Made by a program: the position numbers and the translations under genes
Shown: positions 1 through 62,564 of the stretch, in pieces
Layout of the letters: the number at the start of each line of letters is the position of its first letter
Position numbering within the stretch: position 1 is the stretch's first letter
The notes under the pieces: model-generated
Database searches by the model: none
Told to the model about the DNA's origin: nothing
What the model saw: the letters and a program-made list of their open reading frames with translations, nothing else
Assembly (NCBI GenBank): GCA_050015075.1
Contig: JBEKCB010000033.1
Span: 1 to 62,564 of the forward strand
Direction of reading: 5' to 3'
Origin: Candidatus Brocadiia bacterium
Lineage (GTDB): Bacteria; Planctomycetota; Brocadiia; CAIUPP01
Length of the DNA: 62,564 nucleotides

Positions 1-7
1 GGGCGCC

Positions 8-457
8 GTGAATGGAACGTCCAATGATGAGCTGAACCTGGAAAGCGCGCTCGAACTGTTCATGGACGATGGCAATGAGTTTAATGCGCCGATGTTCGCG
101 ATGACGGGTGACCCGCCGAGTACGCCTCTGTACGTGAACATAGACCTGACCCAGTGGCTCAGCGACTACACCGACAATGGCGACTTTGTCATGCCCAGCT
201 TGGATGAAACGTTCGACCTCTCGTCGAACGGCACCTTTCCGGAGCTGCCCGGCTACACGTTCGGGACGGCGCCCATGACCTTCGTCCCCGGTGTCGGCCT
301 CTCGAACCCGGACCCCTTGAGCGGCCCGGCCGAAGTCGAGGTGATCGCGCAGCTTGACGGGGACGTAACTCTTACCCCTGAGCCGGCGACGTTGTCGCTC
401 CTCGGACTCGGGCTGGCCGGGCTTGTTGCGAAGGTCGCAAGGCGGAAGAATCGGTAG
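8..457 (+). CDS. PEP-CTERM sorting-domain surface protein (probably 5'-partial)
   Basis: C-terminus TPEPATLSLLGLGLAGLVAKVARRKNR = PEP motif, TM helix, basic tail; frame is open to the window edge. Confidence 0.9.
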   Translation: MNGTSNDELNLESALELFMDDGNEFNAPMFAMTGDPPSTPLYVNIDLTQWLSDYTDNGDFVMPSLDETFDLSSNGTFPELPGYTFGTAPMTFVPGVGLSNPDPLSGPAEVEVIAQLDGDVTLTPEPATLSLLGLGLAGLVAKVARRKNR

Positions 458-494
458 TCCGGCGATACGCGCCGTCTTTTCGTTGCCGTGTTCG

Positions 495-530
495 AAAGAA
501 GCGCTTCTTTTCGGGAGCGCTTCTTTTTTT
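495..530 (+). terminator. Rho-independent terminator
   Basis: Stem AAAGAAGCGCT...AGCGCTTCTTT followed by a T run, just after the PEP-CTERM gene. Confidence 0.8.
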
Positions 531-830
531 GTGTATTCCTGGGGGAACAGGCAGCGATTTCCCTCCGCAGGGGATCGCTGGTGGATCGCCGGATCGCTGG
601 CCATCTCGTACCTACGACAAACCGCTCCGGCTCCTCTTTCCAATTAGGCGCGCAAGGGGTGCGCGTGGGCGTATCCTCTTACAGAACAGCGGCTTACGCA
701 CTTTTTGACGGGCAACTCCCGGAAGGTTTGCCGTTAACTCGCTACGTCAATGGCGGTGCTGACAGGTTTAAGCCGGACGATTCTAAGGCCTGGCAGCCTC
801 TCGAGGAAGCTAAACCGTTTCCCCTACCTA

Positions 831-1880
831 TCAATCAGTGTCGCGGCGCGTTCCAATCCATAGTTTCGATTTCTCGTAGTCAAGAACAACGACTGCGTCA
901 TCGAAAAACGCTAAGCCGATTACGGATGCCTGTTCGCGGCTACAGACTTGGATGATTGTGTTGCCCAAAGTCGTGTCTCCTATCGGCAGGTTCTTGACCT
1001 TGTAGTTGTCGACTGTCTCGTTGCCGCCCCATGTGAAAATCTTATCGGCAGCGTGGCTGCTGACCTCAACGCTGCTCTTGATGGAATCCCAGTCTGCCTG
1101 ACTGAGCGTCAGTTTTCGTCCCCACCCGGAATCGAACAGTACTTCGATCTCTTTTCCGGCGACAGGCAACCGCAGATAGGCACCATCGTCATCGCGCATG
1201 ACGAACTGGTAGCTTACCCAGCGTCGCGTCAAATCCGGCGCGAAGGACTCCTTACCTTCGAAGGTCAGTTTGCGAGCCGCGTTGTCGAAACGGAGGAAAT
1301 GTGCCGCACGCAGAAACCTTGCGCCCAAGCACCAATATGTACTCTGCCAGACAGGCAGTCCCAAGATTCGGTATTGCCAGCCTTGATCAACGATGACGGC
1401 CTGGAAGCGTCGAATCGTAAGCCCGCCGACATTGAGGCGGTCAACATAAGCAAGTCCAAGCAACGCTACCGGCTTGCTACTATTGTAAGGGAGTCCCCAA
1501 CGCGTCGGCAGTTTCCGGCGGGCGACGATGTCGGGCGTAACAAGGCACAAAGCGGCGCCGCCCACCATCCCCGTATCAATGAAAACCCTGTCGCAATCGC
1601 CCATCGCCTTATCGGCAACCACAAAGAGCAAGCCGCAGCAACGCCAAAGCATCGGATCGTAAGGCAGCGTAGCTGACCTCACATCACCTGGAGTCTCAAT
1701 CGTAGCGTCGACAGTGAACTGCAACTTCTCACCATCTATGTGTACTGGAGTATTGCTCTCGGTCATCTCCGGAATCGTGTTTCGGTCAATCCGGGACATT
1801 GGCGAGATCATTCGAAGACCGCAACCGGCCGTCCCGATGGTGAGAATAAGCCCAAGTGCCGCCGCCAATCGTTTTCTCAA
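831..1880 (-). CDS. Lipoprotein with two retropepsin-like aspartyl protease domains
   Basis: Lipobox-like TAGC; motifs FIDTG and LFDSG; C-terminal IGLAFF...VVVLDY typical of bacterial aspartyl proteases. Confidence 0.7.
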   Translation of the reverse strand: MRKRLAAALGLILTIGTAGCGLRMISPMSRIDRNTIPEMTESNTPVHIDGEKLQFTVDATIETPGDVRSATLPYDPMLWRCCGLLFVVADKAMGDCDRVFIDTGMVGGAALCLVTPDIVARRKLPTRWGLPYNSSKPVALLGLAYVDRLNVGGLTIRRFQAVIVDQGWQYRILGLPVWQSTYWCLGARFLRAAHFLRFDNAARKLTFEGKESFAPDLTRRWVSYQFVMRDDDGAYLRLPVAGKEIEVLFDSGWGRKLTLSQADWDSIKSSVEVSSHAADKIFTWGGNETVDNYKVKNLPIGDTTLGNTIIQVCSREQASVIGLAFFDDAVVVLDYEKSKLWIGTRRDTD

Positions 1881-2101
1881 TCGATGATGCCTCCGAATTC
1901 TCTCATTTCATCGGAGTTTGCAAATTTGACCGTCTCTCTCGGAATTTGCCGGATAGCCTTCCTCGCCTATTCAGCCCCCCTCGTCCGCCCAGTGCAGGCA
2001 TTCTCCCAACCATTCTACGCGATGTCAAGCACGCTTCGCCTGAAGATGCAGCATGAAGAAGGAACCGGCCGAACCTTTCAGTCCGGCCCGCCCCATTGTC
2101 G

Positions 2102-2302
2102 CTACACTGCCTTCTTCGCAGCAGTGACCAGGCTCTCAACGGTCGCCTCGGCCTTCGCCAGATCCGCCTTCGCGTCCGCAAGCGCCGTGGAAATGTTGCC
2201 GTGCGCCTTCACGACCTCGTAAACGATGCAGCCGAGCGCCGCGACGACCACGAAGCAGACGATCCCCAGCCCGATGCCCGCGAAGACCGTAAACGGATCC
2301 AC
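2102..2302 (-). CDS. Small membrane protein (one TM helix plus short coiled coil)
   Basis: GTG start; DPFTVFAGIGLGIVCFVVVAALGCIV TM then ALADAKADLAKAEA; GC3-rich codons. Confidence 0.6.
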   Translation of the reverse strand: MDPFTVFAGIGLGIVCFVVVAALGCIVYEVVKAHGNISTALADAKADLAKAEATVESLVTAAKKAV

Positions 2303-2581
2303 ATCGAACGCGCAACATCGAACTTCCAACGCCCAATTATTTCCGCGCCCGGAGCCGGCGGAATTGGACGTTGGGCGTTCGGCGTTGGATGTTGGGCGTT
2401 GGTTCGTTCATGGCTGGCCATCCTGGACTCAAACCGGGAATTCGGGAGATGCCACTACGGAGGAACTTCGAACACCCAACATCCAACGTCCAACGCCCAT
2501 GGATGTGCAATCATCGAGGTTCAGTATGTCGCTGGCCGTACTTGGACGTTGGGCGTTCGATGTTGAGCGTTGGTCGTTCAT
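2300..2581. repeat. Two inverted blocks of degenerate 7-bp tandem repeats (AACNYCS / TTGGRCG)
   Basis: 2300-2336 AACATCG/AACTTCC/AACGCCC units pair with 2364-2411 TTGGACG/TTGGGCG units; pattern repeats at 2464-2498 and 2542-2581. Confidence 0.85.
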
Positions 2582-2662
2582 CCGTGACTGGCTGAGGAGA
2601 CAGGAAGTGAACCTGTTACCCCTGATCCCGGGAAGAGCGAAGAGAGAAGTCCGCCGCGCGGG

Positions 2663-3520
2663 TCAGTTCGTGGCGTAGGAATGCAGGCTGACGAGCAGGT
2701 AGCTCACGCCGAAGTAGGTGAAGGCAACGAACACGAAGCCGGCGATGGCAAAGATGGCGTTCAAGCGCGGGAGGTTCTCGCGCTTGACGCCGAACTGCGA
2801 GCCGGCCATGCGGAAGTGCAGATAGATGCCGTACACGAACCACGTGATCAGCGACCACGTCTCCTTCGGATCCCAGCCCCAGTAACGGCCCCACGCCTGC
2901 TTCGCCCACACGGAGCCGGAGATGATACCGACCGTCAGCGCCAGGAAGCCGAACGCCATTAACTGGTAAGCGAGCACGTCCAGGACTTTCTGCGACTCGC
3001 GCTGCCGCCAGATCGCCAGCCACAGGATGGCCGTGCAGAACGCCGCGAAGAACGCGCCGTACGAGACCATGCACGTGAAGACGTGGAAGACCAGCCACTT
3101 GCTCTGCAGCGCCGGCATCAGCGGGTGCGCGCCCTGCGCGAAGAGCGTCGAGACCGCCAGGATTCCCACCGCGCCCAGCGACGCGCCCAGCTCCATCCCG
3201 GTGAAGCCCACGAAGATGCGCGAGACGAAGTACACCGCGCAGAAGCCCCACGCCATCCAGAGCATGGATTCGGGGACGTTCGAGAACGGCGGATAGCCGA
3301 TCGCCCGCCACTCGGCGATAATCGTCGCGGTCAGGCCGACCATGCCGAGTGCGATCAGGACGTTGCCCGCCCCGCGCATCCAGCGGAGCCAGCCGGCCGA
3401 ATCGGCGCCGCGGTCGGCCTTCCTCATGACCAGCGCCAGGACCGCCTGCAGCGCGTTCAGCAGCACCGCGGCCAGGAAGATGACGAAGGACATCGTCCAC
3501 AACTGCTCATGCATCGGCAC
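2663..3520 (-). CDS. ccsA: Cytochrome c biogenesis protein CcsA/ResC (System II)
   Basis: WWD motif WAKQAWGRYWGWDPKETW, PALQSKWLVFH, C-terminal SLHSY. Confidence 0.95.
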   Translation of the reverse strand: MPMHEQLWTMSFVIFLAAVLLNALQAVLALVMRKADRGADSAGWLRWMRGAGNVLIALGMVGLTATIIAEWRAIGYPPFSNVPESMLWMAWGFCAVYFVSRIFVGFTGMELGASLGAVGILAVSTLFAQGAHPLMPALQSKWLVFHVFTCMVSYGAFFAAFCTAILWLAIWRQRESQKVLDVLAYQLMAFGFLALTVGIISGSVWAKQAWGRYWGWDPKETWSLITWFVYGIYLHFRMAGSQFGVKRENLPRLNAIFAIAGFVFVAFTYFGVSYLLVSLHSYATN

Positions 3521-4631
3521 GCCCCTTTCGGTTCAAGAGCGGCTTCGCATAGAACGCGAGCGCTACGCCGATCGGCAGGAGGAGGAACCCGGCGAAGACC
3601 AGCGGCACGCCCGGATCGCGCGTCACCTCCAGCGTGCTGGCCAGGGTCTCCGGGTCGTACGAGACCTGGTAGAACGTATAAGGGCCGACCTTGAGCGGCG
3701 AGTTGACGAGGATGACGGCGTTCTGGACCTCTTTTCCGCCCGCGTCCAGGATCGTGACGTGGCTCTCGAAAGCCTTGACCGTGGGCGCGTGCCAGACGTA
3801 TTTGATCTTGATGCCTGCAGGGACTTTACCGTGGCCTTCGAGATCGGGGTACTTCGAGAAAAGCCACTGCGTGGATTCCCCGGCGGGGCCGGTGAACCGG
3901 ACCTCGACGGCCGGGTTGAGCGGCTCGTTGGAGGCGGAGTAGAACTTGCTGTTCTCGTCCATCTTGAAATCGGGGAAATACCTCAGCACCTCGACGGAGG
4001 TCCCATCGGCGCGCAACTGGACCACCTTGCCGACTTCGCGCGGGATGGAGCGGGCCTGCGCTGTTCCCTCCAGGCGGACTTCCAGCGCATCGTGCGCATC
4101 GTCATAGTACCGGACGACGAAGTCGTCCAGCCGCACTTGGAATCCGAGCGGGGTCCGGGCGGCGGCGTCTTCGACTTCGAAGTCGCCGATCGTCTTTCCC
4201 TTCTCGATCGTGAGCATGCCGTCCACGCCCGCGATGCCGCGCAGGATGGCGCCGGCGACGATGAGCAGGATGCTCGCATGGGTGATCAACGAGAAGCTCT
4301 TGCGAAGGGTGAACCGTACGCCCGAGAAGGTGCAGGCGGCGACGCTGAGCGCCAGCAGCCCCAGAAGGCCCAGGAACCACCACGTGACGTAGAGATGATT
4401 CAGCCCGAGCAAGACGATGAGCGAGCCGACGACGCGGCCGTAACGGGCGATGGCCGCCTCGGGCAGGTAGAGCCCCTGCTCGATGAGCGTGCCGACGATG
4501 GATGCCGCGGCGATAAGCGCCATGAGGACGATGGCGAAACGGATGGACTTGAGGCCTCGGATGACGCGCCGAACCCAGCCGGGGTCGGCGGCAGGCGAGG
4601 AAGGCCGGGCGGTTTCGTCGGGGGTCTTCAT
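3507..4631 (-). CDS. resB: Cytochrome c biogenesis protein ResB/CcsB
   Basis: SIRFAIVL...GTLIEQ, THASIL, VNSPL...FYQVSY, DPGVPLVFAG; adjacent to ccsA. Confidence 0.9.
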   Translation of the reverse strand: MKTPDETARPSSPAADPGWVRRVIRGLKSIRFAIVLMALIAAASIVGTLIEQGLYLPEAAIARYGRVVGSLIVLLGLNHLYVTWWFLGLLGLLALSVAACTFSGVRFTLRKSFSLITHASILLIVAGAILRGIAGVDGMLTIEKGKTIGDFEVEDAAARTPLGFQVRLDDFVVRYYDDAHDALEVRLEGTAQARSIPREVGKVVQLRADGTSVEVLRYFPDFKMDENSKFYSASNEPLNPAVEVRFTGPAGESTQWLFSKYPDLEGHGKVPAGIKIKYVWHAPTVKAFESHVTILDAGGKEVQNAVILVNSPLKVGPYTFYQVSYDPETLASTLEVTRDPGVPLVFAGFLLLPIGVALAFYAKPLLNRKGRADA

Positions 4632-6073
4632 TTCTGAGCGTGCGCCTGGGCCACTTGCGCGGCCTTGGAGCAGACATTCTCCAGAATGCCGGAAGCGTAC
4701 TCCGGGTTATGAACGGGATTGGCGGCCATGACGAACTTCAGGTCCTCGCGCGCCTCGGCGAGAACCTTGGCGCCGGCCTGCTTTTCAGGGGAATCGGGCA
4801 GCGCCGCGAGACGGGCGGCGGCCGCTTCAACTGCCTTCTGCGCCTGGCCGACGCTCTTGGCCGCATCGTCTTTCCATGTGGCTATCATACCGTCCACCGC
4901 GTCGCCATGGCAAGCGGCGCAAGCGGCGCCGGTGGCTTCGCCGAGGCCCTCGGGCGAGACTTTGCCGCCGGCGGCCGGCGTCCTGTGGCAGGCGATGCAC
5001 TGGACGGAAGCCGCCCACATGACGCTGGGCTTGCCCTTGACGTCGTGCGCTCCCTGGCCGCGATACAGCGTGGCGACCTGGGCGTGCCGGTCGGTGTGGC
5101 ACTGGGTGCAGGAGATGTCTTCGCCGCCATGCACGACGTCCTTTCCATGGCGGATTTCGGAGTGGCAGTAGAAGCATTCCACGTGGTGGTCGGTCACGTG
5201 CGTCTGGTGCAGGAACGCGGGGTCGCCGCGTTTTTGCAGGTCCTCGGTTTTGGAGTGGCAGGCCATGCACACCTGGCCGGGGACGCTTCCGGTGCCCTGC
5301 AGGCAGTCGGCGTGGCACATCATGCACTGGACCTGCGCGCGGTCAATGTAGTCCTTGTGCGAGAACGTGTCGCCGGTCGCCAGCTTGACCGGCTTCGACG
5401 GCGCGGCGTGGCAGAGAGTGCAGTTGGCCGTCGGGCTGGCTGCGGCGACGGGGTCGTCGTAGCGGTAGCCCTTGAAATGGCAGGTGAAGCAAACCGATTC
5501 CGTCACGGTGAGATGCCCGCCCTGGAGGACCTGGACGATCTGCGAATGGCAGGTCTGGCAGCGGAGCTGCTTGCCGCGGCGGGTCTCCGTCAGATGCGGC
5601 TTATGATCGAAGCGGACGGGGACCTGTAATTGTCCCTGGAGGCCGGTGAATTCCACCTGGCCCTGGCCTTCCAGGAGCCGTTTTTCGTGGCAACCCGGCC
5701 GGAGGCAGGCGGCGTCGGGAATCTCCGCGTGCAGCCGCGTGCCGTACGTGCCGGTGACGTACGAGGCTACCTGGCGGAGCGCCTGGAACTTCACTTTCAA
5801 GATGGACTTGATGCCTGACGCGGCGTGACACTTCAGGCATTCCACGCCGCGCTGGCCGTGCGGGGAGGTTTTCCAGGACTGGTAATAGGGCTCCATGATG
5901 TGGCAGCTTCTACAGAACGTGGAGTGGCCGCTGAGCAGCAACATTCCACCGGAGCCGGCGACGGCCAGAAAGGCCGCCGCGGCCAGGCAATAGAAGAACC
6001 GCCTCTGCAGGAGCAAGGGTTGGCCGGTTCCGACGGGAACATGGATTCCCGCAACGCGCAGTATCCGTCTCAT
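4628..6073 (-). CDS. Membrane-anchored multiheme cytochrome c (about 12 hemes) with NapC/NirT-like N-terminus
   Basis: N-terminal TM, FCRSCHIMEPYYQSWKTSPH; 11 CxxCH plus one CX4CH (CLRPGCH). Confidence 0.9.
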   Translation of the reverse strand: MRRILRVAGIHVPVGTGQPLLLQRRFFYCLAAAAFLAVAGSGGMLLLSGHSTFCRSCHIMEPYYQSWKTSPHGQRGVECLKCHAASGIKSILKVKFQALRQVASYVTGTYGTRLHAEIPDAACLRPGCHEKRLLEGQGQVEFTGLQGQLQVPVRFDHKPHLTETRRGKQLRCQTCHSQIVQVLQGGHLTVTESVCFTCHFKGYRYDDPVAAASPTANCTLCHAAPSKPVKLATGDTFSHKDYIDRAQVQCMMCHADCLQGTGSVPGQVCMACHSKTEDLQKRGDPAFLHQTHVTDHHVECFYCHSEIRHGKDVVHGGEDISCTQCHTDRHAQVATLYRGQGAHDVKGKPSVMWAASVQCIACHRTPAAGGKVSPEGLGEATGAACAACHGDAVDGMIATWKDDAAKSVGQAQKAVEAAAARLAALPDSPEKQAGAKVLAEAREDLKFVMAANPVHNPEYASGILENVCSKAAQVAQAHAQK

Positions 6074-6145
6074 GAGTTAACGATACCGGAATTCGACAAA
6101 GAATCTGTGATGACCGCAATGCCTGAGGTCACGGTGCGGCCTGGC

Positions 6146-6769
6146 TCACTCGGCCGCCGCTTTCGGAACCGTATGCTTGATCTTATCCCAGCAGGCGTCG
6201 TAGTCGAAGCCGACCTTCTTGCCGTCCTTGGTGGTGAACCGGTCCGGCTTCCAAGCGGGCGACTGATCGTTGTGACAGGTGACGCAGAGTTTTTCGTCGC
6301 CGATCATCAAGCCCGCTTTGAGGGCAAGCGCACGGTCCTTCATGACGCTCAACGACTTGTAATCATTTCCCGCGCCATGGCAGGTTTCGCACTGAACGCC
6401 GTCCTCGACCTTGAACGCGGGCTTCAGGAAGTCGGCTTTCTGAGCATCGGAGAGGTCCCATCCGGTCGCGTGGCAGCGCAGGCACTCGGGGCTTTCCACC
6501 GGGGCCTTCTTGAGACCGCGGTCCGTTCCCATCTTCAGGGCTTCCGGCGTCTTGAGCGTCTCGTATGCCGTTGCGTGCTTGCTCGCTTTCCAGATGACCA
6601 CCTGCTCGCCCTGTTTCTTCGTGCTGTGGCACATGCGACAGCCCGCGACGCCGATATAGGCGTGCTGGGGCGCGGCCGCTTCGGCCTGCGCAACCGCGGC
6701 GCTGACGGCCAGACCCAGAATCACAGACAGACCAACTCCGGCGAACCCGATTCCCTGTCGCTTGCCCAT
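6146..6769 (-). CDS. Periplasmic tetraheme cytochrome c (c554-like)
   Basis: Signal peptide; YIG..CRMCH, CLRCH, GVQCETCHG, CVTCH; GGAGG RBS before ATG at 6769. Confidence 0.88.
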   Translation of the reverse strand: MGKRQGIGFAGVGLSVILGLAVSAAVAQAEAAAPQHAYIGVAGCRMCHSTKKQGEQVVIWKASKHATAYETLKTPEALKMGTDRGLKKAPVESPECLRCHATGWDLSDAQKADFLKPAFKVEDGVQCETCHGAGNDYKSLSVMKDRALALKAGLMIGDEKLCVTCHNDQSPAWKPDRFTTKDGKKVGFDYDACWDKIKHTVPKAAAE

Positions 6770-6888
6770 CGCTCCTCCCTTAACCATGCTAGATTTATTT
6801 CGCCCTGCTGCGCCATCCAAGTCGGGCTTATTGTACCCGATTACGCCATCGCTTTCCAATGCCGACGCTTTGCAATAACTGATAGTAC

Positions 6889-6906
6889 AGCACGTCTTAT
6901 GCCCAA
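6889..6906 (-). promoter_or_regulatory. Possible sigma-54 promoter for the leftward cytochrome/ccs operon
   Basis: Minus strand TTGGGCATAAGACGTGCT has GG-N10-GC spacing but imperfect consensus. Confidence 0.4.
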
Positions 6907-7196
6907 TTTCGAATACCGTATAGAATTTTCGTAAAGTGTTGCCGGGAGTGCTGCTTAGCGTCCGGTGAGCCGACAATGGCGGGACAGGCTGTATTCCCAT
7001 GTATGGCAAGGTGTTGAGGCTGAATTCCCAGAACTGAGAACGCCGCCGGTTGAGAAGCTGTCGCCCTCGGAGTAGCCGGCTCGTTCTTCAACGGCTGTCG
7101 GCGTCAGAGTTCCGGTCACATGTTCTTCGCGGCTGAGTGTTTCCCATGCACGAGCGGCTCGCTCAAGTTCTTCGGTGTGCAGCATCCGGTTCCGGC

Positions 7197-7213
7197 TTGG
7201 CACGCCGCTTGCG
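7197..7213 (+). promoter_or_regulatory. Sigma-54 (-24/-12) promoter
   Basis: TTGGCACGCCGCTTGCG matches TGGCAC-N5-TTGC, about 100 bp upstream of the 7313 ATG. Confidence 0.85.
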
Positions 7214-7312
7214 ATCATAGCATTTGATGCAGTGTATCTTGGGCGCTTTTCGCAAAGTTGAGAAGGAATAACTATTGCCCGATCAGCACTACGCTAGTGC
7301 TTACCGAATAAC

Positions 7313-10300
7313 ATGTTAAGCCACCGGATGAGGTTCACTGTGCTTCGACACGCAACGCTGCCGATATTGATCGCCCTGATCTGTCTCACCGCCCGGACTG
7401 CCGCGGCCATTGACAATGCCGACTGCCTCACATGCCACAGCGACCAGTCGCTGGTTAAGAAGGACCGTTCCGGCAAGACTATCTCCCTGTTCGTGGACGA
7501 GGCGAAATTCAAGGCCACCATCCACGGCAAGAACCTCTGCACCAGTTGCCACTCGGATATCACTGAGGCGCCTCATCCCGACAACTTCGTCGCGAAGTCT
7601 GTATCCTGCGCGCAATGCCACCGCGTGGAAACGGAGATTTATCTAAAAAGCGACCATGGCCAGGCGGTTCACACGGGCGTGCAGGAAGCGGCCTCCTGCA
7701 AAGATTGCCACGGCAGCAACCACTATTTGCTGAACCACCGCGACCCCCAGTCGCCGGTGTATCGAACCAACCTGCCGCAGACTTGCGGACGGTGCCACAG
7801 CAACGTGCCCGAGATGGAGAAGTTCAATCTCCGGCAGCGTTCCCCTGTCCTCAGCTACGACAACAGCGTCCATGGCATTGCCTTGCTCCAGAAGGGCGAA
7901 GTCAACGCCGCCGTCTGCACCGACTGTCACGGCTCGCACAACCTCCACCGGTCCACGAACCCCTTGTCCAAGCTCTACTGGCAGAATGTGCCCGACACCT
8001 GCGGCAAATGTCATGAAAACGTCGAGCAGACTTACAGCGTCAGCGTTCACGGCACCGCGGTCAAGGCCGGAGTGCGCGACGCGCCCGTCTGCACCGACTG
8101 TCATGGCGAGCACACGATCACCGCGGTCAAGCTGGCCACGTCCCGCGTGGCGCCGGCCAACATCCCAGAAACCTGCGGCCAGTGCCATGCCGCGCAGCGG
8201 ATCATCACGCAGTACCGATTGCCGCCGAATGTGTTTTCGACCTACGTGCAGAGCTTCCACGGCCTGGCCTTGCAGGGCGGCAACATCACTGCGGCCAATT
8301 GCGCTTCCTGTCACGGCATACACGATATTCTGCCCGCCAGCGATGCCCGCTCCACGATCAATCCCCAGAATCTGCCGGAAACCTGCGGCAAGTGCCATCC
8401 CGGCATCGGCACCCGGCTCAGCGCGGAGTTCTTCCGTATTCACGCGCCGCTCGGCGCGGCAGTGGGAAAACCGTGGATCGTGAATTTCATATCCTGGTTC
8501 TATATCGCCCTGATTACGATGACCATCGGCGGGATGGCGTCGTTCAATCTGCTCGACTATCTCCGCAAAACCCGTACGCACATCCGCGCCGTCCGGAACA
8601 GCGAGGGCGAACCGCGCCTGACTCCCTGGATGGCCTTCCAGCACTACCTGCTGGTGGGGCTGTTCATTCTGCTGGTCTACACCGGCTTCGCGCACAGATT
8701 CCCGGACGCGTTCTGGAGCTGGCCGTTCCGCATTCTGCCCGACGGCAGCTCCGTGCGCGGCATCGTCCATCGAATCTGCGGCTGGACGTTCGCCGGTTTC
8801 TTCCTGGGGCACGTGATCGCGCTCGTCGGAACCCGTCGCGGCCGCGAGCACTTCCGGGCGCTGTGGTTTGTCCGGGACGATCTCAGGGATGCCTTCGCCC
8901 AGTTGACTTACAATCTCGGCCTGCGCACGGCGGCGCCGCCGCACCGCCGCTGGAACTACGCGGAAAAGGCCGAATACTGGGCCTTGATCTGGGGCTCCGT
9001 GGTGATGATCGTCACCGGCGTGATGCTGATCTTCACTGCAACCGTGCTGGCCACGCTGCCGAAAGTGTGGCACGACGTGGCGCAGGTGATCCATTACTAC
9101 GAAGCCACGCTGGCCGCCCTGGCCATTCTGGTGTGGCATTTTTACTGGACGATTTTCGATCCCGACGAATATCCCATGAACCCCTCCTGGCTGCTCGGCA
9201 AGAAAGCGGCGCACCCTCGCGGGGTCGCAAAGCCCGGCCCGCTCGCCGCGGGGACGCCGGCCGCTCCGGCCGTGGACTGCGGCGACCGCGCGGGCAAGTG
9301 CAACCTGCCCGACAGTGAGTGCCGGATCCTGCAACTGCTGCAGGATGAGTTCCCGCTGTGCCGATCACCGTACGCCGAGGTCGCCCGGCGGACCGGTCTT
9401 TCCCCGGAGGACGCGGACCGGCGCATCTTCTCTCTTCGGCAACGCGGGGTCATCCGGCGCATCGGCGGCGTCATTAACCCGCGGCGTCTCGGCCTGGCCG
9501 CCACGCTCGTGGCGATGAAGGTGCCGCCCGAGCGCGTCAACGAGGTGGACGCGGTGGTCTACGCGCTGCCGAACGTCACGCACAATTGCCTGCGCGAGCA
9601 CGAATACAACATGTGGCTCACGCTGACGGCGAAGTCGCGCGAAGAACTCGCCGCGACGGTGTCGCAACTCAAGCGCGTCACCCGGATCACGGAACTCCTC
9701 GACCTGCCTTCCTCGAAAACCTACAAGATCAACGTGCGACTGGACTGCGGACAGCCCCAGGCCGCTCCGCGCGGGACGCGGGCGGAAGCCGCCGGTCCAC
9801 CGCTCACGGATGCGCAAGGCGCGCCGCCGGCGCCCGGATCGAAGCCAGGTCCGGTCAAATTGACGGAGACGCAGGAGAAGGTGCTCGATCTCCTTCAAGG
9901 GGACCTCCCGGACGGTCTTGAGCCTTATGACGCGCTGGCGGAGCGCGCGGGGCTGCCGGTCGAGACCTTCCTGGCCACGGCGAGGGAACTCATCCAGTGC
10001 GGCTGTTTCCGGAGAATCAGCGCATTGGTCAATCACGGCCAGCTCGGTTTCCGGGCGAATGCCCTGTGCGTCTGGCAGGTGCCCGTCGGCCACGAGGACG
10101 AAGCCGGTCGCGCCATCGCCGGGTTCTCGGCGGTGACGCACTGTTACCGGCGCCCGGTCTCCGACGACTGGCCCTACGCGATCTTCTCCACGATCCACGG
10201 TCCGAACCGGGCGGCGTGCGAGGAGACCGCGCGCCAGATCGCGGAGAAAGTGGATCCGATCGCCCATTGCGTCATTTTCACCGTGCGCGAACTGAAGAAG

Positions 10301-10345
10301 GGAACCCGCAGGCTTTGGATACGCGGTTCAGGGGTCGGTTCATAA
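7313..10345 (+). CDS. Fusion: 11-heme cytochrome c + cytochrome b membrane domain (CbcL-like) + C-terminal AhbA/AhbB-like (Lrp/AsnC-fold siroheme decarboxylase) domains
   Basis: Signal peptide, 11 CxxCH; 5 TM helices with His motifs (QHYLL, VHRICG, IHYYEA, WHFY) and NYAEKAEYW; then LLQDEFPL..PYAEVA..GVIRRIG..THNCLR and LQGDLP..PYDALA..THCYRR..WPY..IHG. Confidence 0.9.
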   Translation: MLSHRMRFTVLRHATLPILIALICLTARTAAAIDNADCLTCHSDQSLVKKDRSGKTISLFVDEAKFKATIHGKNLCTSCHSDITEAPHPDNFVAKSVSCAQCHRVETEIYLKSDHGQAVHTGVQEAASCKDCHGSNHYLLNHRDPQSPVYRTNLPQTCGRCHSNVPEMEKFNLRQRSPVLSYDNSVHGIALLQKGEVNAAVCTDCHGSHNLHRSTNPLSKLYWQNVPDTCGKCHENVEQTYSVSVHGTAVKAGVRDAPVCTDCHGEHTITAVKLATSRVAPANIPETCGQCHAAQRIITQYRLPPNVFSTYVQSFHGLALQGGNITAANCASCHGIHDILPASDARSTINPQNLPETCGKCHPGIGTRLSAEFFRIHAPLGAAVGKPWIVNFISWFYIALITMTIGGMASFNLLDYLRKTRTHIRAVRNSEGEPRLTPWMAFQHYLLVGLFILLVYTGFAHRFPDAFWSWPFRILPDGSSVRGIVHRICGWTFAGFFLGHVIALVGTRRGREHFRALWFVRDDLRDAFAQLTYNLGLRTAAPPHRRWNYAEKAEYWALIWGSVVMIVTGVMLIFTATVLATLPKVWHDVAQVIHYYEATLAALAILVWHFYWTIFDPDEYPMNPSWLLGKKAAHPRGVAKPGPLAAGTPAAPAVDCGDRAGKCNLPDSECRILQLLQDEFPLCRSPYAEVARRTGLSPEDADRRIFSLRQRGVIRRIGGVINPRRLGLAATLVAMKVPPERVNEVDAVVYALPNVTHNCLREHEYNMWLTLTAKSREELAATVSQLKRVTRITELLDLPSSKTYKINVRLDCGQPQAAPRGTRAEAAGPPLTDAQGAPPAPGSKPGPVKLTETQEKVLDLLQGDLPDGLEPYDALAERAGLPVETFLATARELIQCGCFRRISALVNHGQLGFRANALCVWQVPVGHEDEAGRAIAGFSAVTHCYRRPVSDDWPYAIFSTIHGPNRAACEETARQIAEKVDPIAHCVIFTVRELKKGTRRLWIRGSGVGS

Positions 10346-10365
10346 CTCCTTGGGTGAAATCTCAC

Positions 10366-11424
10366 ATGAAGAGCCTTAACCGCCTGATCGTCGCCGCTGC
10401 GCTGGCCATGCTCGCGCAGGGCGTCCCGGCAGGGGCCGCAGCGGAGCCGCAGGAATCCGAGAACTCTTCCCCTGCGGTTACCTCAAGCCTTCCGGCCAGC
10501 ACACCGCTTCCATCAATCGAGTCCGCAGCCGCCACGCCGGCGGGAACCGCGAGCGTATCGGGCGCACGGGCCCCAGCGGAGCAGAAAGAGTCCGACACCT
10601 GCGGCACGTGCCACGAGCAAGAGACGAAGGAGTGGATGGAATCGCCGCATGCGCATGCCATCAACGAGCGCTACCTCGGCGAGTGGGAGCGCGAGGGCCG
10701 CAAATGGGAATGCCTCGTCTGCCACACGAGCCAGTACGATCGCAAGAGCGGCGGCTTTTCGCACGCCGGCGTGAGTTGCCAGTCCTGTCACGGGCCGGTG
10801 ACTGAGGACCATCCCGACAAGGTCAAGAAGCTCCTGCCGGTGACCTCCGAGGTCTGCCAGCCCTGCCACAGCGTGACTTTCGGGGAATGGCGCATCAGTT
10901 CGCACGGCCAGAAGAACATCCGCTGCTTCGACTGCCACAAGATGCACCAGATGAACCTCCGCAAAGAAGATCCCGACCAGATGTGCGGCACGTGCCATAC
11001 CGAACGATTGAAGGACTACTCGCACGCCACGCATCACCTGAAAGGCGTGCAATGCATCACCTGCCACATGCCCGAGGTGATGGGCGCAGGCCTGAAGATC
11101 AAAGGGACCGGCGTGCGCGGCCACACCTTCAGCGTCGGCGCCGAGACCTGCGCCCGATGCCACCGCGAAATGGTCCATACGCGCAGCAACCTGGCCGACC
11201 TGGAGGGTGAAGTCGAGCGCCTCAAGGAGGTCAGTCCGCAGGCGCTCCAGAAGCAGGTCGAGCAACAGCAGCATGAGATTGACCAACTGCGCGCGGAGCT
11301 TCGGACCGACCGCTCAGTCTTCTCTGTCGTGGTCGTGCTGGTCTTCGGTTTGGGCGTGGTCATCGGCTACGCCGCCATGCACCACTTCCACAGAAAAAGC
11401 TCAAAAGAGGAGCCGCCCAAATGA
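10366..11424 (+). CDS. Octaheme cytochrome c with C-terminal coiled coil and TM anchor
   Basis: Signal peptide from ATG 10366; 8 CxxCH; C-terminal VFSVVVVLVFGLGVVIGY. Confidence 0.9.
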   Translation: MKSLNRLIVAAALAMLAQGVPAGAAAEPQESENSSPAVTSSLPASTPLPSIESAAATPAGTASVSGARAPAEQKESDTCGTCHEQETKEWMESPHAHAINERYLGEWEREGRKWECLVCHTSQYDRKSGGFSHAGVSCQSCHGPVTEDHPDKVKKLLPVTSEVCQPCHSVTFGEWRISSHGQKNIRCFDCHKMHQMNLRKEDPDQMCGTCHTERLKDYSHATHHLKGVQCITCHMPEVMGAGLKIKGTGVRGHTFSVGAETCARCHREMVHTRSNLADLEGEVERLKEVSPQALQKQVEQQQHEIDQLRAELRTDRSVFSVVVVLVFGLGVVIGYAAMHHFHRKSSKEEPPK

Positions 11425-12329
11425 GCGAAACGCCTGACGGTCCGGGCACGGGCGGGATTTCCCGCCGAAGTTTTCTCGGGCTCGGAGCCGCGGGATTGGG
11501 GGCGGCGCTTCTGATGAACCGCACCGGCTGGGCCGGCGAAACGCCGGAGAACCCGGACTCACCCCAGTCCAGTGTCCTGGTTGACTTGACCCGCTGCATC
11601 GGCTGCCGCGCCTGCGAGAACGCCTGCCGCGTGCGCCAGAAACGGCCGCCCCTGCCGGTCAGCCGAGTGGGCTACGGCCCCGGCGAAGGCCGCCTTTCAT
11701 TCACCTCCTGGACGTTCGTGGATTTCCGCGAAGTCCAGGGCGCGCCGGCGTCCAAGACCATATTCCCGGTCAAAAGGCAGTGCATGCACTGCGTGGATGC
11801 CGCGTGCGTCTCGGCCTGCCCGGTGGCGGCCCTGCACAAGACTCCGCGCGGTGCGGTGGTCTATACCGCATCGCGTTGCATCGGCTGCCGGTACTGCATG
11901 ATCGCCTGCCCGTTCAAGGTCCCCCGCTACGAATGGAACGAGGGGCTGACGCCGCGCGTCGGCAAGTGCGATTTCTGCGACGACCGCGTGGCGTCCGGAA
12001 CCAACCCCGCCTGCGTGATGGCGTGTCCGACCGGCACTCTGAAGTTCGGGACGCGGACGAACATGCTGCGCGAGGCGCAGGCGCGGATGCGGGTGAACCC
12101 CGGCCGGTACGTTTCCATCTACGGCGACAAGGTCGTCGCCGGCACCTCCTGGATTTATCTCTCGGACGTGCCGATGGAGCAGCTTGGGTTCCGCGTTGAT
12201 CTGCCGGAGGTCGCCCTGCCGTCGCTGACGTGGGCCTCGCTGACGAGAGTGCCGGTGGTGGTCGTGACATTGGGGATTGTCCTGGCCGGGGTCTATCGGC
12301 TGCACGGAAGGAAGGCATCCCATGATTGA
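11421..12329 (+). CDS. Tat-exported 4x[4Fe-4S] protein, HybA/HmcB/NrfC-like
   Basis: SRRSFLG twin-arginine; CIGCRACENAC, CMHCVDAACVSACP, CIGCRYCMIACP, KCDFC..PACVMACP; C-terminal TM. Confidence 0.92.
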   Translation: MSETPDGPGTGGISRRSFLGLGAAGLGAALLMNRTGWAGETPENPDSPQSSVLVDLTRCIGCRACENACRVRQKRPPLPVSRVGYGPGEGRLSFTSWTFVDFREVQGAPASKTIFPVKRQCMHCVDAACVSACPVAALHKTPRGAVVYTASRCIGCRYCMIACPFKVPRYEWNEGLTPRVGKCDFCDDRVASGTNPACVMACPTGTLKFGTRTNMLREAQARMRVNPGRYVSIYGDKVVAGTSWIYLSDVPMEQLGFRVDLPEVALPSLTWASLTRVPVVVVTLGIVLAGVYRLHGRKASHD

Positions 12330-13599
12330 ATCGGCCTATTTGGCGATCGTGCTCCAGGTTGCCGTCGCGCTGGCGGCGGCGGTGATGGGCGTGGCCGCGT
12401 GCTGGCTGCTGGCCGGGCGGAAAGTACCGCAGAAGGTCTCGATCCGCCTGATCTGGTGGGTGGTGCTGCCGATCCTGTGGGCGTTCGGCGGCATCGCGTT
12501 CGTGACCCGGTTCACCGGCGGCCTCGGCGCAATGACGAATCTCTCGGACACGTTTCCGTGGGGGATCTGGATTGCGTTCGACATGCTCTGCGGAGTCGCC
12601 CTGGCGGCGGGCGGGTTCCTGACCGCCGGAGCGGTGTACATCTTCGGGCTGAAGAAGTTCTATCCCATCCTGCGCCCCGCAATCCTCACCGCCTATCTCG
12701 GCTACCTGATGGTGCTGGGCGGACTGCTCATGGACCTGGGCCGGCCGTACAATATCTGGCACCCGATGATCTACTGGCAGCACCGCTCCGTGATGTTCGA
12801 GCTCGGCTGGTGCGTCAGCTTGTACAACATGGTGCTGACCGTGGAGTTCCTGCCGCTGCTGCTCGAGAAATTCCGCTGGCACCGGCTGCTGCGGATCGTC
12901 CACTCGGTCACCATTCCCGCGGTGATCGCCGGGTGCATTCTTTCCACGCTGCACCAGTCTTCGCTGGGCGCGTTGTTCCTGATCGTGCCCGAGAAGATGT
13001 GGCCGATCTCCTATTCGCCCCTGCTGCCGCTGTACTTCCTCATCAGCGCCGTGGCCGTGGGCCTGGCTATGACCATTGTCGAATCCAACCTTTCCGCCAA
13101 GGCGTTTCAACGGAGCCTGGAAACGCCGATCGTCCTGGCGCTCGCGCGCGCCATCCCGCTGGTCATCATTCTGCTGCTGACCATCCGCGTCATAGACATG
13201 ACCGTGCGCGGCGCGTGGGTGTACCTGTTGCCGCGGCCGTTCCAGACGGTCACTTTCCTGCTGGAGATGGCCTTGCTCCTGATCCCGACGTTCATCCTGT
13301 TGCACCCGCATTGGAAGCGCCAGCCGCGCACGGTGTTTTGGGCCGCGGCCTCGGTGGTGGCGGCGATTATTATGAACCGTCTGGACGTCGCCTGGTTTGC
13401 CATGCTCCCCTCGGCTGACAATGTTTACGTGCCCTCATGGCAGGAGGTCGCGGTCACGCTCAGCCTGGTCTCTCTAGGCGTGGTGCTTTTCGGCCTGGCG
13501 GCGCGCTACCTGCCGTTGTTCGCGCATCATGCGCCGAACGAACCCGCCGCGGCGGCGGCGGAATTGGCGCTCGACCAAAGCGCGGCGGTTTCCGAATAA
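12322..13599 (+). CDS. NrfD/PsrC-family membrane subunit, HybB/HmcC-like
   Basis: TNLSDTFPWGIWIAFD, DLGRPYNIWH, SVMFE, STLHQSSLG, YVPSWQE. Confidence 0.92.
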   Translation: MIESAYLAIVLQVAVALAAAVMGVAACWLLAGRKVPQKVSIRLIWWVVLPILWAFGGIAFVTRFTGGLGAMTNLSDTFPWGIWIAFDMLCGVALAAGGFLTAGAVYIFGLKKFYPILRPAILTAYLGYLMVLGGLLMDLGRPYNIWHPMIYWQHRSVMFELGWCVSLYNMVLTVEFLPLLLEKFRWHRLLRIVHSVTIPAVIAGCILSTLHQSSLGALFLIVPEKMWPISYSPLLPLYFLISAVAVGLAMTIVESNLSAKAFQRSLETPIVLALARAIPLVIILLLTIRVIDMTVRGAWVYLLPRPFQTVTFLLEMALLLIPTFILLHPHWKRQPRTVFWAAASVVAAIIMNRLDVAWFAMLPSADNVYVPSWQEVAVTLSLVSLGVVLFGLAARYLPLFAHHAPNEPAAAAAELALDQSAAVSE

Positions 13600-13611
13600 G
13601 GGGTTGAGGCT

Positions 13612-14373
13612 ATGGACGCGCAATTCAGGGACCGGTTCATCACTCTCTGGGCGAAGTACTTCGGCGAGGCGGAACTCCCCATCGGCTTCTACTACACGAA
13701 GGACGAAGCGTGTGCCCGGCACCTTCGCCCCACCATCGGGCATGCCTGCCTGATCGGCCAGTTAGGGCAGGTCCGGAAAGGGCGGCCCCTTTGCGTCAGC
13801 GGCGATTCCGTCAGTTGCTTCGGCGGTAAGAGGTATCTCGGCTTCCGGAAAGAGGTGATTCCCGATTTCGAGTATTTCCTCTCCTGCGGGATACCCGGCA
13901 AGGTCATCGGCGAGCGCTACAAGAAATCGCCCCAGATCGTCCGGCAGGCCATGGCGAACCAGGCGTCGTTCGACGCGCCCGCGAAATACGCCGTCTTCAA
14001 GCGGTGGGACAAGCTGGAGGAAAGCGACCCGGTCGCCGTGGTGATCTTCTTCGCCATTCCGGATGTCCTCTCCGGGCTTTTCACACTCGCGAATTTCGAT
14101 GAGACGGATCCCTATGCCGTCATCGCCCCTTTCGGCGCCGGATGCGGCGCGATCACGCTGTATCCCTATCTCGAGAAGGACCGCAACCCGCCCCGCTCGG
14201 TCATCGGAATGTTCGACATATCAGCCCGCCCCTTTGTCCCGGCCTCCACGATCTCGTTCGCAACGCCAATGGCCAAATTCGCGCGGATGGTCGAGAACAT
14301 GGGAGAGAGCTTCCTTACAACCAAGTCCTGGGCCAGGGTGCGGCGCAGGATACAGAACGATCTTCGCGGGTGA
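13612..14373 (+). CDS. DUF169-family protein
   Basis: ELPIGFYY, CFGGKRYLGF, FLSCG..GERYKKSP, PFGAGC, GMFDISAR. Confidence 0.75.
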   Translation: MDAQFRDRFITLWAKYFGEAELPIGFYYTKDEACARHLRPTIGHACLIGQLGQVRKGRPLCVSGDSVSCFGGKRYLGFRKEVIPDFEYFLSCGIPGKVIGERYKKSPQIVRQAMANQASFDAPAKYAVFKRWDKLEESDPVAVVIFFAIPDVLSGLFTLANFDETDPYAVIAPFGAGCGAITLYPYLEKDRNPPRSVIGMFDISARPFVPASTISFATPMAKFARMVENMGESFLTTKSWARVRRRIQNDLRG

Positions 14374-14386
14374 AAGAGGGCGGCGA

Positions 14387-14415
14387 TTGACGCCTCAGCC
14401 ACATTGTGGTACAAT
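14387..14415 (+). promoter_or_regulatory. Sigma-70 promoter with extended -10, probably giving a leaderless mRNA
   Basis: TTGACG-N17-TACAAT with TG at -15/-14; ATG lies 8 nt after the -10 hexamer. Confidence 0.7.
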
Positions 14416-14423
14416 ACCGCGTT

Positions 14424-14813
14424 ATGATCGTTCCTACTGTCAAGACCTTGCGCGAGGAACTCGGCCACTCCCAGCGAGAGATGGCCGAAGTGCTCGGCGT
14501 TTCGACCAAAGCCATCCAGAGCTACGAACAGGGATGGCGCAAGACGCCGCCCCACGTGGAGCAACAAGTCCTTCTGCAAGCGATCCTGCGCCGCCATCCC
14601 GACCTGCGGAAGGTCCCGCGCTGCTGGCGGCTGAACAACTGCTCCCTGGAGACTCGCCGGCTCTGCCCGTCGGCCAAGCTCAAACTGCCTGGATTCTGCT
14701 GGTACATCACCGGAACGCTCTGCCACGGAAAGCCGTTAGGGGCCTGGGCGGCCAAGCGCGAACGCTGCCTCCAGTGCCAGGTGATGAAGGGCCTGCTCGA
14801 ACCTGGGATGTGA
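14424..14813 (+). CDS. XRE-family HTH regulator with C-terminal Cys-rich two-CW domain
   Basis: LREELGHSQREMAEVLGVSTKAIQSYEQG; CWRLNNC..CP..CWYITGTLC..CLQC. Confidence 0.85.
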   Translation: MIVPTVKTLREELGHSQREMAEVLGVSTKAIQSYEQGWRKTPPHVEQQVLLQAILRRHPDLRKVPRCWRLNNCSLETRRLCPSAKLKLPGFCWYITGTLCHGKPLGAWAAKRERCLQCQVMKGLLEPGM

Positions 14814-14899
14814 CCTCGGGAGCGTGCAGGCTCGCGCGGCGCCCTCTTCCATAGTCGTGCCCTGAGCGCCGGGTCACCGGCGCGCGAGAGGTCGAGGCC

Positions 14900-17581
14900 A
14901 TGTTCGGCCGTGACGACGATATGCGGTTGCGCGATGGCTCGCGCGTCTCGGTCGTCGGGGCCGGGCCGTCCGGTTCGATCTTCGCCTCTCAACTTCTCCG
15001 TTGGGCTCATGAGCGCAGCCTCGCCCTCGACGTCACCCTCTTCGACGAGAAGCAATTCCTGCGCGAAGGGCCGCGCGGATGCAACCTCTGCGCCGGCGTC
15101 ATCTGCTCGGACCTGCTCCACGACCTGGCGGACATGGGCGTCGAACTCCCTCCGGCATACACGCAGCGCCTGATCGAAGGGTATCGCTTCCGCACGCGGG
15201 CCGGGGAACTCCGCATGTCGCGGGCCGCCGCGCACGGCCCGATCGCCACGGTGTATCGCGGCAACGGCCCGCCCGCGGGAAGCGCTCATGCTGAGATGAG
15301 CTTCGACGAACTCCTGCTCCAGCACGCCCTGAAGCTGGGCGCGCATTTCATCCCGCACCGCGTCGCGAGCGTGGGCCTGCCGTCGAGCCGCTCCGGCCGC
15401 GCGGTGGTCCGGTTCCGAAGCGACAGCGTTGCGGAGCCGCTGGAGACCGACCTCATCGTCGTCGCCTGCGGAGTCAACTCCACCCTGCCGGCCCGGTTGG
15501 AGGCGATGAAATTCGGCTATCGCCGCCCCGTCTCCCACCGCGCCTGCCAGGCCGAAATCCCGCTGCCGAACGATTTCATTGACGCTCGCTTCGGCGGCGA
15601 CATCCTTCTGTTCGCGCTGGGACTGGAGCGCATCCGCTACGTGGCGCTGGTGCCCAAGCGCGGGTTCATCACGCTGACGCTGATCGGATACGGCGACCTG
15701 GCGCCCGACGACCTCCGGTCCTTCGTGCGCCACCCGGAACTGCGCGCGGAAATGCCTCAGGGATGGGAATACGCCGGGCGCGGTTGCCAGTGTTTCCCGC
15801 TGATGCCGGTCCGCCACGCGTCCGGGCCGGTGGCTGACCGCCTGGTCGTCATCGGCGACGCCGCCGTGAGCCGCTACTACAAAAACGGCATCGGCTCCGC
15901 CTTCGTCACTGCCACGCTGGCGGCCCGCGCGGCGCTGGATCACGGCGTCTCGGCGGACGCGCTGCGGCGGCATTTCTGGCTGCCGGCCCGACGGCAGATT
16001 GCGCGCGACAACGTCTCCGGACGCCTGCTGGCCTCCGCGTCCGATTTCTTCACGCGCAGCGACTTCCTTTCCTCCGTATACCTGGGCGCCTGCATCCGCG
16101 CGCCGGCGGACCGGGCGGCGAGAACTTTCCACCTGGTCAATTGGAATATGATCACCGGCGACCGGCCTTACCGCGAGATGCTCCATGCGGCCGCGTCGCC
16201 GGCGTTCAGCCTCGAGTTGGCCAAGTCAGCCGTGCGGCTGCTGGCGCGGCGCGCGGCGGCGCTGGCGCGCCCCATCCGGCCGGCGAGTCCTGCGCCGACG
16301 CGGCTCGGGCCGCTCCGCGGCGGCGAGACCGTGGCCATCATCGGCGGCGGGCCGGCCGGCGCTTCCTGCGCGATCTCCCTCAAGCATCTGGCGGCCAAGC
16401 GCCAGATTGACGTGAACGTGCTCCTGTATGAGGCCAAGGACCTGGATGGTGAACTGCAGTACAACCAGTGCGCGGGCCTGCTCTCGCCGCCGATCGTCGA
16501 GGTGATGGAGCAGCAGCTCGGCGTGAAGTTCCCGTCGCACCTGGTCCAGCGCGAGATCACCGGCTATCTCTTCCGCGGCGACCGCGAGACGATTTCCCTG
16601 CCGGGCGAAGGCCAGCCTTCGCTGGCGCTGCGCCGCGTGCAGTTCGACCGCTACCTCGCCGGCGAGGTGTTGCGGCGGGGAGTCCGGATCGTCCACGCCC
16701 GGGTCCAGGACCTCGAGATCAACGCCCGCGGCGTGCGCATCTTCACCGACAGCGGCACCCAGATGGCCGACGCCGTCGTCGGGGCGTTCGGCCTGGACGG
16801 CGGCACGGCGGCGGCGTTCGGCCGCGCCACGCCCTATCGAGCGCCGCACTGCATCGAGACGCTCGTCACGAAACTTCACCCGCCCATCGAGCAGATGGCC
16901 CGCCACGGCGGGACGGTGTACGCCTTTCTGCCGCCCTTCGACGGCGTAGAGTTCGCCGCCATCATTCCCAAGGGCAACCACCTGACCCTGGTGGTGGCCG
17001 GCCGCAAGCTGCGGACGGAGATGATGGACCGGCTGCTGCAATGGGAACCGGTGCGCGAGATCGTGCGCCCGGAGGAATGCGAAGAGCGGCCGCCCGAGTA
17101 CCACAAGGGCCGGTTCCCCACGTCGCTGGCGCATCATATTCACGGCGAGCGCTACCTGACGATCGGCGATGCGGCCGGCCTGGTGCGGCCGTTCAAGGGA
17201 AAAGGCGTGACCACGGCCTGCCAGACCGGCTACCTGGCCGCTACAACGATCCTGGACTGCGGCGTCGGCGCGGACGCCATGCGCCACTTCTACGCCGAAT
17301 GCCAGCACCTGACGGACGACATTTTCTACGGGCGGATCGTCCGCAAGCTGGTCCGCGTCGCGCGCGGCGCCGGCGCGATAGACGACCTGATTCGCCAGGC
17401 GCATCGCGATGCCGCTCTCCGGACCGCCATGTATTGCTGCGTTTCCGGCGAGGGGACGTTCCAGCACCTGCTCGCCGAGACGAGCGGACTGCGGCGCGGC
17501 TTGCGGGTGGCCGGCGCCGTGCTTCGCGGGATGTGCAAGCGCCGGCCGAAGCTCATCGGCGAAGCCGGCGTTGCGCGCTGA
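14900..17581 (+). CDS. Tandem-duplicated FAD-dependent oxidoreductase (two geranylgeranyl-reductase-like halves)
   Basis: Two Rossmann motifs (VVGAGPSG; IIGGGPAG), two CAG motifs, two IGDAA..GI/GV motifs. Confidence 0.85.
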   Translation: MFGRDDDMRLRDGSRVSVVGAGPSGSIFASQLLRWAHERSLALDVTLFDEKQFLREGPRGCNLCAGVICSDLLHDLADMGVELPPAYTQRLIEGYRFRTRAGELRMSRAAAHGPIATVYRGNGPPAGSAHAEMSFDELLLQHALKLGAHFIPHRVASVGLPSSRSGRAVVRFRSDSVAEPLETDLIVVACGVNSTLPARLEAMKFGYRRPVSHRACQAEIPLPNDFIDARFGGDILLFALGLERIRYVALVPKRGFITLTLIGYGDLAPDDLRSFVRHPELRAEMPQGWEYAGRGCQCFPLMPVRHASGPVADRLVVIGDAAVSRYYKNGIGSAFVTATLAARAALDHGVSADALRRHFWLPARRQIARDNVSGRLLASASDFFTRSDFLSSVYLGACIRAPADRAARTFHLVNWNMITGDRPYREMLHAAASPAFSLELAKSAVRLLARRAAALARPIRPASPAPTRLGPLRGGETVAIIGGGPAGASCAISLKHLAAKRQIDVNVLLYEAKDLDGELQYNQCAGLLSPPIVEVMEQQLGVKFPSHLVQREITGYLFRGDRETISLPGEGQPSLALRRVQFDRYLAGEVLRRGVRIVHARVQDLEINARGVRIFTDSGTQMADAVVGAFGLDGGTAAAFGRATPYRAPHCIETLVTKLHPPIEQMARHGGTVYAFLPPFDGVEFAAIIPKGNHLTLVVAGRKLRTEMMDRLLQWEPVREIVRPEECEERPPEYHKGRFPTSLAHHIHGERYLTIGDAAGLVRPFKGKGVTTACQTGYLAATTILDCGVGADAMRHFYAECQHLTDDIFYGRIVRKLVRVARGAGAIDDLIRQAHRDAALRTAMYCCVSGEGTFQHLLAETSGLRRGLRVAGAVLRGMCKRRPKLIGEAGVAR

Positions 17582-17626
17582 AGTTGCAAGGAGTTTGGCC
17601 CCTGTTTCCACGGATGAGGAGTCGCC

Positions 17627-18625
17627 ATGACCAGGATGAAATGGACCGCTGAAAAAGTGGCTGCAATCGGTAGCGCATTTCAACCGGCGTGCGTGCTGAT
17701 GGCCGGCGCGGAACTGGGCTTGTTCGACGCCCTGGCCGCTACGCCCCTGACGGCGCAGGCGCTGGCGAAGCGTCTCAAGTCGAACACTCGCGCGATGAGG
17801 ATGCTGGCGGACGCCCTGGCAAGCATGGGACTTCTGACCGTGCGGGGCGGCCGGTATTCCCTGGCCGCCGGCGTCGCCGACGTGCTCACTGAAACGGGCT
17901 CGCATCGCGCGCTGGCAATCGTGCGGCACCAGGCCAATTGTCTGCGAAGCTGGGCTCAACTGGCCCGCGTCGTCAAGACCGGCCGCCTGGCCAAAGACGA
18001 GCCGAGCATCCGCGGCGGCGCCGCCGACCAGGCCGCATTCATCGAGGCCATGGACGACGTCTCCCGTTCATTGGCCCCGCAATTGGTCAAGCGCATCGGC
18101 CCGCCGCCGTTCCGGCATCTGCTGGATATCGGCGGAGGACCCGCGACCTGGACCATCGCCTTCCTGCGCGCCGCGCCGCGGGCGAGCGCGACACTGTTCG
18201 ACCTGCCGCATACGATGCCGATTGCGCGAAAGCACGTCGCCGCCGCTGGGCTGCAGGAACGCGTCCGCTTTGTGGTGGGCGACCTGGACACGCCCCGCGC
18301 GCTTCCACGCGGCGCCGACCTGGCATGGATCAGCGCCATCGTGCACATGTACTCGCGCGCGGAGACCCGCGAACTGTTCCGAAAGACGCATGCGGCCCTC
18401 GCCGCCGGCGGCCGAGTGCTCATCCGGGACATCGTCATGCGCGAGTCCCGCACCGCGCCCGCCAGCGGCGCCATGTTCGCGATCAACATGCTGGTCAATA
18501 CGCCCAAAGGCGGGACCTTCACGTTCCGCGAACTGAGCGAGGACCTGCGTGCCGCCGGCTTCCACAAGCCTTCTTTCCTGCACAGGGGCCAGGGAATGGA
18601 TTCCGTGATCCAGGCACTGAAATAG
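17627..18625 (+). CDS. SAM-dependent O-methyltransferase with N-terminal dimerisation domain
   Basis: ELGLFDAL wHTH domain, LLDIGGGPA, LFDLP, FVVGD, AINMLVNT.GG. Confidence 0.88.
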   Translation: MTRMKWTAEKVAAIGSAFQPACVLMAGAELGLFDALAATPLTAQALAKRLKSNTRAMRMLADALASMGLLTVRGGRYSLAAGVADVLTETGSHRALAIVRHQANCLRSWAQLARVVKTGRLAKDEPSIRGGAADQAAFIEAMDDVSRSLAPQLVKRIGPPPFRHLLDIGGGPATWTIAFLRAAPRASATLFDLPHTMPIARKHVAAAGLQERVRFVVGDLDTPRALPRGADLAWISAIVHMYSRAETRELFRKTHAALAAGGRVLIRDIVMRESRTAPASGAMFAINMLVNTPKGGTFTFRELSEDLRAAGFHKPSFLHRGQGMDSVIQALK

Positions 18626-18671
18626 CGGCCTTTCGCGGTTCGCAGCCGATGCGGAGACTCGAAGAAAAACA

Positions 18672-18700
18672 TTGAAAACACTGCTACTTTGTGGGATAAT
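18672..18700 (+). promoter_or_regulatory. Candidate sigma-70 promoter of the heme operon
   Basis: TTGAAA-N17-GATAAT with TG extension in an AT-rich patch about 160 bp before hemC. Confidence 0.5.
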
Positions 18701-18859
18701 AGATTTATGGGCTTGATCGCTTCTCCGTGTCGAACGCGGACGCCGGAAGACCTCTGAATCGCAGTTCTGTCGCCTGCCCGGTGCAGCGGGATCACTTTTC
18801 GTGACGCCAACGCGGCAGCGCCGCTCGCCGCCGAAGGCGTTTCGTCGCGAGGTAGGATA

Positions 18860-19828
18860 ATGGAAGTCTGTGTAATCGGCACTCGCGGTTCGCCGCTGGC
18901 GATGTGGCAGGCGGACCACGTGCGCCGCGCGCTCCTCGAAGCGCATCCGGGCCTGGAGGTTCGCCTCGAGGTCATCCGCACCACGGGCGACGTGCTGCTG
19001 GAGCCGCCGCTCGCGAAGATCGGCGGCATGGGCGTCTTCACAAAAGAGATCGAGAACGCGCTGCTGAAACGCCAGGTGGACGTGGCGGTGCACAGCCTCA
19101 AAGACCTGCCGACTCAGCTCGCCGACGGCCTTCGCCTGGCGGCCGTCCTCAAGCGCGAGGACCCGGCCGACGCGCTCGTCGCGCGCGACGGGCGAAGCCT
19201 GACGCAACTCCCCGCCGGCGCGAAGGTCCTGACCGGCTCGCTGCGCCGCCAGGCGCAACTGCTGCACCGCCGCCCCGACCTGAAGGTCGCGCAGATGCGA
19301 GGCAACGTGCAGACCCGGCTGGACAAATTCGACCAGTCCGACGCAAGCGCCATGCTCCTCGCCTGCGCGGGACTGGCTCGGCTGGATCTGTCCGACCGGA
19401 TCACGGAGCGGCTCGATCCCGCCGACTTTCTGCCCGCCTGCGGCCAGGGCGCAATGGCGGTCGAGGTCCGCGCCGACGACGCGCGCGTGGCGGAGTTCTG
19501 CCGCGCGCTCGACGACCGCGCCACGCGCCTGGCTACGACGGCGGAGCGCGCGTTCCTGGCCGCGCTCGGCGGCGGCTGCCTGGCGCCGATCGGCGCTTAC
19601 GGCCGGTCGCCGGCCGGACAGGAAAAGCTGGCGCTGACCGGCATGGTGGCCAGGCTGGACGGATCGCGCCTGATCCAGCGGACGGTTGAGAGCGCCGCTC
19701 CGAAAAGCGAGAGCGATGCCGTCGCGCTCGGTGAGCGTCTTGCGGAACGATTGCGCGCGGAAGGAGCGGAAGAAATCCTGCGGGAGATCGCCTCCAAGTC
19801 CGCGACTACGCTGAGGGAAGGACCATGA
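18860..19828 (+). CDS. hemC: Hydroxymethylbilane synthase (porphobilinogen deaminase)
   Basis: IGTRGSPLAMWQA, GVFTKEIE, AVHSLKDLP, GSLRRQAQL, RGNVQTRL, LGGGC. Confidence 0.97.
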   Translation: MEVCVIGTRGSPLAMWQADHVRRALLEAHPGLEVRLEVIRTTGDVLLEPPLAKIGGMGVFTKEIENALLKRQVDVAVHSLKDLPTQLADGLRLAAVLKREDPADALVARDGRSLTQLPAGAKVLTGSLRRQAQLLHRRPDLKVAQMRGNVQTRLDKFDQSDASAMLLACAGLARLDLSDRITERLDPADFLPACGQGAMAVEVRADDARVAEFCRALDDRATRLATTAERAFLAALGGGCLAPIGAYGRSPAGQEKLALTGMVARLDGSRLIQRTVESAAPKSESDAVALGERLAERLRAEGAEEILREIASKSATTLREGP

Positions 19829-21348
19829 GCGCGGGGCGCGTTTATCTCATCGGAGCCGGCCCCGGCGATCCGGGGCTGCTGACGTTGCGCGGCAAAGCCC
19901 TGCTGGCGCGCGCCGACGTGGTGGTGTACGACCACCTCGTCTCGCCGCGCCTGCTGGAGCACGCGCCCGCCAACGCGGAGCGCGTCTATGTCGGCAAGCG
20001 CGCCGGCGCGCATACGTTGAGCCAGGAGGAAATCAACCGCCTGCTGGTCGAGCGCGCGGGGACCGGCGCCACGGTCGCGCGGCTGAAGGGCGGAGATCCC
20101 TTCGTCTTCGGGCGCGGCGGCGAGGAGGCCTTGGCGCTCTGCGACGCCGGCATCCTCTTCGAGGTGGTCCCCGGTGTTACAGCCGGCATTGCGGCGCCCG
20201 CTTACGCGGGAATCCCGGTCACCCACCGGCAACTGGCCAGCGGCGTGGGCCTGCTCACCGGGCACGAGTCGCCGGACAAGGAGGAAAGCTCGCTGGACTG
20301 GAGCGCGCTGGCGAAGTGGAAAGGCACGCTCTCGTTCTACATGGGCACGGAGAACCTCAGCCCGATTTGCGAACGGCTGGTCGCGGAGGGCCTCGATCCG
20401 CAGACTCCCGCCGCGGCGATCCGCTGGGGCGCGACGCCCTCTCAGAAAGTCGTCACCGCCACAGTTGAGACGCTCGCCGCCGCGGCGCAGTCGGCCGGGC
20501 TCGAGCCGCCGGTGATGATCGTGATCGGGCGAGTGGTCGCGCTGCGGGAGAAGCTCAACTGGTTCGAGCGGCGGCCGCTCTTCGGCCGGCGCATCGTGGT
20601 GACGCGCGCGCGCGCGCAGGCCTCGGAGTTCGCCGCGCTGCTCGAAGAACAGGGTGCGGAGGTGGTCGAGGTGCCGACGCTCCGCATCGAGCCGCCGCTG
20701 GATCCGGGTCCGCTCAATGAGAGCGTCGCGCGGGCGGGCGAGAAATTCGACTGGATCGCGTTCACCAGCGTCCATGCGGTGGACGCCGTGTTCGACGCGT
20801 TGAGCCGGGCCGGTTTGGACGCGCGCGCGCTGGCGCCGAGCCGAGTCGCGGCGATCGGTCCTGCGACGGCGGAACGGTTGGCGCAACACGGCATTCGCGC
20901 GGACATGCAGCCCGGCACATTCACTACGGCTGCCGTCGTCGCGGCGCTCGCCTCGGCGGGCGATCTCAAGGGCCGGCGCGTGCTGTGCCCGCGGTCGGAC
21001 ATCGCTCCGCCGGAACTGACCGATGCCCTGCGGGAATGCGGCGCCGTGGTCACCGAGGTGGTCGCCTATCGAACCTTGCCGGATGTCTCGAACGCCGCAC
21101 AGGTCAGGGACCTGCTCCTGCGCGGTGAGGTCCATTGGTTGACCTTCACGAGTTCCTCGACGGTCCGGTACTTCTGCTCCGCCGTCGGGCTCCAGGCGCT
21201 GATCGCCGGCCGCCCCAGGATCGCCAGCATCGGGCCGGTGACTTCCGCCACGCTGCGCGAGTGCGGCCTGACCGCCATCGTCGAGGCGAAGGAGCATACC
21301 ATTCCGGGCCTGCTCAATGTGATCGTCCAGTCGGAAACGGCTCATTAG
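19825..21348 (+). CDS. cobA: Fused uroporphyrinogen-III C-methyltransferase / uroporphyrinogen-III synthase (CobA-HemD)
   Basis: GAGPGDPGLLT, RLKGGDPFVFGRGGEE, then PLFGRRIVVTRA, FTSSSTV, SIGPVTS. Confidence 0.95.
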   Translation: MSAGRVYLIGAGPGDPGLLTLRGKALLARADVVVYDHLVSPRLLEHAPANAERVYVGKRAGAHTLSQEEINRLLVERAGTGATVARLKGGDPFVFGRGGEEALALCDAGILFEVVPGVTAGIAAPAYAGIPVTHRQLASGVGLLTGHESPDKEESSLDWSALAKWKGTLSFYMGTENLSPICERLVAEGLDPQTPAAAIRWGATPSQKVVTATVETLAAAAQSAGLEPPVMIVIGRVVALREKLNWFERRPLFGRRIVVTRARAQASEFAALLEEQGAEVVEVPTLRIEPPLDPGPLNESVARAGEKFDWIAFTSVHAVDAVFDALSRAGLDARALAPSRVAAIGPATAERLAQHGIRADMQPGTFTTAAVVAALASAGDLKGRRVLCPRSDIAPPELTDALRECGAVVTEVVAYRTLPDVSNAAQVRDLLLRGEVHWLTFTSSSTVRYFCSAVGLQALIAGRPRIASIGPVTSATLRECGLTAIVEAKEHTIPGLLNVIVQSETAH

Positions 21349-21360
21349 GAAGACGCTTTC

Positions 21361-22542
21361 ATGATCGGTATCTCGAAGCTCTATTGCGGAACCGTCGAGC
21401 CTTCGGACGTCCTGCGTTACGGCGCGGAGTCGAAGAAACTTCCCAGCCACCTCTTGCAGTTCTCGCGCGACAAGAAGCCGGTGGTCGTCTGGAACTGCAC
21501 GCGGCGGTGCAACCTCCGCTGCCGGCACTGCTATTCGCGTTCGGCGGACCAGCATTACGAAGCGGAAATGACGACCGACGAGGGATTCGCCCTGCTGGAG
21601 GACCTGGCCCGGTTCGGCGCGCCGGTCGTGCTGTTCTCAGGCGGCGAACCGCTGACGCGTCCCGACCTGCTGGACCTGGTCTCGCGCGCGGTGCAGCTCG
21701 GCCTCCGGGCCGTCATCTCCACCAACGGCACGCTGATTGACGAGGCGAAGGCCGCGCGGCTGAAAGAAATCGGCCTGAGCTACGTGGGCATCTCGCTCGA
21801 CGGCATGCGCCCCACCAATGACCTGTTCCGCGGCGTGGAAGGCGCGTACGACCGCGCGCTGCAGGGACTCCGCAACTGCCTGAAGGCCGGAGTGAAAGTC
21901 GGGCTGCGCTTCACGATCACCCGCAGCAACGCGGCCGATATCCCGGCGCTCTTCGACCTCGTTCGCGAGGAGCACGTGCCGAGGATTTGCTTCTACCACC
22001 TCGTCTATGCCGGCCGCGGCGCGGCGCTCATGGCCGAGGATCTCGATCCCGCCGCCGCGCGCAAGGTCGTGGACTTGATCATTGACCGCACGGCGGAGCT
22101 GCACCGCCAGGGCATTCCGACCGAGGTGCTGACGGTGGACAACCACGCGGACGGCGTCCATCTCTACCTGCGCATGTTGCGCGAGGGCAACCCGCGCGCC
22201 GAGACCGTGCGCGAACTGCTGCTGATGAACGGCGGCAATTCCTCCGGCACCGGCATCGGCTGCGTGAGCTGGGACGGCTCGGTCCACCTCGACCAGTTCT
22301 GGCGGCACGTGACGCTGGGGAACGTCCGCGAGCGCAAGTTCTCGGAGATCTGGACCGACCTCTCGAACCCGCTCCTGGCGAAACTCCGAGACCGGCGCAG
22401 CCACGTGACCGGCCGCTGCGCGCGCTGCCGATACCTGGACCTCTGCGCCGGCAATTTCCGCGTCCGCGCCGAGGCGGCCACCGGCGACCTGTGGGCGCCC
22501 GACCCGGCCTGCTACTTGACCGACGAGGAAATCGGGGCATGA
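21361..22542 (+). CDS. ahbC: Radical SAM Fe-coproporphyrin synthase AhbC (NirJ1-like)
   Basis: MIGISKLYCG..LRYG, VVWNCTRRCNLRCRHCY, CFYHLVYAGRG, LTVDNHADG, GGNSSG. Confidence 0.93.
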   Translation: MIGISKLYCGTVEPSDVLRYGAESKKLPSHLLQFSRDKKPVVVWNCTRRCNLRCRHCYSRSADQHYEAEMTTDEGFALLEDLARFGAPVVLFSGGEPLTRPDLLDLVSRAVQLGLRAVISTNGTLIDEAKAARLKEIGLSYVGISLDGMRPTNDLFRGVEGAYDRALQGLRNCLKAGVKVGLRFTITRSNAADIPALFDLVREEHVPRICFYHLVYAGRGAALMAEDLDPAAARKVVDLIIDRTAELHRQGIPTEVLTVDNHADGVHLYLRMLREGNPRAETVRELLLMNGGNSSGTGIGCVSWDGSVHLDQFWRHVTLGNVRERKFSEIWTDLSNPLLAKLRDRRSHVTGRCARCRYLDLCAGNFRVRAEAATGDLWAPDPACYLTDEEIGA

Positions 22543-24620
22543 ATCACGGCGCTCATCCGCCTTCCGCCACCGGCGCGCCTCTCCCGAGGCTCATCGCCTG
22601 GGAGGTCACGCGCTCGTGCCTCTTGAACTGCAAGCACTGCCGCGCGGCGGCACGGCAGGAAGCGTACTCCGGCGAATTCACCCTCGCGGAATGCCGCGCG
22701 CTCCTGGACAACGTCGCTTCCTTCGCCCGGCCGACGATCATCCTCACCGGCGGCGAGCCGATGCTGCGTGCGGACATTTACGACATCGCCGCCTACGCGC
22801 ACGGACTGGGCCTGACGGTGGTGATGGCGCCGTGCGGCCCCCTGCTGAACGACGAGACCGTCGCGAAGATCCGCCGGTCGGGAATCCAGCGCATTTCGCT
22901 CTCGCTCGATGGCGCGACGGCGGCGTCGCACGACGAGTTCCGCGGCATTCCCGGCGCGTTCGAGTCCGTCCTGCACGGCATCGAAGCGGCCCGGCGCGGC
23001 GGGCTGGAGTTCCAGATCAACACCACGGTGAGCAAGCACAACCTGGCCGAATTGCCCGCGATCCTCGACCTCGCGATCCGGCTGCGCGCGGTGCTCTTCA
23101 ATCCGTTCCTGCTCGTGCCCACCGGCCGCGGGAGCGACCTGCGGGACCAGGAGCTGTCGCCCGAGGAGTACGAGCAGGTCCTCCAGTGGCTCGCGTCGCA
23201 GGCGAAAAACCCGGCCATGCCGATCCGCGTCACCTGCGCGCCGCACTACCAGCGGATCGTCCGGCAGATGCACGGCGCGGCATCGCCGGATACGCACGCG
23301 CCCGGCGGCTGCCTGGGCGGCAAGGCGTTCGCCTTCATCTCGCATCGCGGAAAAGTCCAAATCTGCGGGTTCCTGGACCTCGAGGCTGGAGATTTGCGGC
23401 GCGAGAATTTCGATTTCGCGAAGATCTGGAGAACCTCCGCGCTCTTTACCGCGGTGCGCGACGTGGACTCGTATCGAGGCCGCTGCGGCGGCTGCGAATT
23501 CCGGAAGGTCTGCGGCGGATGCCGCGCGCGCGCGCACGCGGTCACGGGCGACTACCTCGCCGAGGAGCCGTTCTGCAAGCACCAGCCGCACTCGTTGAAG
23601 CGGGTCCGGGCGAAACTCGATCCGCTCGATGAGAAACTTCTTGCGGCGATCCAGGCGGATTTCCCGCTGGTCGAGCGGCCGTTCGAGGCGCTGGCCGCCG
23701 CACTCGGCGCCGGCGCGGAGGATTTGATCGCGCGCGTCCGGCGCATGCGCTCCGAGGGCGTCATCCGCCGGCTGGGAGCGGTCTTCGACACGCGCCGACT
23801 GGGATACGTCTCGACGCTGGTGGCGGCGCGGATTCCGCCGGACCGGCTGGCCGAAGTCGCCGCCATGGTCAGCGAGGTCCCGGCGGTCACGCACAATTAC
23901 GGCCGGCGGCATTCGTACAACCTCTGGTTCACGTTGACGGCGGAGTCGGAGGCGGAGATCGAGCGCATACTGGCCGGCTTGCGGGCGCGGGCCGGAATCG
24001 GTGAGTTCCACAGCCTGCCCGCGCTGGCGATGTACAAGATTCAGGCCACGTTCCGGGCGGGCGACCAACGGCCGTCTCATCCGGCGCCGAACGCCGAAAC
24101 GAGCGCGGATGCCGTTGCTTTGACGGACGATCAGAAGCGGCTGGTGCGGCTGCTGGCGGGAGATTTGCCCATTGCGCAGGCGCCTTTCGCGGAACTGGCG
24201 TCGCAGGCGGGCACCAGCGGGCACGATTTGCTGGAGCAGATACGCGCGTGGCGGGCGGCGGGAGTGATCCGCCGTTTCGGCGCGGTCGTCGCTCATCACA
24301 GGCTGGGCTACTCGGCCAACGGGATGGCGGTGTTCCAGGTCCCGGACTCGCGCGTGGACGCTGCGGGCAAGCGCCTGGCGGAGTACGAGGAAATATCGCA
24401 CTGCTACCGGCGCCCGAGATTGGCCGATTGGCCCTACGATCTTTTCGCCATGGTCCACGGCCGGTCGGACGACGAGGTGCGGGAGTTCGTCGCCCGCGCG
24501 GCGCGTGACCTGGGGCTGGCGGACTACGACATCCTTTTCTCAACCGCCGAATTCAAGAAGAAGTCCTTCGAGTACTTCGCCGAGGTCCCGAGCGTCCTTC
24601 CTGAAGGCCAAAAAAGATGA
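22539..24620 (+). CDS. ahbD: Triple fusion: heme b synthase AhbD + siroheme decarboxylase AhbA + AhbB
   Basis: AWEVTRSCLLNCKHCRA, VTCAPHYQR, SPASM CGGCEFRKVCGGCRARA; then IQADFPL..THNYGRRHSYNLWFT and SHCYRRP..WPYDLFAMVHG. Confidence 0.92.
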   Translation: MNHGAHPPSATGAPLPRLIAWEVTRSCLLNCKHCRAAARQEAYSGEFTLAECRALLDNVASFARPTIILTGGEPMLRADIYDIAAYAHGLGLTVVMAPCGPLLNDETVAKIRRSGIQRISLSLDGATAASHDEFRGIPGAFESVLHGIEAARRGGLEFQINTTVSKHNLAELPAILDLAIRLRAVLFNPFLLVPTGRGSDLRDQELSPEEYEQVLQWLASQAKNPAMPIRVTCAPHYQRIVRQMHGAASPDTHAPGGCLGGKAFAFISHRGKVQICGFLDLEAGDLRRENFDFAKIWRTSALFTAVRDVDSYRGRCGGCEFRKVCGGCRARAHAVTGDYLAEEPFCKHQPHSLKRVRAKLDPLDEKLLAAIQADFPLVERPFEALAAALGAGAEDLIARVRRMRSEGVIRRLGAVFDTRRLGYVSTLVAARIPPDRLAEVAAMVSEVPAVTHNYGRRHSYNLWFTLTAESEAEIERILAGLRARAGIGEFHSLPALAMYKIQATFRAGDQRPSHPAPNAETSADAVALTDDQKRLVRLLAGDLPIAQAPFAELASQAGTSGHDLLEQIRAWRAAGVIRRFGAVVAHHRLGYSANGMAVFQVPDSRVDAAGKRLAEYEEISHCYRRPRLADWPYDLFAMVHGRSDDEVREFVARAARDLGLADYDILFSTAEFKKKSFEYFAEVPSVLPEGQKR

Positions 24621-25900
24621 CTTCGATCTCGAGCCGCGATCTGTTCGCCGAAGCCGTGAAGATCATCCCGGGCGGCGTGAACTCGCCGGTCCGCGCGTTC
24701 GGATCGGTGGGCGGAAGTCCGCGATTCATCGCCCGCGGGGCGGGCGCGCGCATTTGGGATGTCGAGGGAAACTCCTACATTGACTACGTCGGCTCGTGGG
24801 GCCCGCTCATCCTGGGGCACGCGCATGCCGAGACGGTGACCGCGGTCTGCGACGCGGCTCGGCGCGGCCTCAGCTTCGGCGCGCCGACGGCGGGCGAGGT
24901 CATGCTCGCGAAGATGATCGTCGAGCGAATCCCTTCGATCGAGATGGTCCGGCTGGTGAGTTCCGGCACCGAGGCGACCATGACGGCGCTGCGGGTCGCG
25001 CGGGGCTTCACCCGGCGCGAGAAGGTCATCAAGTTCTCCGGCTGCTATCACGGCCATTCCGACGCGTTCCTGGTCAAGGCGGGATCCGGCGCGGCCACGC
25101 TGGGCGTGCCGACGAGCCCGGGCGTCCCGGCCGCGGTCGCCGCTCAGACGACGGCGGTCGAGTTCAACGACCTGGACGCGGTCCGCGAGGTTTTTTCGGA
25201 GAGCCCGGACGAGGTCGCCGCCGTCATCGTCGAGCCGATCTGCGGGAACGCCGGCGTGATCCCGCCGGAGCCGGGTTTTCTACAGGGCCTGCGCGAGCTG
25301 TGCACGGCCCATGGCGCGCTGCTGATTCTCGACGAGGTGATGACCGGCTTCCGGATTCGCCCCGGCTCGGCCCAGGCGCTCTACGGGATTACGCCCGACC
25401 TGACCACGCTCGGGAAAATCGTCGGCGGCGGACTTCCCATCGGAGCGGTCGGCGGGCGGGCGGACATCATGAAATTGCTCGCGCCGTCGGGGCCGGTCTA
25501 CCAGGCCGGGACGCTCTCGGGCAACCCGGTGGCCGTCGCGGCGGGGATCGCCACACTGCGCGGCCTGAACGGCGCGGTCTACGATCGGTTGGAGACTCTC
25601 AGCGCGCGCCTGGAGGCGGGCATTCGGGGAAACCTGGCGCGACTCGCGTTCCCCGGGCGGTTCCAACGCGTGGGATCCATGGCCACGCTGTTCTTCACCG
25701 ACCGGCCCGTGAAATCCATGCGCGATGCGGCATCGTGCGACACGCAGCAGTTCGCCGCGTACTTCAGCGCGATGCTCGCGGCCGGAATCTATCTGCCGCC
25801 AAGCCAGTTCGAGGCCTTCTTCATCAGCGCCGCGCACACGGAGGAAGATATTGACCGGACGATCGCGGCGAATGGGGCTGCGCTGGCGGAGATTCGTTGA
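24617..25900 (+). CDS. hemL: Glutamate-1-semialdehyde 2,1-aminomutase
   Basis: IPGGVNSPVRAF, SSGTEATM, GCYHGHSD, DEVMTGFR, GKIVGGGLP, YQAGTLSGNP. Confidence 0.97.
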   Translation: MTSISSRDLFAEAVKIIPGGVNSPVRAFGSVGGSPRFIARGAGARIWDVEGNSYIDYVGSWGPLILGHAHAETVTAVCDAARRGLSFGAPTAGEVMLAKMIVERIPSIEMVRLVSSGTEATMTALRVARGFTRREKVIKFSGCYHGHSDAFLVKAGSGAATLGVPTSPGVPAAVAAQTTAVEFNDLDAVREVFSESPDEVAAVIVEPICGNAGVIPPEPGFLQGLRELCTAHGALLILDEVMTGFRIRPGSAQALYGITPDLTTLGKIVGGGLPIGAVGGRADIMKLLAPSGPVYQAGTLSGNPVAVAAGIATLRGLNGAVYDRLETLSARLEAGIRGNLARLAFPGRFQRVGSMATLFFTDRPVKSMRDAASCDTQQFAAYFSAMLAAGIYLPPSQFEAFFISAAHTEEDIDRTIAANGAALAEIR

Positions 25901-25926
25901 ATAAGAGCGGAATGAACGCCGGTTTT

Positions 25927-25997
25927 GCCGCGAAGAGGCGCAAGAGATAAGGCAAACTTCCTGTAGTTGCGCCGCGCCTCTTGCGCCTCTTTGCGGC
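25927..25997. repeat. 20-bp inverted repeat between convergent hemL and nuoN (REP-like or bidirectional terminator)
   Basis: GCCGCGAAGAGGCGCAAGAG ... CTCTTGCGCCTCTTTGCGGC, one mismatch. Confidence 0.75.
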
Positions 25998-26023
25998 TAT
26001 TTTGTTTTATCCGCTTACGCTAC

Positions 26024-27514
26024 TCAGTAGTTCAGCACGAGCGCCGAGTTTGCGGCGAACGTCTGCAGCGGGCCCCAGTAGACGCCCAGGATCAATACCG
26101 GAACGGCGAGAATCAGCATCACGGCGCAGTACGGCAGCGCCACGGGTCTGTGCGCGGCGGCGCCCGCTTCCGCGTCGGTCAAGAACATCACCCGGACGAT
26201 CCTCGCATAGTAGTACAGCGAAATGGCGGCGTTGATGACGCCGACCAGGGCGAGCACGTCGTACCAGGGTCCCGCCTTCTGAAGCACCGCAGCGAAGATA
26301 TAAAATTTCGCTACGAACCCGCCCAGCGGCGGAACGCCGGCGAGCGAGAAAAGAAAGATCGCCATCGTTACGGCCAGCAGCGGGCGGGTCTGCGAGAGGC
26401 CGCGATAGCCGTTGATGTCTTCGCGCCCGGTGCTGTCCCGGACGGCCATCACGACGAGGAAGGCGCCCAGGTTCATCAGCAGGTAGACGCCGAGATAGAG
26501 CATGACGGCGTCCACCCCCTGCGGCGTAAACACGGAGAGTCCCATGAGCATGTAGCCGGCATGGGCGATGCTCGAATAGGCGAGAAGGCGCTTCACGTTC
26601 TGCTGCCGGATCGCGGCGAGGTTGCCCAGGGTCATGGTGGCTGCGGCCGCCAGTCCGAACAAGGCGGGCCACGGGACTGCGGCCGTGCCGACGACGGTGG
26701 TGAAAAAGCGGATGAGCACCGCGAACCCGGCGGCCTTCGGGCCGACGGAGAGCAGCGCCGTCACGGGCGTCGGCGCGCCCTGGTATACGTCCGGGCACCA
26801 CATGTGAAACGGCACCGCCGCGATCTTGTAGGCGAACCCGGCGAACACCATGACGAGCGCGATGGAGCAGATCAGCTTGTTCGAGGCCGGCCCTCCGCTC
26901 GCCAGCAGCCCCGCCATCGCCTTGCCGATCTCCCGGATGTCCAGTTGCCCGGTCAGACCATAGAGATACGAGAAGCCGAACAGCATGATCCCGGAGGCCA
27001 GCGCGCCATACACGACGTACTTGAGCGCCGCCTCCGTGGAGTTCGGCTCGTTCCGTTTGAACGCGGTCAGGACGTAGGAGCAGATCGAGAGGAACTCGAT
27101 GGAGAGGACGATCATCAGGCAATGCGTCGCGCTCGCGAGCAGGAACATGCCGACGGTGAGCGCCAGCAGCAGCGCGAAGAATTCGCCTTCCTGCGGGCGC
27201 TCCACCTCCAGCGACGAGTACGACAGGATCGCCACCACGGCGCCCGCCGCCAGGAACAGCCACTTGAAGTAGATGGAGAACGAGTCCACGACGACCATGC
27301 CCGAGAAGAGGGACACGGCGCCGGCCGCTCCGGGATGAACGCTCCAGAGCGCCAGCGCCGCCAGGGCGAACGCCGCCAGGGTGATCCCGAGCGCCAACTT
27401 CCGCCTGAGCGCCGGGACGTTCATCGCGAACAGGTCGGCGCAGAGGACGAGGAGGACCCCGCAGATCAGGATCGCCTCGGGCAGAAACAGTTTCAGGTCG
27501 TGGAGACTCGACAT
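26024..27514 (-). CDS. nuoN: NADH-quinone oxidoreductase subunit N
   Basis: EAALKY, KIAAVPFHMWCPDVYQGAPTPV, KRLLAYSSIAHAGY. Confidence 0.95.
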   Translation of the reverse strand: MSSLHDLKLFLPEAILICGVLLVLCADLFAMNVPALRRKLALGITLAAFALAALALWSVHPGAAGAVSLFSGMVVVDSFSIYFKWLFLAAGAVVAILSYSSLEVERPQEGEFFALLLALTVGMFLLASATHCLMIVLSIEFLSICSYVLTAFKRNEPNSTEAALKYVVYGALASGIMLFGFSYLYGLTGQLDIREIGKAMAGLLASGGPASNKLICSIALVMVFAGFAYKIAAVPFHMWCPDVYQGAPTPVTALLSVGPKAAGFAVLIRFFTTVVGTAAVPWPALFGLAAAATMTLGNLAAIRQQNVKRLLAYSSIAHAGYMLMGLSVFTPQGVDAVMLYLGVYLLMNLGAFLVVMAVRDSTGREDINGYRGLSQTRPLLAVTMAIFLFSLAGVPPLGGFVAKFYIFAAVLQKAGPWYDVLALVGVINAAISLYYYARIVRVMFLTDAEAGAAAHRPVALPYCAVMLILAVPVLILGVYWGPLQTFAANSALVLNY

Positions 27515-27523
27515 CCGTTCACC

Positions 27524-29140
27524 TCAAGATCCCATCGGGGGCGTCACTCGCACGATGGCCATCAGGCTGTGGAGCGATTTGTTCATCAGGTCGAAGATCG
27601 GGACCGGATAAAAGCCGAAGAAGATGACCATCGCGGCCAGCGGGTACAGCGTGAACCGCTCGCGCCAGTTAATATCCAGGAGCGATTTCCATTTCTCGTT
27701 GAGCTGGCCGAGGAACATCCGCTGCATCGTCCAAAGGTAGTACGCCGCCGTGATGATGACCGCCGTCGCGGAGAGGATGGTCATGATGCGGAACTGCACG
27801 AACGCGCCGACGAATACCAGGAACTCGCCGATGAAGCCGGCCAGGCCGGGCAGTCCCAGGCTGGCCATGAAGGCCAGGCCGGTGATGCCGGAGTACTCGG
27901 GCATGTTCTGGGCCAGGCCGCCGAAGCCGGCGATCTCGCGCGTGTGGGCGCGGTCGTAAATGACGCCGGCGATGAGGAACAGCATCGGCGAGATCAGCCC
28001 GTGGCTGACCATCTGGAACACGGCGCCGGTGATGCCCTGCGGCGTCATCGCCGCAAGCCCCAGGAGCACGAACCCCATGTGGCTGATCGAGGAGTACGCG
28101 ATCATCTTCTTCAGGTCGCGCTGCGCCAGGCACACGAAGGCGCCGTACACGATGTTGATCGTCCCGAACGCGCCGATGGCCGTGGCCGCCCAGAGGGCCG
28201 CCTCGGGCAGGATCTGGAAATTGAAGCGGATCATCCCGTACGCGCCGGTCTTCAGCAGGATGCCCGCGAGGATGACGGAGATCGGGGTCGGCGCCTCAAC
28301 GTGCGCATCGGGCAGCCACGTATGGAACGGGAACATCGGGACCTTGATGGCGAAGCCGATGAACAGGCCCACGAAGATGATCTTCGAGAACGCGATGCCC
28401 AGGATCGGCGCCGCCTTGGCGAACAGGCCGGCCTGGCCCATGGACGAAAGCGCCATGATGTTGAAGGTGTGCGGGGTCGCGGTCCCGTCCGCCAGCACGC
28501 TCGGCCCGGAGGTGTAGTAGAGGCCGATCATGCACAGGAGCATCAGCACCGAGCCGGCGAGCGTGTAGAGGAAGAACTTGATCGCGGCGTATTCCTTGCG
28601 CGGGCCGCCCCAGATGCCGATCAGGAAGTACATCGGCAGGAGCATGAGTTCCCAGAAGATGTAGAACATGAAGAAGTCCATCGCGCAGAAGGTGCCCAGC
28701 ATGCCGGTCTCGAGGAGCAGGAACATGACCATGTAGCCGGGGACTTTCCGCTGGCTGAAATGGTGGCTGTCCACCTTTCCCCACCATGGCAGCGAAGCGA
28801 CCATCGCCACGAGCGAGATCAGCGCGGTGAGCAGCACCATGGTGATGGAGATGCCGTCAACGCCCAGGAAGAACTCGATGTTGAACTGCCGCATCCAGAC
28901 GAAGTGGTGGACGAACTGCAGCTTCGTCGAGGCGCCGTCGAAGTTCTTCCACAGGAAGCACCCGAGGAGCAACACGATGGCGCAGGTCGCCAGGCCGACC
29001 GCGCGGCTGGCGTTGTCGAGGAACTCCTTCGACCCGTTGACCGCCTGCTTCACGCAGGCCAGCACCAGGATAAGCGCCGCGCCGATCAGCGGCATGAAGA
29101 CCATCCATGAGAGCAGCGTTGACGTCGTTGGGTAGTCCAT
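27524..29140 (-). CDS. nuoM: NADH-quinone oxidoreductase subunit M
   Basis: GVDGIS, FWELMLLPMY, KVPMFPFHTWLPDAHVEAPT, AYSSISHMG. Confidence 0.95.
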   Translation of the reverse strand: MDYPTTSTLLSWMVFMPLIGAALILVLACVKQAVNGSKEFLDNASRAVGLATCAIVLLLGCFLWKNFDGASTKLQFVHHFVWMRQFNIEFFLGVDGISITMVLLTALISLVAMVASLPWWGKVDSHHFSQRKVPGYMVMFLLLETGMLGTFCAMDFFMFYIFWELMLLPMYFLIGIWGGPRKEYAAIKFFLYTLAGSVLMLLCMIGLYYTSGPSVLADGTATPHTFNIMALSSMGQAGLFAKAAPILGIAFSKIIFVGLFIGFAIKVPMFPFHTWLPDAHVEAPTPISVILAGILLKTGAYGMIRFNFQILPEAALWAATAIGAFGTINIVYGAFVCLAQRDLKKMIAYSSISHMGFVLLGLAAMTPQGITGAVFQMVSHGLISPMLFLIAGVIYDRAHTREIAGFGGLAQNMPEYSGITGLAFMASLGLPGLAGFIGEFLVFVGAFVQFRIMTILSATAVIITAAYYLWTMQRMFLGQLNEKWKSLLDINWRERFTLYPLAAMVIFFGFYPVPIFDLMNKSLHSLMAIVRVTPPMGS

Positions 29141-29161
29141 AGCGAAACCCAATCTCCTCCG

Positions 29162-31372
29162 TTAGAAGAGCACGTAGCTGGCCAGGATCAGGATGATTCC
29201 GCCGGCCATGGCCACGTACAAATAGGTCCGAATGTTTCCGGTCTGCAAGAGGCACAGCACGCCGCCGGCGTCGGAGATCATCGAAGCGGTCCCGTTGACG
29301 GCGCCGTCCACCACCTGGCTGTCCGTCTTGCCGTGCAGCCAGGCCAGGCCCAGGACGATCGGGCGGGTGACGTTGACCAGCCCGTCCACGACGGTCCGGT
29401 CGAACCAGTCCAGGGCGAGCCGCCCCAGCATGACCGCGTTGATCACGGTGGCGTTGTAGATCTCATCCACGTAATACTTGTTGTAGACCAGGGTGTGGAT
29501 TCCGTGCACCCAGGCCGTGCGGCTGGCGTAGAGCTTCTGCGGGACCGGGCTCTTGTTGTCGCGATACAGCCACCGGGCCAGTTGCCAGCCGGTGAGCGCC
29601 AGCGCGATCGAGAGCGCCATCAACGCCCACTCGGCGGAAGCGCCGTGTCCCGCGTCGCGGATCAGCCCGGCCGTCCCCGCAAAGACCGGTTCGAGCCACT
29701 GATCCAGGTAGTTCGGCAGATGCCAGAGGTGCGGCAATCCCGCGAGCCCGCCGAGCAGCGACAGCGCCGCGAGCGCAATGAGCACGGCCGTCATGCTGCG
29801 GGGCGATTCCTTCGGCGCGTGATGATGCTCGGCGTGGGCGCCGGTCTCGCGGTCATGGGCGCGGTCGGCGCCGCGGTACTCGCCGCTGAAGGTCATGTAA
29901 TAGGAGCGGAACATGTAGAAGGAAGTGCCGACGGCCGCCAGCGCGCCGAGGGCCCAGACGGCGATGCCGCCGCCGGGAAGAATCAGGTTCCCCGCGTTGA
30001 ACGCCTTCCACAGAATCTCGTCCTTGGAGAAGAACCCGGAGGTCAGCGGGAAGCCGGCGATGGCGCAGCAGGCGATGAAGTACGTCGCCGCCGTAACGGG
30101 CATCAGCTTCTTCAGGCCGCCCATCTTTCGCATGTCCTGCTCGTGGTGGCAGCCCACAATCACACTGCCCGCGCCGAGGAACAGGCAGGCCTTGAAAAAC
30201 GCGTGGGTCATCAGGTGGAAAATTCCCACCCCGTACGCGCCGACGCCCACCGCGATGAACATGAAGCCGAGCTGGCTGATCGTCGAGTAGGCCAGCACTT
30301 TTTTGATGTCGTGCTGAAAGAAGCCGATGGTCGCGGCGAAGACCGCGGTCAGCACCCCGATCACGGCGATCCAGGTCATCACGAAGGGGCTCAGGGCGAA
30401 AATGAAGTTCAGCCGCGCGACCATGTAAACGCCGGCGGTCACCATCGTGGCCGCGTGGATCAGCGCGCTGACCGGCGTCGGGCCGGCCATGGCGTCCGGC
30501 AGCCACACATATAAAGGAAGCTGCGCCGACTTACCCATCGCGCCGACGAAAAGCAGCGTCCCGATCAATGCCACCAGGCTGATTCCGAAGACCTTCTTCT
30601 GGATGAACGCCTCGCGGAAGGCCGGATCGGTCAGTCTTTCCTTGACGTTCCGGAAGGTCAGGCCGACCGCCGGCGCCGGGGCGGCGACCGCCGCCTGCTG
30701 AGCCGAAGCAGCGGCGGGCGAGGCGGCCGGCGCTTGCGGCTGGAACCGGCCCTGCGTCCAGTCGCCCTGCATTCCCCAGAACAGCAGGAACACGCCGAGC
30801 ATGAAGCCGAAATCGCCGATCCGGTTGACGACGAATGCCTTCATGCCCGCGACCGCGTTCTTGTGCTCCTTGTACCAGAAGCTGATCAGCAGGTAGGAGC
30901 AGAGGCCGACGCCTTCCCAGCCGACGAACATCAGCACGAAATTGTCCCCGAGGACCAGCACGAGCATCGAGAACATGAAAAGGTTCAGGTAGGAGAAAAA
31001 GCGCCAGTAGCCCGGCTCGTCGTGCATATAGCCGATCGAGTAGACGTGGATCAGCGTGCCCACGAACGTCACCACGAAGCACATGACCAGCGTCAACGGG
31101 TCCATGATGAACGCCAGGCCGGCGTCCAGTCCGCCGACCGGCAGCCAGTTCCAGAGGTGGACGAAAAGGCTCCGCTCCTCGGCGGGCAGCGAGACCATCT
31201 TCGCGAAAGCGGCGACCGTGACGGCGAACGATATCGCCGGCAGGGCAATCGCCGGTATGTGCACGGCCGGCTTGCCGAACCGCGCCTGCATGCGGCTGCC
31301 CAGCAGGCCGTTGTAGACCGCGCCCAGCAGCGGGGCCAGCGGAATCACTGCAAGCCACCAGAAATCAACCAT
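29162..31372 (-). CDS. nuoL: NADH-quinone oxidoreductase subunit L
   Basis: GWEGVGLCSY, VNRIGD, GKSAQLPLYVWLPDAMAGPTPVSALIHAATMV, HAFFKA. Confidence 0.96.
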   Translation of the reverse strand: MVDFWWLAVIPLAPLLGAVYNGLLGSRMQARFGKPAVHIPAIALPAISFAVTVAAFAKMVSLPAEERSLFVHLWNWLPVGGLDAGLAFIMDPLTLVMCFVVTFVGTLIHVYSIGYMHDEPGYWRFFSYLNLFMFSMLVLVLGDNFVLMFVGWEGVGLCSYLLISFWYKEHKNAVAGMKAFVVNRIGDFGFMLGVFLLFWGMQGDWTQGRFQPQAPAASPAAASAQQAAVAAPAPAVGLTFRNVKERLTDPAFREAFIQKKVFGISLVALIGTLLFVGAMGKSAQLPLYVWLPDAMAGPTPVSALIHAATMVTAGVYMVARLNFIFALSPFVMTWIAVIGVLTAVFAATIGFFQHDIKKVLAYSTISQLGFMFIAVGVGAYGVGIFHLMTHAFFKACLFLGAGSVIVGCHHEQDMRKMGGLKKLMPVTAATYFIACCAIAGFPLTSGFFSKDEILWKAFNAGNLILPGGGIAVWALGALAAVGTSFYMFRSYYMTFSGEYRGADRAHDRETGAHAEHHHAPKESPRSMTAVLIALAALSLLGGLAGLPHLWHLPNYLDQWLEPVFAGTAGLIRDAGHGASAEWALMALSIALALTGWQLARWLYRDNKSPVPQKLYASRTAWVHGIHTLVYNKYYVDEIYNATVINAVMLGRLALDWFDRTVVDGLVNVTRPIVLGLAWLHGKTDSQVVDGAVNGTASMISDAGGVLCLLQTGNIRTYLYVAMAGGIILILASYVLF

Positions 31373-31374
31373 GT

Positions 31375-31686
31375 TCAACCCCGTAGCGTTGACGCGGAAT
31401 CAACTTCAATGCTCTTATGGAATGTGCGATACAGCGCGAGCACGATGGCCAGCGCCACCGTGACCCCGACCGCCGCCAGGACGATGCCGAACAGGGCGAA
31501 AATCTGGCCGGCCACCGCGTTGCCGAAGTAATGCGAGAACGCGACCAGGTTGATGTTCGCCGCGTTGACGATCAGCTCGATGCCCATCAAAAGGCCGATC
31601 GCGTTCCTGCGGCTCAGGAGGCACAGCACTCCCATGCAGAACATCGCGGCCGAGAGGACCAGGAAATGAGTCAAGCCGATGTGCAT
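31375..31686 (-). CDS. nuoK: NADH-quinone oxidoreductase subunit K
   Basis: RRNAIGLLMGIELIVNAANINLVAF, GQIFALF. Confidence 0.93.
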   Translation of the reverse strand: MHIGLTHFLVLSAAMFCMGVLCLLSRRNAIGLLMGIELIVNAANINLVAFSHYFGNAVAGQIFALFGIVLAAVGVTVALAIVLALYRTFHKSIEVDSASTLRG

Positions 31687-31687
31687 G

Positions 31688-32191
31688 TCATCTCTCCCGG
31701 GTTTCTTTGCGCGCCACGACCACCGCGCCGACCATCCCCACGACCAGAAGCACGGAGACGACTTCGAAAGGCAACCGGTACGCTCCCAGGAGGCTGTTCC
31801 CGATCTCCGCGGTCGTCGGCCCGAAGGGCGGCTCGCCGGCATGCGGCTTCCAGGGGGCGAGCAGGACCGCCGCTGTCAGAAGAGCGAACAGCCCCGCGGC
31901 CGTCAGCAGCGCGAGCCCGCGCGAAAACGACTGGTTGGACCGCTTGGTTTCCTCGATCTGGAACGTCAGCATGACGGCGAACAGGATAAGGACCAGGATG
32001 CCGCCGACGTAGAGGATGAGCTGCGTGACGGCCAGGAAGTCCGCCGAAAGCATCGCGTAGATCAAGCCCACTCCCATGAAGGCGAAGAGGAGCGAGAACG
32101 CGGAATAGATGATGTTCGTGGACAGCGCGACAGCCGCCGAGCTGACCAGGATCAACGCGCACAGGGCGTAAAACATAATGGCGTATGTCAT
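31688..32191 (-). CDS. nuoJ: NADH-quinone oxidoreductase subunit J
   Basis: ADFLAVTQLILYVGGILVLILFAVML, LPFEVVSVLL. Confidence 0.92.
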   Translation of the reverse strand: MTYAIMFYALCALILVSSAAVALSTNIIYSAFSLLFAFMGVGLIYAMLSADFLAVTQLILYVGGILVLILFAVMLTFQIEETKRSNQSFSRGLALLTAAGLFALLTAAVLLAPWKPHAGEPPFGPTTAEIGNSLLGAYRLPFEVVSVLLVVGMVGAVVVARKETRER

Positions 32192-32739
32192 GGCTTCTCC
32201 GCCGCCTGGCCGGCCGAGCGCGCCGAAAAGCCGTTCTTGATTTTCGCCGCGACGATGCTTCCCCTCGGCCGCACCACCGGCGCGGGTCCCTTCGGCGCGT
32301 GAGGCGCAACCGGCGAGCCCTTCTCGATGTACCGCAGGACGAGGTTGCGGATGTCTCCGTCGGCGGCGGCGAACTGGGTCGTGTGCCGGAGGCCGCCGGT
32401 CGGGCACGCCTCCACGCAGAGACCGCAGACCATGCACTTGCTCGCGTCAATATCGAACTGCGTGATGCGGCGCTCCTTGGTCACGGCATCTCTCTCGATC
32501 GAGACCGCGATGCACTCGATCGGGCACTCCTTCATGCACGCCATGCAGCCGATGCAAAGGCTGGTCTCGACTTCCAGCAGGCCGCGATACCGCTCCGGCA
32601 GCGTGTCCTCGATGCTCTTCTCGATCTTATCGGGCCACTGCACCGTGTAGGGGCGGCGGAACATCCAGCTCAGCGTCACGGTCATGCCCTCGAGGATCGA
32701 GAGCACGCTGTTGGAGATGTTCTTGAAATATCGGCTCAC
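32188..32739 (-). CDS. nuoI: NADH-quinone oxidoreductase subunit I
   Basis: LPERYRG, CIGCMACMKECP and CMVCGLCVEACP; alternative GTG start at 32748. Confidence 0.93.
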   Translation of the reverse strand: MSRYFKNISNSVLSILEGMTVTLSWMFRRPYTVQWPDKIEKSIEDTLPERYRGLLEVETSLCIGCMACMKECPIECIAVSIERDAVTKERRITQFDIDASKCMVCGLCVEACPTGGLRHTTQFAAADGDIRNLVLRYIEKGSPVAPHAPKGPAPVVRPRGSIVAAKIKNGFSARSAGQAAEKP

Positions 32740-32748
32740 TGTCCTCAC

Positions 32749-33993
32749 CTATGGCAGCCGGTACGGCGGGTACCACAATGGTTGCCCGGTCAGCTTCGTG
32801 TAAGTGGCGCGGTCGGCCCTGTAGTTGAACCACGTCCGCACGATCTGGCGGACCGCGATGGCCGCGCCGGCCGCGAAAAGGACGAACCGCGCCGCTGTTC
32901 CCGGCATCGTGTCCTGGCCGACGAAGACGATCCACGTCATCGTGCCCAGGATACATACGAACGCGATCGGAATCAGGTACTTCCAGCACATGCTCATCAT
33001 CTGGTCAACGCGCAGCCGGGGAAGCGTCCAGCGAAGCTGGATCACCACAAGGACCAGGGTGAGCGTCTTGAAGCAGAAGATCGCCAGCCCCAGCAGGATC
33101 AAGTACCACGTCGAATAGGTCGCCGCCACCGACACGAACGGTATCCGCCAGCCGCCGAAGAAACAGAGGACGGCGATGGCGCTCATGATCCAGAGGTTCG
33201 CCCATTCCGCGAAGAAGAACACGACGAAGCGGAAGCCCGAATACTCGGTGCTGTAACCGGCGACCAGCTCGCTTTCGGCCTCCGGGAGATCGAACGGGGT
33301 CCGGTTCCCTTCCGCAAGCGCCGCCGTGAAGTAGACCGGAAATGCGATCAGGGAGAAGGGGCTGTAGAAGATGAACCAGTTCCAGGGCATTCCGCCCTGC
33401 GCCTCGATGATCCGCTGGGTGGACAAACCGCCCGCGTGAAGGACGACGACCAGCACCGCCAGCCCCGCGGGAATTTCATACGAGATGATCTGCGCAGCCG
33501 AGCGCAGCCCGCCGAAGAGCGACCACTTGGAGTTGGACGACCATCCGCCCAGAATGATCCCGACGACGACGAGCGCCGTGATGGAAAGGATATAAAGGAT
33601 GCCGACGTCCAGGTTCGCCGCCACCAGGCGCGCGCTGAACGGCAGCGCCACGAAGGTGCCGAACATGCCCGCGAAGACGAAGTACGGCGCGATGCGGAAA
33701 AGGAGCCGGTTCGCTCCGACGGGAATCAGGTCCTCCTTGAGCACCAGTTTCAGGCCGTCGGCCATGAACTGGAGAAGCCCCTGCGGGCCGACGCGGTTCG
33801 GACCGACGCGGCTCATCATGCGCGCGGCGACCCGGCGTTCCACGAAGCTCGACACGCCCGCGAAGGCGGACGCGAATCCCAGGAGAATCCCGGCGCCCGC
33901 GAGCGCGAAAATGAGATAGACCACCACCTGGCCCGTCGCGCTCGACGCGCGGGGCAGGTAATTCTCCAGCACGTATTTCGCCAAAGGCCACAT
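32749..33993 (-). CDS. nuoH: NADH-quinone oxidoreductase subunit H
   Basis: ERRVAARM..RVGPNRVGP.GLLQFMADGLK, AQIISYE, NRTPFDLPEAESELVAGY. Confidence 0.96.
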   Translation of the reverse strand: MWPLAKYVLENYLPRASSATGQVVVYLIFALAGAGILLGFASAFAGVSSFVERRVAARMMSRVGPNRVGPQGLLQFMADGLKLVLKEDLIPVGANRLLFRIAPYFVFAGMFGTFVALPFSARLVAANLDVGILYILSITALVVVGIILGGWSSNSKWSLFGGLRSAAQIISYEIPAGLAVLVVVLHAGGLSTQRIIEAQGGMPWNWFIFYSPFSLIAFPVYFTAALAEGNRTPFDLPEAESELVAGYSTEYSGFRFVVFFFAEWANLWIMSAIAVLCFFGGWRIPFVSVAATYSTWYLILLGLAIFCFKTLTLVLVVIQLRWTLPRLRVDQMMSMCWKYLIPIAFVCILGTMTWIVFVGQDTMPGTAARFVLFAAGAAIAVRQIVRTWFNYRADRATYTKLTGQPLWYPPYRLP

Positions 33994-33995
33994 GG

Positions 33996-35660
33996 TTACC
34001 GGTCCACCTCCGGCGCAACGACGTCCAGGCTTCCGATGATGGCGACGAGGTCCGCGATCATCACGCCGTGGGAAAGTTTCTCGATGATGGACATCGCCGT
34101 GAATGAGCCCGTGCGGACCTTGAGCCGATAGGGCGTTTCCTGTCCGTCGCTGATCAGATAGAAGCCCATTTCGCCGCGCGGCGCCTCGACGCGCGCGTAG
34201 GTTTCTCCCGGCGGCACCTTGATCCTCTTGGGCAGCTTGGTCCTGATATCGCCCGCCGGCATTTTGGCCAGCGCCTGCCGGAGGATCCGGCAGGACTCGC
34301 GCATCTCCAGCACGCGGACCACGAAGCGGTCATAGCAGTCGCCGGCGGTCCCGCGGAACCCCTGGCCGAGCGGGATGTCGAATTGGAAGTCCGCGTACGC
34401 CGAGTACGGCATGTTGCGCCGCAGGTCCCACGGCACCGCGCTGGCGCGCAGGTTCGGCCCGACGAGGCCGAAATCAACCGCGTCCTCCGCGCTGACCACG
34501 GCCACGTTCGCCAGCCGCTGCACGAAGATCTCGTTGTTGGAAATCAGCCGGTCGAACTCCCCGATGATCGGCTCGAAGTGATCCATCCACCGCAGAATCT
34601 TGTCGGCCATGCCCTCCGGCAGGTCATGCGCCACGCCGCCGATCCGCATGTAATTATAGGTCAGCCTGGAGCCACTGAGCTCCTCCATGATGTCATTGAT
34701 ATACTCGCGTTCCCTCAGCCAGTGAAGGAACGGCGTGAACGCGCCGATGTCCATCGCCATGCTCCCGGTGGCCACCAGGTGGCTGGCGATGCGGTTCAAC
34801 TCGCAGGCCAGCACGCGCAGGTACTCGCCGCGCGGCGGCACCGCGCAGCCGAGGAGCTTTTCGACCGCCATCGCGTAGCCCTGGTTCGCCGACATGGCCG
34901 CCAGGTAATCCAGGCGGTCCGTGAACGGCATGTATCCCGGGTAAGAGATGCTCTCGGCCATCTTTTCCATGCCGCGATGAAGGTAGCCGATATGCGGCAC
35001 CGCCTTGTGCATCACCTCGCCGTCGGTGACCAGGAGGAAGTTGAGCACGCCGTGCGTCGAAGGATGCTGCGGCCCCATGTTGACGATCATCTCGCCCGCG
35101 ACCGGCCCGTAGAGCGATTTGAGCTGCGACAGGTCTTTCAGCTCGGAGCGCTTCCCGTCCGCCGGCGCGTCCGGCTGCTGCAGCGGATTGACGCGCGTGC
35201 TGCTCATCCCGTGGTATTCCGTCGGGGCCACGTAATCTTTCCTCAGCGGATAGCCGACCCAGTCGTCCGGGAGCAATATCCGCCGCAGGTCCGAATGCCC
35301 GAGGAAATTCACGCCGAGCAGGTCGAAGCATTCCCTCTCATGCCAGTTCGCCGTTTTCCAGACGCTTTCGACGGTGGGGATCTCGGGCTTGGCGCGGTCC
35401 AGGGCCGCTTTCAGGACCAGCTCGTGCCCTTTCCGGTACGAGAGCAGGTGGTAGACCAGTTCGATCCTGTCTTTCCGGTCCACTCCCGCCAGGCACGACA
35501 GGGCGTTGAGGTCGAGTTCCGGGTCCTCCTTGCAGAATCTCGCCACCTGCTCGATGGCCGGACCCGGGACCGTCACCGCCTGGGGCGCGCCCTCGGCCGA
35601 CGGCGCCGCGGCGTCGCCGAATTTCGTTCGCAATCTTTCCGAAAGCTCGTTGAACGTCAT
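33996..35660 (-). CDS. nuoCD: Fused NADH-quinone oxidoreductase subunit C/D
   Basis: [28 protein letters not shown] followed by [40 protein letters not shown]. Confidence 0.95.
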
Positions 35661-35663
35661 TTC

Positions 35664-36125
35664 CTACGCCCTCAGGTTCCGGAGCCACTTCTCCGCCGAC
35701 ATCTTCTGCTGGAGCTTGAGGATCGCGTCCGCCAGCGCCTCGGGCCGCGGAGGGCAGCCGGGCAGGTAAATATCCACCGGCACGATCTTGTCAACGCCTT
35801 TCAGCACCGAGTAGCTTCCCTGGAACAGTCCGCCGCAATTCGCGCAACTTCCCATGGCGATCACGTACCGCGGCTCGGCCATTTGCTCGTACAGCAGCCG
35901 GACGCGCTCGGCCATCTTGTACGTGATGGTGCCGGCCACGATCAGCAAATCCGCCTGGCGGGGAGTCGCGCGCGGAACCGCGCCGAAGCGGTCCAGGTCC
36001 GTCCGCGGGCCGCCGGCCTGCATCAGCTCGATGCCGCAGCACGCGGAGGCGAAGAGCAGGTACCAGATCGAGGACTTCCTGCCCCAATTCAGAAACCACT
36101 CAGTGTTTGTCAGCAGGTATTCCAT
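35664..36125 (-). CDS. nuoB: NADH-quinone oxidoreductase subunit B
   Basis: [38 protein letters not shown]. Confidence 0.96.
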
Positions 36126-36549
36126 GTTCTCTCTCAGCCTCGATGACTTCGATGTCGTGGTCCAGTCGCTTCAGCCAGTCGAGGTCCCCTTTCCGCCACA
36201 CGTACGCCAGCCCGACGATGAGGATGAGCAGGAACCCCGCCAGCTCCGCGTAAGCGAACATCGCCCTGCCCGATTGAACCCACGCGGAGAACACCGCCGC
36301 GACGGGGAAGGTGAAGGCGATCTCGACGTCGAACGCGACGAAGATCAGCGCGACGATGTAAAATCGCGGGTTGAAGTTGAACCAGGCTTTCCCGATCGGC
36401 CTTTCGCCGCATTCATAGACCGAGTTCTTCTCGGCCGCGGGCCGCCGGGGCCGGACGAACCGGCCGAAGAGGAGCGTGCCGAACACGAAAAGCAGCGCGA
36501 GCAGCAGGAACATCACCACGTTCACGAGGCCGAAGCCGAATTCACTCAT
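36100..36549 (-). CDS. nuoA: NADH-quinone oxidoreductase subunit A
   Basis: [32 protein letters not shown]. Confidence 0.95.
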
Positions 36550-36691
36550 AGCGGGGACCTGTGCTCTTCCGATGGATTAACACCGGCGACGACGGCGCTG
36601 GACTGCACGGCGGGGCGCGAGCCGCGCATTTTTCACAACATTCTCCACATTCAGGCTGAATATCGCGGGATTGTCCTGATCGGAGTGCACC

Positions 36692-36720
36692 TTGACCGCG
36701 TGCCGTGCTTGTGTTAATAT
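36692..36720 (+). promoter_or_regulatory. Sigma-70 promoter for the response regulator
   Basis: TTGACC-N17-TAATAT with TG extension. Confidence 0.55.
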
Positions 36721-36794
36721 ACCACGACGTGGCACAAATGTAAACTGCGCGCGCCGAGGTTTTTTCCGGGCGTGGCGAAGAGGAGAATGCTCCG

Positions 36795-37208
36795 ATGGCC
36801 TACGTGATGATCGTGGATGATGATGAAGAATTCGCCGTCGCGGCGGCCATTGTCCTGCGCGCGGAAGGACACGAGGTGGCGACCCAAACGGAGACTTCCG
36901 CCGCGATGACGGCGATGCAGGTCCGCCGCCCCGACCTGGTGATCCTCGATGTCATGTTTCCCGAAGACAACTTCGCCGGGTTCGAGCTGGCGCGCGCCAT
37001 GTGCAAGAGCCGCGACCTCAACCGGATTCCCATCCTGATGCTGACCGGGGTCAACGAGAAGCTCGGGACGCGCCTGGACACGCTCGACACCGACAACAGC
37101 TTCCTGCCGGTCTCGGATTTCCTGCAGAAGCCCGTGAACCTCGACGAACTGGCCGGCAAGGCCAAGTCCCTGCTCCAGGCCGCGAGTCAGGCGCAGACCC
37201 GCCCGTAG
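36795..37208 (+). CDS. Single-domain response regulator (receiver only)
   Basis: IVDDD, PDLVILDVMFP, IPILMLTG, FLQKP; AGGAG RBS. Confidence 0.9.
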   Translation: MAYVMIVDDDEEFAVAAAIVLRAEGHEVATQTETSAAMTAMQVRRPDLVILDVMFPEDNFAGFELARAMCKSRDLNRIPILMLTGVNEKLGTRLDTLDTDNSFLPVSDFLQKPVNLDELAGKAKSLLQAASQAQTRP

Positions 37209-37294
37209 CGCCGCCTAGCCGAAATGACTTAAATAATGTGCGGTCATTCCGGGCACATTAGCCGCGCCGACGGCTGCGTGGCTGGTGCATCAAT

Positions 37295-37323
37295 AGAAAA
37301 TGCGCGCCGAGCGCGCATTTTCT
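37295..37323. terminator. Bidirectional terminator-like hairpin
   Basis: AGAAAATGCGCGC-CGA-GCGCGCATTTTCT perfect 13-bp stem between convergent genes. Confidence 0.7.
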
Positions 37324-37356
37324 TAGGAGCGGGGCGAGGAATCTCATGCGTCGCTT

Positions 37357-37507
37357 GTAGTGGCGCCGTCAGGCGCTATTTCGTATGCCCTGACGGGCAC
37401 ACTACGAGCAGCCAGAGCGCGCAGCGTACTGCGCGCGACATGACGCGGGCTGGAATTGTGTAAGTTATTTCCGGGAAACCACTGCAGTGTGCCCATCAGG
37501 GCATGCG
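37357..37507. repeat. Cluster of three GTAG-type REP-like palindromes
   Basis: GTAG-TGGCGCCGTCAGGCGCTA (+, 37357), GTAG-TGTGCCCGTCAGGGCATA (-, 37382-37405), GCAG-TGTGCCCATCAGGGCATG (+, 37484). Confidence 0.7.
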
Positions 37508-37643
37508 AAGCAGGCCGTGGAACCCCGGCGCCTCGACCAACCCCGCCTCGTCCGCGTAATCAAACCGCGCCGGGCGTGGGTCGGGAACTGCTCGTCACGG
37601 AGCATTTCCCGACCACGCCGGCGGCGACTTCTTCTGCTCCGCG

Positions 37644-38831
37644 CTAGACTGCTTTCCCTGCCTTGGCCAAGGCCGCAATCCGGTCGGAGAGCTGCTTCTC
37701 GGTCCAGTCCGGGCTGACGCCGCAGAAGACCGTCCGGCTCAGCCAGTCCACGGTCTTGGGGCACATGTCCTTGGTGTATTCGGTCCGCAATCCCTTGTTC
37801 TTCGGATGGTTGTAGGGATTCATTTCCGGGTGATGCCCGACGCGGTGCTGGAAGATCGGATCCCAGTTGTAGTACACGTGCTTGCCGCTGTTGATGGGCA
37901 GCCCACCGCCGACGCCCTCGCACTTGGAGAAGGCCACGGCCTTGGCGTTGGTCTCGAACTGGAAGGGGACGGTCACGCCGCAGTCGCCCTTCGGGTCATT
38001 CGACCGCATGAACTTGATGCCCGGCTTGCCCTTCAGTTCCGCCATGATCCTGGTCTTGTTGCGGCGCAGGTCGGTGAGGATGCCCTCGAGCCTCTGCAAC
38101 TGCATGCGCAGGATGGCGCCCTGGATCTCCGAAGGCCGGAACTGGAATCCCAGGAACGGCGCGATCGCCAGGTCCTTGGCGTACGGACGGAAGTTCGCGC
38201 CGCTGTCGGAGTAAACCAGCGCGCGCTCGTAGAGGGCGCGGTCGTTGGTCACCACCGCTCCGCCTTCGCCGCAGGACATGATCTTGAAGTCGTTGAAGCT
38301 GAAGCCGCCCATGTCGCCGATGCTGCCGGTCCGCTTTCCCTTGTAGCTGCCGCCGTCGCACTGGCAGGAGTCTTCGACCACCTTGACCTTGTGCTTGCGC
38401 GCGATGGCCATGATCTTGTCCATGTCGCACGGCATGCCGACCATGTGCACGGGGATGACGGCCTTGACGTTCGGGCCGCACTTGCGCTCGAAATCTTCGG
38501 GGTCGAGCAGGCACGTGTCATCCACCTCGGCGATGACCGGGATGGCGCCCACCACGAGCACCGCGCTGGCCGTGGCCATGAACGTATAGGCCGGCACGAT
38601 GACCTCGTCGCCGGGGCCGATGCCGAGCGCAGCCAGGGCGCAGACCAGTCCCGCCGTCCCGCCGCCGGAAAGGCACAGGGCGTGCTTCACGCCGATCTTC
38701 GCCGCCCATTCGTGCTCGAAGCGCACGACTTCCTGCTGATGGCCGGTGGCCGGGTCGCCCACCATGAACAGCTTTTTCGCGTCAATCACTTTCTTCAGCT
38801 CGTCCAACTCTTCCTTGCCGATGCGGTACAT
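37644..38831 (-). CDS. DegT/DnrJ/EryC1/StrS-family PLP aminotransferase
   Basis: GPGDEVIVPAYTFMATA, VIPVHMVG, VVEDSCQ, FSFNDFKIMSCGEGG. Confidence 0.93.
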   Translation of the reverse strand: MYRIGKEELDELKKVIDAKKLFMVGDPATGHQQEVVRFEHEWAAKIGVKHALCLSGGGTAGLVCALAALGIGPGDEVIVPAYTFMATASAVLVVGAIPVIAEVDDTCLLDPEDFERKCGPNVKAVIPVHMVGMPCDMDKIMAIARKHKVKVVEDSCQCDGGSYKGKRTGSIGDMGGFSFNDFKIMSCGEGGAVVTNDRALYERALVYSDSGANFRPYAKDLAIAPFLGFQFRPSEIQGAILRMQLQRLEGILTDLRRNKTRIMAELKGKPGIKFMRSNDPKGDCGVTVPFQFETNAKAVAFSKCEGVGGGLPINSGKHVYYNWDPIFQHRVGHHPEMNPYNHPKNKGLRTEYTKDMCPKTVDWLSRTVFCGVSPDWTEKQLSDRIAALAKAGKAV

Positions 38832-38858
38832 AGTCCAGACTCCTTCCCACTAAAATAG

Positions 38859-40433
38859 CTACTGCCGGCGCGCCAGAATGCGGCGCATGTTCTGCCCCAG
38901 GATGGGCACGAGGACCTCTTCCGAAACATCGAGCGAGAGAATGCGCCCCAGTTCCCAGTGAATGTCGTGAGCGGCGGCGTCGGTGCCGTAGACCACCTTC
39001 GAGACGGGAACGGCCTTGAGCGTATCCTCCCATCGCCGAGTGGTGCAGAAGCTGCCGCACGTTTCAAGGAAGACGTTGGGGAATTCCACCGCCATCGCCT
39101 CCGCCTCGGCCCGGCCGTCGTCGCCTCCGCCGGAGTGCCCCAGGAGCAGCGACAGGTTGCGGTGCCGGCCGACGATCCCGCGCGCCATGGCGGGCGAATC
39201 CATATCGCCGCTCCACGAGTGCATCAGCACCGGCAGCCGGTGGCGGTCGGCGTATTCCCACATCGGCTCGAACCGCGGGTCGGTGACCGGCACCCTCCAG
39301 TAGCCGCACAGCAGCTTGAACCCGACGACCTGCGGGTCGGCGAACCAGCCGTCGAGCCTCGGCAGGAGGTCGGCCGCGTAGATGGGATTGAACGCCGCGT
39401 ACATGGCGAACCGGCCCGCGTGCGGCTTGATCAGTTCGCGCACCAGGTCGTTTCCTTCCGCCGGCGAGCCGTGCAGCGCCTGCAAGCCCGAGAAGATCAT
39501 CATGCTCTCGCCGACCTTGTCCATCACGCGCAACACGGCGGGAATCTGCGCGCGCTCGTCCTGGTTCTCCAGCACGTAACCCGCCGACGGCCCCAGGTGG
39601 CCGTGGGCATCCAGCGTATCCACTCCCAGCGGCTCGCCCGCGAGGCAGCGCTGCCACAGGCGGTCCCCGGATGGCCGGGCGGCCGCGCGCTCTTCGGTTG
39701 CCGAGCCGGTCAGGCGGTCCAGGTTGCCGTGGGCGATCAGTTCCCGCTGCTCCTGCGTGATCTCCGCCCGGGCCAGCGCGGCGATGGCGGCGCTGTTGTG
39801 GCAGCGATATCCCGTCCCGAAGAGGACGCGTTCGGCGCCGAAGTGCTTCACGGCGTGCGCCACGCCTTCCCACGTGTGCCACCAGGAGGTTTCCATCAGC
39901 ACGTTCGGCCGCTGGCGCATCGCGTCGAAAGCGCCGATGCCGCACACCCAGATCAGGTCGGTGAGGATCAGCGGAACATCGGGGAAAAGCGCCGCGAAGT
40001 CCACGATGTCCGCCGCGGGTGTCTCGCCCCACTTGACCAGGATGAAGGGCTTGAGATGCCGGACGGCCTGCACGACCGGCGCGCACTGGCCGAGGGTCAG
40101 GCGGCTGCCGACATTCACGAAGCGCAGCGCGCGCGTGCGGCCTTCCTTCATTTGTGCGGCGAAGCGCTCGATGCCGTCGCCCTCGTAGGCGATCAACCCG
40201 GAGACCACCAGCTCCGGGACCAGGCGCCCGGCCGCGCCCGGCGTGTGCGCGATCTCGTCGAGCAGGCGGCGGTTGGCGGCCAGCGGGTTGCCCTGCGTGG
40301 CCTCCACGTTCCAGACCAGCGAGCGGGCGATGCCCAACCGGTCCATGTGCGCCAGGCGCACCGCCGCTGTGGCGCAATCCGGCGCGCTGGTCGCGGGGTT
40401 GCCGAAACTGCCGTTCGCATCGAACAATCGCAA
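38859..40433 (-). CDS. Tandem two-domain amidohydrolase (Amidohydro_2-like); start uncertain
   Basis: First barrel FDANGSFG...GAERVLFGTG; second barrel DAHGHLG..GFKL..LMH..LGHSGG..VVYGTD. Confidence 0.8.
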   Translation of the reverse strand: MRLFDANGSFGNPATSAPDCATAAVRLAHMDRLGIARSLVWNVEATQGNPLAANRRLLDEIAHTPGAAGRLVPELVVSGLIAYEGDGIERFAAQMKEGRTRALRFVNVGSRLTLGQCAPVVQAVRHLKPFILVKWGETPAADIVDFAALFPDVPLILTDLIWVCGIGAFDAMRQRPNVLMETSWWHTWEGVAHAVKHFGAERVLFGTGYRCHNSAAIAALARAEITQEQRELIAHGNLDRLTGSATEERAAARPSGDRLWQRCLAGEPLGVDTLDAHGHLGPSAGYVLENQDERAQIPAVLRVMDKVGESMMIFSGLQALHGSPAEGNDLVRELIKPHAGRFAMYAAFNPIYAADLLPRLDGWFADPQVVGFKLLCGYWRVPVTDPRFEPMWEYADRHRLPVLMHSWSGDMDSPAMARGIVGRHRNLSLLLGHSGGGDDGRAEAEAMAVEFPNVFLETCGSFCTTRRWEDTLKAVPVSKVVYGTDAAAHDIHWELGRILSLDVSEEVLVPILGQNMRRILARRQ

Positions 40434-40596
40434 GTGCGCCGTGGTCCGCTCCCTTCGTTTGCAGGTTCCCAACGGTCGTCGCCGCAGACGCCGCCCCGAC
40501 CGCATTGACAGGATACCTGTTTTCTAACAAAATAGCGAGGCGCGTTCAATTATCTGACATTGCGACCCCGTTATCTTTTGTTGCGGTAGAGGCCCC

Positions 40597-41451
40597 ATGG
40601 AGAACCATCTCTTCTCGGCCCGGAAACTCGCCGTCCTCAGAAACGTGGCGCATTGGCGATTCGTCGCCTCCGGACTTCCGGAGGAAGTGCCCGAGGCGCG
40701 CCATTGCAAGCACGACACCTGGGCCCGGCGCCACGTTGACGTCCATCCGAACCGCGAGGTGCTCGTCGTCCTCGGCGGCGCGGGATATCAGAGCCTCCGC
40801 GGCCGCAGCTATCCCGCCCGGCCGGGGACGGTATTCTTCTTTGACGCGATGGAGCCGCACGACCTTCAGTACTCGCCGACCCATCCACCCGCCGACCACC
40901 TCTGGTTTCACTTTATGCCCGACAGGTGCAGCGTCAGCTACTTGCGCGTGGGAAAAGGTCGCAGCCAATACCGGTCGGTGTGGCACCGCTGGTATACGCT
41001 GCCGGAGCTGGGGCTTTCGGCGGCGGAGGTGCTGTTCCCCGGGAACGCGCCGTCGTCCCCGCCGGAGACGGTGCGCCGGCGTTGCGCCGCCGCCCTGGCC
41101 CTGCTCGTCACCAGCCTGGTGGAAAAGGGCTACGAGAAGCCGCAGGCGCACCCGAAGGAGGATTTCCATTCCAGCATCATCCAGACCATCGTGCGGCACA
41201 TCCACGAGAGCCATGGCCGCGGCTGCCGCCTGGCGAGCCTGGCTCGCATCGCCGGCTACAGCAAGTATCATTTCTTGCGTTTGTTCCAGAAGCACACGGG
41301 CACGTCGCTGCAAACGTGCGTGAACAATTCGCGGGTCCAGGCGTTCCGGAAAATGGCCGCCGCCGGCGCGCCGTTGAGAGTTATGTCCTCCGATCTCGGC
41401 TTCGCTTTCCCCTCGGCCCTGTGCCGCTGGCGCCGCCGACAAGGAATATGA
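40597..41451 (+). CDS. AraC-family transcriptional regulator
   Basis: Cupin-like sensor (HVDVHPNREVL, EPHD), HTH LASLARIAGYSKYHFLRLFQKHTG...LGF. Confidence 0.9.
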   Translation: MENHLFSARKLAVLRNVAHWRFVASGLPEEVPEARHCKHDTWARRHVDVHPNREVLVVLGGAGYQSLRGRSYPARPGTVFFFDAMEPHDLQYSPTHPPADHLWFHFMPDRCSVSYLRVGKGRSQYRSVWHRWYTLPELGLSAAEVLFPGNAPSSPPETVRRRCAAALALLVTSLVEKGYEKPQAHPKEDFHSSIIQTIVRHIHESHGRGCRLASLARIAGYSKYHFLRLFQKHTGTSLQTCVNNSRVQAFRKMAAAGAPLRVMSSDLGFAFPSALCRWRRRQGI

Positions 41452-41474
41452 GACCGCATCGGGCGGGATGCCGC

Positions 41475-41504
41475 TTGACGGCGGCAATTCGATCATCATA
41501 TAGT
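41475..41504 (+). promoter_or_regulatory. Candidate sigma-70 promoter of the GH38 gene
   Basis: TTGACG-N18-TATAGT, GGAGG RBS downstream. Confidence 0.5.
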
Positions 41505-41563
41505 TTGAGGTTCAGAAGCTGCCGTCCCTCGCAATACGAATTGGCCATGATGGGAGGATCAAC

Positions 41564-44500
41564 ATGTCCCTGACGTCGGAATGGCGCGAACGGGTCGAGA
41601 CCTGGCTGAATGAGTTGAAGAACCATTTCTACATTCCCCTCGGCCGCGTGGATCTGGAAGGATTCGTGACCCAGCAGCAGTTGACCCGGCAGCAGGCGGC
41701 GCGCGGGCGTTTCAAGCCGATGCCGTCCGGCACGAAGTGGGGCGCGAAATGGGAGTACGGCTGGTTCCGCTGCCAGGTGAGGACTCCGGCCAAGGCAGCC
41801 GGGCGGCGCGTGGTGTTTTGCGGCAGGTCGGACGGCGAGATGCTGGTGATCGTGAACGGGCGCGAAGTCGGCTCGATCTCCGGCGACGCGCGCTCGAACA
41901 TCACCCTGACGACCCGCGCGCGAGCCGGCGGCCGGTTCGAGATTCTGATGGAGTCCTATGCCGGCCACGGGCCGACGCCCTGCCACTGCGGCCCGCTGCC
42001 GCCGGGACGCGTGAGCGTGCCGGAGCCGCCGCCGACCCAGCGGACGGTCGGCGAAAGCTCATTCGGCATCTGGGACGAGGACGCCTGGGCGCTGTGGCTG
42101 GACGCGCAGACGCTGATCGTGCTGCGCGATGCCCTGCCGGCGGATTCGCTGCGGGTGGCGAACATTGACGCCGGCCTGCGCGATTTCACGACGATCGTTG
42201 ACTTCGAGACCCCGCCGGATGAGATGCGCCGCACCTTCCACGCCGCGCGCCGGAAGCTCGCGCCCCTGCTGGCCTGCCGCAACGGCTCGACCGCGCCGAC
42301 GTTTTTCGGCTTCGGCCACGGTCACATTGACGTCGCTTGGCTCTGGCCGCTGGAGGAGACCGAGCGCAAGACCGCCCGCACCTTCGCCAACCAGTTGGCG
42401 CTGGTCGCCGAATATCCCGGCTACAAGTTCCTGCAAAGCCAGCCGCACCTCTACTCGGTCGTCAAGCAGCGATACCCGGAACTCTACGCGCGCTGGAAGG
42501 CCGCGGTGAAGGCCGGCGGGATCGTGGCCGAGGGCGGCATGTGGGTCGAGCCGGACATGAACCTCAGCGGCGGCGAGGCGCTCGTGCGCCAGTGCATGTA
42601 CGGCAAGCGTTTCTTCCGCGAGGAGTTCGGCATCGAGAGCCGGCTCCTCTGGCTGCCGGACGTCTTCGGCTACTCCGGCGCCCTGCCGCAGATCCTTCGC
42701 GGATGCGGCATCCCGTATTTCTCCACGAGCAAGATTTTCTGGAACTACCACGGCGGCGAGCCATTCCCGTACAACACGTTCACCTGGGAAGGGATTGACG
42801 GCTCGACCGTGCTGGCGCACCTGTTCGTGGACTACAACAGCAGGACCGACCCGGCGGTGCTGACGCAGCGATGGAACCAGCGCGCGCAGAAGGACGGCGT
42901 TTCCACGCTGATGCTGTCCTTCGGCTGGGGCGACGGCGGCGGCGGACCGACACGCGAGCACGTCGAATTCGCCCGGCGCGCCGGGGACCTCGAAGGCTGC
43001 CCGCGCGTTAAGCTGGCCGGACCGCTGGAGTTCTTCAAGGAGATCGAGCGGCAGGGAATTCCGCCGGCGCGGTACGTCGGCGAACTGTATTTTCAGGCGC
43101 ATCGCGGCACCTACACCTCGCAGGCGCGGACCAAGCGCGGCAACCGCAAGAGCGAAGTCGCCCTGCGCGAGGCGGAACTGTGGAGCGCCGCCGCGCAGGC
43201 GCTGACCGGCGCCGGATTTCCCGCGGAGAAAATTCGGGCGAAGCTGGCCGCGCTCTGGCGCTCGGTGCTGACGCACCAGTTCCACGACATCCTGCCCGGA
43301 TCCTCCATCCGGCGCGTTTACGAGGAGGCGGAGGCAGCGCATGCGCAGATCATCGCCGGCGCCGGCGAGATCGCGTCCGCCGCCATGCGCGCCCTGGCGC
43401 GCAAAGGCCGCGGGCTGACTGTGTTCAATTCGCTCAACTGGCCGCGCACGGCGTTCGTGCCGCTGCCGAAGAGCTGGAAGGCCGCCGGCGACGAATCGGG
43501 CCAGGCTCTGCGGACGCAGCGCGTCGCCGGGACGACCTACGCCGAGGTCATAGTCCCTTCCTGCGGCTGGACGACCGTCGTGCCGGCTTCACGGCCGGTG
43601 ACCGCGCCGGCAGCCCTGGGTTCGGCCGCCCTTGCGGGGAATCACGAGCTTGAAAACGAAATGCTGCGTGTGCGCTTCAACGACCGGGGCGAAATCACGA
43701 GCATCTTCGACCGCGAAGCCGACCGCGAAATCGCCGCCGGGCCGTGCAACGCGTTCCGGATGTACAAGGACGTGCCGTTCCAGTTCGACGCCTGGGACCT
43801 CGATTCGCCCTACGAGTTCACGCCCGTCGCGCTCGATGCGCCGGCGAAGGTCCAGGTGCTCGCCCAGGGGCCGTTGATGGCGCAGTTGAGGATCACGCGC
43901 CGGTTGAACCACTCGACGATGACGCAGACCGTGACGCTCCGCGCCGGAAGCCGCCGCGTGGACTTCGACACGCTCGTGGACTGGCGCGAGACCCACAAGC
44001 TGCTCAAGGTCGCCTTCGCGGCCGACTGTCACGCCAACGAAGCGGTGCACGAGATCCAGTTCGGCCACCTGCGCCGGCCGAACCACCGGTCGCGGCAGTA
44101 CGACGCGGACCGGTTCGAGGTCGCCAACCAGAAATGGTCGGCGCTGGTCGAGGAAGGGCGCGGTTTCGCGGTGCTCAACGACTGCAAGTACGGCTTGAAC
44201 GTCCTGGGCAACACCATCGCCCTGACGCTCCTCCGCGCGCCCAAGGGGCCGGACATGGAGGCCGACCAGGGGCCGCAGCGGTTCACGTATGCATTCTATG
44301 TTTGGAACGGCAGCCTGGCGGAGAGCGGCGTCGTGCGCGAAGCGTACGACCTCAACCATCCCGCCGTCATCGCCGAAGGCGCCGCCGGGACGCGGTCGCT
44401 ATTCCAGGTGGATGCGCCGACGGTCGTCATCGAGTCCGTTAAGCCGGCGGAGGACGGCACGGGGCAAATCATCGTCCGCCTTTACGAATCCAAGCGCGTG

Positions 44501-44656
44501 ACCGCGTCGTGCGCCCTGTCCACGACCTTGCCGGTCAAGCGCGCATGGACCACGGATCTGCTGGAGAACCGGACCGGCGCGTTGCCGCTGCGCGGGAAGG
44601 CCGTCCGGCTGGACTTCCGCCCATTCGAGATCAAGACCGTCCGGCTGGCGCTGTGA
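41564..44656 (+). CDS. Alpha-mannosidase, glycoside hydrolase family 38
   Basis: GHGHIDVAWLWP, GGMWVEPD, WLPDVFGYS, GDGGGGPT, GELYFQAHRGTYTSQ, QFHDILPGSSI, FEIKT. Confidence 0.95.
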   Translation: MSLTSEWRERVETWLNELKNHFYIPLGRVDLEGFVTQQQLTRQQAARGRFKPMPSGTKWGAKWEYGWFRCQVRTPAKAAGRRVVFCGRSDGEMLVIVNGREVGSISGDARSNITLTTRARAGGRFEILMESYAGHGPTPCHCGPLPPGRVSVPEPPPTQRTVGESSFGIWDEDAWALWLDAQTLIVLRDALPADSLRVANIDAGLRDFTTIVDFETPPDEMRRTFHAARRKLAPLLACRNGSTAPTFFGFGHGHIDVAWLWPLEETERKTARTFANQLALVAEYPGYKFLQSQPHLYSVVKQRYPELYARWKAAVKAGGIVAEGGMWVEPDMNLSGGEALVRQCMYGKRFFREEFGIESRLLWLPDVFGYSGALPQILRGCGIPYFSTSKIFWNYHGGEPFPYNTFTWEGIDGSTVLAHLFVDYNSRTDPAVLTQRWNQRAQKDGVSTLMLSFGWGDGGGGPTREHVEFARRAGDLEGCPRVKLAGPLEFFKEIERQGIPPARYVGELYFQAHRGTYTSQARTKRGNRKSEVALREAELWSAAAQALTGAGFPAEKIRAKLAALWRSVLTHQFHDILPGSSIRRVYEEAEAAHAQIIAGAGEIASAAMRALARKGRGLTVFNSLNWPRTAFVPLPKSWKAAGDESGQALRTQRVAGTTYAEVIVPSCGWTTVVPASRPVTAPAALGSAALAGNHELENEMLRVRFNDRGEITSIFDREADREIAAGPCNAFRMYKDVPFQFDAWDLDSPYEFTPVALDAPAKVQVLAQGPLMAQLRITRRLNHSTMTQTVTLRAGSRRVDFDTLVDWRETHKLLKVAFAADCHANEAVHEIQFGHLRRPNHRSRQYDADRFEVANQKWSALVEEGRGFAVLNDCKYGLNVLGNTIALTLLRAPKGPDMEADQGPQRFTYAFYVWNGSLAESGVVREAYDLNHPAVIAEGAAGTRSLFQVDAPTVVIESVKPAEDGTGQIIVRLYESKRVTASCALSTTLPVKRAWTTDLLENRTGALPLRGKAVRLDFRPFEIKTVRLAL

Positions 44657-44702
44657 CCGCCGAACGCAAGAGGCGAAATTCGAGCGCGCGCTCGCGGCGC
44701 GC

Positions 44703-45371
44703 TTATTTCATCCGCCGAATGCGCACCTCGATGTCCTTCTCGCCGGCCAGTAGCCGGGACAACTCACTCAGATCGGTCTCGCCGTAGTGATAGGGATAGA
44801 GCATCTTCGGCCGGAAGGCCTTCGCCGCGTGCGCTGCCATCTCCGGCGACATCGTGTAGGGCAGATTCACCGGCAGGAAGGCGATGGCGATGCCCTTCAG
44901 CTCCTTCATCTCGGGAATGTCCTCCGTATCGCCGGCCACGTACACGCGCGTTGCGCCGAAGGCCAGGACGTAGCCGTTGCCCTCGCCGCGCGGATGGAAC
45001 GGCTCGCCGGTCGGGCGCTTGTGGGCGACGTTGTAAGCCGGGACAGCCTCGATCTTGACTCCGGCGACCGTCCGCGTCTCGCCGTTCTTCATCACGATTC
45101 CGCCCGGCATCTCCTCGGCAGCCTTCTCCGTCAGCACGACCGTCGTCCCGTCCTTGCGCGCCGCCGCGATGGCCTTCGGATCGAAGTGGTCGCCGTGGGA
45201 GTGCGTGATCAGAATCGCGTCCGCCTTCGGCAGCGTCTCGTAATCCGCCAGGCGCGAATACGGGTCCACGTGGAACACCTTGCCGGCGAACGTGAAGATC
45301 AGCGTCCCGTGCCCCACGAAGGTTATCTTCAACTCGCCGGCGGACGTCTGAATGCGGTCTTCCTCGAACAT
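44703..45371 (-). CDS. MBL-fold metallo-hydrolase
   Basis: GHGT, ILITHSHGDHFD, AGDT, PYTM, YPYHY. Confidence 0.9.
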   Translation of the reverse strand: MFEEDRIQTSAGELKITFVGHGTLIFTFAGKVFHVDPYSRLADYETLPKADAILITHSHGDHFDPKAIAAARKDGTTVVLTEKAAEEMPGGIVMKNGETRTVAGVKIEAVPAYNVAHKRPTGEPFHPRGEGNGYVLAFGATRVYVAGDTEDIPEMKELKGIAIAFLPVNLPYTMSPEMAAHAAKAFRPKMLYPYHYGETDLSELSRLLAGEKDIEVRIRRMK

Positions 45372-45468
45372 TGCTTTCCCTCCTGATCTGAAAAGGTACT
45401 CATACCTCGAATGCGCCTCCCTTGCAAGCAAGATCAGCCGGGCGCGCGGCCGGCGGCGGCTTTTCGAC

Positions 45469-45496
45469 TTGACGGGCGCGGCCGGCGGCGTATACT
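45469..45496 (+). promoter_or_regulatory. Candidate sigma-70 promoter of the ABC operon
   Basis: TTGACG-N16-TATACT. Confidence 0.55.
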
Positions 45497-45571
45497 TGAC
45501 CGGCAAAACGTTCCTGCGGCCCCTTTTCACGTCCGGCGCCGAAGGCCGTGCCGGGTCTGCGAGGTGATGCC

Positions 45572-46375
45572 GTGTCCATTCTGAAGACCGAAGTGCTCAC
45601 GCGCTGCTTCGGCGCGCTGAAGGCCGTGGACGCCGTATCGCTCGCCGTGGAGGCCGGCGAGGTGTTCGGCTTGCTCGGGCCGAACGGCGCGGGCAAGACG
45701 ACGCTCATCAAGATGCTGACGACGCTGCTGCCGCCCACTTCGGGCAAGGCGAGCGTGGGCGGCCTGGACGTGGTCCGGCGGGCGCGCGACGTCCGGCGCA
45801 TCATCGGCTACGTGCCGCAGATGCTCTCAGCGGACGGGACTCTGACCGGCTACGAGAACCTGCTGATCTTCACCAAGCTCTACGACCTGCCGCGCGCCGA
45901 ACGCAAGCCGCGCGTGCAACGGGCGCTGCAACTCCTAGGCCTCACGGAGGCGGCGAACCGGCTCGTCCGCACGTATTCCGGCGGCATGATCCGGCGGCTG
46001 GAGATCGCCCAGTCCATCCTTCACGAGCCGAAGGTGCTGTTCCTGGATGAGCCGACGATCGGCCTGGACCCGCTGGCTCGCGAGGCGGTGTGGGACCGCA
46101 TGAGGCAGCTCCGGACCGACTTCGGCGCAACGATCCTGCTGACCACGCACTACATGGATGAAGCCGACGACCTGTGCGACCGGGTCGCCATCATGCACCA
46201 GGGCACCGTGCGGGCGGTCGGCTCGCCGGATGAACTCAAGAAGGGAATCGGCGGAGACGGCGCGACGCTCGAGCAGGTCTTCGCGCACTATGCCGGCGCA
46301 TCGGTCGCATCGGAATCGGGAGGCAGCTATCGTGAAACCTCAAGGACCCGGCGCACCGCCCGGCGGCTCGGCTAG
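45572..46375 (+). CDS. ABC transporter ATP-binding protein (DrrA-like exporter)
   Basis: GPNGAGKTT, YSGGM, LFLDEPT, LTTHYM; GAGGTGA RBS before GTG 45572. Confidence 0.93.
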   Translation: MSILKTEVLTRCFGALKAVDAVSLAVEAGEVFGLLGPNGAGKTTLIKMLTTLLPPTSGKASVGGLDVVRRARDVRRIIGYVPQMLSADGTLTGYENLLIFTKLYDLPRAERKPRVQRALQLLGLTEAANRLVRTYSGGMIRRLEIAQSILHEPKVLFLDEPTIGLDPLAREAVWDRMRQLRTDFGATILLTTHYMDEADDLCDRVAIMHQGTVRAVGSPDELKKGIGGDGATLEQVFAHYAGASVASESGGSYRETSRTRRTARRLG

Positions 46376-47186
46376 CGCAGCCGCGCCGCGCGCCGGATGG
46401 AACCCGCTGGCCGCGGTGGCGCGTTTCGCGGGGAAGACCGGCGTCATCGCCGAGCTGGAAGTGCGCAAGCTGCGCCACGATCCGACCGAGCTGATCACGC
46501 GCGCCATGCAGCCGGCCCTGTGGCTGCTGGTGTTCGGACAGGTGTTCAGCCGCGTCCGCGCGATTCCCACCGGCGACCTGCGCTACCTGGACTTCATGGC
46601 GCCGGGCATCCTGGCGCAGAGCGTGCTCTTCATCGCGATCTTTTACGGCATCGCGATCATCTGGGAGCGGGACCTCGGGATCGTTCAGAAGTTCCTGGTC
46701 AGCCCGACTCCGCGCGCCGCGCTGGTGCTGGGCAAAGCCCTCTCGGCGGGCGTCCGCGCCCTGTCGCAGGCGATCATCGTCTACGCGCTGGCGTTCATGC
46801 TCGGAGTCAAGTTGCGCTGGAACCCGCTGGACCTGCTGGGCGTCGTATGCGCCGTCCTGCTGGGCGCGGCGTTCTTCTCCACGCTTTCGCTGATCATCGC
46901 CTGCATCGTCAAGACGCGCGAGCGGTTCATGGGGATCGGCCAGATCCTGACCATGCCGCTGTTCTTCGCCAGCAACGCCATCTATCCCATCGCCATCATG
47001 CCCAATTGGCTGCAGGTCATTTCGAACGCCAACCCGCTGACGTACGAGGTGGACGCGCTGCGGGCGATGATGGTGGTCGGAGGGGCGAGCAGCTACGGCG
47101 TAGGGCTGGATTTGGCCGTCCTGCTCCTCGCGACGAGCGCTTTCGTGATCGTCGCGGCAAGGCTCTACCCGAACGTCGCGCGGTAG
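46332..47186 (+). CDS. ABC-2 type permease (DrrB-like)
   Basis: QPALWLLVFG, YLDFMAPG, PLFFASNAIYP, NPLTYEVDALR. Confidence 0.9.
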   Translation: MKPQGPGAPPGGSASAAAPRAGWNPLAAVARFAGKTGVIAELEVRKLRHDPTELITRAMQPALWLLVFGQVFSRVRAIPTGDLRYLDFMAPGILAQSVLFIAIFYGIAIIWERDLGIVQKFLVSPTPRAALVLGKALSAGVRALSQAIIVYALAFMLGVKLRWNPLDLLGVVCAVLLGAAFFSTLSLIIACIVKTRERFMGIGQILTMPLFFASNAIYPIAIMPNWLQVISNANPLTYEVDALRAMMVVGGASSYGVGLDLAVLLLATSAFVIVAARLYPNVAR

Positions 47187-47270
47187 AGTCCCGCTCTTTC
47201 CCCTTGCGGAGAAGCCGCGTTCGGATTATAAAGGGCGGCGGAAGCGATTCGAGCGATTGGAGGAAACCGC

Positions 47271-47729
47271 GTGACGGCGCAGGACCGGATTCAAGTCGCG
47301 ATCAAGCGGAAGCCGGGGACGGAGGACATCGCGCTGCCGGCTTACATGAGCGAGCACGCGAGCGGAATGGACCTCCGGGCCGCCGTCGAGGCGCCGGTGG
47401 TGATTCAGCCCGGCGAGGTGCGGCTGGTCCCGACGGGCATCTACATCGCCGTGCCGCCGGGCTACGAGGCGCAGGTGCGCCCGCGCAGCGGGCTGGCGCT
47501 CAAGAACGGCGTCTTCGTGGTCAATACGCCCGGCACGATTGACGCCGATTATCGCGGCGAGGTCGGGATTATCCTCGGCAACATCGGCCGCCAGCCGTTC
47601 ACCATCGAGCGCGGGGCGCGCATCGCGCAACTGGTCATCCAGCGCGTCGCCCGAGCCGAATGGCAACTCGCCGATTCCCTGCCCGAGACCGCGCGCAGCG
47701 ACGGCGGGTTCGGACATACTGGAACATAA
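47271..47729 (+). CDS. dut: dUTP diphosphatase
   Basis: GMDL, QVRPRSGLA, NTPGTIDADYRGE, RIAQLV, RSDGGFGHTG. Confidence 0.97.
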   Translation: MTAQDRIQVAIKRKPGTEDIALPAYMSEHASGMDLRAAVEAPVVIQPGEVRLVPTGIYIAVPPGYEAQVRPRSGLALKNGVFVVNTPGTIDADYRGEVGIILGNIGRQPFTIERGARIAQLVIQRVARAEWQLADSLPETARSDGGFGHTGT

Positions 47730-47738
47730 GGCTTTTCC

Positions 47739-50081
47739 ATGGACCGCCGCAAGATCTATCTCAGAGGACTGGGCGTTGCCCTCGTCGCGCTGGCGCTGAT
47801 CCTCCTCATGAGCTTTATCAGTTACAACCGCAGCGATTATCCGTACCCTGTGGTCGCTCCGGTCAACACGACCCCCGAAAACATCTGCGGCACCGTCGGC
47901 GCGCACCTCGCATGGCTGTTCTGGTTTTTCTTCGGGATGGGCGCCATCCTGCTGGTTTTCGCGACAGCGGTGGTCGGCGGGCTGATGATCATCGCTCAGC
48001 CCGTCACCGACCCCGTCGTACGCGGGCTCGGCGCCGGCCTTTTCCTGCTGGCGTGGTGCGGGTTGGCCTCCCGCATCTTCGACCCGAAGGCCATGCCCGG
48101 AGGCGCGGGCGGAATTATCGGCCACTTTCTCGCAGAGGTTCTGCTCAAGCCGCTCGGGCTCGGCGGATACGTGGCCGCGCTGGCCGGCCTGGTGCTCGGG
48201 GCGCTGCTGGCGGCGGACGCCTGGGTGCTCTGGCTCGGCCGGAAGGGCGTCGAGATGGTGACGATGCACGGCGGAGCCGCGGCGTCCTCCGGCGCGACGA
48301 CGGCGGAGAATTCCGCTGAAGCGACCGCTTCCAAGCTCTCCGCCGAAGAGCGCATCGCCGAGCAGAAGGAGTCGCTGCGCAAGCGCCTGGCGGAGCGGAA
48401 GACGGCGCCTGCGCTTGAGCCTGCGGCGACCGATTCCGAAGAGCGCTCGGCGGGCAAGCCGCTTCCCACGCCGGCGTCCGAAGCGCCGACTGTCGTCCTC
48501 CGGGAAAAGGAGCCGCGGAAACCCGTCCCGCAGGCCGCGCCGGAAAAGCCGCCGCGCTCGAAGGAGGCCGCGCGCAAGGAGCCGGAGACGGCCGGCGATT
48601 ACCGCATGCCCGGCCTGGAGGTGCTCGATCCGCCGCAGCCGGCCGACGCGAGCGCGCCCGACGAGGACGTCGAGGGCAAGCGCGAGGTGCTTGAACGCAC
48701 GCTCGAGGAGTTCGGCATCGTCGCGCAGGTCGTCGAGGTGGATCCCGGCCCGGTCATCACCCAGTTCGAGCTGGAACTCGCCGCCGGGATCAAGATCGGC
48801 AAGATCATAGGCCTCTCCGACGACATCGCGCGCGCGCTCAAGGCGCAGAGCGTCCGCGTCGTCGCGCCGATCCCGGGCAAGTCCACCGTCGGGATCGAAG
48901 TGCCCAACAACACCCGCCAGGTCGTCCGCCTCCGCGAACTCTTCGAGAGCGGCATCATGCAGCGCAAGCGCATGACGATCCCGCTCCTCCTGGGCAAGGA
49001 CGCCAGCGGCGAGCCGCTCCTCGCCGACCTCGCGCAGATGCCGCACCTCCTCATCGCCGGCGCCACCGGCTCCGGCAAGTCCGTCTGCATGAACTCCATC
49101 ATCATGACGTTCCTGATGACCCAGTCGCCCGAGGACGTCAAGCTGATCCTGATTGACCCGAAGATGGTCGAACTCTCCGCCTTCCGCGACATCCCGCACC
49201 TGATGACGCCCGTGCTGACCGACATGAAGAAGGCCAGCGCCGTGCTCGAGTGGGCCACGCACAAGATGGACGAGCGCTACTCGCTGCTGGCGAACGTCGG
49301 CGTGCGGAATATCGGCGCCTATAACGCGCTCGGCGAGAAGGAAATCCGCAAGCGGCTCGACGTCGGCCCCGAGGACGATCTCGAAGGCGTGGCCTTCCAC
49401 CTGCCGCACATCATCATCATCATTGACGAGCTGGCCGACCTGATGATGGTCTCGGCGAAGGACGTGGAGAACACGATCACACGGCTGGCGCAGAAGTCGC
49501 GCGCGGTGGGCATCCACCTGATCGTCGCCACGCAACGGCCGTCCGTGGACGTCGTCACCGGCCTGATCAAGGCGAACCTGCCGTCGCGGCTGGCGTTCCA
49601 GACCGCCAGCAAAGTGGACTCGCGCACGATCCTCGACCGCAACGGCGCGGAGAAACTCCTCGGCCGCGGCGACATGCTCTTCCTGCCGCCCGGCTCCGCC
49701 AAGCTCATCCGCGGCCAGGGCGCGTTCACCAGCGACGAGGAGATCCGGCGCGTGACCACGCTCATCGCCCAGCGCGCCAAGCCGCACTACGACGCCGAAC
49801 TCGCCAACCCGCAGGGCCTCCAGGAAGGCGAAGGCGCCGCGCAGGACCCGCTCTTCGACGACGCGGTCCGCATCATCCTCGAGAGCCAGCGCGGCTCCGT
49901 CTCGCTCCTGCAGCGCAAGCTCGGCATCGGCTACGGCCGCGCCTCGCGGCTGGTGGACCTCATGGCCGCCGCGGGCATCGTCGGCGAATACAAAGGCAGC
50001 CAGGCGCGCGAGGTCCTCTTCACGCTCGAGGACTGGGACGCGCAGCACGGCACGTCCGGCGGCCAAAACGGCGAAGGCTGA
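47739..50081 (+). CDS. ftsK: DNA translocase FtsK/SpoIIIE
   Basis: N-terminal TM domain, MPHLLIAGATGSGKS, IIIDELADL, ATQRPS, GAEKLLGRGDML, gamma domain SVSLLQRKLGIGYGRA. Confidence 0.97.
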   Translation: MDRRKIYLRGLGVALVALALILLMSFISYNRSDYPYPVVAPVNTTPENICGTVGAHLAWLFWFFFGMGAILLVFATAVVGGLMIIAQPVTDPVVRGLGAGLFLLAWCGLASRIFDPKAMPGGAGGIIGHFLAEVLLKPLGLGGYVAALAGLVLGALLAADAWVLWLGRKGVEMVTMHGGAAASSGATTAENSAEATASKLSAEERIAEQKESLRKRLAERKTAPALEPAATDSEERSAGKPLPTPASEAPTVVLREKEPRKPVPQAAPEKPPRSKEAARKEPETAGDYRMPGLEVLDPPQPADASAPDEDVEGKREVLERTLEEFGIVAQVVEVDPGPVITQFELELAAGIKIGKIIGLSDDIARALKAQSVRVVAPIPGKSTVGIEVPNNTRQVVRLRELFESGIMQRKRMTIPLLLGKDASGEPLLADLAQMPHLLIAGATGSGKSVCMNSIIMTFLMTQSPEDVKLILIDPKMVELSAFRDIPHLMTPVLTDMKKASAVLEWATHKMDERYSLLANVGVRNIGAYNALGEKEIRKRLDVGPEDDLEGVAFHLPHIIIIIDELADLMMVSAKDVENTITRLAQKSRAVGIHLIVATQRPSVDVVTGLIKANLPSRLAFQTASKVDSRTILDRNGAEKLLGRGDMLFLPPGSAKLIRGQGAFTSDEEIRRVTTLIAQRAKPHYDAELANPQGLQEGEGAAQDPLFDDAVRIILESQRGSVSLLQRKLGIGYGRASRLVDLMAAAGIVGEYKGSQAREVLFTLEDWDAQHGTSGGQNGEG

Positions 50082-50133
50082 CCCGCGCGGTCCCGGCTCC
50101 CGGATTCGTTCGCAGGTAAGACCTTTTCTAAAT

Positions 50134-50149
50134 TGTTTCACGTGGAACA
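50134..50149. other. parS centromere-like site (ParB binding)
   Basis: TGTTTCACGTGGAACA, one mismatch to consensus TGTTTCACGTGAAACA; intergenic. Confidence 0.85.
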
Positions 50150-50585
50150 ATCAGAGTATTCCTTATATCATGCCCCCTTTCATGCCGCCACATTGATGCC
50201 GAAACGGGCCGGAATGAGTCCACATGGCCTACGCCATCCCTCCAATGCCGTCATCGCACGACGCAGCCGCAAAATACCCCGAAAAAAACAGTCGCCTCGA
50301 CAACCTCATTTGAAAAAACGAATCCAATCGCCGGCGACAACCCAAACCAACCTGACGCAAGTATCGGAAGCGGGATGGAACGGCCGGACCCCGACTGTAC
50401 ATGGCGACGGGAAAGCCGCGCTTGTGACTGGGGCCGCTCCGATTGGTATCGCCTGGCGCGTCGAAACCGACGACGCCGACTTGCCCGTCTCTGGCGGGAT
50501 AGATGTTTGGGATATCCCGCTATCGTCCCGTTTCCAACTTGACAGGTTTACCCGCCCCTGGCGGGCTTGATCCCGGGGAATGAAC

Positions 50586-50613
50586 TTGACCGAGGCCTCT
50601 GAGGCGCTATAAT
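50586..50613 (+). promoter_or_regulatory. Sigma-70 promoter
   Basis: TTGACC-N16-TATAAT about 85 bp before ATG 50700. Confidence 0.6.
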
Positions 50614-50699
50614 ACTGCGTCGGGAAGTCGGCCGTCCTCGGAAGGATGGCCCAATGGGAAAGTCCCGGCAAAACGTTCCCATGCTGAGGGAGCAGGGGC

Positions 50700-52484
50700 A
50701 TGGAGGCGCAAGACGCCGGTCCCGGCGACCCCGCCGACTCCGGAGCAGCACCCCAAAGCGAACCCCAACTTCAACCTCTTCCTCCCGCCGCGCCGGCGCC
50801 GCCCCCGCCGCCGCTCCAGGCACTTCCTTCGAACGGCCGGCCCGCGAGCATCGCATTAGGGCATCTGCCGCGCTTCCTGATGATCCATAACCCCTTCTAT
50901 CTGATCAGCGCCGCGCTCGTCTTCTATGGTTTTTCCATCCGCTTCAACTCCAGCGGGGTTGCCTCGAACGGGTGGTGGCTTGTCGGGCTCATGTCCGCGT
51001 ACACCGCGATCCTGGCGATCACCGCCCCTTTGATCGTGCGCTTCGGCAAAGTCTGGCAGGACGCGCGCTCGATCCTGATCCTTGTCCCTCTGCTCTCCCT
51101 GGCCACTTCCGTCAGCCTCGATGAACTCGGCATCCGCCACACGCGCGAGATGGCCGCGCCGCTCGTCCTGACGGCCTTCGCCGCCGCCATCATCATCTCG
51201 CAGACTCTTGTTTTCGGCATGAAACTCCGCCTGCGCGCGTACAATCCCGCCTTCCTGGCGATCATGGCTGTCTTCTTCCTGTATCCACTGGGCTTAATGT
51301 TCTATCAGGAATACGTTGCGCCTTCCGACGCGAAGCGCCTTGCGTTCGCGGTCCTGGGCTTCCCGCTCGCCCAGGCGCTCGCCTTCCTCACCCTGTTGCC
51401 CGCCATCCGGCGCGGCCCGAAGTACATCCAGGACAACGGCACTCCCTGGGGCTGGCCGTACTTCCCGTTCTCGCTCTTCTTCCTCCTCGCGCTGGCCGTG
51501 TTCGCCCGCGAGTACTTCCTGACCCTCTCCTTCCTGCCCATCGAAGGGATGGCCAGCCCGCTCGGCACGTATGCGCTGGTCCCCTTCATCCTCGCCGTGG
51601 CTCTCCTGATTCTGGAAATGGCCCGCGCCGGCGGACATGCCCGACTGCGCGCCCTTGCCCTGTGGCTTCCGCTGCTCGCGGTTCTTCTCTCCTTCTCCAG
51701 CGCCGAGCGTTACGGCGTCTGTGCCGATGTTCTCGAGACGATCCGCCGGACGGTCGGCACGCCCGTGCTGTGGGCGATCGGCGGCGCTTTGCTCTTCTAT
51801 GTCTACGCCGCGATCCGCCGCATCGGCGGCGCCGAGGCCGGAATCATCACCCTTTTGCTCATCGCTTCCGCGGTCGGCCCGCGCACGCTCGATAGCGATA
51901 CACTCGTCCGCCCCAGCCTCTGGGTGCTGGCGGCCGCCGTGGCCGTCGAGCTTGTTCTATCCTGGCGGCAAAAGAGCGCCCCTCGCGCTCTGCTCGCGCT
52001 GCTGATCCTGGAATGCGCCCTGATCAGCGCCGGAACCGGAAAGATTCCCGCCAACTGGATCGCCGGCATCGCCATACACGTATTTCTGATCGGCATCCTC
52101 GCCATCGGCGCCATCTTCCACGACAAAGAGGCGCAGGCCCTGCAGCGCTTCTCCGCCGCCATCTGGGTGCCCCTCGTTTTCGTGTTCCCGCTCGCCGCCA
52201 CGGAAGGCTACGCTCAGCGTCCATGGTTCCCGCTCGGATACAGTCTCGTCATGACCGCCGCGGCCTTCGGCTACTGGCGGCTCACCCGCAACCGGAGTTT
52301 CAGCAAAGCCGGCGTGCGCTCCTGCGGCCTGATCGTCTTCCACCTCATCGTTCTCCTCTGGCAGAAAGCGAGAACCATCGAAGAATCCCGAGGCATCTTT
52401 GCCATGGTCCTCGGGATGTTCTTTTTCGTCGTCGCAGTCCTGATCAGCCTGGTCAAAGGGGGCGTCCTTCGCCGCAGATCGTAG
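50700..52484 (+). CDS. Polytopic membrane protein of unknown function
   Basis: Pro-rich N-terminus, HNPFYLISA, many hydrophobic helices, NGTPWGWP. Confidence 0.8.
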   Translation: MEAQDAGPGDPADSGAAPQSEPQLQPLPPAAPAPPPPPLQALPSNGRPASIALGHLPRFLMIHNPFYLISAALVFYGFSIRFNSSGVASNGWWLVGLMSAYTAILAITAPLIVRFGKVWQDARSILILVPLLSLATSVSLDELGIRHTREMAAPLVLTAFAAAIIISQTLVFGMKLRLRAYNPAFLAIMAVFFLYPLGLMFYQEYVAPSDAKRLAFAVLGFPLAQALAFLTLLPAIRRGPKYIQDNGTPWGWPYFPFSLFFLLALAVFAREYFLTLSFLPIEGMASPLGTYALVPFILAVALLILEMARAGGHARLRALALWLPLLAVLLSFSSAERYGVCADVLETIRRTVGTPVLWAIGGALLFYVYAAIRRIGGAEAGIITLLLIASAVGPRTLDSDTLVRPSLWVLAAAVAVELVLSWRQKSAPRALLALLILECALISAGTGKIPANWIAGIAIHVFLIGILAIGAIFHDKEAQALQRFSAAIWVPLVFVFPLAATEGYAQRPWFPLGYSLVMTAAAFGYWRLTRNRSFSKAGVRSCGLIVFHLIVLLWQKARTIEESRGIFAMVLGMFFFVVAVLISLVKGGVLRRRS

Positions 52485-52562
52485 CCCCCGAAGTTCCGGG
52501 GACGCGCGCAATCTCGTTCGGCCCTCCATTTGCTAAAGGAAGAATGGCACCCGTGAGCGGTT

Positions 52563-52838
52563 GTGGCAAGACCTGCGCGAGGTTACCTCCACCACGCGAA
52601 GTACGCCGGCTGGTACATCAAGGAGATACAGGTCGGCTCCTGTTACGAGCCGATCCCGGGCGACTACTCTGAGGAACTCACGATCGAGTTGCCCGCGGGC
52701 GACTGGCGTCTCGATTGGGTCGAGCCGGCGAGCGCGCGGGTGATCGCTGCGTCGCGGATCAAGCATGGGGGAGGAACGGTCACGGTGCGCACCCCGGCGC
52801 ACCGGCTGGACATCGCGCTGGCCATCAGGAGGGGATGA
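52563..52838 (+). pseudogene. Probable C-terminal remnant of a hydrolase-associated beta-sandwich domain
   Basis: LTIELPAGDWRLDWVEPAS...DIALAIRR resembles the C-terminus of the 56686-58269 protein type; no convincing start. Confidence 0.45.
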
Positions 52839-52964
52839 GCTGGCTCCGGCCGGCGTCAGGATCTCGCGGGGAGCGTTGCAGACATAGAGGCCCCCCTCGC
52901 GCGTATCGAGTCGAAGCTCGGAGAAACTCAATCGCCGAAACGGTGACCCTCAACAGGTTCCGCA

Positions 52965-53025
52965 GGTTCAGGGGATACCATACGTATTTTGGTAAAGAAA
53001 TAGTCAAGTATGGTGATCCCGGAAG
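52965..53025. repeat. REP-like inverted element of the GGGGACACCATAC family
   Basis: GGGGATACCATAC...GTATGGTGATCCC; related copies at 52493, 56564, 56628-56672, 58421 and 58463. Confidence 0.7.
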
Positions 53026-53034
53026 TGCGAAAGA

Positions 53035-54018
53035 TTACCAACTTAATCCCATAGACTTCAATTGTGCTTGGGCGCTCTTGTTGCCCGCTTTCGCGGACCG
53101 TTTGAGTGCATCGACATTCGGCCCCTGCGACGGCGCTGGCGCCTGCTGCCTCGGCGGAGGTGCTTGCTGTTGCTTCACTGCATTCTGTTGGTGTGATGTC
53201 GCGCCTTGCCCTACCGTATTGTGTTGATGCAGTATCTCGGCTTGGCTGACCGACGCCGGAATTGGACGGTTTTGCCGCTCGATGGCCCTTTGCTGCACTG
53301 CGTACTGTTTTGTGTAAAGGTTCCTCTCCTCGGCTGTCAAGTGCGAAGAATGTTTCGTTACAGGTTTCCCGTCCGGTCCTATGAATGTAACCTCATGGTC
53401 CGGTCCATTAAGTCGCTTCATCGTTTCCGCTTGCCGACGCTCCTCGCGCAATTCACGCCTGAACACATCCTCCAGCCAGCGTTCGTTAAGCATCATCAAG
53501 TAGTATGGTGAGGTCGGCGCATTCGACCAAGCAGCGGCTTGCTGCCCTACGTACTGTGTGGTGTAAAGTCCGATTTCCTCCGGAGTCAGGCTCGATGAAT
53601 CTTCCGTTACGGACTCGCCGTCTGTTCCAACAAAACTAACCTTGTGAATTGGCCCAGCAAGACTTGCTATAGCCTCATCCTGCCACTGTTTTTGCCGCGC
53701 GTCGTTGCCAAGGCTCGCTTCGGCCTGCAACGTCGCATTTTGAGCTACATGCGCTAGAGCTGACTCAAATGACATCTGTTCCCCGCTCAGCGGCAATCCA
53801 AGGCTCGGTCGCGCACTGTCGGGTATGGTGTCCAAGTCGAACCACGCCATTCCCATTCCGTCCGGACCGGCATAACGCAGGAACACATCGCCGCCCTCGT
53901 GACCTAGGATTTTAACATTCGTCAATGTCTTACCATCGGTTGTCGTGAAAGATACCGGCTCCTGAGCGTATGCGCAGACCGCAAATGTCAGTGCAACAAC
54001 GCCTGCCAATACTTTCAT
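53035..54018 (-). CDS. Secreted hypothetical protein with an internal 38-aa duplication
   Basis: Signal peptide (AYA-Q), GAGGAGG RBS; duplicated HKVSFVGTDG..LYTTQY / HEVTFIGPDG..LYTKQY. Confidence 0.75.
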   Translation of the reverse strand: MKVLAGVVALTFAVCAYAQEPVSFTTTDGKTLTNVKILGHEGGDVFLRYAGPDGMGMAWFDLDTIPDSARPSLGLPLSGEQMSFESALAHVAQNATLQAEASLGNDARQKQWQDEAIASLAGPIHKVSFVGTDGESVTEDSSSLTPEEIGLYTTQYVGQQAAAWSNAPTSPYYLMMLNERWLEDVFRRELREERRQAETMKRLNGPDHEVTFIGPDGKPVTKHSSHLTAEERNLYTKQYAVQQRAIERQNRPIPASVSQAEILHQHNTVGQGATSHQQNAVKQQQAPPPRQQAPAPSQGPNVDALKRSAKAGNKSAQAQLKSMGLSW

Positions 54019-54051
54019 CCTTCGTCCTCCTCTAAAGTTGCCCCTAAACCA

Positions 54052-54765
54052 TTACGGAGTTTTCCAAACGTTATTGCCCTGCTCGTCGCGCAAGTTCACT
54101 CTTGGACCGTTCTCGTCCATAGCAAACCCGGCACGGTCCCTGCCATTCTCATCGAACAAACCGAGCCCGGCCCCATTTTCCAATACAGCAAGGGCGACTC
54201 TCGTTTTGCCATTTTCATCCCGTAGGACCAGTACCGGTCCGTCTTTGCCCATGGACAACACGGCGCGGACGATGCCCTTTTTGTCGGCTAAAATAAGTCC
54301 CGATTCGTCCTTCTGTGCAGCCAGCATAACGTCGCCCATGCCGCTCTCGTCTTTCAACCTCAGCACCGGGCCGCCTTTCCCCACTTCCAATATGGCGCGG
54401 TCTTTACCGTTCGCGTCCATCAACCTCAATGTGGGCCCGTCATTATTTACTTCAAGTACAGCACCGGTCTTACCTTTGCTGTCCATCACAACTAATTTCC
54501 GCGTGCTGACTCCCCCCCATATTTGCGATTGGACACTGCTCGCGGCGTCCTTACGCAGTTGCCCCATCTCCTGCCGCTCCGCCTCAAGTGCCTGAGCCGT
54601 CTCTTGGTGTTCCAGGACAAGCGCCTGCTCCAGTTGCTCCAATGCTGCGACTTTTTCATGGAGCGCCGCAATCTCTGACCTATTACATCCGGCGAGCAAG
54701 GCGCTTGCTAACGCCCCGATAATGATGAGCCGCATCACCCGCCCTAACCGTTCTTTAGTCGCCAT
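54052..54765 (-). CDS. Lipoprotein with coiled coil and about seven 22-aa beta repeats
   Basis: LLAGC lipobox; repeated L.L.D..G..RA.L....GP. Confidence 0.8.
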   Translation of the reverse strand: MATKERLGRVMRLIIIGALASALLAGCNRSEIAALHEKVAALEQLEQALVLEHQETAQALEAERQEMGQLRKDAASSVQSQIWGGVSTRKLVVMDSKGKTGAVLEVNNDGPTLRLMDANGKDRAILEVGKGGPVLRLKDESGMGDVMLAAQKDESGLILADKKGIVRAVLSMGKDGPVLVLRDENGKTRVALAVLENGAGLGLFDENGRDRAGFAMDENGPRVNLRDEQGNNVWKTP

Positions 54766-54795
54766 ACTGTAGCCTTTCTTAAAAGGACCCTATAG

Positions 54796-55947
54796 TCAAC
54801 TCTCCTTCGACTTTGTCTTATTCTGTACATCAGTAGCTAATGCCCGAGTGTTTCGCTCAATTCTCAGGAGCAATGGGAATATCAAGAAGCCCATTAGCAC
54901 AAGGAATGCTCCACCAACAACCTCGGCCGCCTGGAGACGTTTAGCACGTGCAACCTCCATCGCGACAAGGTTCTCTTTCTCGACGGCATTTATATTGTCA
55001 AGCCCTTCTACATACTCGCTAACATACCACCCCATGGCGTCCCACAGATTCACTTCCTTGTCTGAATGCACGAGAGATGTCTTTAGTGTTTCATTTAGAA
55101 ATGAGTCAAGCCCCAAAAGCACACGGTCAACATGATGTTGTGGCAGTCGCTCTATCTCCTCGGTCAAAGTGTCGGCCAAGGACCGTTCATCTGGCGAATG
55201 ATACTTGGCCCGAAGATTCTCAATCGCCAGCTTGATGTTTTCCTTCTTCGCTCGCCGTCCTTCGGCCGGCTGCCGTGGTCTGTTAGCGGGTGCAGAATCG
55301 TTAGTAGGGGTGTGAAGGGCGATGAAATACTGTCGGCATTGTTCTGCTTGGGGAGAGGGTTCGGGTGGCACAGGTTGCGTTTCAGGACGAATTACAAACA
55401 CAAGGTAGACCAAGACCGCTGCTATAGCCAAAGAGCAAATTGCGATGATAAAGACACTAAAGATTTCCCCAAGGAAAAACACTGGTTTAAACACTCTACC
55501 GCAAGCGCGCGAAAGAGAGGTTGCAATGCCGGCATGATCGGCGTTCAGTGCCCCGCTCAAGTCCTTTTCCGATTGCGCCTGCTGCTTTCGACAAGTTTCA
55601 TCCTCGTGCCTTTTTTTCTCCTCAAGCCGCCGGGTCTCCGCTGCGGCCATCTGTTCGCTCCTTCGGGCAGCCTCTTCCGCAATCATCTGCTGACGGGTTT
55701 TTTCCCGTAGCTGTCGCCTTGCCGCAGCTTGCAAACGTTCCTCTTCCGCTTGCTTCGCCGCATCCTGCATTTCCTGCAATTCTCGTTGACCGGGCACAAT
55801 GAAAACGGCCTTGCAGAGCGGGCAGGTGTCCTTTTTCCCGGCGTCAGTAAGGTCAGATTCGAGGTCGTTGTGACACTTGGCACACTGGTAAGCTACCTTC
55901 GGCTTTCCGATGATACCTTTCTTCACTTCATAGCCGTCGCTCGCCAT
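54796..55947 (-). CDS. Zn-ribbon / coiled-coil membrane protein
   Basis: CAKC..CPLC, charged coiled coil, two TM segments, LLRIERNTR. Confidence 0.75.
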   Translation of the reverse strand: MASDGYEVKKGIIGKPKVAYQCAKCHNDLESDLTDAGKKDTCPLCKAVFIVPGQRELQEMQDAAKQAEEERLQAAARRQLREKTRQQMIAEEAARRSEQMAAAETRRLEEKKRHEDETCRKQQAQSEKDLSGALNADHAGIATSLSRACGRVFKPVFFLGEIFSVFIIAICSLAIAAVLVYLVFVIRPETQPVPPEPSPQAEQCRQYFIALHTPTNDSAPANRPRQPAEGRRAKKENIKLAIENLRAKYHSPDERSLADTLTEEIERLPQHHVDRVLLGLDSFLNETLKTSLVHSDKEVNLWDAMGWYVSEYVEGLDNINAVEKENLVAMEVARAKRLQAAEVVGGAFLVLMGFLIFPLLLRIERNTRALATDVQNKTKSKES

Positions 55948-56014
55948 TGCAGAGGTTCCTTTGTCAATTCGCTTGCCGTTCTTGGAGCTTGTCGCGAATG
56001 TGGTTCTACGTTCT

Positions 56015-56419
56015 TCACTCTGAGTGTCCGATTTTACCGTGGAATCGGGTTCGCCTGGCGGACTGCGCGAGGAGACACTGATTCGATCGTCTTAGCGTGA
56101 GCTGGGGAGTCAGAATAGGCAGCGGAACCGTTATCGCCTTCAAAGACAGATTGCAAAGTCGCAGTTCATCCCTGTGCTTCAGAGGACTGCTGCTCGTCTT
56201 CTGACCGTTGACGATGACGTCGCCGCCACTATCGAGATCCTCGATGACCCATTCGGTCTTTTCCCGGACAATCCGACAATGCTGCTGGGAAACCGTGCCT
56301 TCGTCAGGGGATATATCGCAGTCCGAACCGCGCCCCCAAACCGCACCGCCGGCAGGAATGGTTATCTCTGGCCCCTTGTGCTCGCCCGCGAGCACTTCCA
56401 GAATCATATCTTCCGACAC
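56015..56419 (-). CDS. FHA-domain protein (degenerate, possibly pseudogene)
   Basis: WGRGSDCDI, VSQQHCRI, WVIEDLDS..VNG; canonical S-x-NG motif altered to SGGD; AAGGAG RBS. Confidence 0.65.
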   Translation of the reverse strand: MSEDMILEVLAGEHKGPEITIPAGGAVWGRGSDCDISPDEGTVSQQHCRIVREKTEWVIEDLDSGGDVIVNGQKTSSSPLKHRDELRLCNLSLKAITVPLPILTPQLTLRRSNQCLLAQSARRTRFHGKIGHSE

Positions 56420-56627
56420 GCTGTAACTCCCTTCCGTTTTCGCCCTTGAACAGAATCGGGAGCATCAACCGGCCCGCTATTACAGCATACGCTGTATTTG
56501 CCAGAACTCTACACCCTTTGTTCCCGGCGTGTCAAGGCCGTTTGCCCCCGAAAAACTCTTTGAATTCGGGGGGAGGCCATACATAACTATTTCCGCCCCT
56601 GTTTTTTACAGCGTGGTTCTGGGCTCT

Positions 56628-56672
56628 GGGGACACCAGGAAAAACAAATGGTTAATTTGGTGTCCCCGGAAC
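56628..56672. repeat. REP-like inverted element
   Basis: GGGGACACCA-N20-TGGTGTCCCC perfect 10-bp arms. Confidence 0.75.
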
Positions 56673-56685
56673 TACCCGTCGCCGC

Positions 56686-58269
56686 TCATCCTCGGGCCGG
56701 GCGAACGGAACTGGCCCGGAAGACCCAATCCTGGTCGTCAGGCGCCTCCAGTCGCACCGATCTTCCGCGCACTGGAGGCAGTTGCACCGTCTCTCCCGTC
56801 CGCGGATTGAATCGGCTGAGGACGAACCGGCCGCGAGGGAGTTCGAGATCGCCGCCTCGCGCGCCGGCCAGGTAGATGACGCAGATGCTCTTGCCGTCGG
56901 AGAGGCAGTACGCGTACCCGCCATCGGCGCGGACCCGCTCGTCGCTGGGCTCCAGCTTCCACCAGGGCAGCGAGGTGAAGAACCGGTGCAGCCGGTCCAG
57001 GTCGGCCAGGGCGTCCGCGTATCGCGGGTTGTCCACGAGGAAAGGACCGGGTTCCCGCCGTCCGCCGAAATAGGTGCTCCCGAAGCCGGTGACGAAGTAG
57101 GCGCCGGCCATCGGGATGACCCAGGATGCGCGGCGAAAGGACGTGCGGGTGTGGGAGTGTTCCTTGTCCACGATGCCATCCCCGTCGGCGTCGCGGAGAT
57201 AGTAGGCGTACTCGGCCGCGACCACCGGCTTGCCATGGCGGCGCGCGTCCTTGAGGAACTTCCGCAGCTCGTTGCGGTGGGCGTCATGGGCCTCTTGCCT
57301 GCTGAACGCGAAGTACGCCTGGGAGTACTCGCCGAAGCTCATCCAGTCGTCGTCCGCGAACTCCTGCGATGAGATGCCGACAGGGCCGGGGCCGGGATGT
57401 ATCCCGATCATCCGGCCGTGCGGGTCCGTTCGGCGGATCTCGCGGCCAATGGAGCGGAAGAACTCCTCCTCGCCGAGCATGTACTGCCATTCGCCCGTGA
57501 CATGGAAGACGATATGGAAGGCCGCATACCGGGCCACGACGTATCGGGCGAACCGCAGGCGGGCCTGGTGGGTCGGCAGCGATCTCCAGTAGGGATTGCC
57601 CATGGCATAGAGAACCACCAGCCCGAAGACCATGCCCTTGTCGTTGATGTGGCGGAGACGAGCATCCGCCTCCTGAAGGAAGGCGGGATTGATGACCTCG
57701 TTTGCGGCATCCAGGAACAGCTCGCCGCCCTCGTTGCCCCCGCCCTCGACGCCGCCCGTGCCGGCCAGTTCGGTGTGCATGTAATTGAAGCCCTGTGCCG
57801 CGCGGACGTCCACGTGGTGCATGGCCGTCTCGTGGTTCAGCTTCTTGGCCGGCTCGGCCTGGAGCACGCGCCAGGCCTTCTCGCCGAAGAACCACATCGG
57901 CGTGCCGTCCTGATACTGGAAGTGCAGAGGATGCCCCTTCATGGGCTGGATGCTTCCGCGCAGACCGGACGCGACGCACCGGAATGAGCCGCCGCGCCCG
58001 TTCAGGCCGGCGTCGTCGGAGCGGATGGAGTAAGACCAGTCTCCCTCCAGATCGGGGCTGACGCGGAGTTTCCAGGCCTTCCCGCCGTCCCAGAAGAGAG
58101 GGATGGTCCATTCTCTCTTGTCGGGCCGGCGGAGAGTGGCCGTCGCTGCGGCCTGCGCGTAGGGATTCGCGTACGCGCCGGAGTGCTCGAAGCGCTCCTC
58201 GAACATGCCGAATCGGGGAACGTCATTGCCCGTGGGCTGCGAAGCGGAACGCCTTCGGGTCTTCGCCAT
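56686..58269 (-). CDS. DUF5060/DUF4038 (apiosidase-like) putative glycoside hydrolase with C-terminal beta domain
   Basis: YANPY, FWDGGKAWKLRVSP..GDWSY, HFQYQDGTP, QGFN, RYVVARYAA, GEW, KPVVAAEYAY, FNPRTG, DWV. Confidence 0.8.
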   Translation of the reverse strand: MAKTRRRSASQPTGNDVPRFGMFEERFEHSGAYANPYAQAAATATLRRPDKREWTIPLFWDGGKAWKLRVSPDLEGDWSYSIRSDDAGLNGRGGSFRCVASGLRGSIQPMKGHPLHFQYQDGTPMWFFGEKAWRVLQAEPAKKLNHETAMHHVDVRAAQGFNYMHTELAGTGGVEGGGNEGGELFLDAANEVINPAFLQEADARLRHINDKGMVFGLVVLYAMGNPYWRSLPTHQARLRFARYVVARYAAFHIVFHVTGEWQYMLGEEEFFRSIGREIRRTDPHGRMIGIHPGPGPVGISSQEFADDDWMSFGEYSQAYFAFSRQEAHDAHRNELRKFLKDARRHGKPVVAAEYAYYLRDADGDGIVDKEHSHTRTSFRRASWVIPMAGAYFVTGFGSTYFGGRREPGPFLVDNPRYADALADLDRLHRFFTSLPWWKLEPSDERVRADGGYAYCLSDGKSICVIYLAGARGGDLELPRGRFVLSRFNPRTGETVQLPPVRGRSVRLEAPDDQDWVFRASSVRPARG

Positions 58270-58309
58270 GATCGAGTTCCTCATGTATGCGCGCGGTTGC
58301 GCCTGCCGG

Positions 58310-58371
58310 TCCGCAGTTACGTATGCTGCCCGGGGACTCTGCGGCACGACTACTCTGGCGATTCTTCCCAT
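58310..58371 (-). pseudogene. 5' remnant of a REP-associated (Y1/HUH) tyrosine transposase
   Basis: MGRIARVVVP matches the typical RAYT start M.RIARVVVPG.PHH; preceded by TTGACT-N17-TACGGT and REP-like copies. Confidence 0.55.
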
Positions 58372-58420
58372 GCGTGGACCGTACCGTGACTCCTCGCCGG
58401 AGTCAAGAAAGAACCGGCAT

Positions 58421-58487
58421 TATGTCCCCGGCGTACCCGCCAATGCTGCCGCCCGTATCAATAATTATGTATGGTGTCCCGGGAACC
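58421..58487. repeat. REP-like half elements upstream of the RAYT remnant
   Basis: TATGTCCCCGG and AATTATGTATGGTGTCCCGGGAACC (reverse complement of GGTTCCCGGGACACCATACATAATT). Confidence 0.65.
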
Positions 58488-59519
58488 TGGAACCTCAAAG
58501 TTGAGGTATGGACAGTAACGCGTTACTGTCTGTGCTGCTGCACCCGAAGTCTGTGTGCTCAGTCCAATGCTCATCCGGTGCTGATCCTCCCTTTTAGAGC
58601 CGCCCCTCGGCCTTGCGCGCAGCTATCGCAAACTCGCCCAGATCGGCGCGTCATGGCAGGTACCTGGTCTTCCAGATGGCGGAGGTCGCCATTCCGCGCC
58701 GCCTTTTCGCAACGATCCTTCGCCGAATAGGTCGGTTATGCCCAGTGCCAGTCTAACGCCGTGTCAGAGGTGCGCAGAAGCGGTTAACCACGATGAGCCG
58801 GGAGAGGTATGCTTTCCTGCTGCCAAAAAGCAATTCGACAGTCTCGTTTGGCCGGGATTCGGGCTTGCCCAACGCCGCGGGGGAATCACCAGGACCGATA
58901 AACTGTCGGCAACGGCCTTGACAACGGCCCCGTCGGGCGTACAATCTCGCGTGCGGGAGCCGGCCGTCCCCGGAGGGACGGCCAAATGGCAAATCCCGAA
59001 TGATGAGCGCGGTGGAGTGAAGGTGCCAAGCCACGACCCGGCGCGCAACGCCAGACTAATTGCGCTGTACCGAAGGCAGCATTTCAAGACATGGAAGTAC
59101 AATGAAGTGCAGATGGAGTGGAATGTGTAGGGACTTACCACTGAATATTCTGATACGCCAAGCAATGACCCAGTAACCGGAGCAAAGGGAAGAAGTGGTT
59201 GTGCCACCCGTGACCCGGCACGAAGCCGAACGCATCGCAGAGGACTACCTGAAGAGCCACTCACGCCCGAACCGCGACGGCATCCAGACGGTTACCACCA
59301 TCCCCGAACTCGAGGAGTTCATGATCCGAAGGCCCCGCATCTGCGGCATCCCGACCGAGACGCTCCGGCGGTGCTGGATCGCCTGCGCTGGGCGCCCGGT
59401 GAATACTGTATGATCGCCAGTAACGGAGATCGCTGCGACGACATCAGCCTAATCATCCTGCGGGTCGAATAGGAACTTTCGGGACGAGAAGCGGGAACCA
59501 AACAGGGATACAAGACACC

Positions 59520-60938
59520 ATGAGAGTCCTGTTCATTGACCCGCCGTTCTATCGCTTCATGAATTTCAATCGTTACTACTACCCGATGGGGCTGACCTCC
59601 ATGGCCGCTGTGCTGATTGAGAAGGGCCACAAGGTGGAGGTATACGATGCTGAATGCCTCGAGCAAGGGGAAACGCTGCCCTGGTCCGCAGTGGCCTGCC
59701 GCCACAGCGACTACCTGCGCGGGCTTGCGGACGAAGGCCACCCTGTATGGCGGGAGGTGGAGGCTACGGTCCGGGACCGGAAAGCGGACCTGATCGGCAT
59801 CACGGCGCTGTCGGTGAAAGCAGAGAGCGCCCGCCGCGTGGCCGCGATCTGCAAGCGGGTTGAGCCGGACATGCCGGTTGTGGTCGGCGGCGACCACCCG
59901 ACCGTGTTCCCCGAGCAGTTCCTGCGCGATCCGAGCATTGACTTCGCGGTGCGCGGCGAAGGCGAAGCGACGATCGCCGAACTGGTGGCACATCTGGAAA
60001 GGGATCGCAACGCTGCTCCGAGCGCCATCGCCGGGGTCTCGTCCCGCACCGAGGGCGGTATCCGACATAGCGCGGATCGCGAGCCGATCGCCGATCTGGA
60101 TCGCCTGCCGTTTCCGGCCATCGAGGCCCTGACGGACATGACCTCCTATCGCCCGGTGGACTTCGGGGCTATCATGAGCTCCCGAGGGTGTCCATACGGA
60201 TGCGCGTTCTGCGGAGTCGCAACGGTTTGGGGACGCAAGGTGCGGTACCGATCGGCCGCAAATGTGATCGCGGAGATCGAGCGCCTGAAAGAACGGTACG
60301 GCACGACCTACTTCTCCTTCCGAGATGCCTCCTTTACCCTGAACCGCCAGCGCGTGCTGGACCTGTGCTCCGGGCTCGTGTCGCGCGACGCGCAAATTCA
60401 GTGGGAATGCCTCACGCGCGCGGACCTCCTCGATGACGAACTGGCCGAGAAGATGGCCGATGCGGGATGTGTAACCGTGCGGCTGGGGGTGGAGTCCGGC
60501 AGTCCGCAGATCCTCAAGCACATGAACAAGCATGTATCGCTGGACGCCGTTCGACGAGCCGCACAGGTTCTCGACCGGCTGGGCATGTACTGGGCTGCCT
60601 ATATTCTGATCGGGACTCCTCACGAGACGCCGGAGACGGTGCGCCAGACTATTGACTTTGTGAAGGAGATCAACCCGCCGTTCGTCACTCTGGCCCGGTT
60701 TGCGCCCATTCCCGGGAGCCGCATGTACAATGAGCTGGCGGAGCGCGGAATGATCGGTCCGGAGATTGATTGGAGCATGGAGTGCAACCAGAGGCTTTGT
60801 TCGCACTACGTCTACGCCATGGAGGAAGCCGAGTTCGAGCGCACGATGGCGGAGGTGGCCGCCTTCGTCGAGGTGCATAACCGCGCCAACAGCACTCGGT
60901 TGCACCGCGGGGACCTGAGACTGGAGAATACGCGATGA
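59520..60938 (+). CDS. B12-binding-domain radical SAM protein
   Basis: MRVLFIDPP, PMGL, VVVGGDHPT, SRGCPYGCAFC, GVESGS, IGTPHET, PIPGS. Confidence 0.93.
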   Translation: MRVLFIDPPFYRFMNFNRYYYPMGLTSMAAVLIEKGHKVEVYDAECLEQGETLPWSAVACRHSDYLRGLADEGHPVWREVEATVRDRKADLIGITALSVKAESARRVAAICKRVEPDMPVVVGGDHPTVFPEQFLRDPSIDFAVRGEGEATIAELVAHLERDRNAAPSAIAGVSSRTEGGIRHSADREPIADLDRLPFPAIEALTDMTSYRPVDFGAIMSSRGCPYGCAFCGVATVWGRKVRYRSAANVIAEIERLKERYGTTYFSFRDASFTLNRQRVLDLCSGLVSRDAQIQWECLTRADLLDDELAEKMADAGCVTVRLGVESGSPQILKHMNKHVSLDAVRRAAQVLDRLGMYWAAYILIGTPHETPETVRQTIDFVKEINPPFVTLARFAPIPGSRMYNELAERGMIGPEIDWSMECNQRLCSHYVYAMEEAEFERTMAEVAAFVEVHNRANSTRLHRGDLRLENTR

Positions 60939-61352
60939 AGTCATACTTGGCATTCACAACAACTCCAAGGTTGCCGCCTTTCAGGAATGCCGTGATTGCT
61001 TTTCGGCAATGTTCATTGTGGACTCTGCTTCCAACATTACCGCCTTGGCGAAGAGCCTCCAGAGCGAGCCAGCCTTCCTGAACATCACCTACGCACCCGG
61101 CGGCGACGTTCGTTCGGTGACGGTGTTCCACGATGGAACTTCCTTGCGTAAAAGGGACACTAATTCCCTCGTAATTACACCTCTTCTCACATTGCCTTCC
61201 CTTGGCGAGTTACGGATCAAGGGGGTCGTAGGTCAGGAATCGCGGTCGTGGTGTTGCTGAATCTCGTGCGGGAGGCGTGGTATAATCCGCGCGGCTTGAG
61301 GGCGGCAACGGAGCGGGCGCGCCATTGCCTGTTGCGGCTGGGCAAAGTTCGC

Positions 61353-61575
61353 TTACAGGAGGTGCCTCGATCATGTGTTTGGATTCTTGCGCCGGTCGGG
61401 GAAGACGTCTGTGGCGGACAGACCCTCAATCGAAACATTTGGCGAGAATGTTGGCGTCTTAACACGAGAGGTATTTGGGCTTGAGGTCACGAAGTCTGGT
61501 TTTCACAAAATGCTAAAGAAAACGGTCGCGCACAGATCCAACAGCTACCAAGACATATTGGATCATTTTGGCGGC
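61353..61575 (+). pseudogene. Frameshifted C-terminal fragment of an AAA/ABC ATPase (Septu PtuA/AbiEii-like)
   Basis: LQEVPRSCVWIL, then after a frameshift RPSIETFGENVGVLTREVFGLEVTKSGFH..SYQDILDHFGG. Confidence 0.6.
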
Positions 61576-62005
61576 AGACACGCCTGTCGGCGCGATAGCG
61601 ACTGGGCGGCACGAGAACGCCGCTGTAGGGCCGGTTGACTTCCACGGAACAGCCGCTCCGTTGCAGCGTGGCGTACACGAGGTTGCCCAGCGCCTTCGGG
61701 GTATAGTGGTCATCGGTGCCGATGCAGAAGGCGGGGCGGTCAGGCGTTTGATCCTGGTCCCAGGGCAGCGGCTTGGACGGAAAGCTGTGGCAGTCGACCA
61801 GGAGCGCTTTGCCTCGCTCCCGGAGTCCTCTCGCCACGACCTCCTCAAGCCGCGCATGGTGTGGACGATAGAACGCCTCGATCAGCCGTTGCCGTTCTTC
61901 GTTGGTGATCGAGCCTCGGAGCGTTGTGCCGCAAGACGTTCGCGCATACACCGCGCCCATGCCCTTCTGCGCCATAGGCTCATCAGCGTCATTAATCGGG
62001 AATTC
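61576..62005 (-). pseudogene. Internal fragment of N-formylglutamate amidohydrolase
   Basis: EPMAQKGMGAVY, FYRPHHARL, LVDCHSFP, RPAFCIGTD, NRPYSG; both ends missing. Confidence 0.75.
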
Positions 62006-62564
62006 CCATCTTCCCTGTTCAACCCGATGTGTTCCGTGCGGCGCGACGTGATTTATTTGATAACCGCCTGACTACGGCCTGAGTTCCAAGACGTCCGGCG
62101 GCGCCGGCGCAGGCCAATGGCGCCAAGCGAAGGCTCGAGGCGAATCCTCGCCATGAAAGGCGCATGCCCCACTTGCGCCGCACCAGGTTGGCGAACGAGA
62201 AAAGAGCATCACTCGAGTACTTCATTGCACGGCGGGCTCCGACCTCTTGCTGTGCGAACTCCTGGACTAGTTCGGCGATAACGTTCCAATTCTGCGCAAA
62301 TCTGCTGAACCCGGTGGGCAGCGCAAACAATTCACCGGCCAATTGGTTGCCCAAATCATCCGGTGGCAATGGGCGTGTCCCGCGACCCGCACACTGCAAC
62401 AACGATCGCGCAGCATGCCTGTCACCATATACTACAGACCTTTCGAACATCTTTAGAGCCCACATGCGACATAAATCGTCGAGATGTTCTTCTCTGCATC
62501 CATCCTTGTATGCCGACGACGGGCTCGTGCATCGCGGGTCGGGGCGATGCGTCCTGTGCAGAAT

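What the first reader, a model, noticed from the sequence alone, without database searches (positions are those of the whole stretch)
7313..10345. Multiheme cytochrome c - cytochrome b - AhbAB (Lrp-fold) fusion: candidate transmembrane redox/heme signal transducer
Seen: one uninterrupted ORF with signal peptide, 11 CxxCH, five TM helices with cytochrome b His ligands, an Ala/Pro linker, then complete AhbA-like (about 9305-9750) and AhbB-like (about 9860-10310) domains. Five TMs after a periplasmic domain place AhbAB in the cytoplasm. Known: the c+b part resembles Geobacter CbcL-type quinol oxidoreductases; AhbA/B (NirDLGH family) are normally soluble siroheme decarboxylases with wHTH+Lrp folds. 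Inference: I know of no described fusion of these. Because a normal AhbAB exists 13 kb downstream, this copy may couple quinone-pool or periplasmic redox state to heme synthesis or DNA binding, or channel tetrapyrrole at the membrane.
Basis: partly seen in the sequence, partly recalled or inferred. Interest (0 to 1): 0.93.

Follow-up and report, generated by a model that had tools for sequence, protein, structure and literature searches.

The report
Respiratory cytochrome fused to haem-synthesis enzyme
One real gene in a peat bacterium joins a membrane respiratory cytochrome that carries 13 haems to a complete copy of an enzyme that helps make haem, an arrangement that no paper found in the searches here describes and that may tie haem production to the state of the respiratory chain.

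Summary
Window 7313-10345 (+) is one 1010-aa ORF. It has a signal peptide, 11 CxxCH, one anchor helix plus a four-helix FdnI-like dihaem cytochrome b, an Ala/Pro linker, and then AhbA and AhbB domains, both over NCBIfam's curated cut-offs.

The fusion is not an artefact. Six 90%-identity protein clusters from several sources carry it. So do three distinct DNA copies. Contigs of 4 of 4 non-source peat runs cross the junction without an indel.

It is restricted to one genus-level clade: 1 of 60 class relatives has it. The c-b core is a widespread CbcL/MtrH/MtoC-type protein that otherwise ends 6-85 aa after the last helix. In unfused relatives the operon is c-b, multihaem cytochrome, FeS, NrfD, and the AhbAB module sits exactly at that first gene boundary.

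The module is under purifying selection (dN/dS 0.16-0.51, linkers 0.47-0.90). It folds like NirDL. It keeps the iron-ligand His and the catalytic His/Tyr/Arg, but has a clade-specific Tyr-to-Cys in the AhbA half-site.

The "normal" AhbAB downstream is itself fused to AhbD. How the fusion works is inferred, not shown. My best guess is a membrane-tethered, redox-coupled sirohaem decarboxylase.

The parts
7313..10345 (+). Whole fused gene (1010 aa plus stop). The conserved start is probably Met6 at 7328 (1005 aa).
7313..7408 (+). Signal peptide region (residues 1-32; hydrophobic core LPILIALICL, then TAAA before IDNADC)
   Evidence: hydropathy; sequence; the cleavage site is inferred
7409..8467 (+). 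Periplasmic multihaem cytochrome c domain, residues 33-385, 11 CxxCH
   Evidence: All 11 sites are occupied in 86 of 86 family rows. pLDDT above 90.
8468..9208 (+). Membrane part, residues 386-632: one anchor helix plus a four-helix FdnI/HydC-like cytochrome b. Candidate haem b ligands are H444, H486 (or H500), H594 and H609.
   Evidence: PF01292; hydropathy; His invariant in 86 of 86 rows; best fold match FdnI 1kqf_C, TM 0.68 on the target, E 4.9e-3
9209..9307 (+). Linker 1 (residues 633-665), Ala/Pro/Gly-rich, variable in length and sequence among orthologues
   Evidence: alignment; dN/dS 0.47-0.76; pLDDT below 50
9308..9757 (+). AhbA-type half (residues 666-815; NCBIfam match 671-811)
   Evidence: dN/dS 0.16-0.51
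9581..9595 (+). AhbA half-site motif H757-N-C759-L-R761. The family motif is HxYxR; here Tyr is replaced by Cys, and only in the fused clade.
   Evidence: residue roles from PMC4145669
9758..9868 (+). Linker 2 (residues 816-852), Ala/Pro/Gly-rich, variable
   Evidence: dN/dS 0.63-0.90; low pLDDT
9869..10312 (+). AhbB-type half (residues 853-1000; NCBIfam match 858-997)
   Evidence: dN/dS 0.26-0.28
10139..10153 (+). AhbB catalytic motif H943-C-Y945-R-R947, intact. It aligns with His98B, Tyr100B and Arg102B of D. desulfuricans AhbB.
10390..11424 (+). Next gene: multihaem cytochrome c (344 aa). It directly follows c-b in unfused relatives.
11421..12329 (+). HmcB/HybA-like 4Fe-4S protein
12277..13599 (+). 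HmcC/NrfD-like integral membrane subunit
13612..14373 (+). DUF169 protein. In L065 it directly follows the fused gene.
2663..6900 (-). Divergent upstream unit: CcsB, a ResB-like protein (System II cytochrome c synthase), a NapC/NirT-like 481-aa multihaem cytochrome and a cytochrome c554-like protein
18860..25900 (+). Sirohaem-dependent haem pathway: hemC, cobA-hemD, ahbC, the ahbD-ahbA-ahbB fusion (22491-24620), and a class-III aminotransferase (my reading: hemL-like)

Best explanation
The gene is a genuine, recently formed fusion that selection maintains. The N-terminal two thirds are a CbcL/MtrH/MtoC-type inner-membrane cytochrome: a Sec signal, 11 periplasmic c-type haems, one anchor helix and a four-helix FdnI-like dihaem cytochrome b. 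By homology this part passes electrons between the quinone pool and periplasmic cytochromes. The cytoplasmic C-terminal third is a complete single-chain sirohaem decarboxylase (AhbA-AhbB, NirDL-like) of a subfamily foreign to this lineage. I propose that it still binds sirohaem and probably still decarboxylates it. I propose further that tethering it by a flexible linker of about 35 residues beside the cytoplasmic-side b haem places this early, committed step of the alternative haem pathway under the redox state of the respiratory chain. A reduced chain would favour more haem for more cytochromes. This would parallel Methanosarcina barkeri AhbA/B, whose bound haem b (-98 mV) raises activity 6.5-fold when reduced. 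Shown here: the architecture, its recurrence, the purifying selection, the retained catalytic residues and the NirDL-like fold. Inferred: the topology (hydropathy, positive-inside rule, FdnI homology), catalytic activity, and any electron or conformational coupling between the b haems and the module. That it is a real, selected fusion I put at about 0.9. The stated redox-coupling mechanism I put at about 0.4, which is the confidence given.
For: Real and recurrent: six 90%-identity clusters of 1005-1013 aa at 86-100% identity from several sources, one on a 531-kb contig. Three distinct DNA copies: window, L001 and L065. Contigs of 4 of 4 non-source peat runs bridge the cyt b/AhbA junction with 0 gaps. 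Selection: dN/dS is 0.16-0.51 for AhbA, 0.26-0.28 for AhbB, 0.13-0.26 for the cytochrome parts and 0.47-0.90 for the linkers, in three non-independent pairwise comparisons. Enzyme features: both halves pass the curated AhbA and AhbB equivalog cut-offs. The module alone folds at pLDDT 90.1 and pTM 0.87, with NirDL 4ch7/4czc as best matches at E about 1e-28. H757 and R761 align with the iron ligand His115A and with Arg119A. H943, Y945 and R947 align with His98B, Tyr100B and Arg102B, whose R102A mutant is inactive. Redox precedent: haem b on M. barkeri AhbA/B controls its activity. Position: the b domain is FdnI-like with four invariant TM His, so one b haem should lie near the cytoplasmic face where the module is attached. 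Context: a dedicated System II cytochrome c synthase, several multihaem cytochromes and the whole Ahb pathway share the locus. Canonical ahb or hem genes lie within 10 kb of unfused c-b genes in loci whose records name three other phyla (Verrucomicrobiota L002, L004, L008, L009; Acidobacteriota L015; Elusimicrobiota L018), which suggests a wider link between this cytochrome cluster and haem supply. Three substitutions fixed in 9 of 9 fused rows cluster at the AhbA half-site (N750Y, Y759C, F769L), while 8 of 8 close stand-alone AhbA keep N, Y and F. This points to remodelling of the pocket after the fusion.
Against: No direct evidence of coupling exists. The fusion is confined to one genus-level clade (1 of 60 class relatives; 1 of 63 species-representative loci), so it could be young and of little consequence. 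The genome already has a canonical AhbAB with intact motifs, so the fused copy is not needed for the pathway. The Tyr-to-Cys change in a conserved motif could reduce or alter catalysis. In Palmer et al. the haem site of haem-binding AhbA/B enzymes is unknown, and D. vulgaris AhbA/B activity is not affected by its haem. The linker is long and variable, which fits a loose tether rather than a fixed electron-transfer interface. Two database proteins (P0008, P0272) read the AhbA part through frameshifts, which could mean decay in some strains. In L065 the fused gene lacks the adjacent multihaem cytochrome, FeS and NrfD genes, so it is not bound to that complex. I found no expression data.
Confidence: 0.4

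Rival explanations
1. The fusion has no mechanistic role. A second sirohaem decarboxylase gene landed directly behind the c-b gene and the stop codon was lost. Both parts work independently: quinol/cytochrome electron transfer, and extra decarboxylase capacity for a cell that makes many multihaem cytochromes. The tether gives at most co-expression in equal amounts.
For: Narrow, young distribution. The module sits exactly at the old gene boundary between c-b and the multihaem cytochrome gene. The linkers evolve almost neutrally. Ahb genes are prone to fusion: AhbD-AhbA-AhbB lies in the same window and similar long frames occur in relatives. All main catalytic residues are kept.
Against: Three substitutions at the AhbA half-site are fixed in 9 of 9 fused rows, including loss of a Tyr kept in 100 of 108 AhbA-type hits. 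That is not expected if the module simply carried on as before. A soluble enzyme permanently tied to a 13-haem membrane protein at a 1:1 ratio is an odd way to add capacity. The fusion has been kept across at least three diverged copies (83-100% module identity) with the reading frame intact.
Confidence: 0.25
2. The module is a non-catalytic tetrapyrrole or haem sensor, or a membrane-tethered Lrp/AsnC-type transcription regulator. It reads haem, sirohaem or the redox state of the b haems and controls haem or cytochrome genes by DNA binding or protein contacts.
For: AhbA/B has the Lrp/AsnC fold with winged HTH domains. Palmer et al. report that the homologue NirL of Heliophilum fasciatum binds the nirJ2 promoter, and leave DNA binding by AhbA/B open. 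The clade-specific Cys759 sits two residues from the iron-ligand His in the pocket and could, speculatively, ligate haem iron. Haem pathway genes lie 8.5 kb downstream.
Against: The module scores over the curated AhbA and AhbB equivalog cut-offs but far under every Lrp/AsnC regulator cut-off, for example LrpA 30 bits against 250. The catalytic His, Tyr and Arg of the AhbB half are retained, which a pure sensor would not need. No DNA-binding test was possible. A tether of about 35 residues to a polytopic membrane protein restricts access to DNA, although membrane-bound regulators of the ToxR type are known (recalled).
Confidence: 0.2
3. The module is a haem or tetrapyrrole hand-over station. 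It holds a haem-pathway intermediate or haem at the membrane to feed the neighbouring System II cytochrome c synthase (CcsB/ResB) or to load the protein's own b haems.
For: CcsB and a ResB-like gene lie in the divergent upstream unit. A ResB-like gene also lies upstream of unfused c-b genes in L002-L004, L006, L008 and L009 (32-35% identity), and the CcsB-type gene in L003 and L004 (41-42%). [quoted passage not shown] The protein itself needs 13 haems.
Against: Didecarboxysirohaem still needs AhbC and AhbD before it becomes haem, so a decarboxylase is an unlikely last hand-over point (pathway as in PMC4145669). No contact with CcsB/ResB was tested. Unfused relatives manage without it.
Confidence: 0.1
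4. It is an assembly or gene-calling artefact, or a decaying pseudogene tail.
For: P0008 and P0272 show frameshifted versions of the AhbA region.
Against: Independent assemblies from several sources give the same intact frame. 4 of 4 runs show no indel. dN/dS is well below 1 in both Ahb halves. GC3 is even along the ORF.
Confidence: 0.03

Closest known systems
CbcL / MtrH / MtoC family of inner-membrane multihaem cytochrome c fused to a HydC/FdnI-like cytochrome b (Geobacter sulfurreducens CbcL as type; survey PMC6295460, passages read)
   Same: Same order of parts: N-terminal periplasmic CxxCH domain, then a C-terminal FdnI/HydC-like dihaem b. The family has 3-23 haem motifs, 416-1034 aa and occurs in 15 phyla, including Planctomycetes and Verrucomicrobia. 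Its genes often lie next to other cytochrome c genes.
   Different: This protein has 11 haem motifs (CbcL has nine) and five membrane helices (most family members have six; a few have five). Uniquely, it has a 384-392-aa cytoplasmic AhbAB extension, where 80 of 86 aligned relatives end 6-85 aa after the last helix. Direct sequence comparison with G. sulfurreducens CbcL was not made, as no CbcL sequence was at hand.
Sirohaem decarboxylase AhbA/AhbB of Desulfovibrio desulfuricans (PDB 4CZD, 4UN1; PMC4145669)
   Same: Both halves align end to end (E 4.8e-30 and 1.9e-24). The iron-ligand His, the propionate-binding Arg and the catalytic His/Tyr/Arg of AhbB are kept. The fold matches.
   Different: This one is a single chain, not two subunits. 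It is membrane-tethered, not soluble. The Tyr117A position is Cys.
NirDL of Hydrogenobacter thermophilus (PDB 4CH7, 4CZC), a natural single-chain sirohaem decarboxylase of the haem d1 pathway
   Same: Best sequence match (E 9.2e-46) and best fold match (E 1e-28, TM 0.74-0.75 on the target). It has the same A-B order on one chain.
   Different: NirDL is a free cytoplasmic protein in a nir cluster. The window's genome has no convincing cytochrome cd1 gene (one 22-bit hit). NirDL has Tyr in both motifs.
Methanosarcina barkeri AhbA/B with a regulatory haem b (PMC4145669)
   Same: An AhbA/B whose activity depends on the redox state of a haem (-98 mV, 6.5-fold). This is the functional precedent for the proposed coupling.
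   Different: In M. barkeri the haem is bound by the soluble enzyme itself. Here the haems would belong to a fused membrane cytochrome. Whether the fused module binds haem is unknown.
AhbD-AhbA-AhbB fusion in the same window (22491-24620)
   Same: It is also an AhbAB module joined to another protein, which shows that AhbAB tolerates N-terminal fusions. Its motifs are intact (HNYGR and HCYRR).
   Different: Its partner is the next-but-one pathway enzyme (haem b synthase), a plain metabolic fusion. Its module is only 35% identical to the cytochrome-fused one.
FdnI, gamma subunit of E. coli formate dehydrogenase-N (PDB 1KQF chain C)
   Same: Best structural match of the membrane part (TM 0.68 on the target over 207 columns). 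Same Pfam family, PF01292. Four conserved TM His for two b haems.
   Different: FdnI is a separate subunit without c-type haems or a cytoplasmic domain. The Foldseek E-value was weak (4.9e-3) because the query was the whole 1010-aa model.

Membership tests
Sirohaem decarboxylase AhbA/AhbB (NirDL-like) | Scores above the curated equivalog cut-offs for AhbA (NF040708) and AhbB (NF040707) | tested here: met
   184.8 bits against a cut-off of 140, and 205.8 bits against 125
Sirohaem decarboxylase AhbA/AhbB (NirDL-like) | Two tandem halves, each a winged HTH plus an AsnC-type alpha+beta domain, packed into one barrel as in NirDL | tested here: met
   Pfam PF22451 and PF17805, each in two stretches. 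Model pLDDT 90.1; best matches 4ch7/4czc at E 1e-28.
Sirohaem decarboxylase AhbA/AhbB (NirDL-like) | HxYxR motif in the AhbB half (His98B, Tyr100B, Arg102B; Arg essential by mutagenesis) | tested here: met
   H943-C-Y945-R-R947
Sirohaem decarboxylase AhbA/AhbB (NirDL-like) | HxYxR motif in the AhbA half (His115A iron ligand, Tyr117A, Arg119A) | tested here: not met
   The motif reads H757-N-C759-L-R761. His and Arg are kept; Tyr is replaced by Cys in all fused copies. Tyr is present in 100 of 108 AhbA-type hits in the fetched loci.
Sirohaem decarboxylase AhbA/AhbB (NirDL-like) | Converts sirohaem to 12,18-didecarboxysirohaem | not testable with these tools
   Needs an anaerobic enzyme assay
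Sirohaem decarboxylase AhbA/AhbB (NirDL-like) | Soluble cytoplasmic protein or heterodimer | tested here: not met
   The module is covalently joined to a five-helix membrane protein
CbcL/MtrH/MtoC-type cytochrome c-b fusion | N-terminal signal peptide and multiple CxxCH motifs before the membrane part | tested here: met
   11 CxxCH at residues 38-362, conserved in 86 of 86 rows
CbcL/MtrH/MtoC-type cytochrome c-b fusion | C-terminal HydC/FdnI-like b-type cytochrome with TM helices and four haem-ligand His | tested here: met
   PF01292 at 38.8 bits against a cut-off of 30.1. FdnI is the best fold match. H444, H486, H594 and H609 are invariant in 86 of 86 rows. There are five helices here, where the survey reports mostly six.
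CbcL/MtrH/MtoC-type cytochrome c-b fusion | Detectable sequence homology to G. sulfurreducens CbcL, R. ferrireducens MtrH or MtoC | not tested
The assignment rests on architecture and on the shared Pfam family.
CbcL/MtrH/MtoC-type cytochrome c-b fusion | Quinol oxidation or quinone reduction | not testable with these tools
   Needs biochemistry
Lrp/AsnC transcription regulators | Scores above the curated cut-offs of Lrp/AsnC regulator models | tested here: not met
   LrpA 30 bits against 250; AsnC 21.6 against 227; Lrp 15.1 against 233. Only the generic HTH_AsnC-type Pfam domain passes, at 34.4 bits against 27.
Lrp/AsnC transcription regulators | Sequence-specific DNA binding | not testable with these tools
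   Needs EMSA or ChIP

The most novel reading that the evidence does not exclude
The 13-haem chain is wired to the tetrapyrrole pocket. Electrons, or a redox-linked conformational change, would pass from the periplasmic c haems through the two b haems to a haem or sirohaem held in the remodelled AhbAB pocket, where Cys759 lies next to the iron-ligand His757. The protein would then act as a transmembrane redox gauge that sets the rate of haem synthesis, or the expression of haem and cytochrome genes, according to the potential of the quinone pool or of extracellular acceptors. That would be the first biosynthetic enzyme of a cofactor found directly gated by the respiratory chain that consumes the cofactor.
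Probability: 0.2. Interest if true: 0.85.

Novelty: new variant of a known kind. Interest (0 to 1): 0.62.

Why it matters
How cells that make dozens of multihaem cytochromes match haem supply to demand is poorly understood. So is the meaning of the haem that co-purifies with some AhbA/B enzymes; Palmer et al. could not locate its site. A natural protein that welds a sirohaem decarboxylase to a dihaem-b, 11-haem-c respiratory protein is a ready-made test case for redox control of the alternative haem pathway. It also gives a defined construct for asking whether AhbA/B modules sense haem or redox state. The recurrent closeness of ahb genes and a System II cytochrome c synthase to this cytochrome cluster in several phyla suggests a wider 'cytochrome factory' gene neighbourhood. 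The limits are plain: the fusion is known only from uncultured peat bacteria of one genus-level clade, and nothing about its activity has been measured.

Tried and rejected
Haem d1 explanation for the second AhbAB (NirDL/GH role): the genome (93.6% complete) gave only one 22-bit match to the cytochrome d1 domain, so this is not supported.

Recent duplication of the lineage's own AhbAB: rejected. The two modules are 35% identical. In the domain tree the own canonical halves rank 52nd and 24th of 225 by distance, while stand-alone AhbA and AhbB proteins of unknown origin are nearest. In that tree I left out HMM hits covering fewer than 110 profile positions, identical duplicates (234 reduced to 226) and the fragments P0278, P0279, P0300 and P0303.

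Split-gene ancestors next to c-b: not found. In 30 c-b loci, AhbAB-type matches lie within 10 kb in 4 unfused loci (L002, L008, L009, L018). They lie about 8-9 kb or more from the c-b genes and score better with the window's canonical AhbAB than with the fused module. Five genomes with the closest c-b genes hold AhbAB only at 28-35% identity to the module.

Origin of the module: not resolved. They were not found in 400 sampled genomes of the phylum, where the best other hit was 44%.

Docking of the module on the b domain (complex prediction): verdict 'no answer', score 0.00, controls not run. This is no evidence either way.

Full-length AlphaFold model: good for the c and b parts but poor for AhbAB, because the stand-alone AhbAB rows in alignment A2 did not align to the module. 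I redid the fold with alignment A3.

Foldseek with the whole model gave no hit at E <= 0.001.

Sequence search of the c-b part against solved structures gave only one weak cytochrome c hit.

Expression: no RNA holder was listed for 8800-10400. This is no evidence on expression.

Loose ends and a 'joint' (for example at 9280, 8848 and 8104) appear to belong to pieces that match only about 22 bases (records 2, 3, 7, 13, 18 and 24), several from contigs of very different depth. I read them as chance or conserved short matches from other organisms and did not follow them.

The dN/dS script stopped with a division-by-zero error on the last 10-codon row, after printing all other rows.

CxxCH count: the Cys, Cys and His columns of all 11 sites are filled in 86 of 86 rows, yet a strict pattern count gives 10 in 2 rows and 11 in 84. 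I take this to be an insertion inside one motif in those two rows; I did not check it.

Supplementary files were not opened: Fig. S7 and S8 of PMC4145669 (motif alignment, R102A assay) and Table S2 of PMC6295460 (the list of CbcL homologues up to 1034 aa, which could in principle include a fused one).

Haufschildt et al. 2014 (NirDL) was seen only as a title in reference lists. Papers read: PMC4145669 (passages and section 12), PMC4835899 (passages), PMC6295460 (passages). All other papers were seen as search listings only.

Full report
WHAT IS THERE. Window 7313-10345 (+) is a single open reading frame of 1010 codons. The product has these parts:
- a hydrophobic N-terminal signal-like segment;
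- 11 CxxCH motifs between residues 38 and 362;
- five hydrophobic helices between residues 387 and 612;
- an Ala/Pro/Gly-rich stretch (633-665);
- two tandem Lrp/AsnC-fold units separated by a second Ala/Pro-rich stretch (816-852).

Pfam finds cytochrome c7/c3-type families, PF01292 (prokaryotic cytochrome b561/FdnI type) at 437-615, and the NirDL-like HTH and AsnC-type ligand-binding domains, each twice. NCBIfam's equivalog models for the sirohaem decarboxylase subunits both pass their curated cut-offs: AhbA at 671-811 (184.8 bits against 140) and AhbB at 858-997 (205.8 bits against 125).

There are two corrections. The conserved start is probably Met6 (7328): the database cluster of this protein is 1005 aa, and three orthologues begin at the corresponding MRF. 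The 'normal AhbAB' downstream is the C-terminal part of a 709-aa AhbD-AhbA-AhbB fusion (22491-24620) inside a full sirohaem-dependent haem operon of hemC, cobA-hemD, ahbC and ahbD-AB.

IS IT REAL? Yes, on five lines of evidence.
- A search of 5.8 billion proteins found six 90%-identity clusters of 1005-1013 aa with the same Pfam content at 86-100% identity. They come from several sources, and one lies on a 531-kb contig.
- The fused gene is present as DNA in a named Brocadiia MAG (L001, 88-90% identity) and in two metagenome contigs (L064 identical, L065 83%).
- The stretch is held by many peat metagenome runs. Contigs from four runs of four studies, none flagged as a possible source, cross the cytochrome b/AhbA junction with no gap: X10 at 8643-9958, X7 at 8636-10500, X6 at 9162-10500 and X9 at 9105-9505. 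No insertion or deletion was listed.
- Third-position GC is even along the ORF.
- Two database proteins from one source (P0008, P0272) read the AhbA part through frameshifts. I cannot tell assembly error from real decay. They are the only evidence against an intact gene.

HOW WIDE IS IT? Narrow.
- Among one genome per species, 1 of 63 related loci carries the fusion.
- Among 60 genomes of the same class, only the same-genus genome does.
- The exhaustive HMMER search of 1.84 billion representatives returned 9087 relatives. None of the best 150 matches the query beyond about residue 670.
- In an alignment of 86 c-b proteins, the tail after the last helix is 6-85 aa in 80 rows and 384-392 aa in the six fused rows.
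- A search with the module alone among long proteins found only the fused clade, its frameshifted form, and an AhbD-AhbAB protein.

THE TWO PARTS. The c-b core is a member, by architecture, of the CbcL/MtrH/MtoC class of inner-membrane proteins. These have an N-terminal multihaem cytochrome c and a C-terminal HydC/FdnI-like dihaem b, with 3-23 haem motifs, 416-1034 aa, and occurrence in 15 phyla. They are proposed quinol oxidases or quinone reductases (PMC6295460, passages). Evidence on the core:
- All 11 haem sites and four transmembrane histidines (H444, H486, H594, H609) are invariant in 86 of 86 rows; H500 is conserved in 81 of 86.
- The model of this part is confident (pLDDT mostly above 90). 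Its best structural match is FdnI of E. coli formate dehydrogenase-N (TM 0.68 on the target), although at a weak E-value of 4.9e-3.
- The closest unfused relatives are 66-80% identical, in records named Verrucomicrobiia, Verrucomicrobiae and Binatia.
- In those Verrucomicrobiia loci the operon is c-b, a 344-aa-type multihaem cytochrome, an HmcB/HybA-like FeS protein and an HmcC/NrfD-like membrane protein (L002, L006-L009). In the window and in L001 the same four genes follow in the same order, with the AhbAB module placed exactly at the first gene boundary.
- The c-b gene was not found in the two same-family genomes or the one same-order genome searched (88-94% complete). It was found in 1 of the 24 other relatives, at 54% identity and unfused. 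The operon therefore looks horizontally acquired.

The AhbAB module, evidence in turn:
- It aligns over its full length with D. desulfuricans AhbA and AhbB and with the single-chain NirDL (E from 1.9e-24 to 9.2e-46).
- Folded alone with a 45-row alignment it reaches pLDDT 90.1 and pTM 0.87. NirDL (4ch7/4czc) is its best fold match at E about 1e-28.
- Palmer et al. (PMC4145669; passages and section 12 read) give the residue roles. His115A ligates the macrocycle iron. Arg119A holds a propionate. His98B, Tyr100B and Arg102B are the proposed catalytic residues, and R102A is inactive.
- In the alignments these residues correspond to H757, R761, H943, Y945 and R947, all of which are present.
- The one exception is the Tyr117A position, which is Cys759. 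Among 108 AhbA-type matches in all fetched loci, 100 have Tyr, 4 have Cys (the window, its identical copy L064, L001 and L065), 2 have His and 2 have Lys.
- A column scan shows three substitutions fixed in 9 of 9 fused rows within twenty residues of this half-site: N750Y, Y759C and F769L. All 8 close stand-alone AhbA relatives keep N, Y and F. The AhbB catalytic region has no such change.
- Pairwise dN/dS among the three distinct DNA copies is 0.16-0.51 (AhbA), 0.26-0.28 (AhbB), 0.13-0.26 (cytochrome parts) and 0.47-0.90 (linkers). The three pairs are not independent, and dS is only 0.16-0.50.

So both Ahb halves are maintained by selection, the linkers are nearly free, and the AhbA side of the pocket has been remodelled in the fused clade.

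ORIGIN OF THE MODULE. The genome (93.6% complete) has exactly two AhbA/AhbB sets, both in this window. The fused module is 35% identical to the canonical one. Its nearest relatives are unnamed stand-alone proteins: AhbA at 57-64%, AhbB at 59-62%, and one 334-aa AhbAB at about 55-60% per half (54% over the whole module). In a domain tree the fused A halves form one clade (support 0.999) inside a 13-member clade with these stand-alone AhbA proteins (support 0.97). The window's own canonical halves rank 52nd and 24th of 225 by distance. That subfamily was not found in 400 sampled genomes of the phylum, nor in five genomes that carry the closest c-b genes.

CONTEXT. Upstream and divergent lie a cytochrome c554-like protein, a NapC/NirT-like 481-aa multihaem cytochrome, a ResB-like protein, and CcsB (over its cut-off). 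The last two form a System II cytochrome c synthase. Downstream of the respiratory genes lie DUF169, an 893-aa double geranylgeranyl-reductase-like protein, an O-methyltransferase, and then the haem operon. Canonical ahb or hem genes also lie within 10 kb of unfused c-b genes in L002, L008, L009 and L004 (Verrucomicrobiia by record title), L015 (Acidobacteriota) and L018 (Elusimicrobia). These loci are partly related to one another, so I make no statistical claim. The recurrence across phyla does suggest that haem supply genes and this cytochrome cluster travel together. In L065, a third member of the fused clade, DUF169 directly follows the fused gene and the multihaem cytochrome, FeS and NrfD genes are not there.

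HOW IT MOST LIKELY WORKS. By homology, the cytochrome part moves electrons between the quinone pool and periplasmic cytochromes, and one of its two b haems lies near the cytoplasmic face. The module attached there keeps everything known to be needed to bind sirohaem and to decarboxylate it. M. barkeri AhbA/B carries a haem b (-98 mV) whose reduction raises its activity 6.5-fold.

My best explanation (about 0.4) is a membrane-tethered decarboxylase whose activity follows the redox state of the respiratory chain, matching haem synthesis to the demand for cytochromes. The altered AhbA half-site would be part of that adaptation. Only the anatomy is shown; activity and coupling are inferred.

The rivals are:
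- a mechanistically neutral fusion of two independent functions (0.25);
- a tetrapyrrole hand-over station for the neighbouring cytochrome c synthase (0.1);
- an artefact or decaying tail (0.03).

A docking prediction between the b domain and the module gave no verdict and counts for nothing.

COMPARISON AND NOVELTY. Each part belongs to a described kind: a CbcL/MtrH/MtoC-type cytochrome and an AhbA/AhbB or NirDL-type sirohaem decarboxylase. The combination was not found in the literature I could search:
- Five full-text searches listed no paper that describes it, and none of the 15 listed even mentions sirohaem decarboxylase.
- The CbcL survey's main text has no mention of AsnC, Lrp or siroheme.
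- Supplementary tables were closed.

Automatic annotations already show the architecture: one source's own name for the protein combines an Lrp family regulator and a formate dehydrogenase cytochrome b subunit. So it is visible in databases but uncharacterised. I rate it a new variant of a known kind. It is surprising to a haem-biosynthesis or electron-transfer specialist, and it makes redox control of AhbA/B directly testable. Against that, it is confined to one uncultured genus-level clade and has no functional data. Interest 0.62.

Noticed in passing
window 22491-24620 (+): AhbD (haem b synthase, radical SAM), AhbA and AhbB are fused in one 709-aa ORF. Long open frames that contain an AhbAB match also occur in class relatives (G021 714 aa, G027 718 aa, G047 761 aa). 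P0273 (724 aa) has radical SAM plus AhbAB Pfam domains.
   Followed up: partly
window 2663-4631 (-): A System II cytochrome c synthase pair (CcsB over its NCBIfam cut-off, plus a ResB-like protein) sits inside the cytochrome cluster. ResB-like genes also lie upstream of unfused c-b genes in L002-L004, L006, L008 and L009 (32-35% identity), and a CcsB-type gene in L003 and L004 (41-42%).
   Followed up: partly
L002, L005, L014, L017, L018, L025, L045 (about 10001-14100 in most); also L023: Many unfused relatives carry two c-b paralogues. In seven of these loci a copy 29-38% identical to the window's protein lies directly upstream of the closer copy; in L023 the closer copy lies first.
   Followed up: no
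L065 7035-7790: In this 83%-identical member of the fused clade, a DUF169 gene overlaps the end of the fused gene and follows it directly. The multihaem cytochrome, FeS and NrfD genes found in the window and in L001 are not at that place.
   Followed up: no
window 14900-18625 (+): An 893-aa protein with two geranylgeranyl-reductase-like FAD domains and an O-methyltransferase lie between the respiratory genes and hemC. They may be quinone- or isoprenoid-modifying enzymes.
   Followed up: no
window 25967-29110 (+): A 1047-aa ORF after the haem operon has no Pfam or NCBIfam match.
   Followed up: no
genomes G002, G003 (same family), G004 (same order): Neither the c-b part nor any AhbAB was found in these close relatives (88-94% complete). 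The whole cytochrome-plus-haem cluster may be an acquired island in this genus.
   Followed up: partly
proteins P0008 (851 aa) and P0272 (617 aa): Both are frameshifted readings of the fused gene inside the linker and AhbA region. P0272 leaves the frame and returns about 70 residues later. This is either assembly error or real decay.
   Followed up: partly
fetched loci, AhbB-type halves: 34 of 105 AhbB-type matches have Leu instead of His at the first position of the HxYxR motif. The proposed acid/base His98B is therefore not universal in the family.
   Followed up: no
window residues 896-898 of the ORF (about 9998-10006): The AhbB HTH region has a Cys-Gly-Cys pair where the nearest stand-alone AhbB proteins have Ala-Gly-Tyr. 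One fused orthologue (P0005) has Cys-Gly-Tyr.
   Followed up: no
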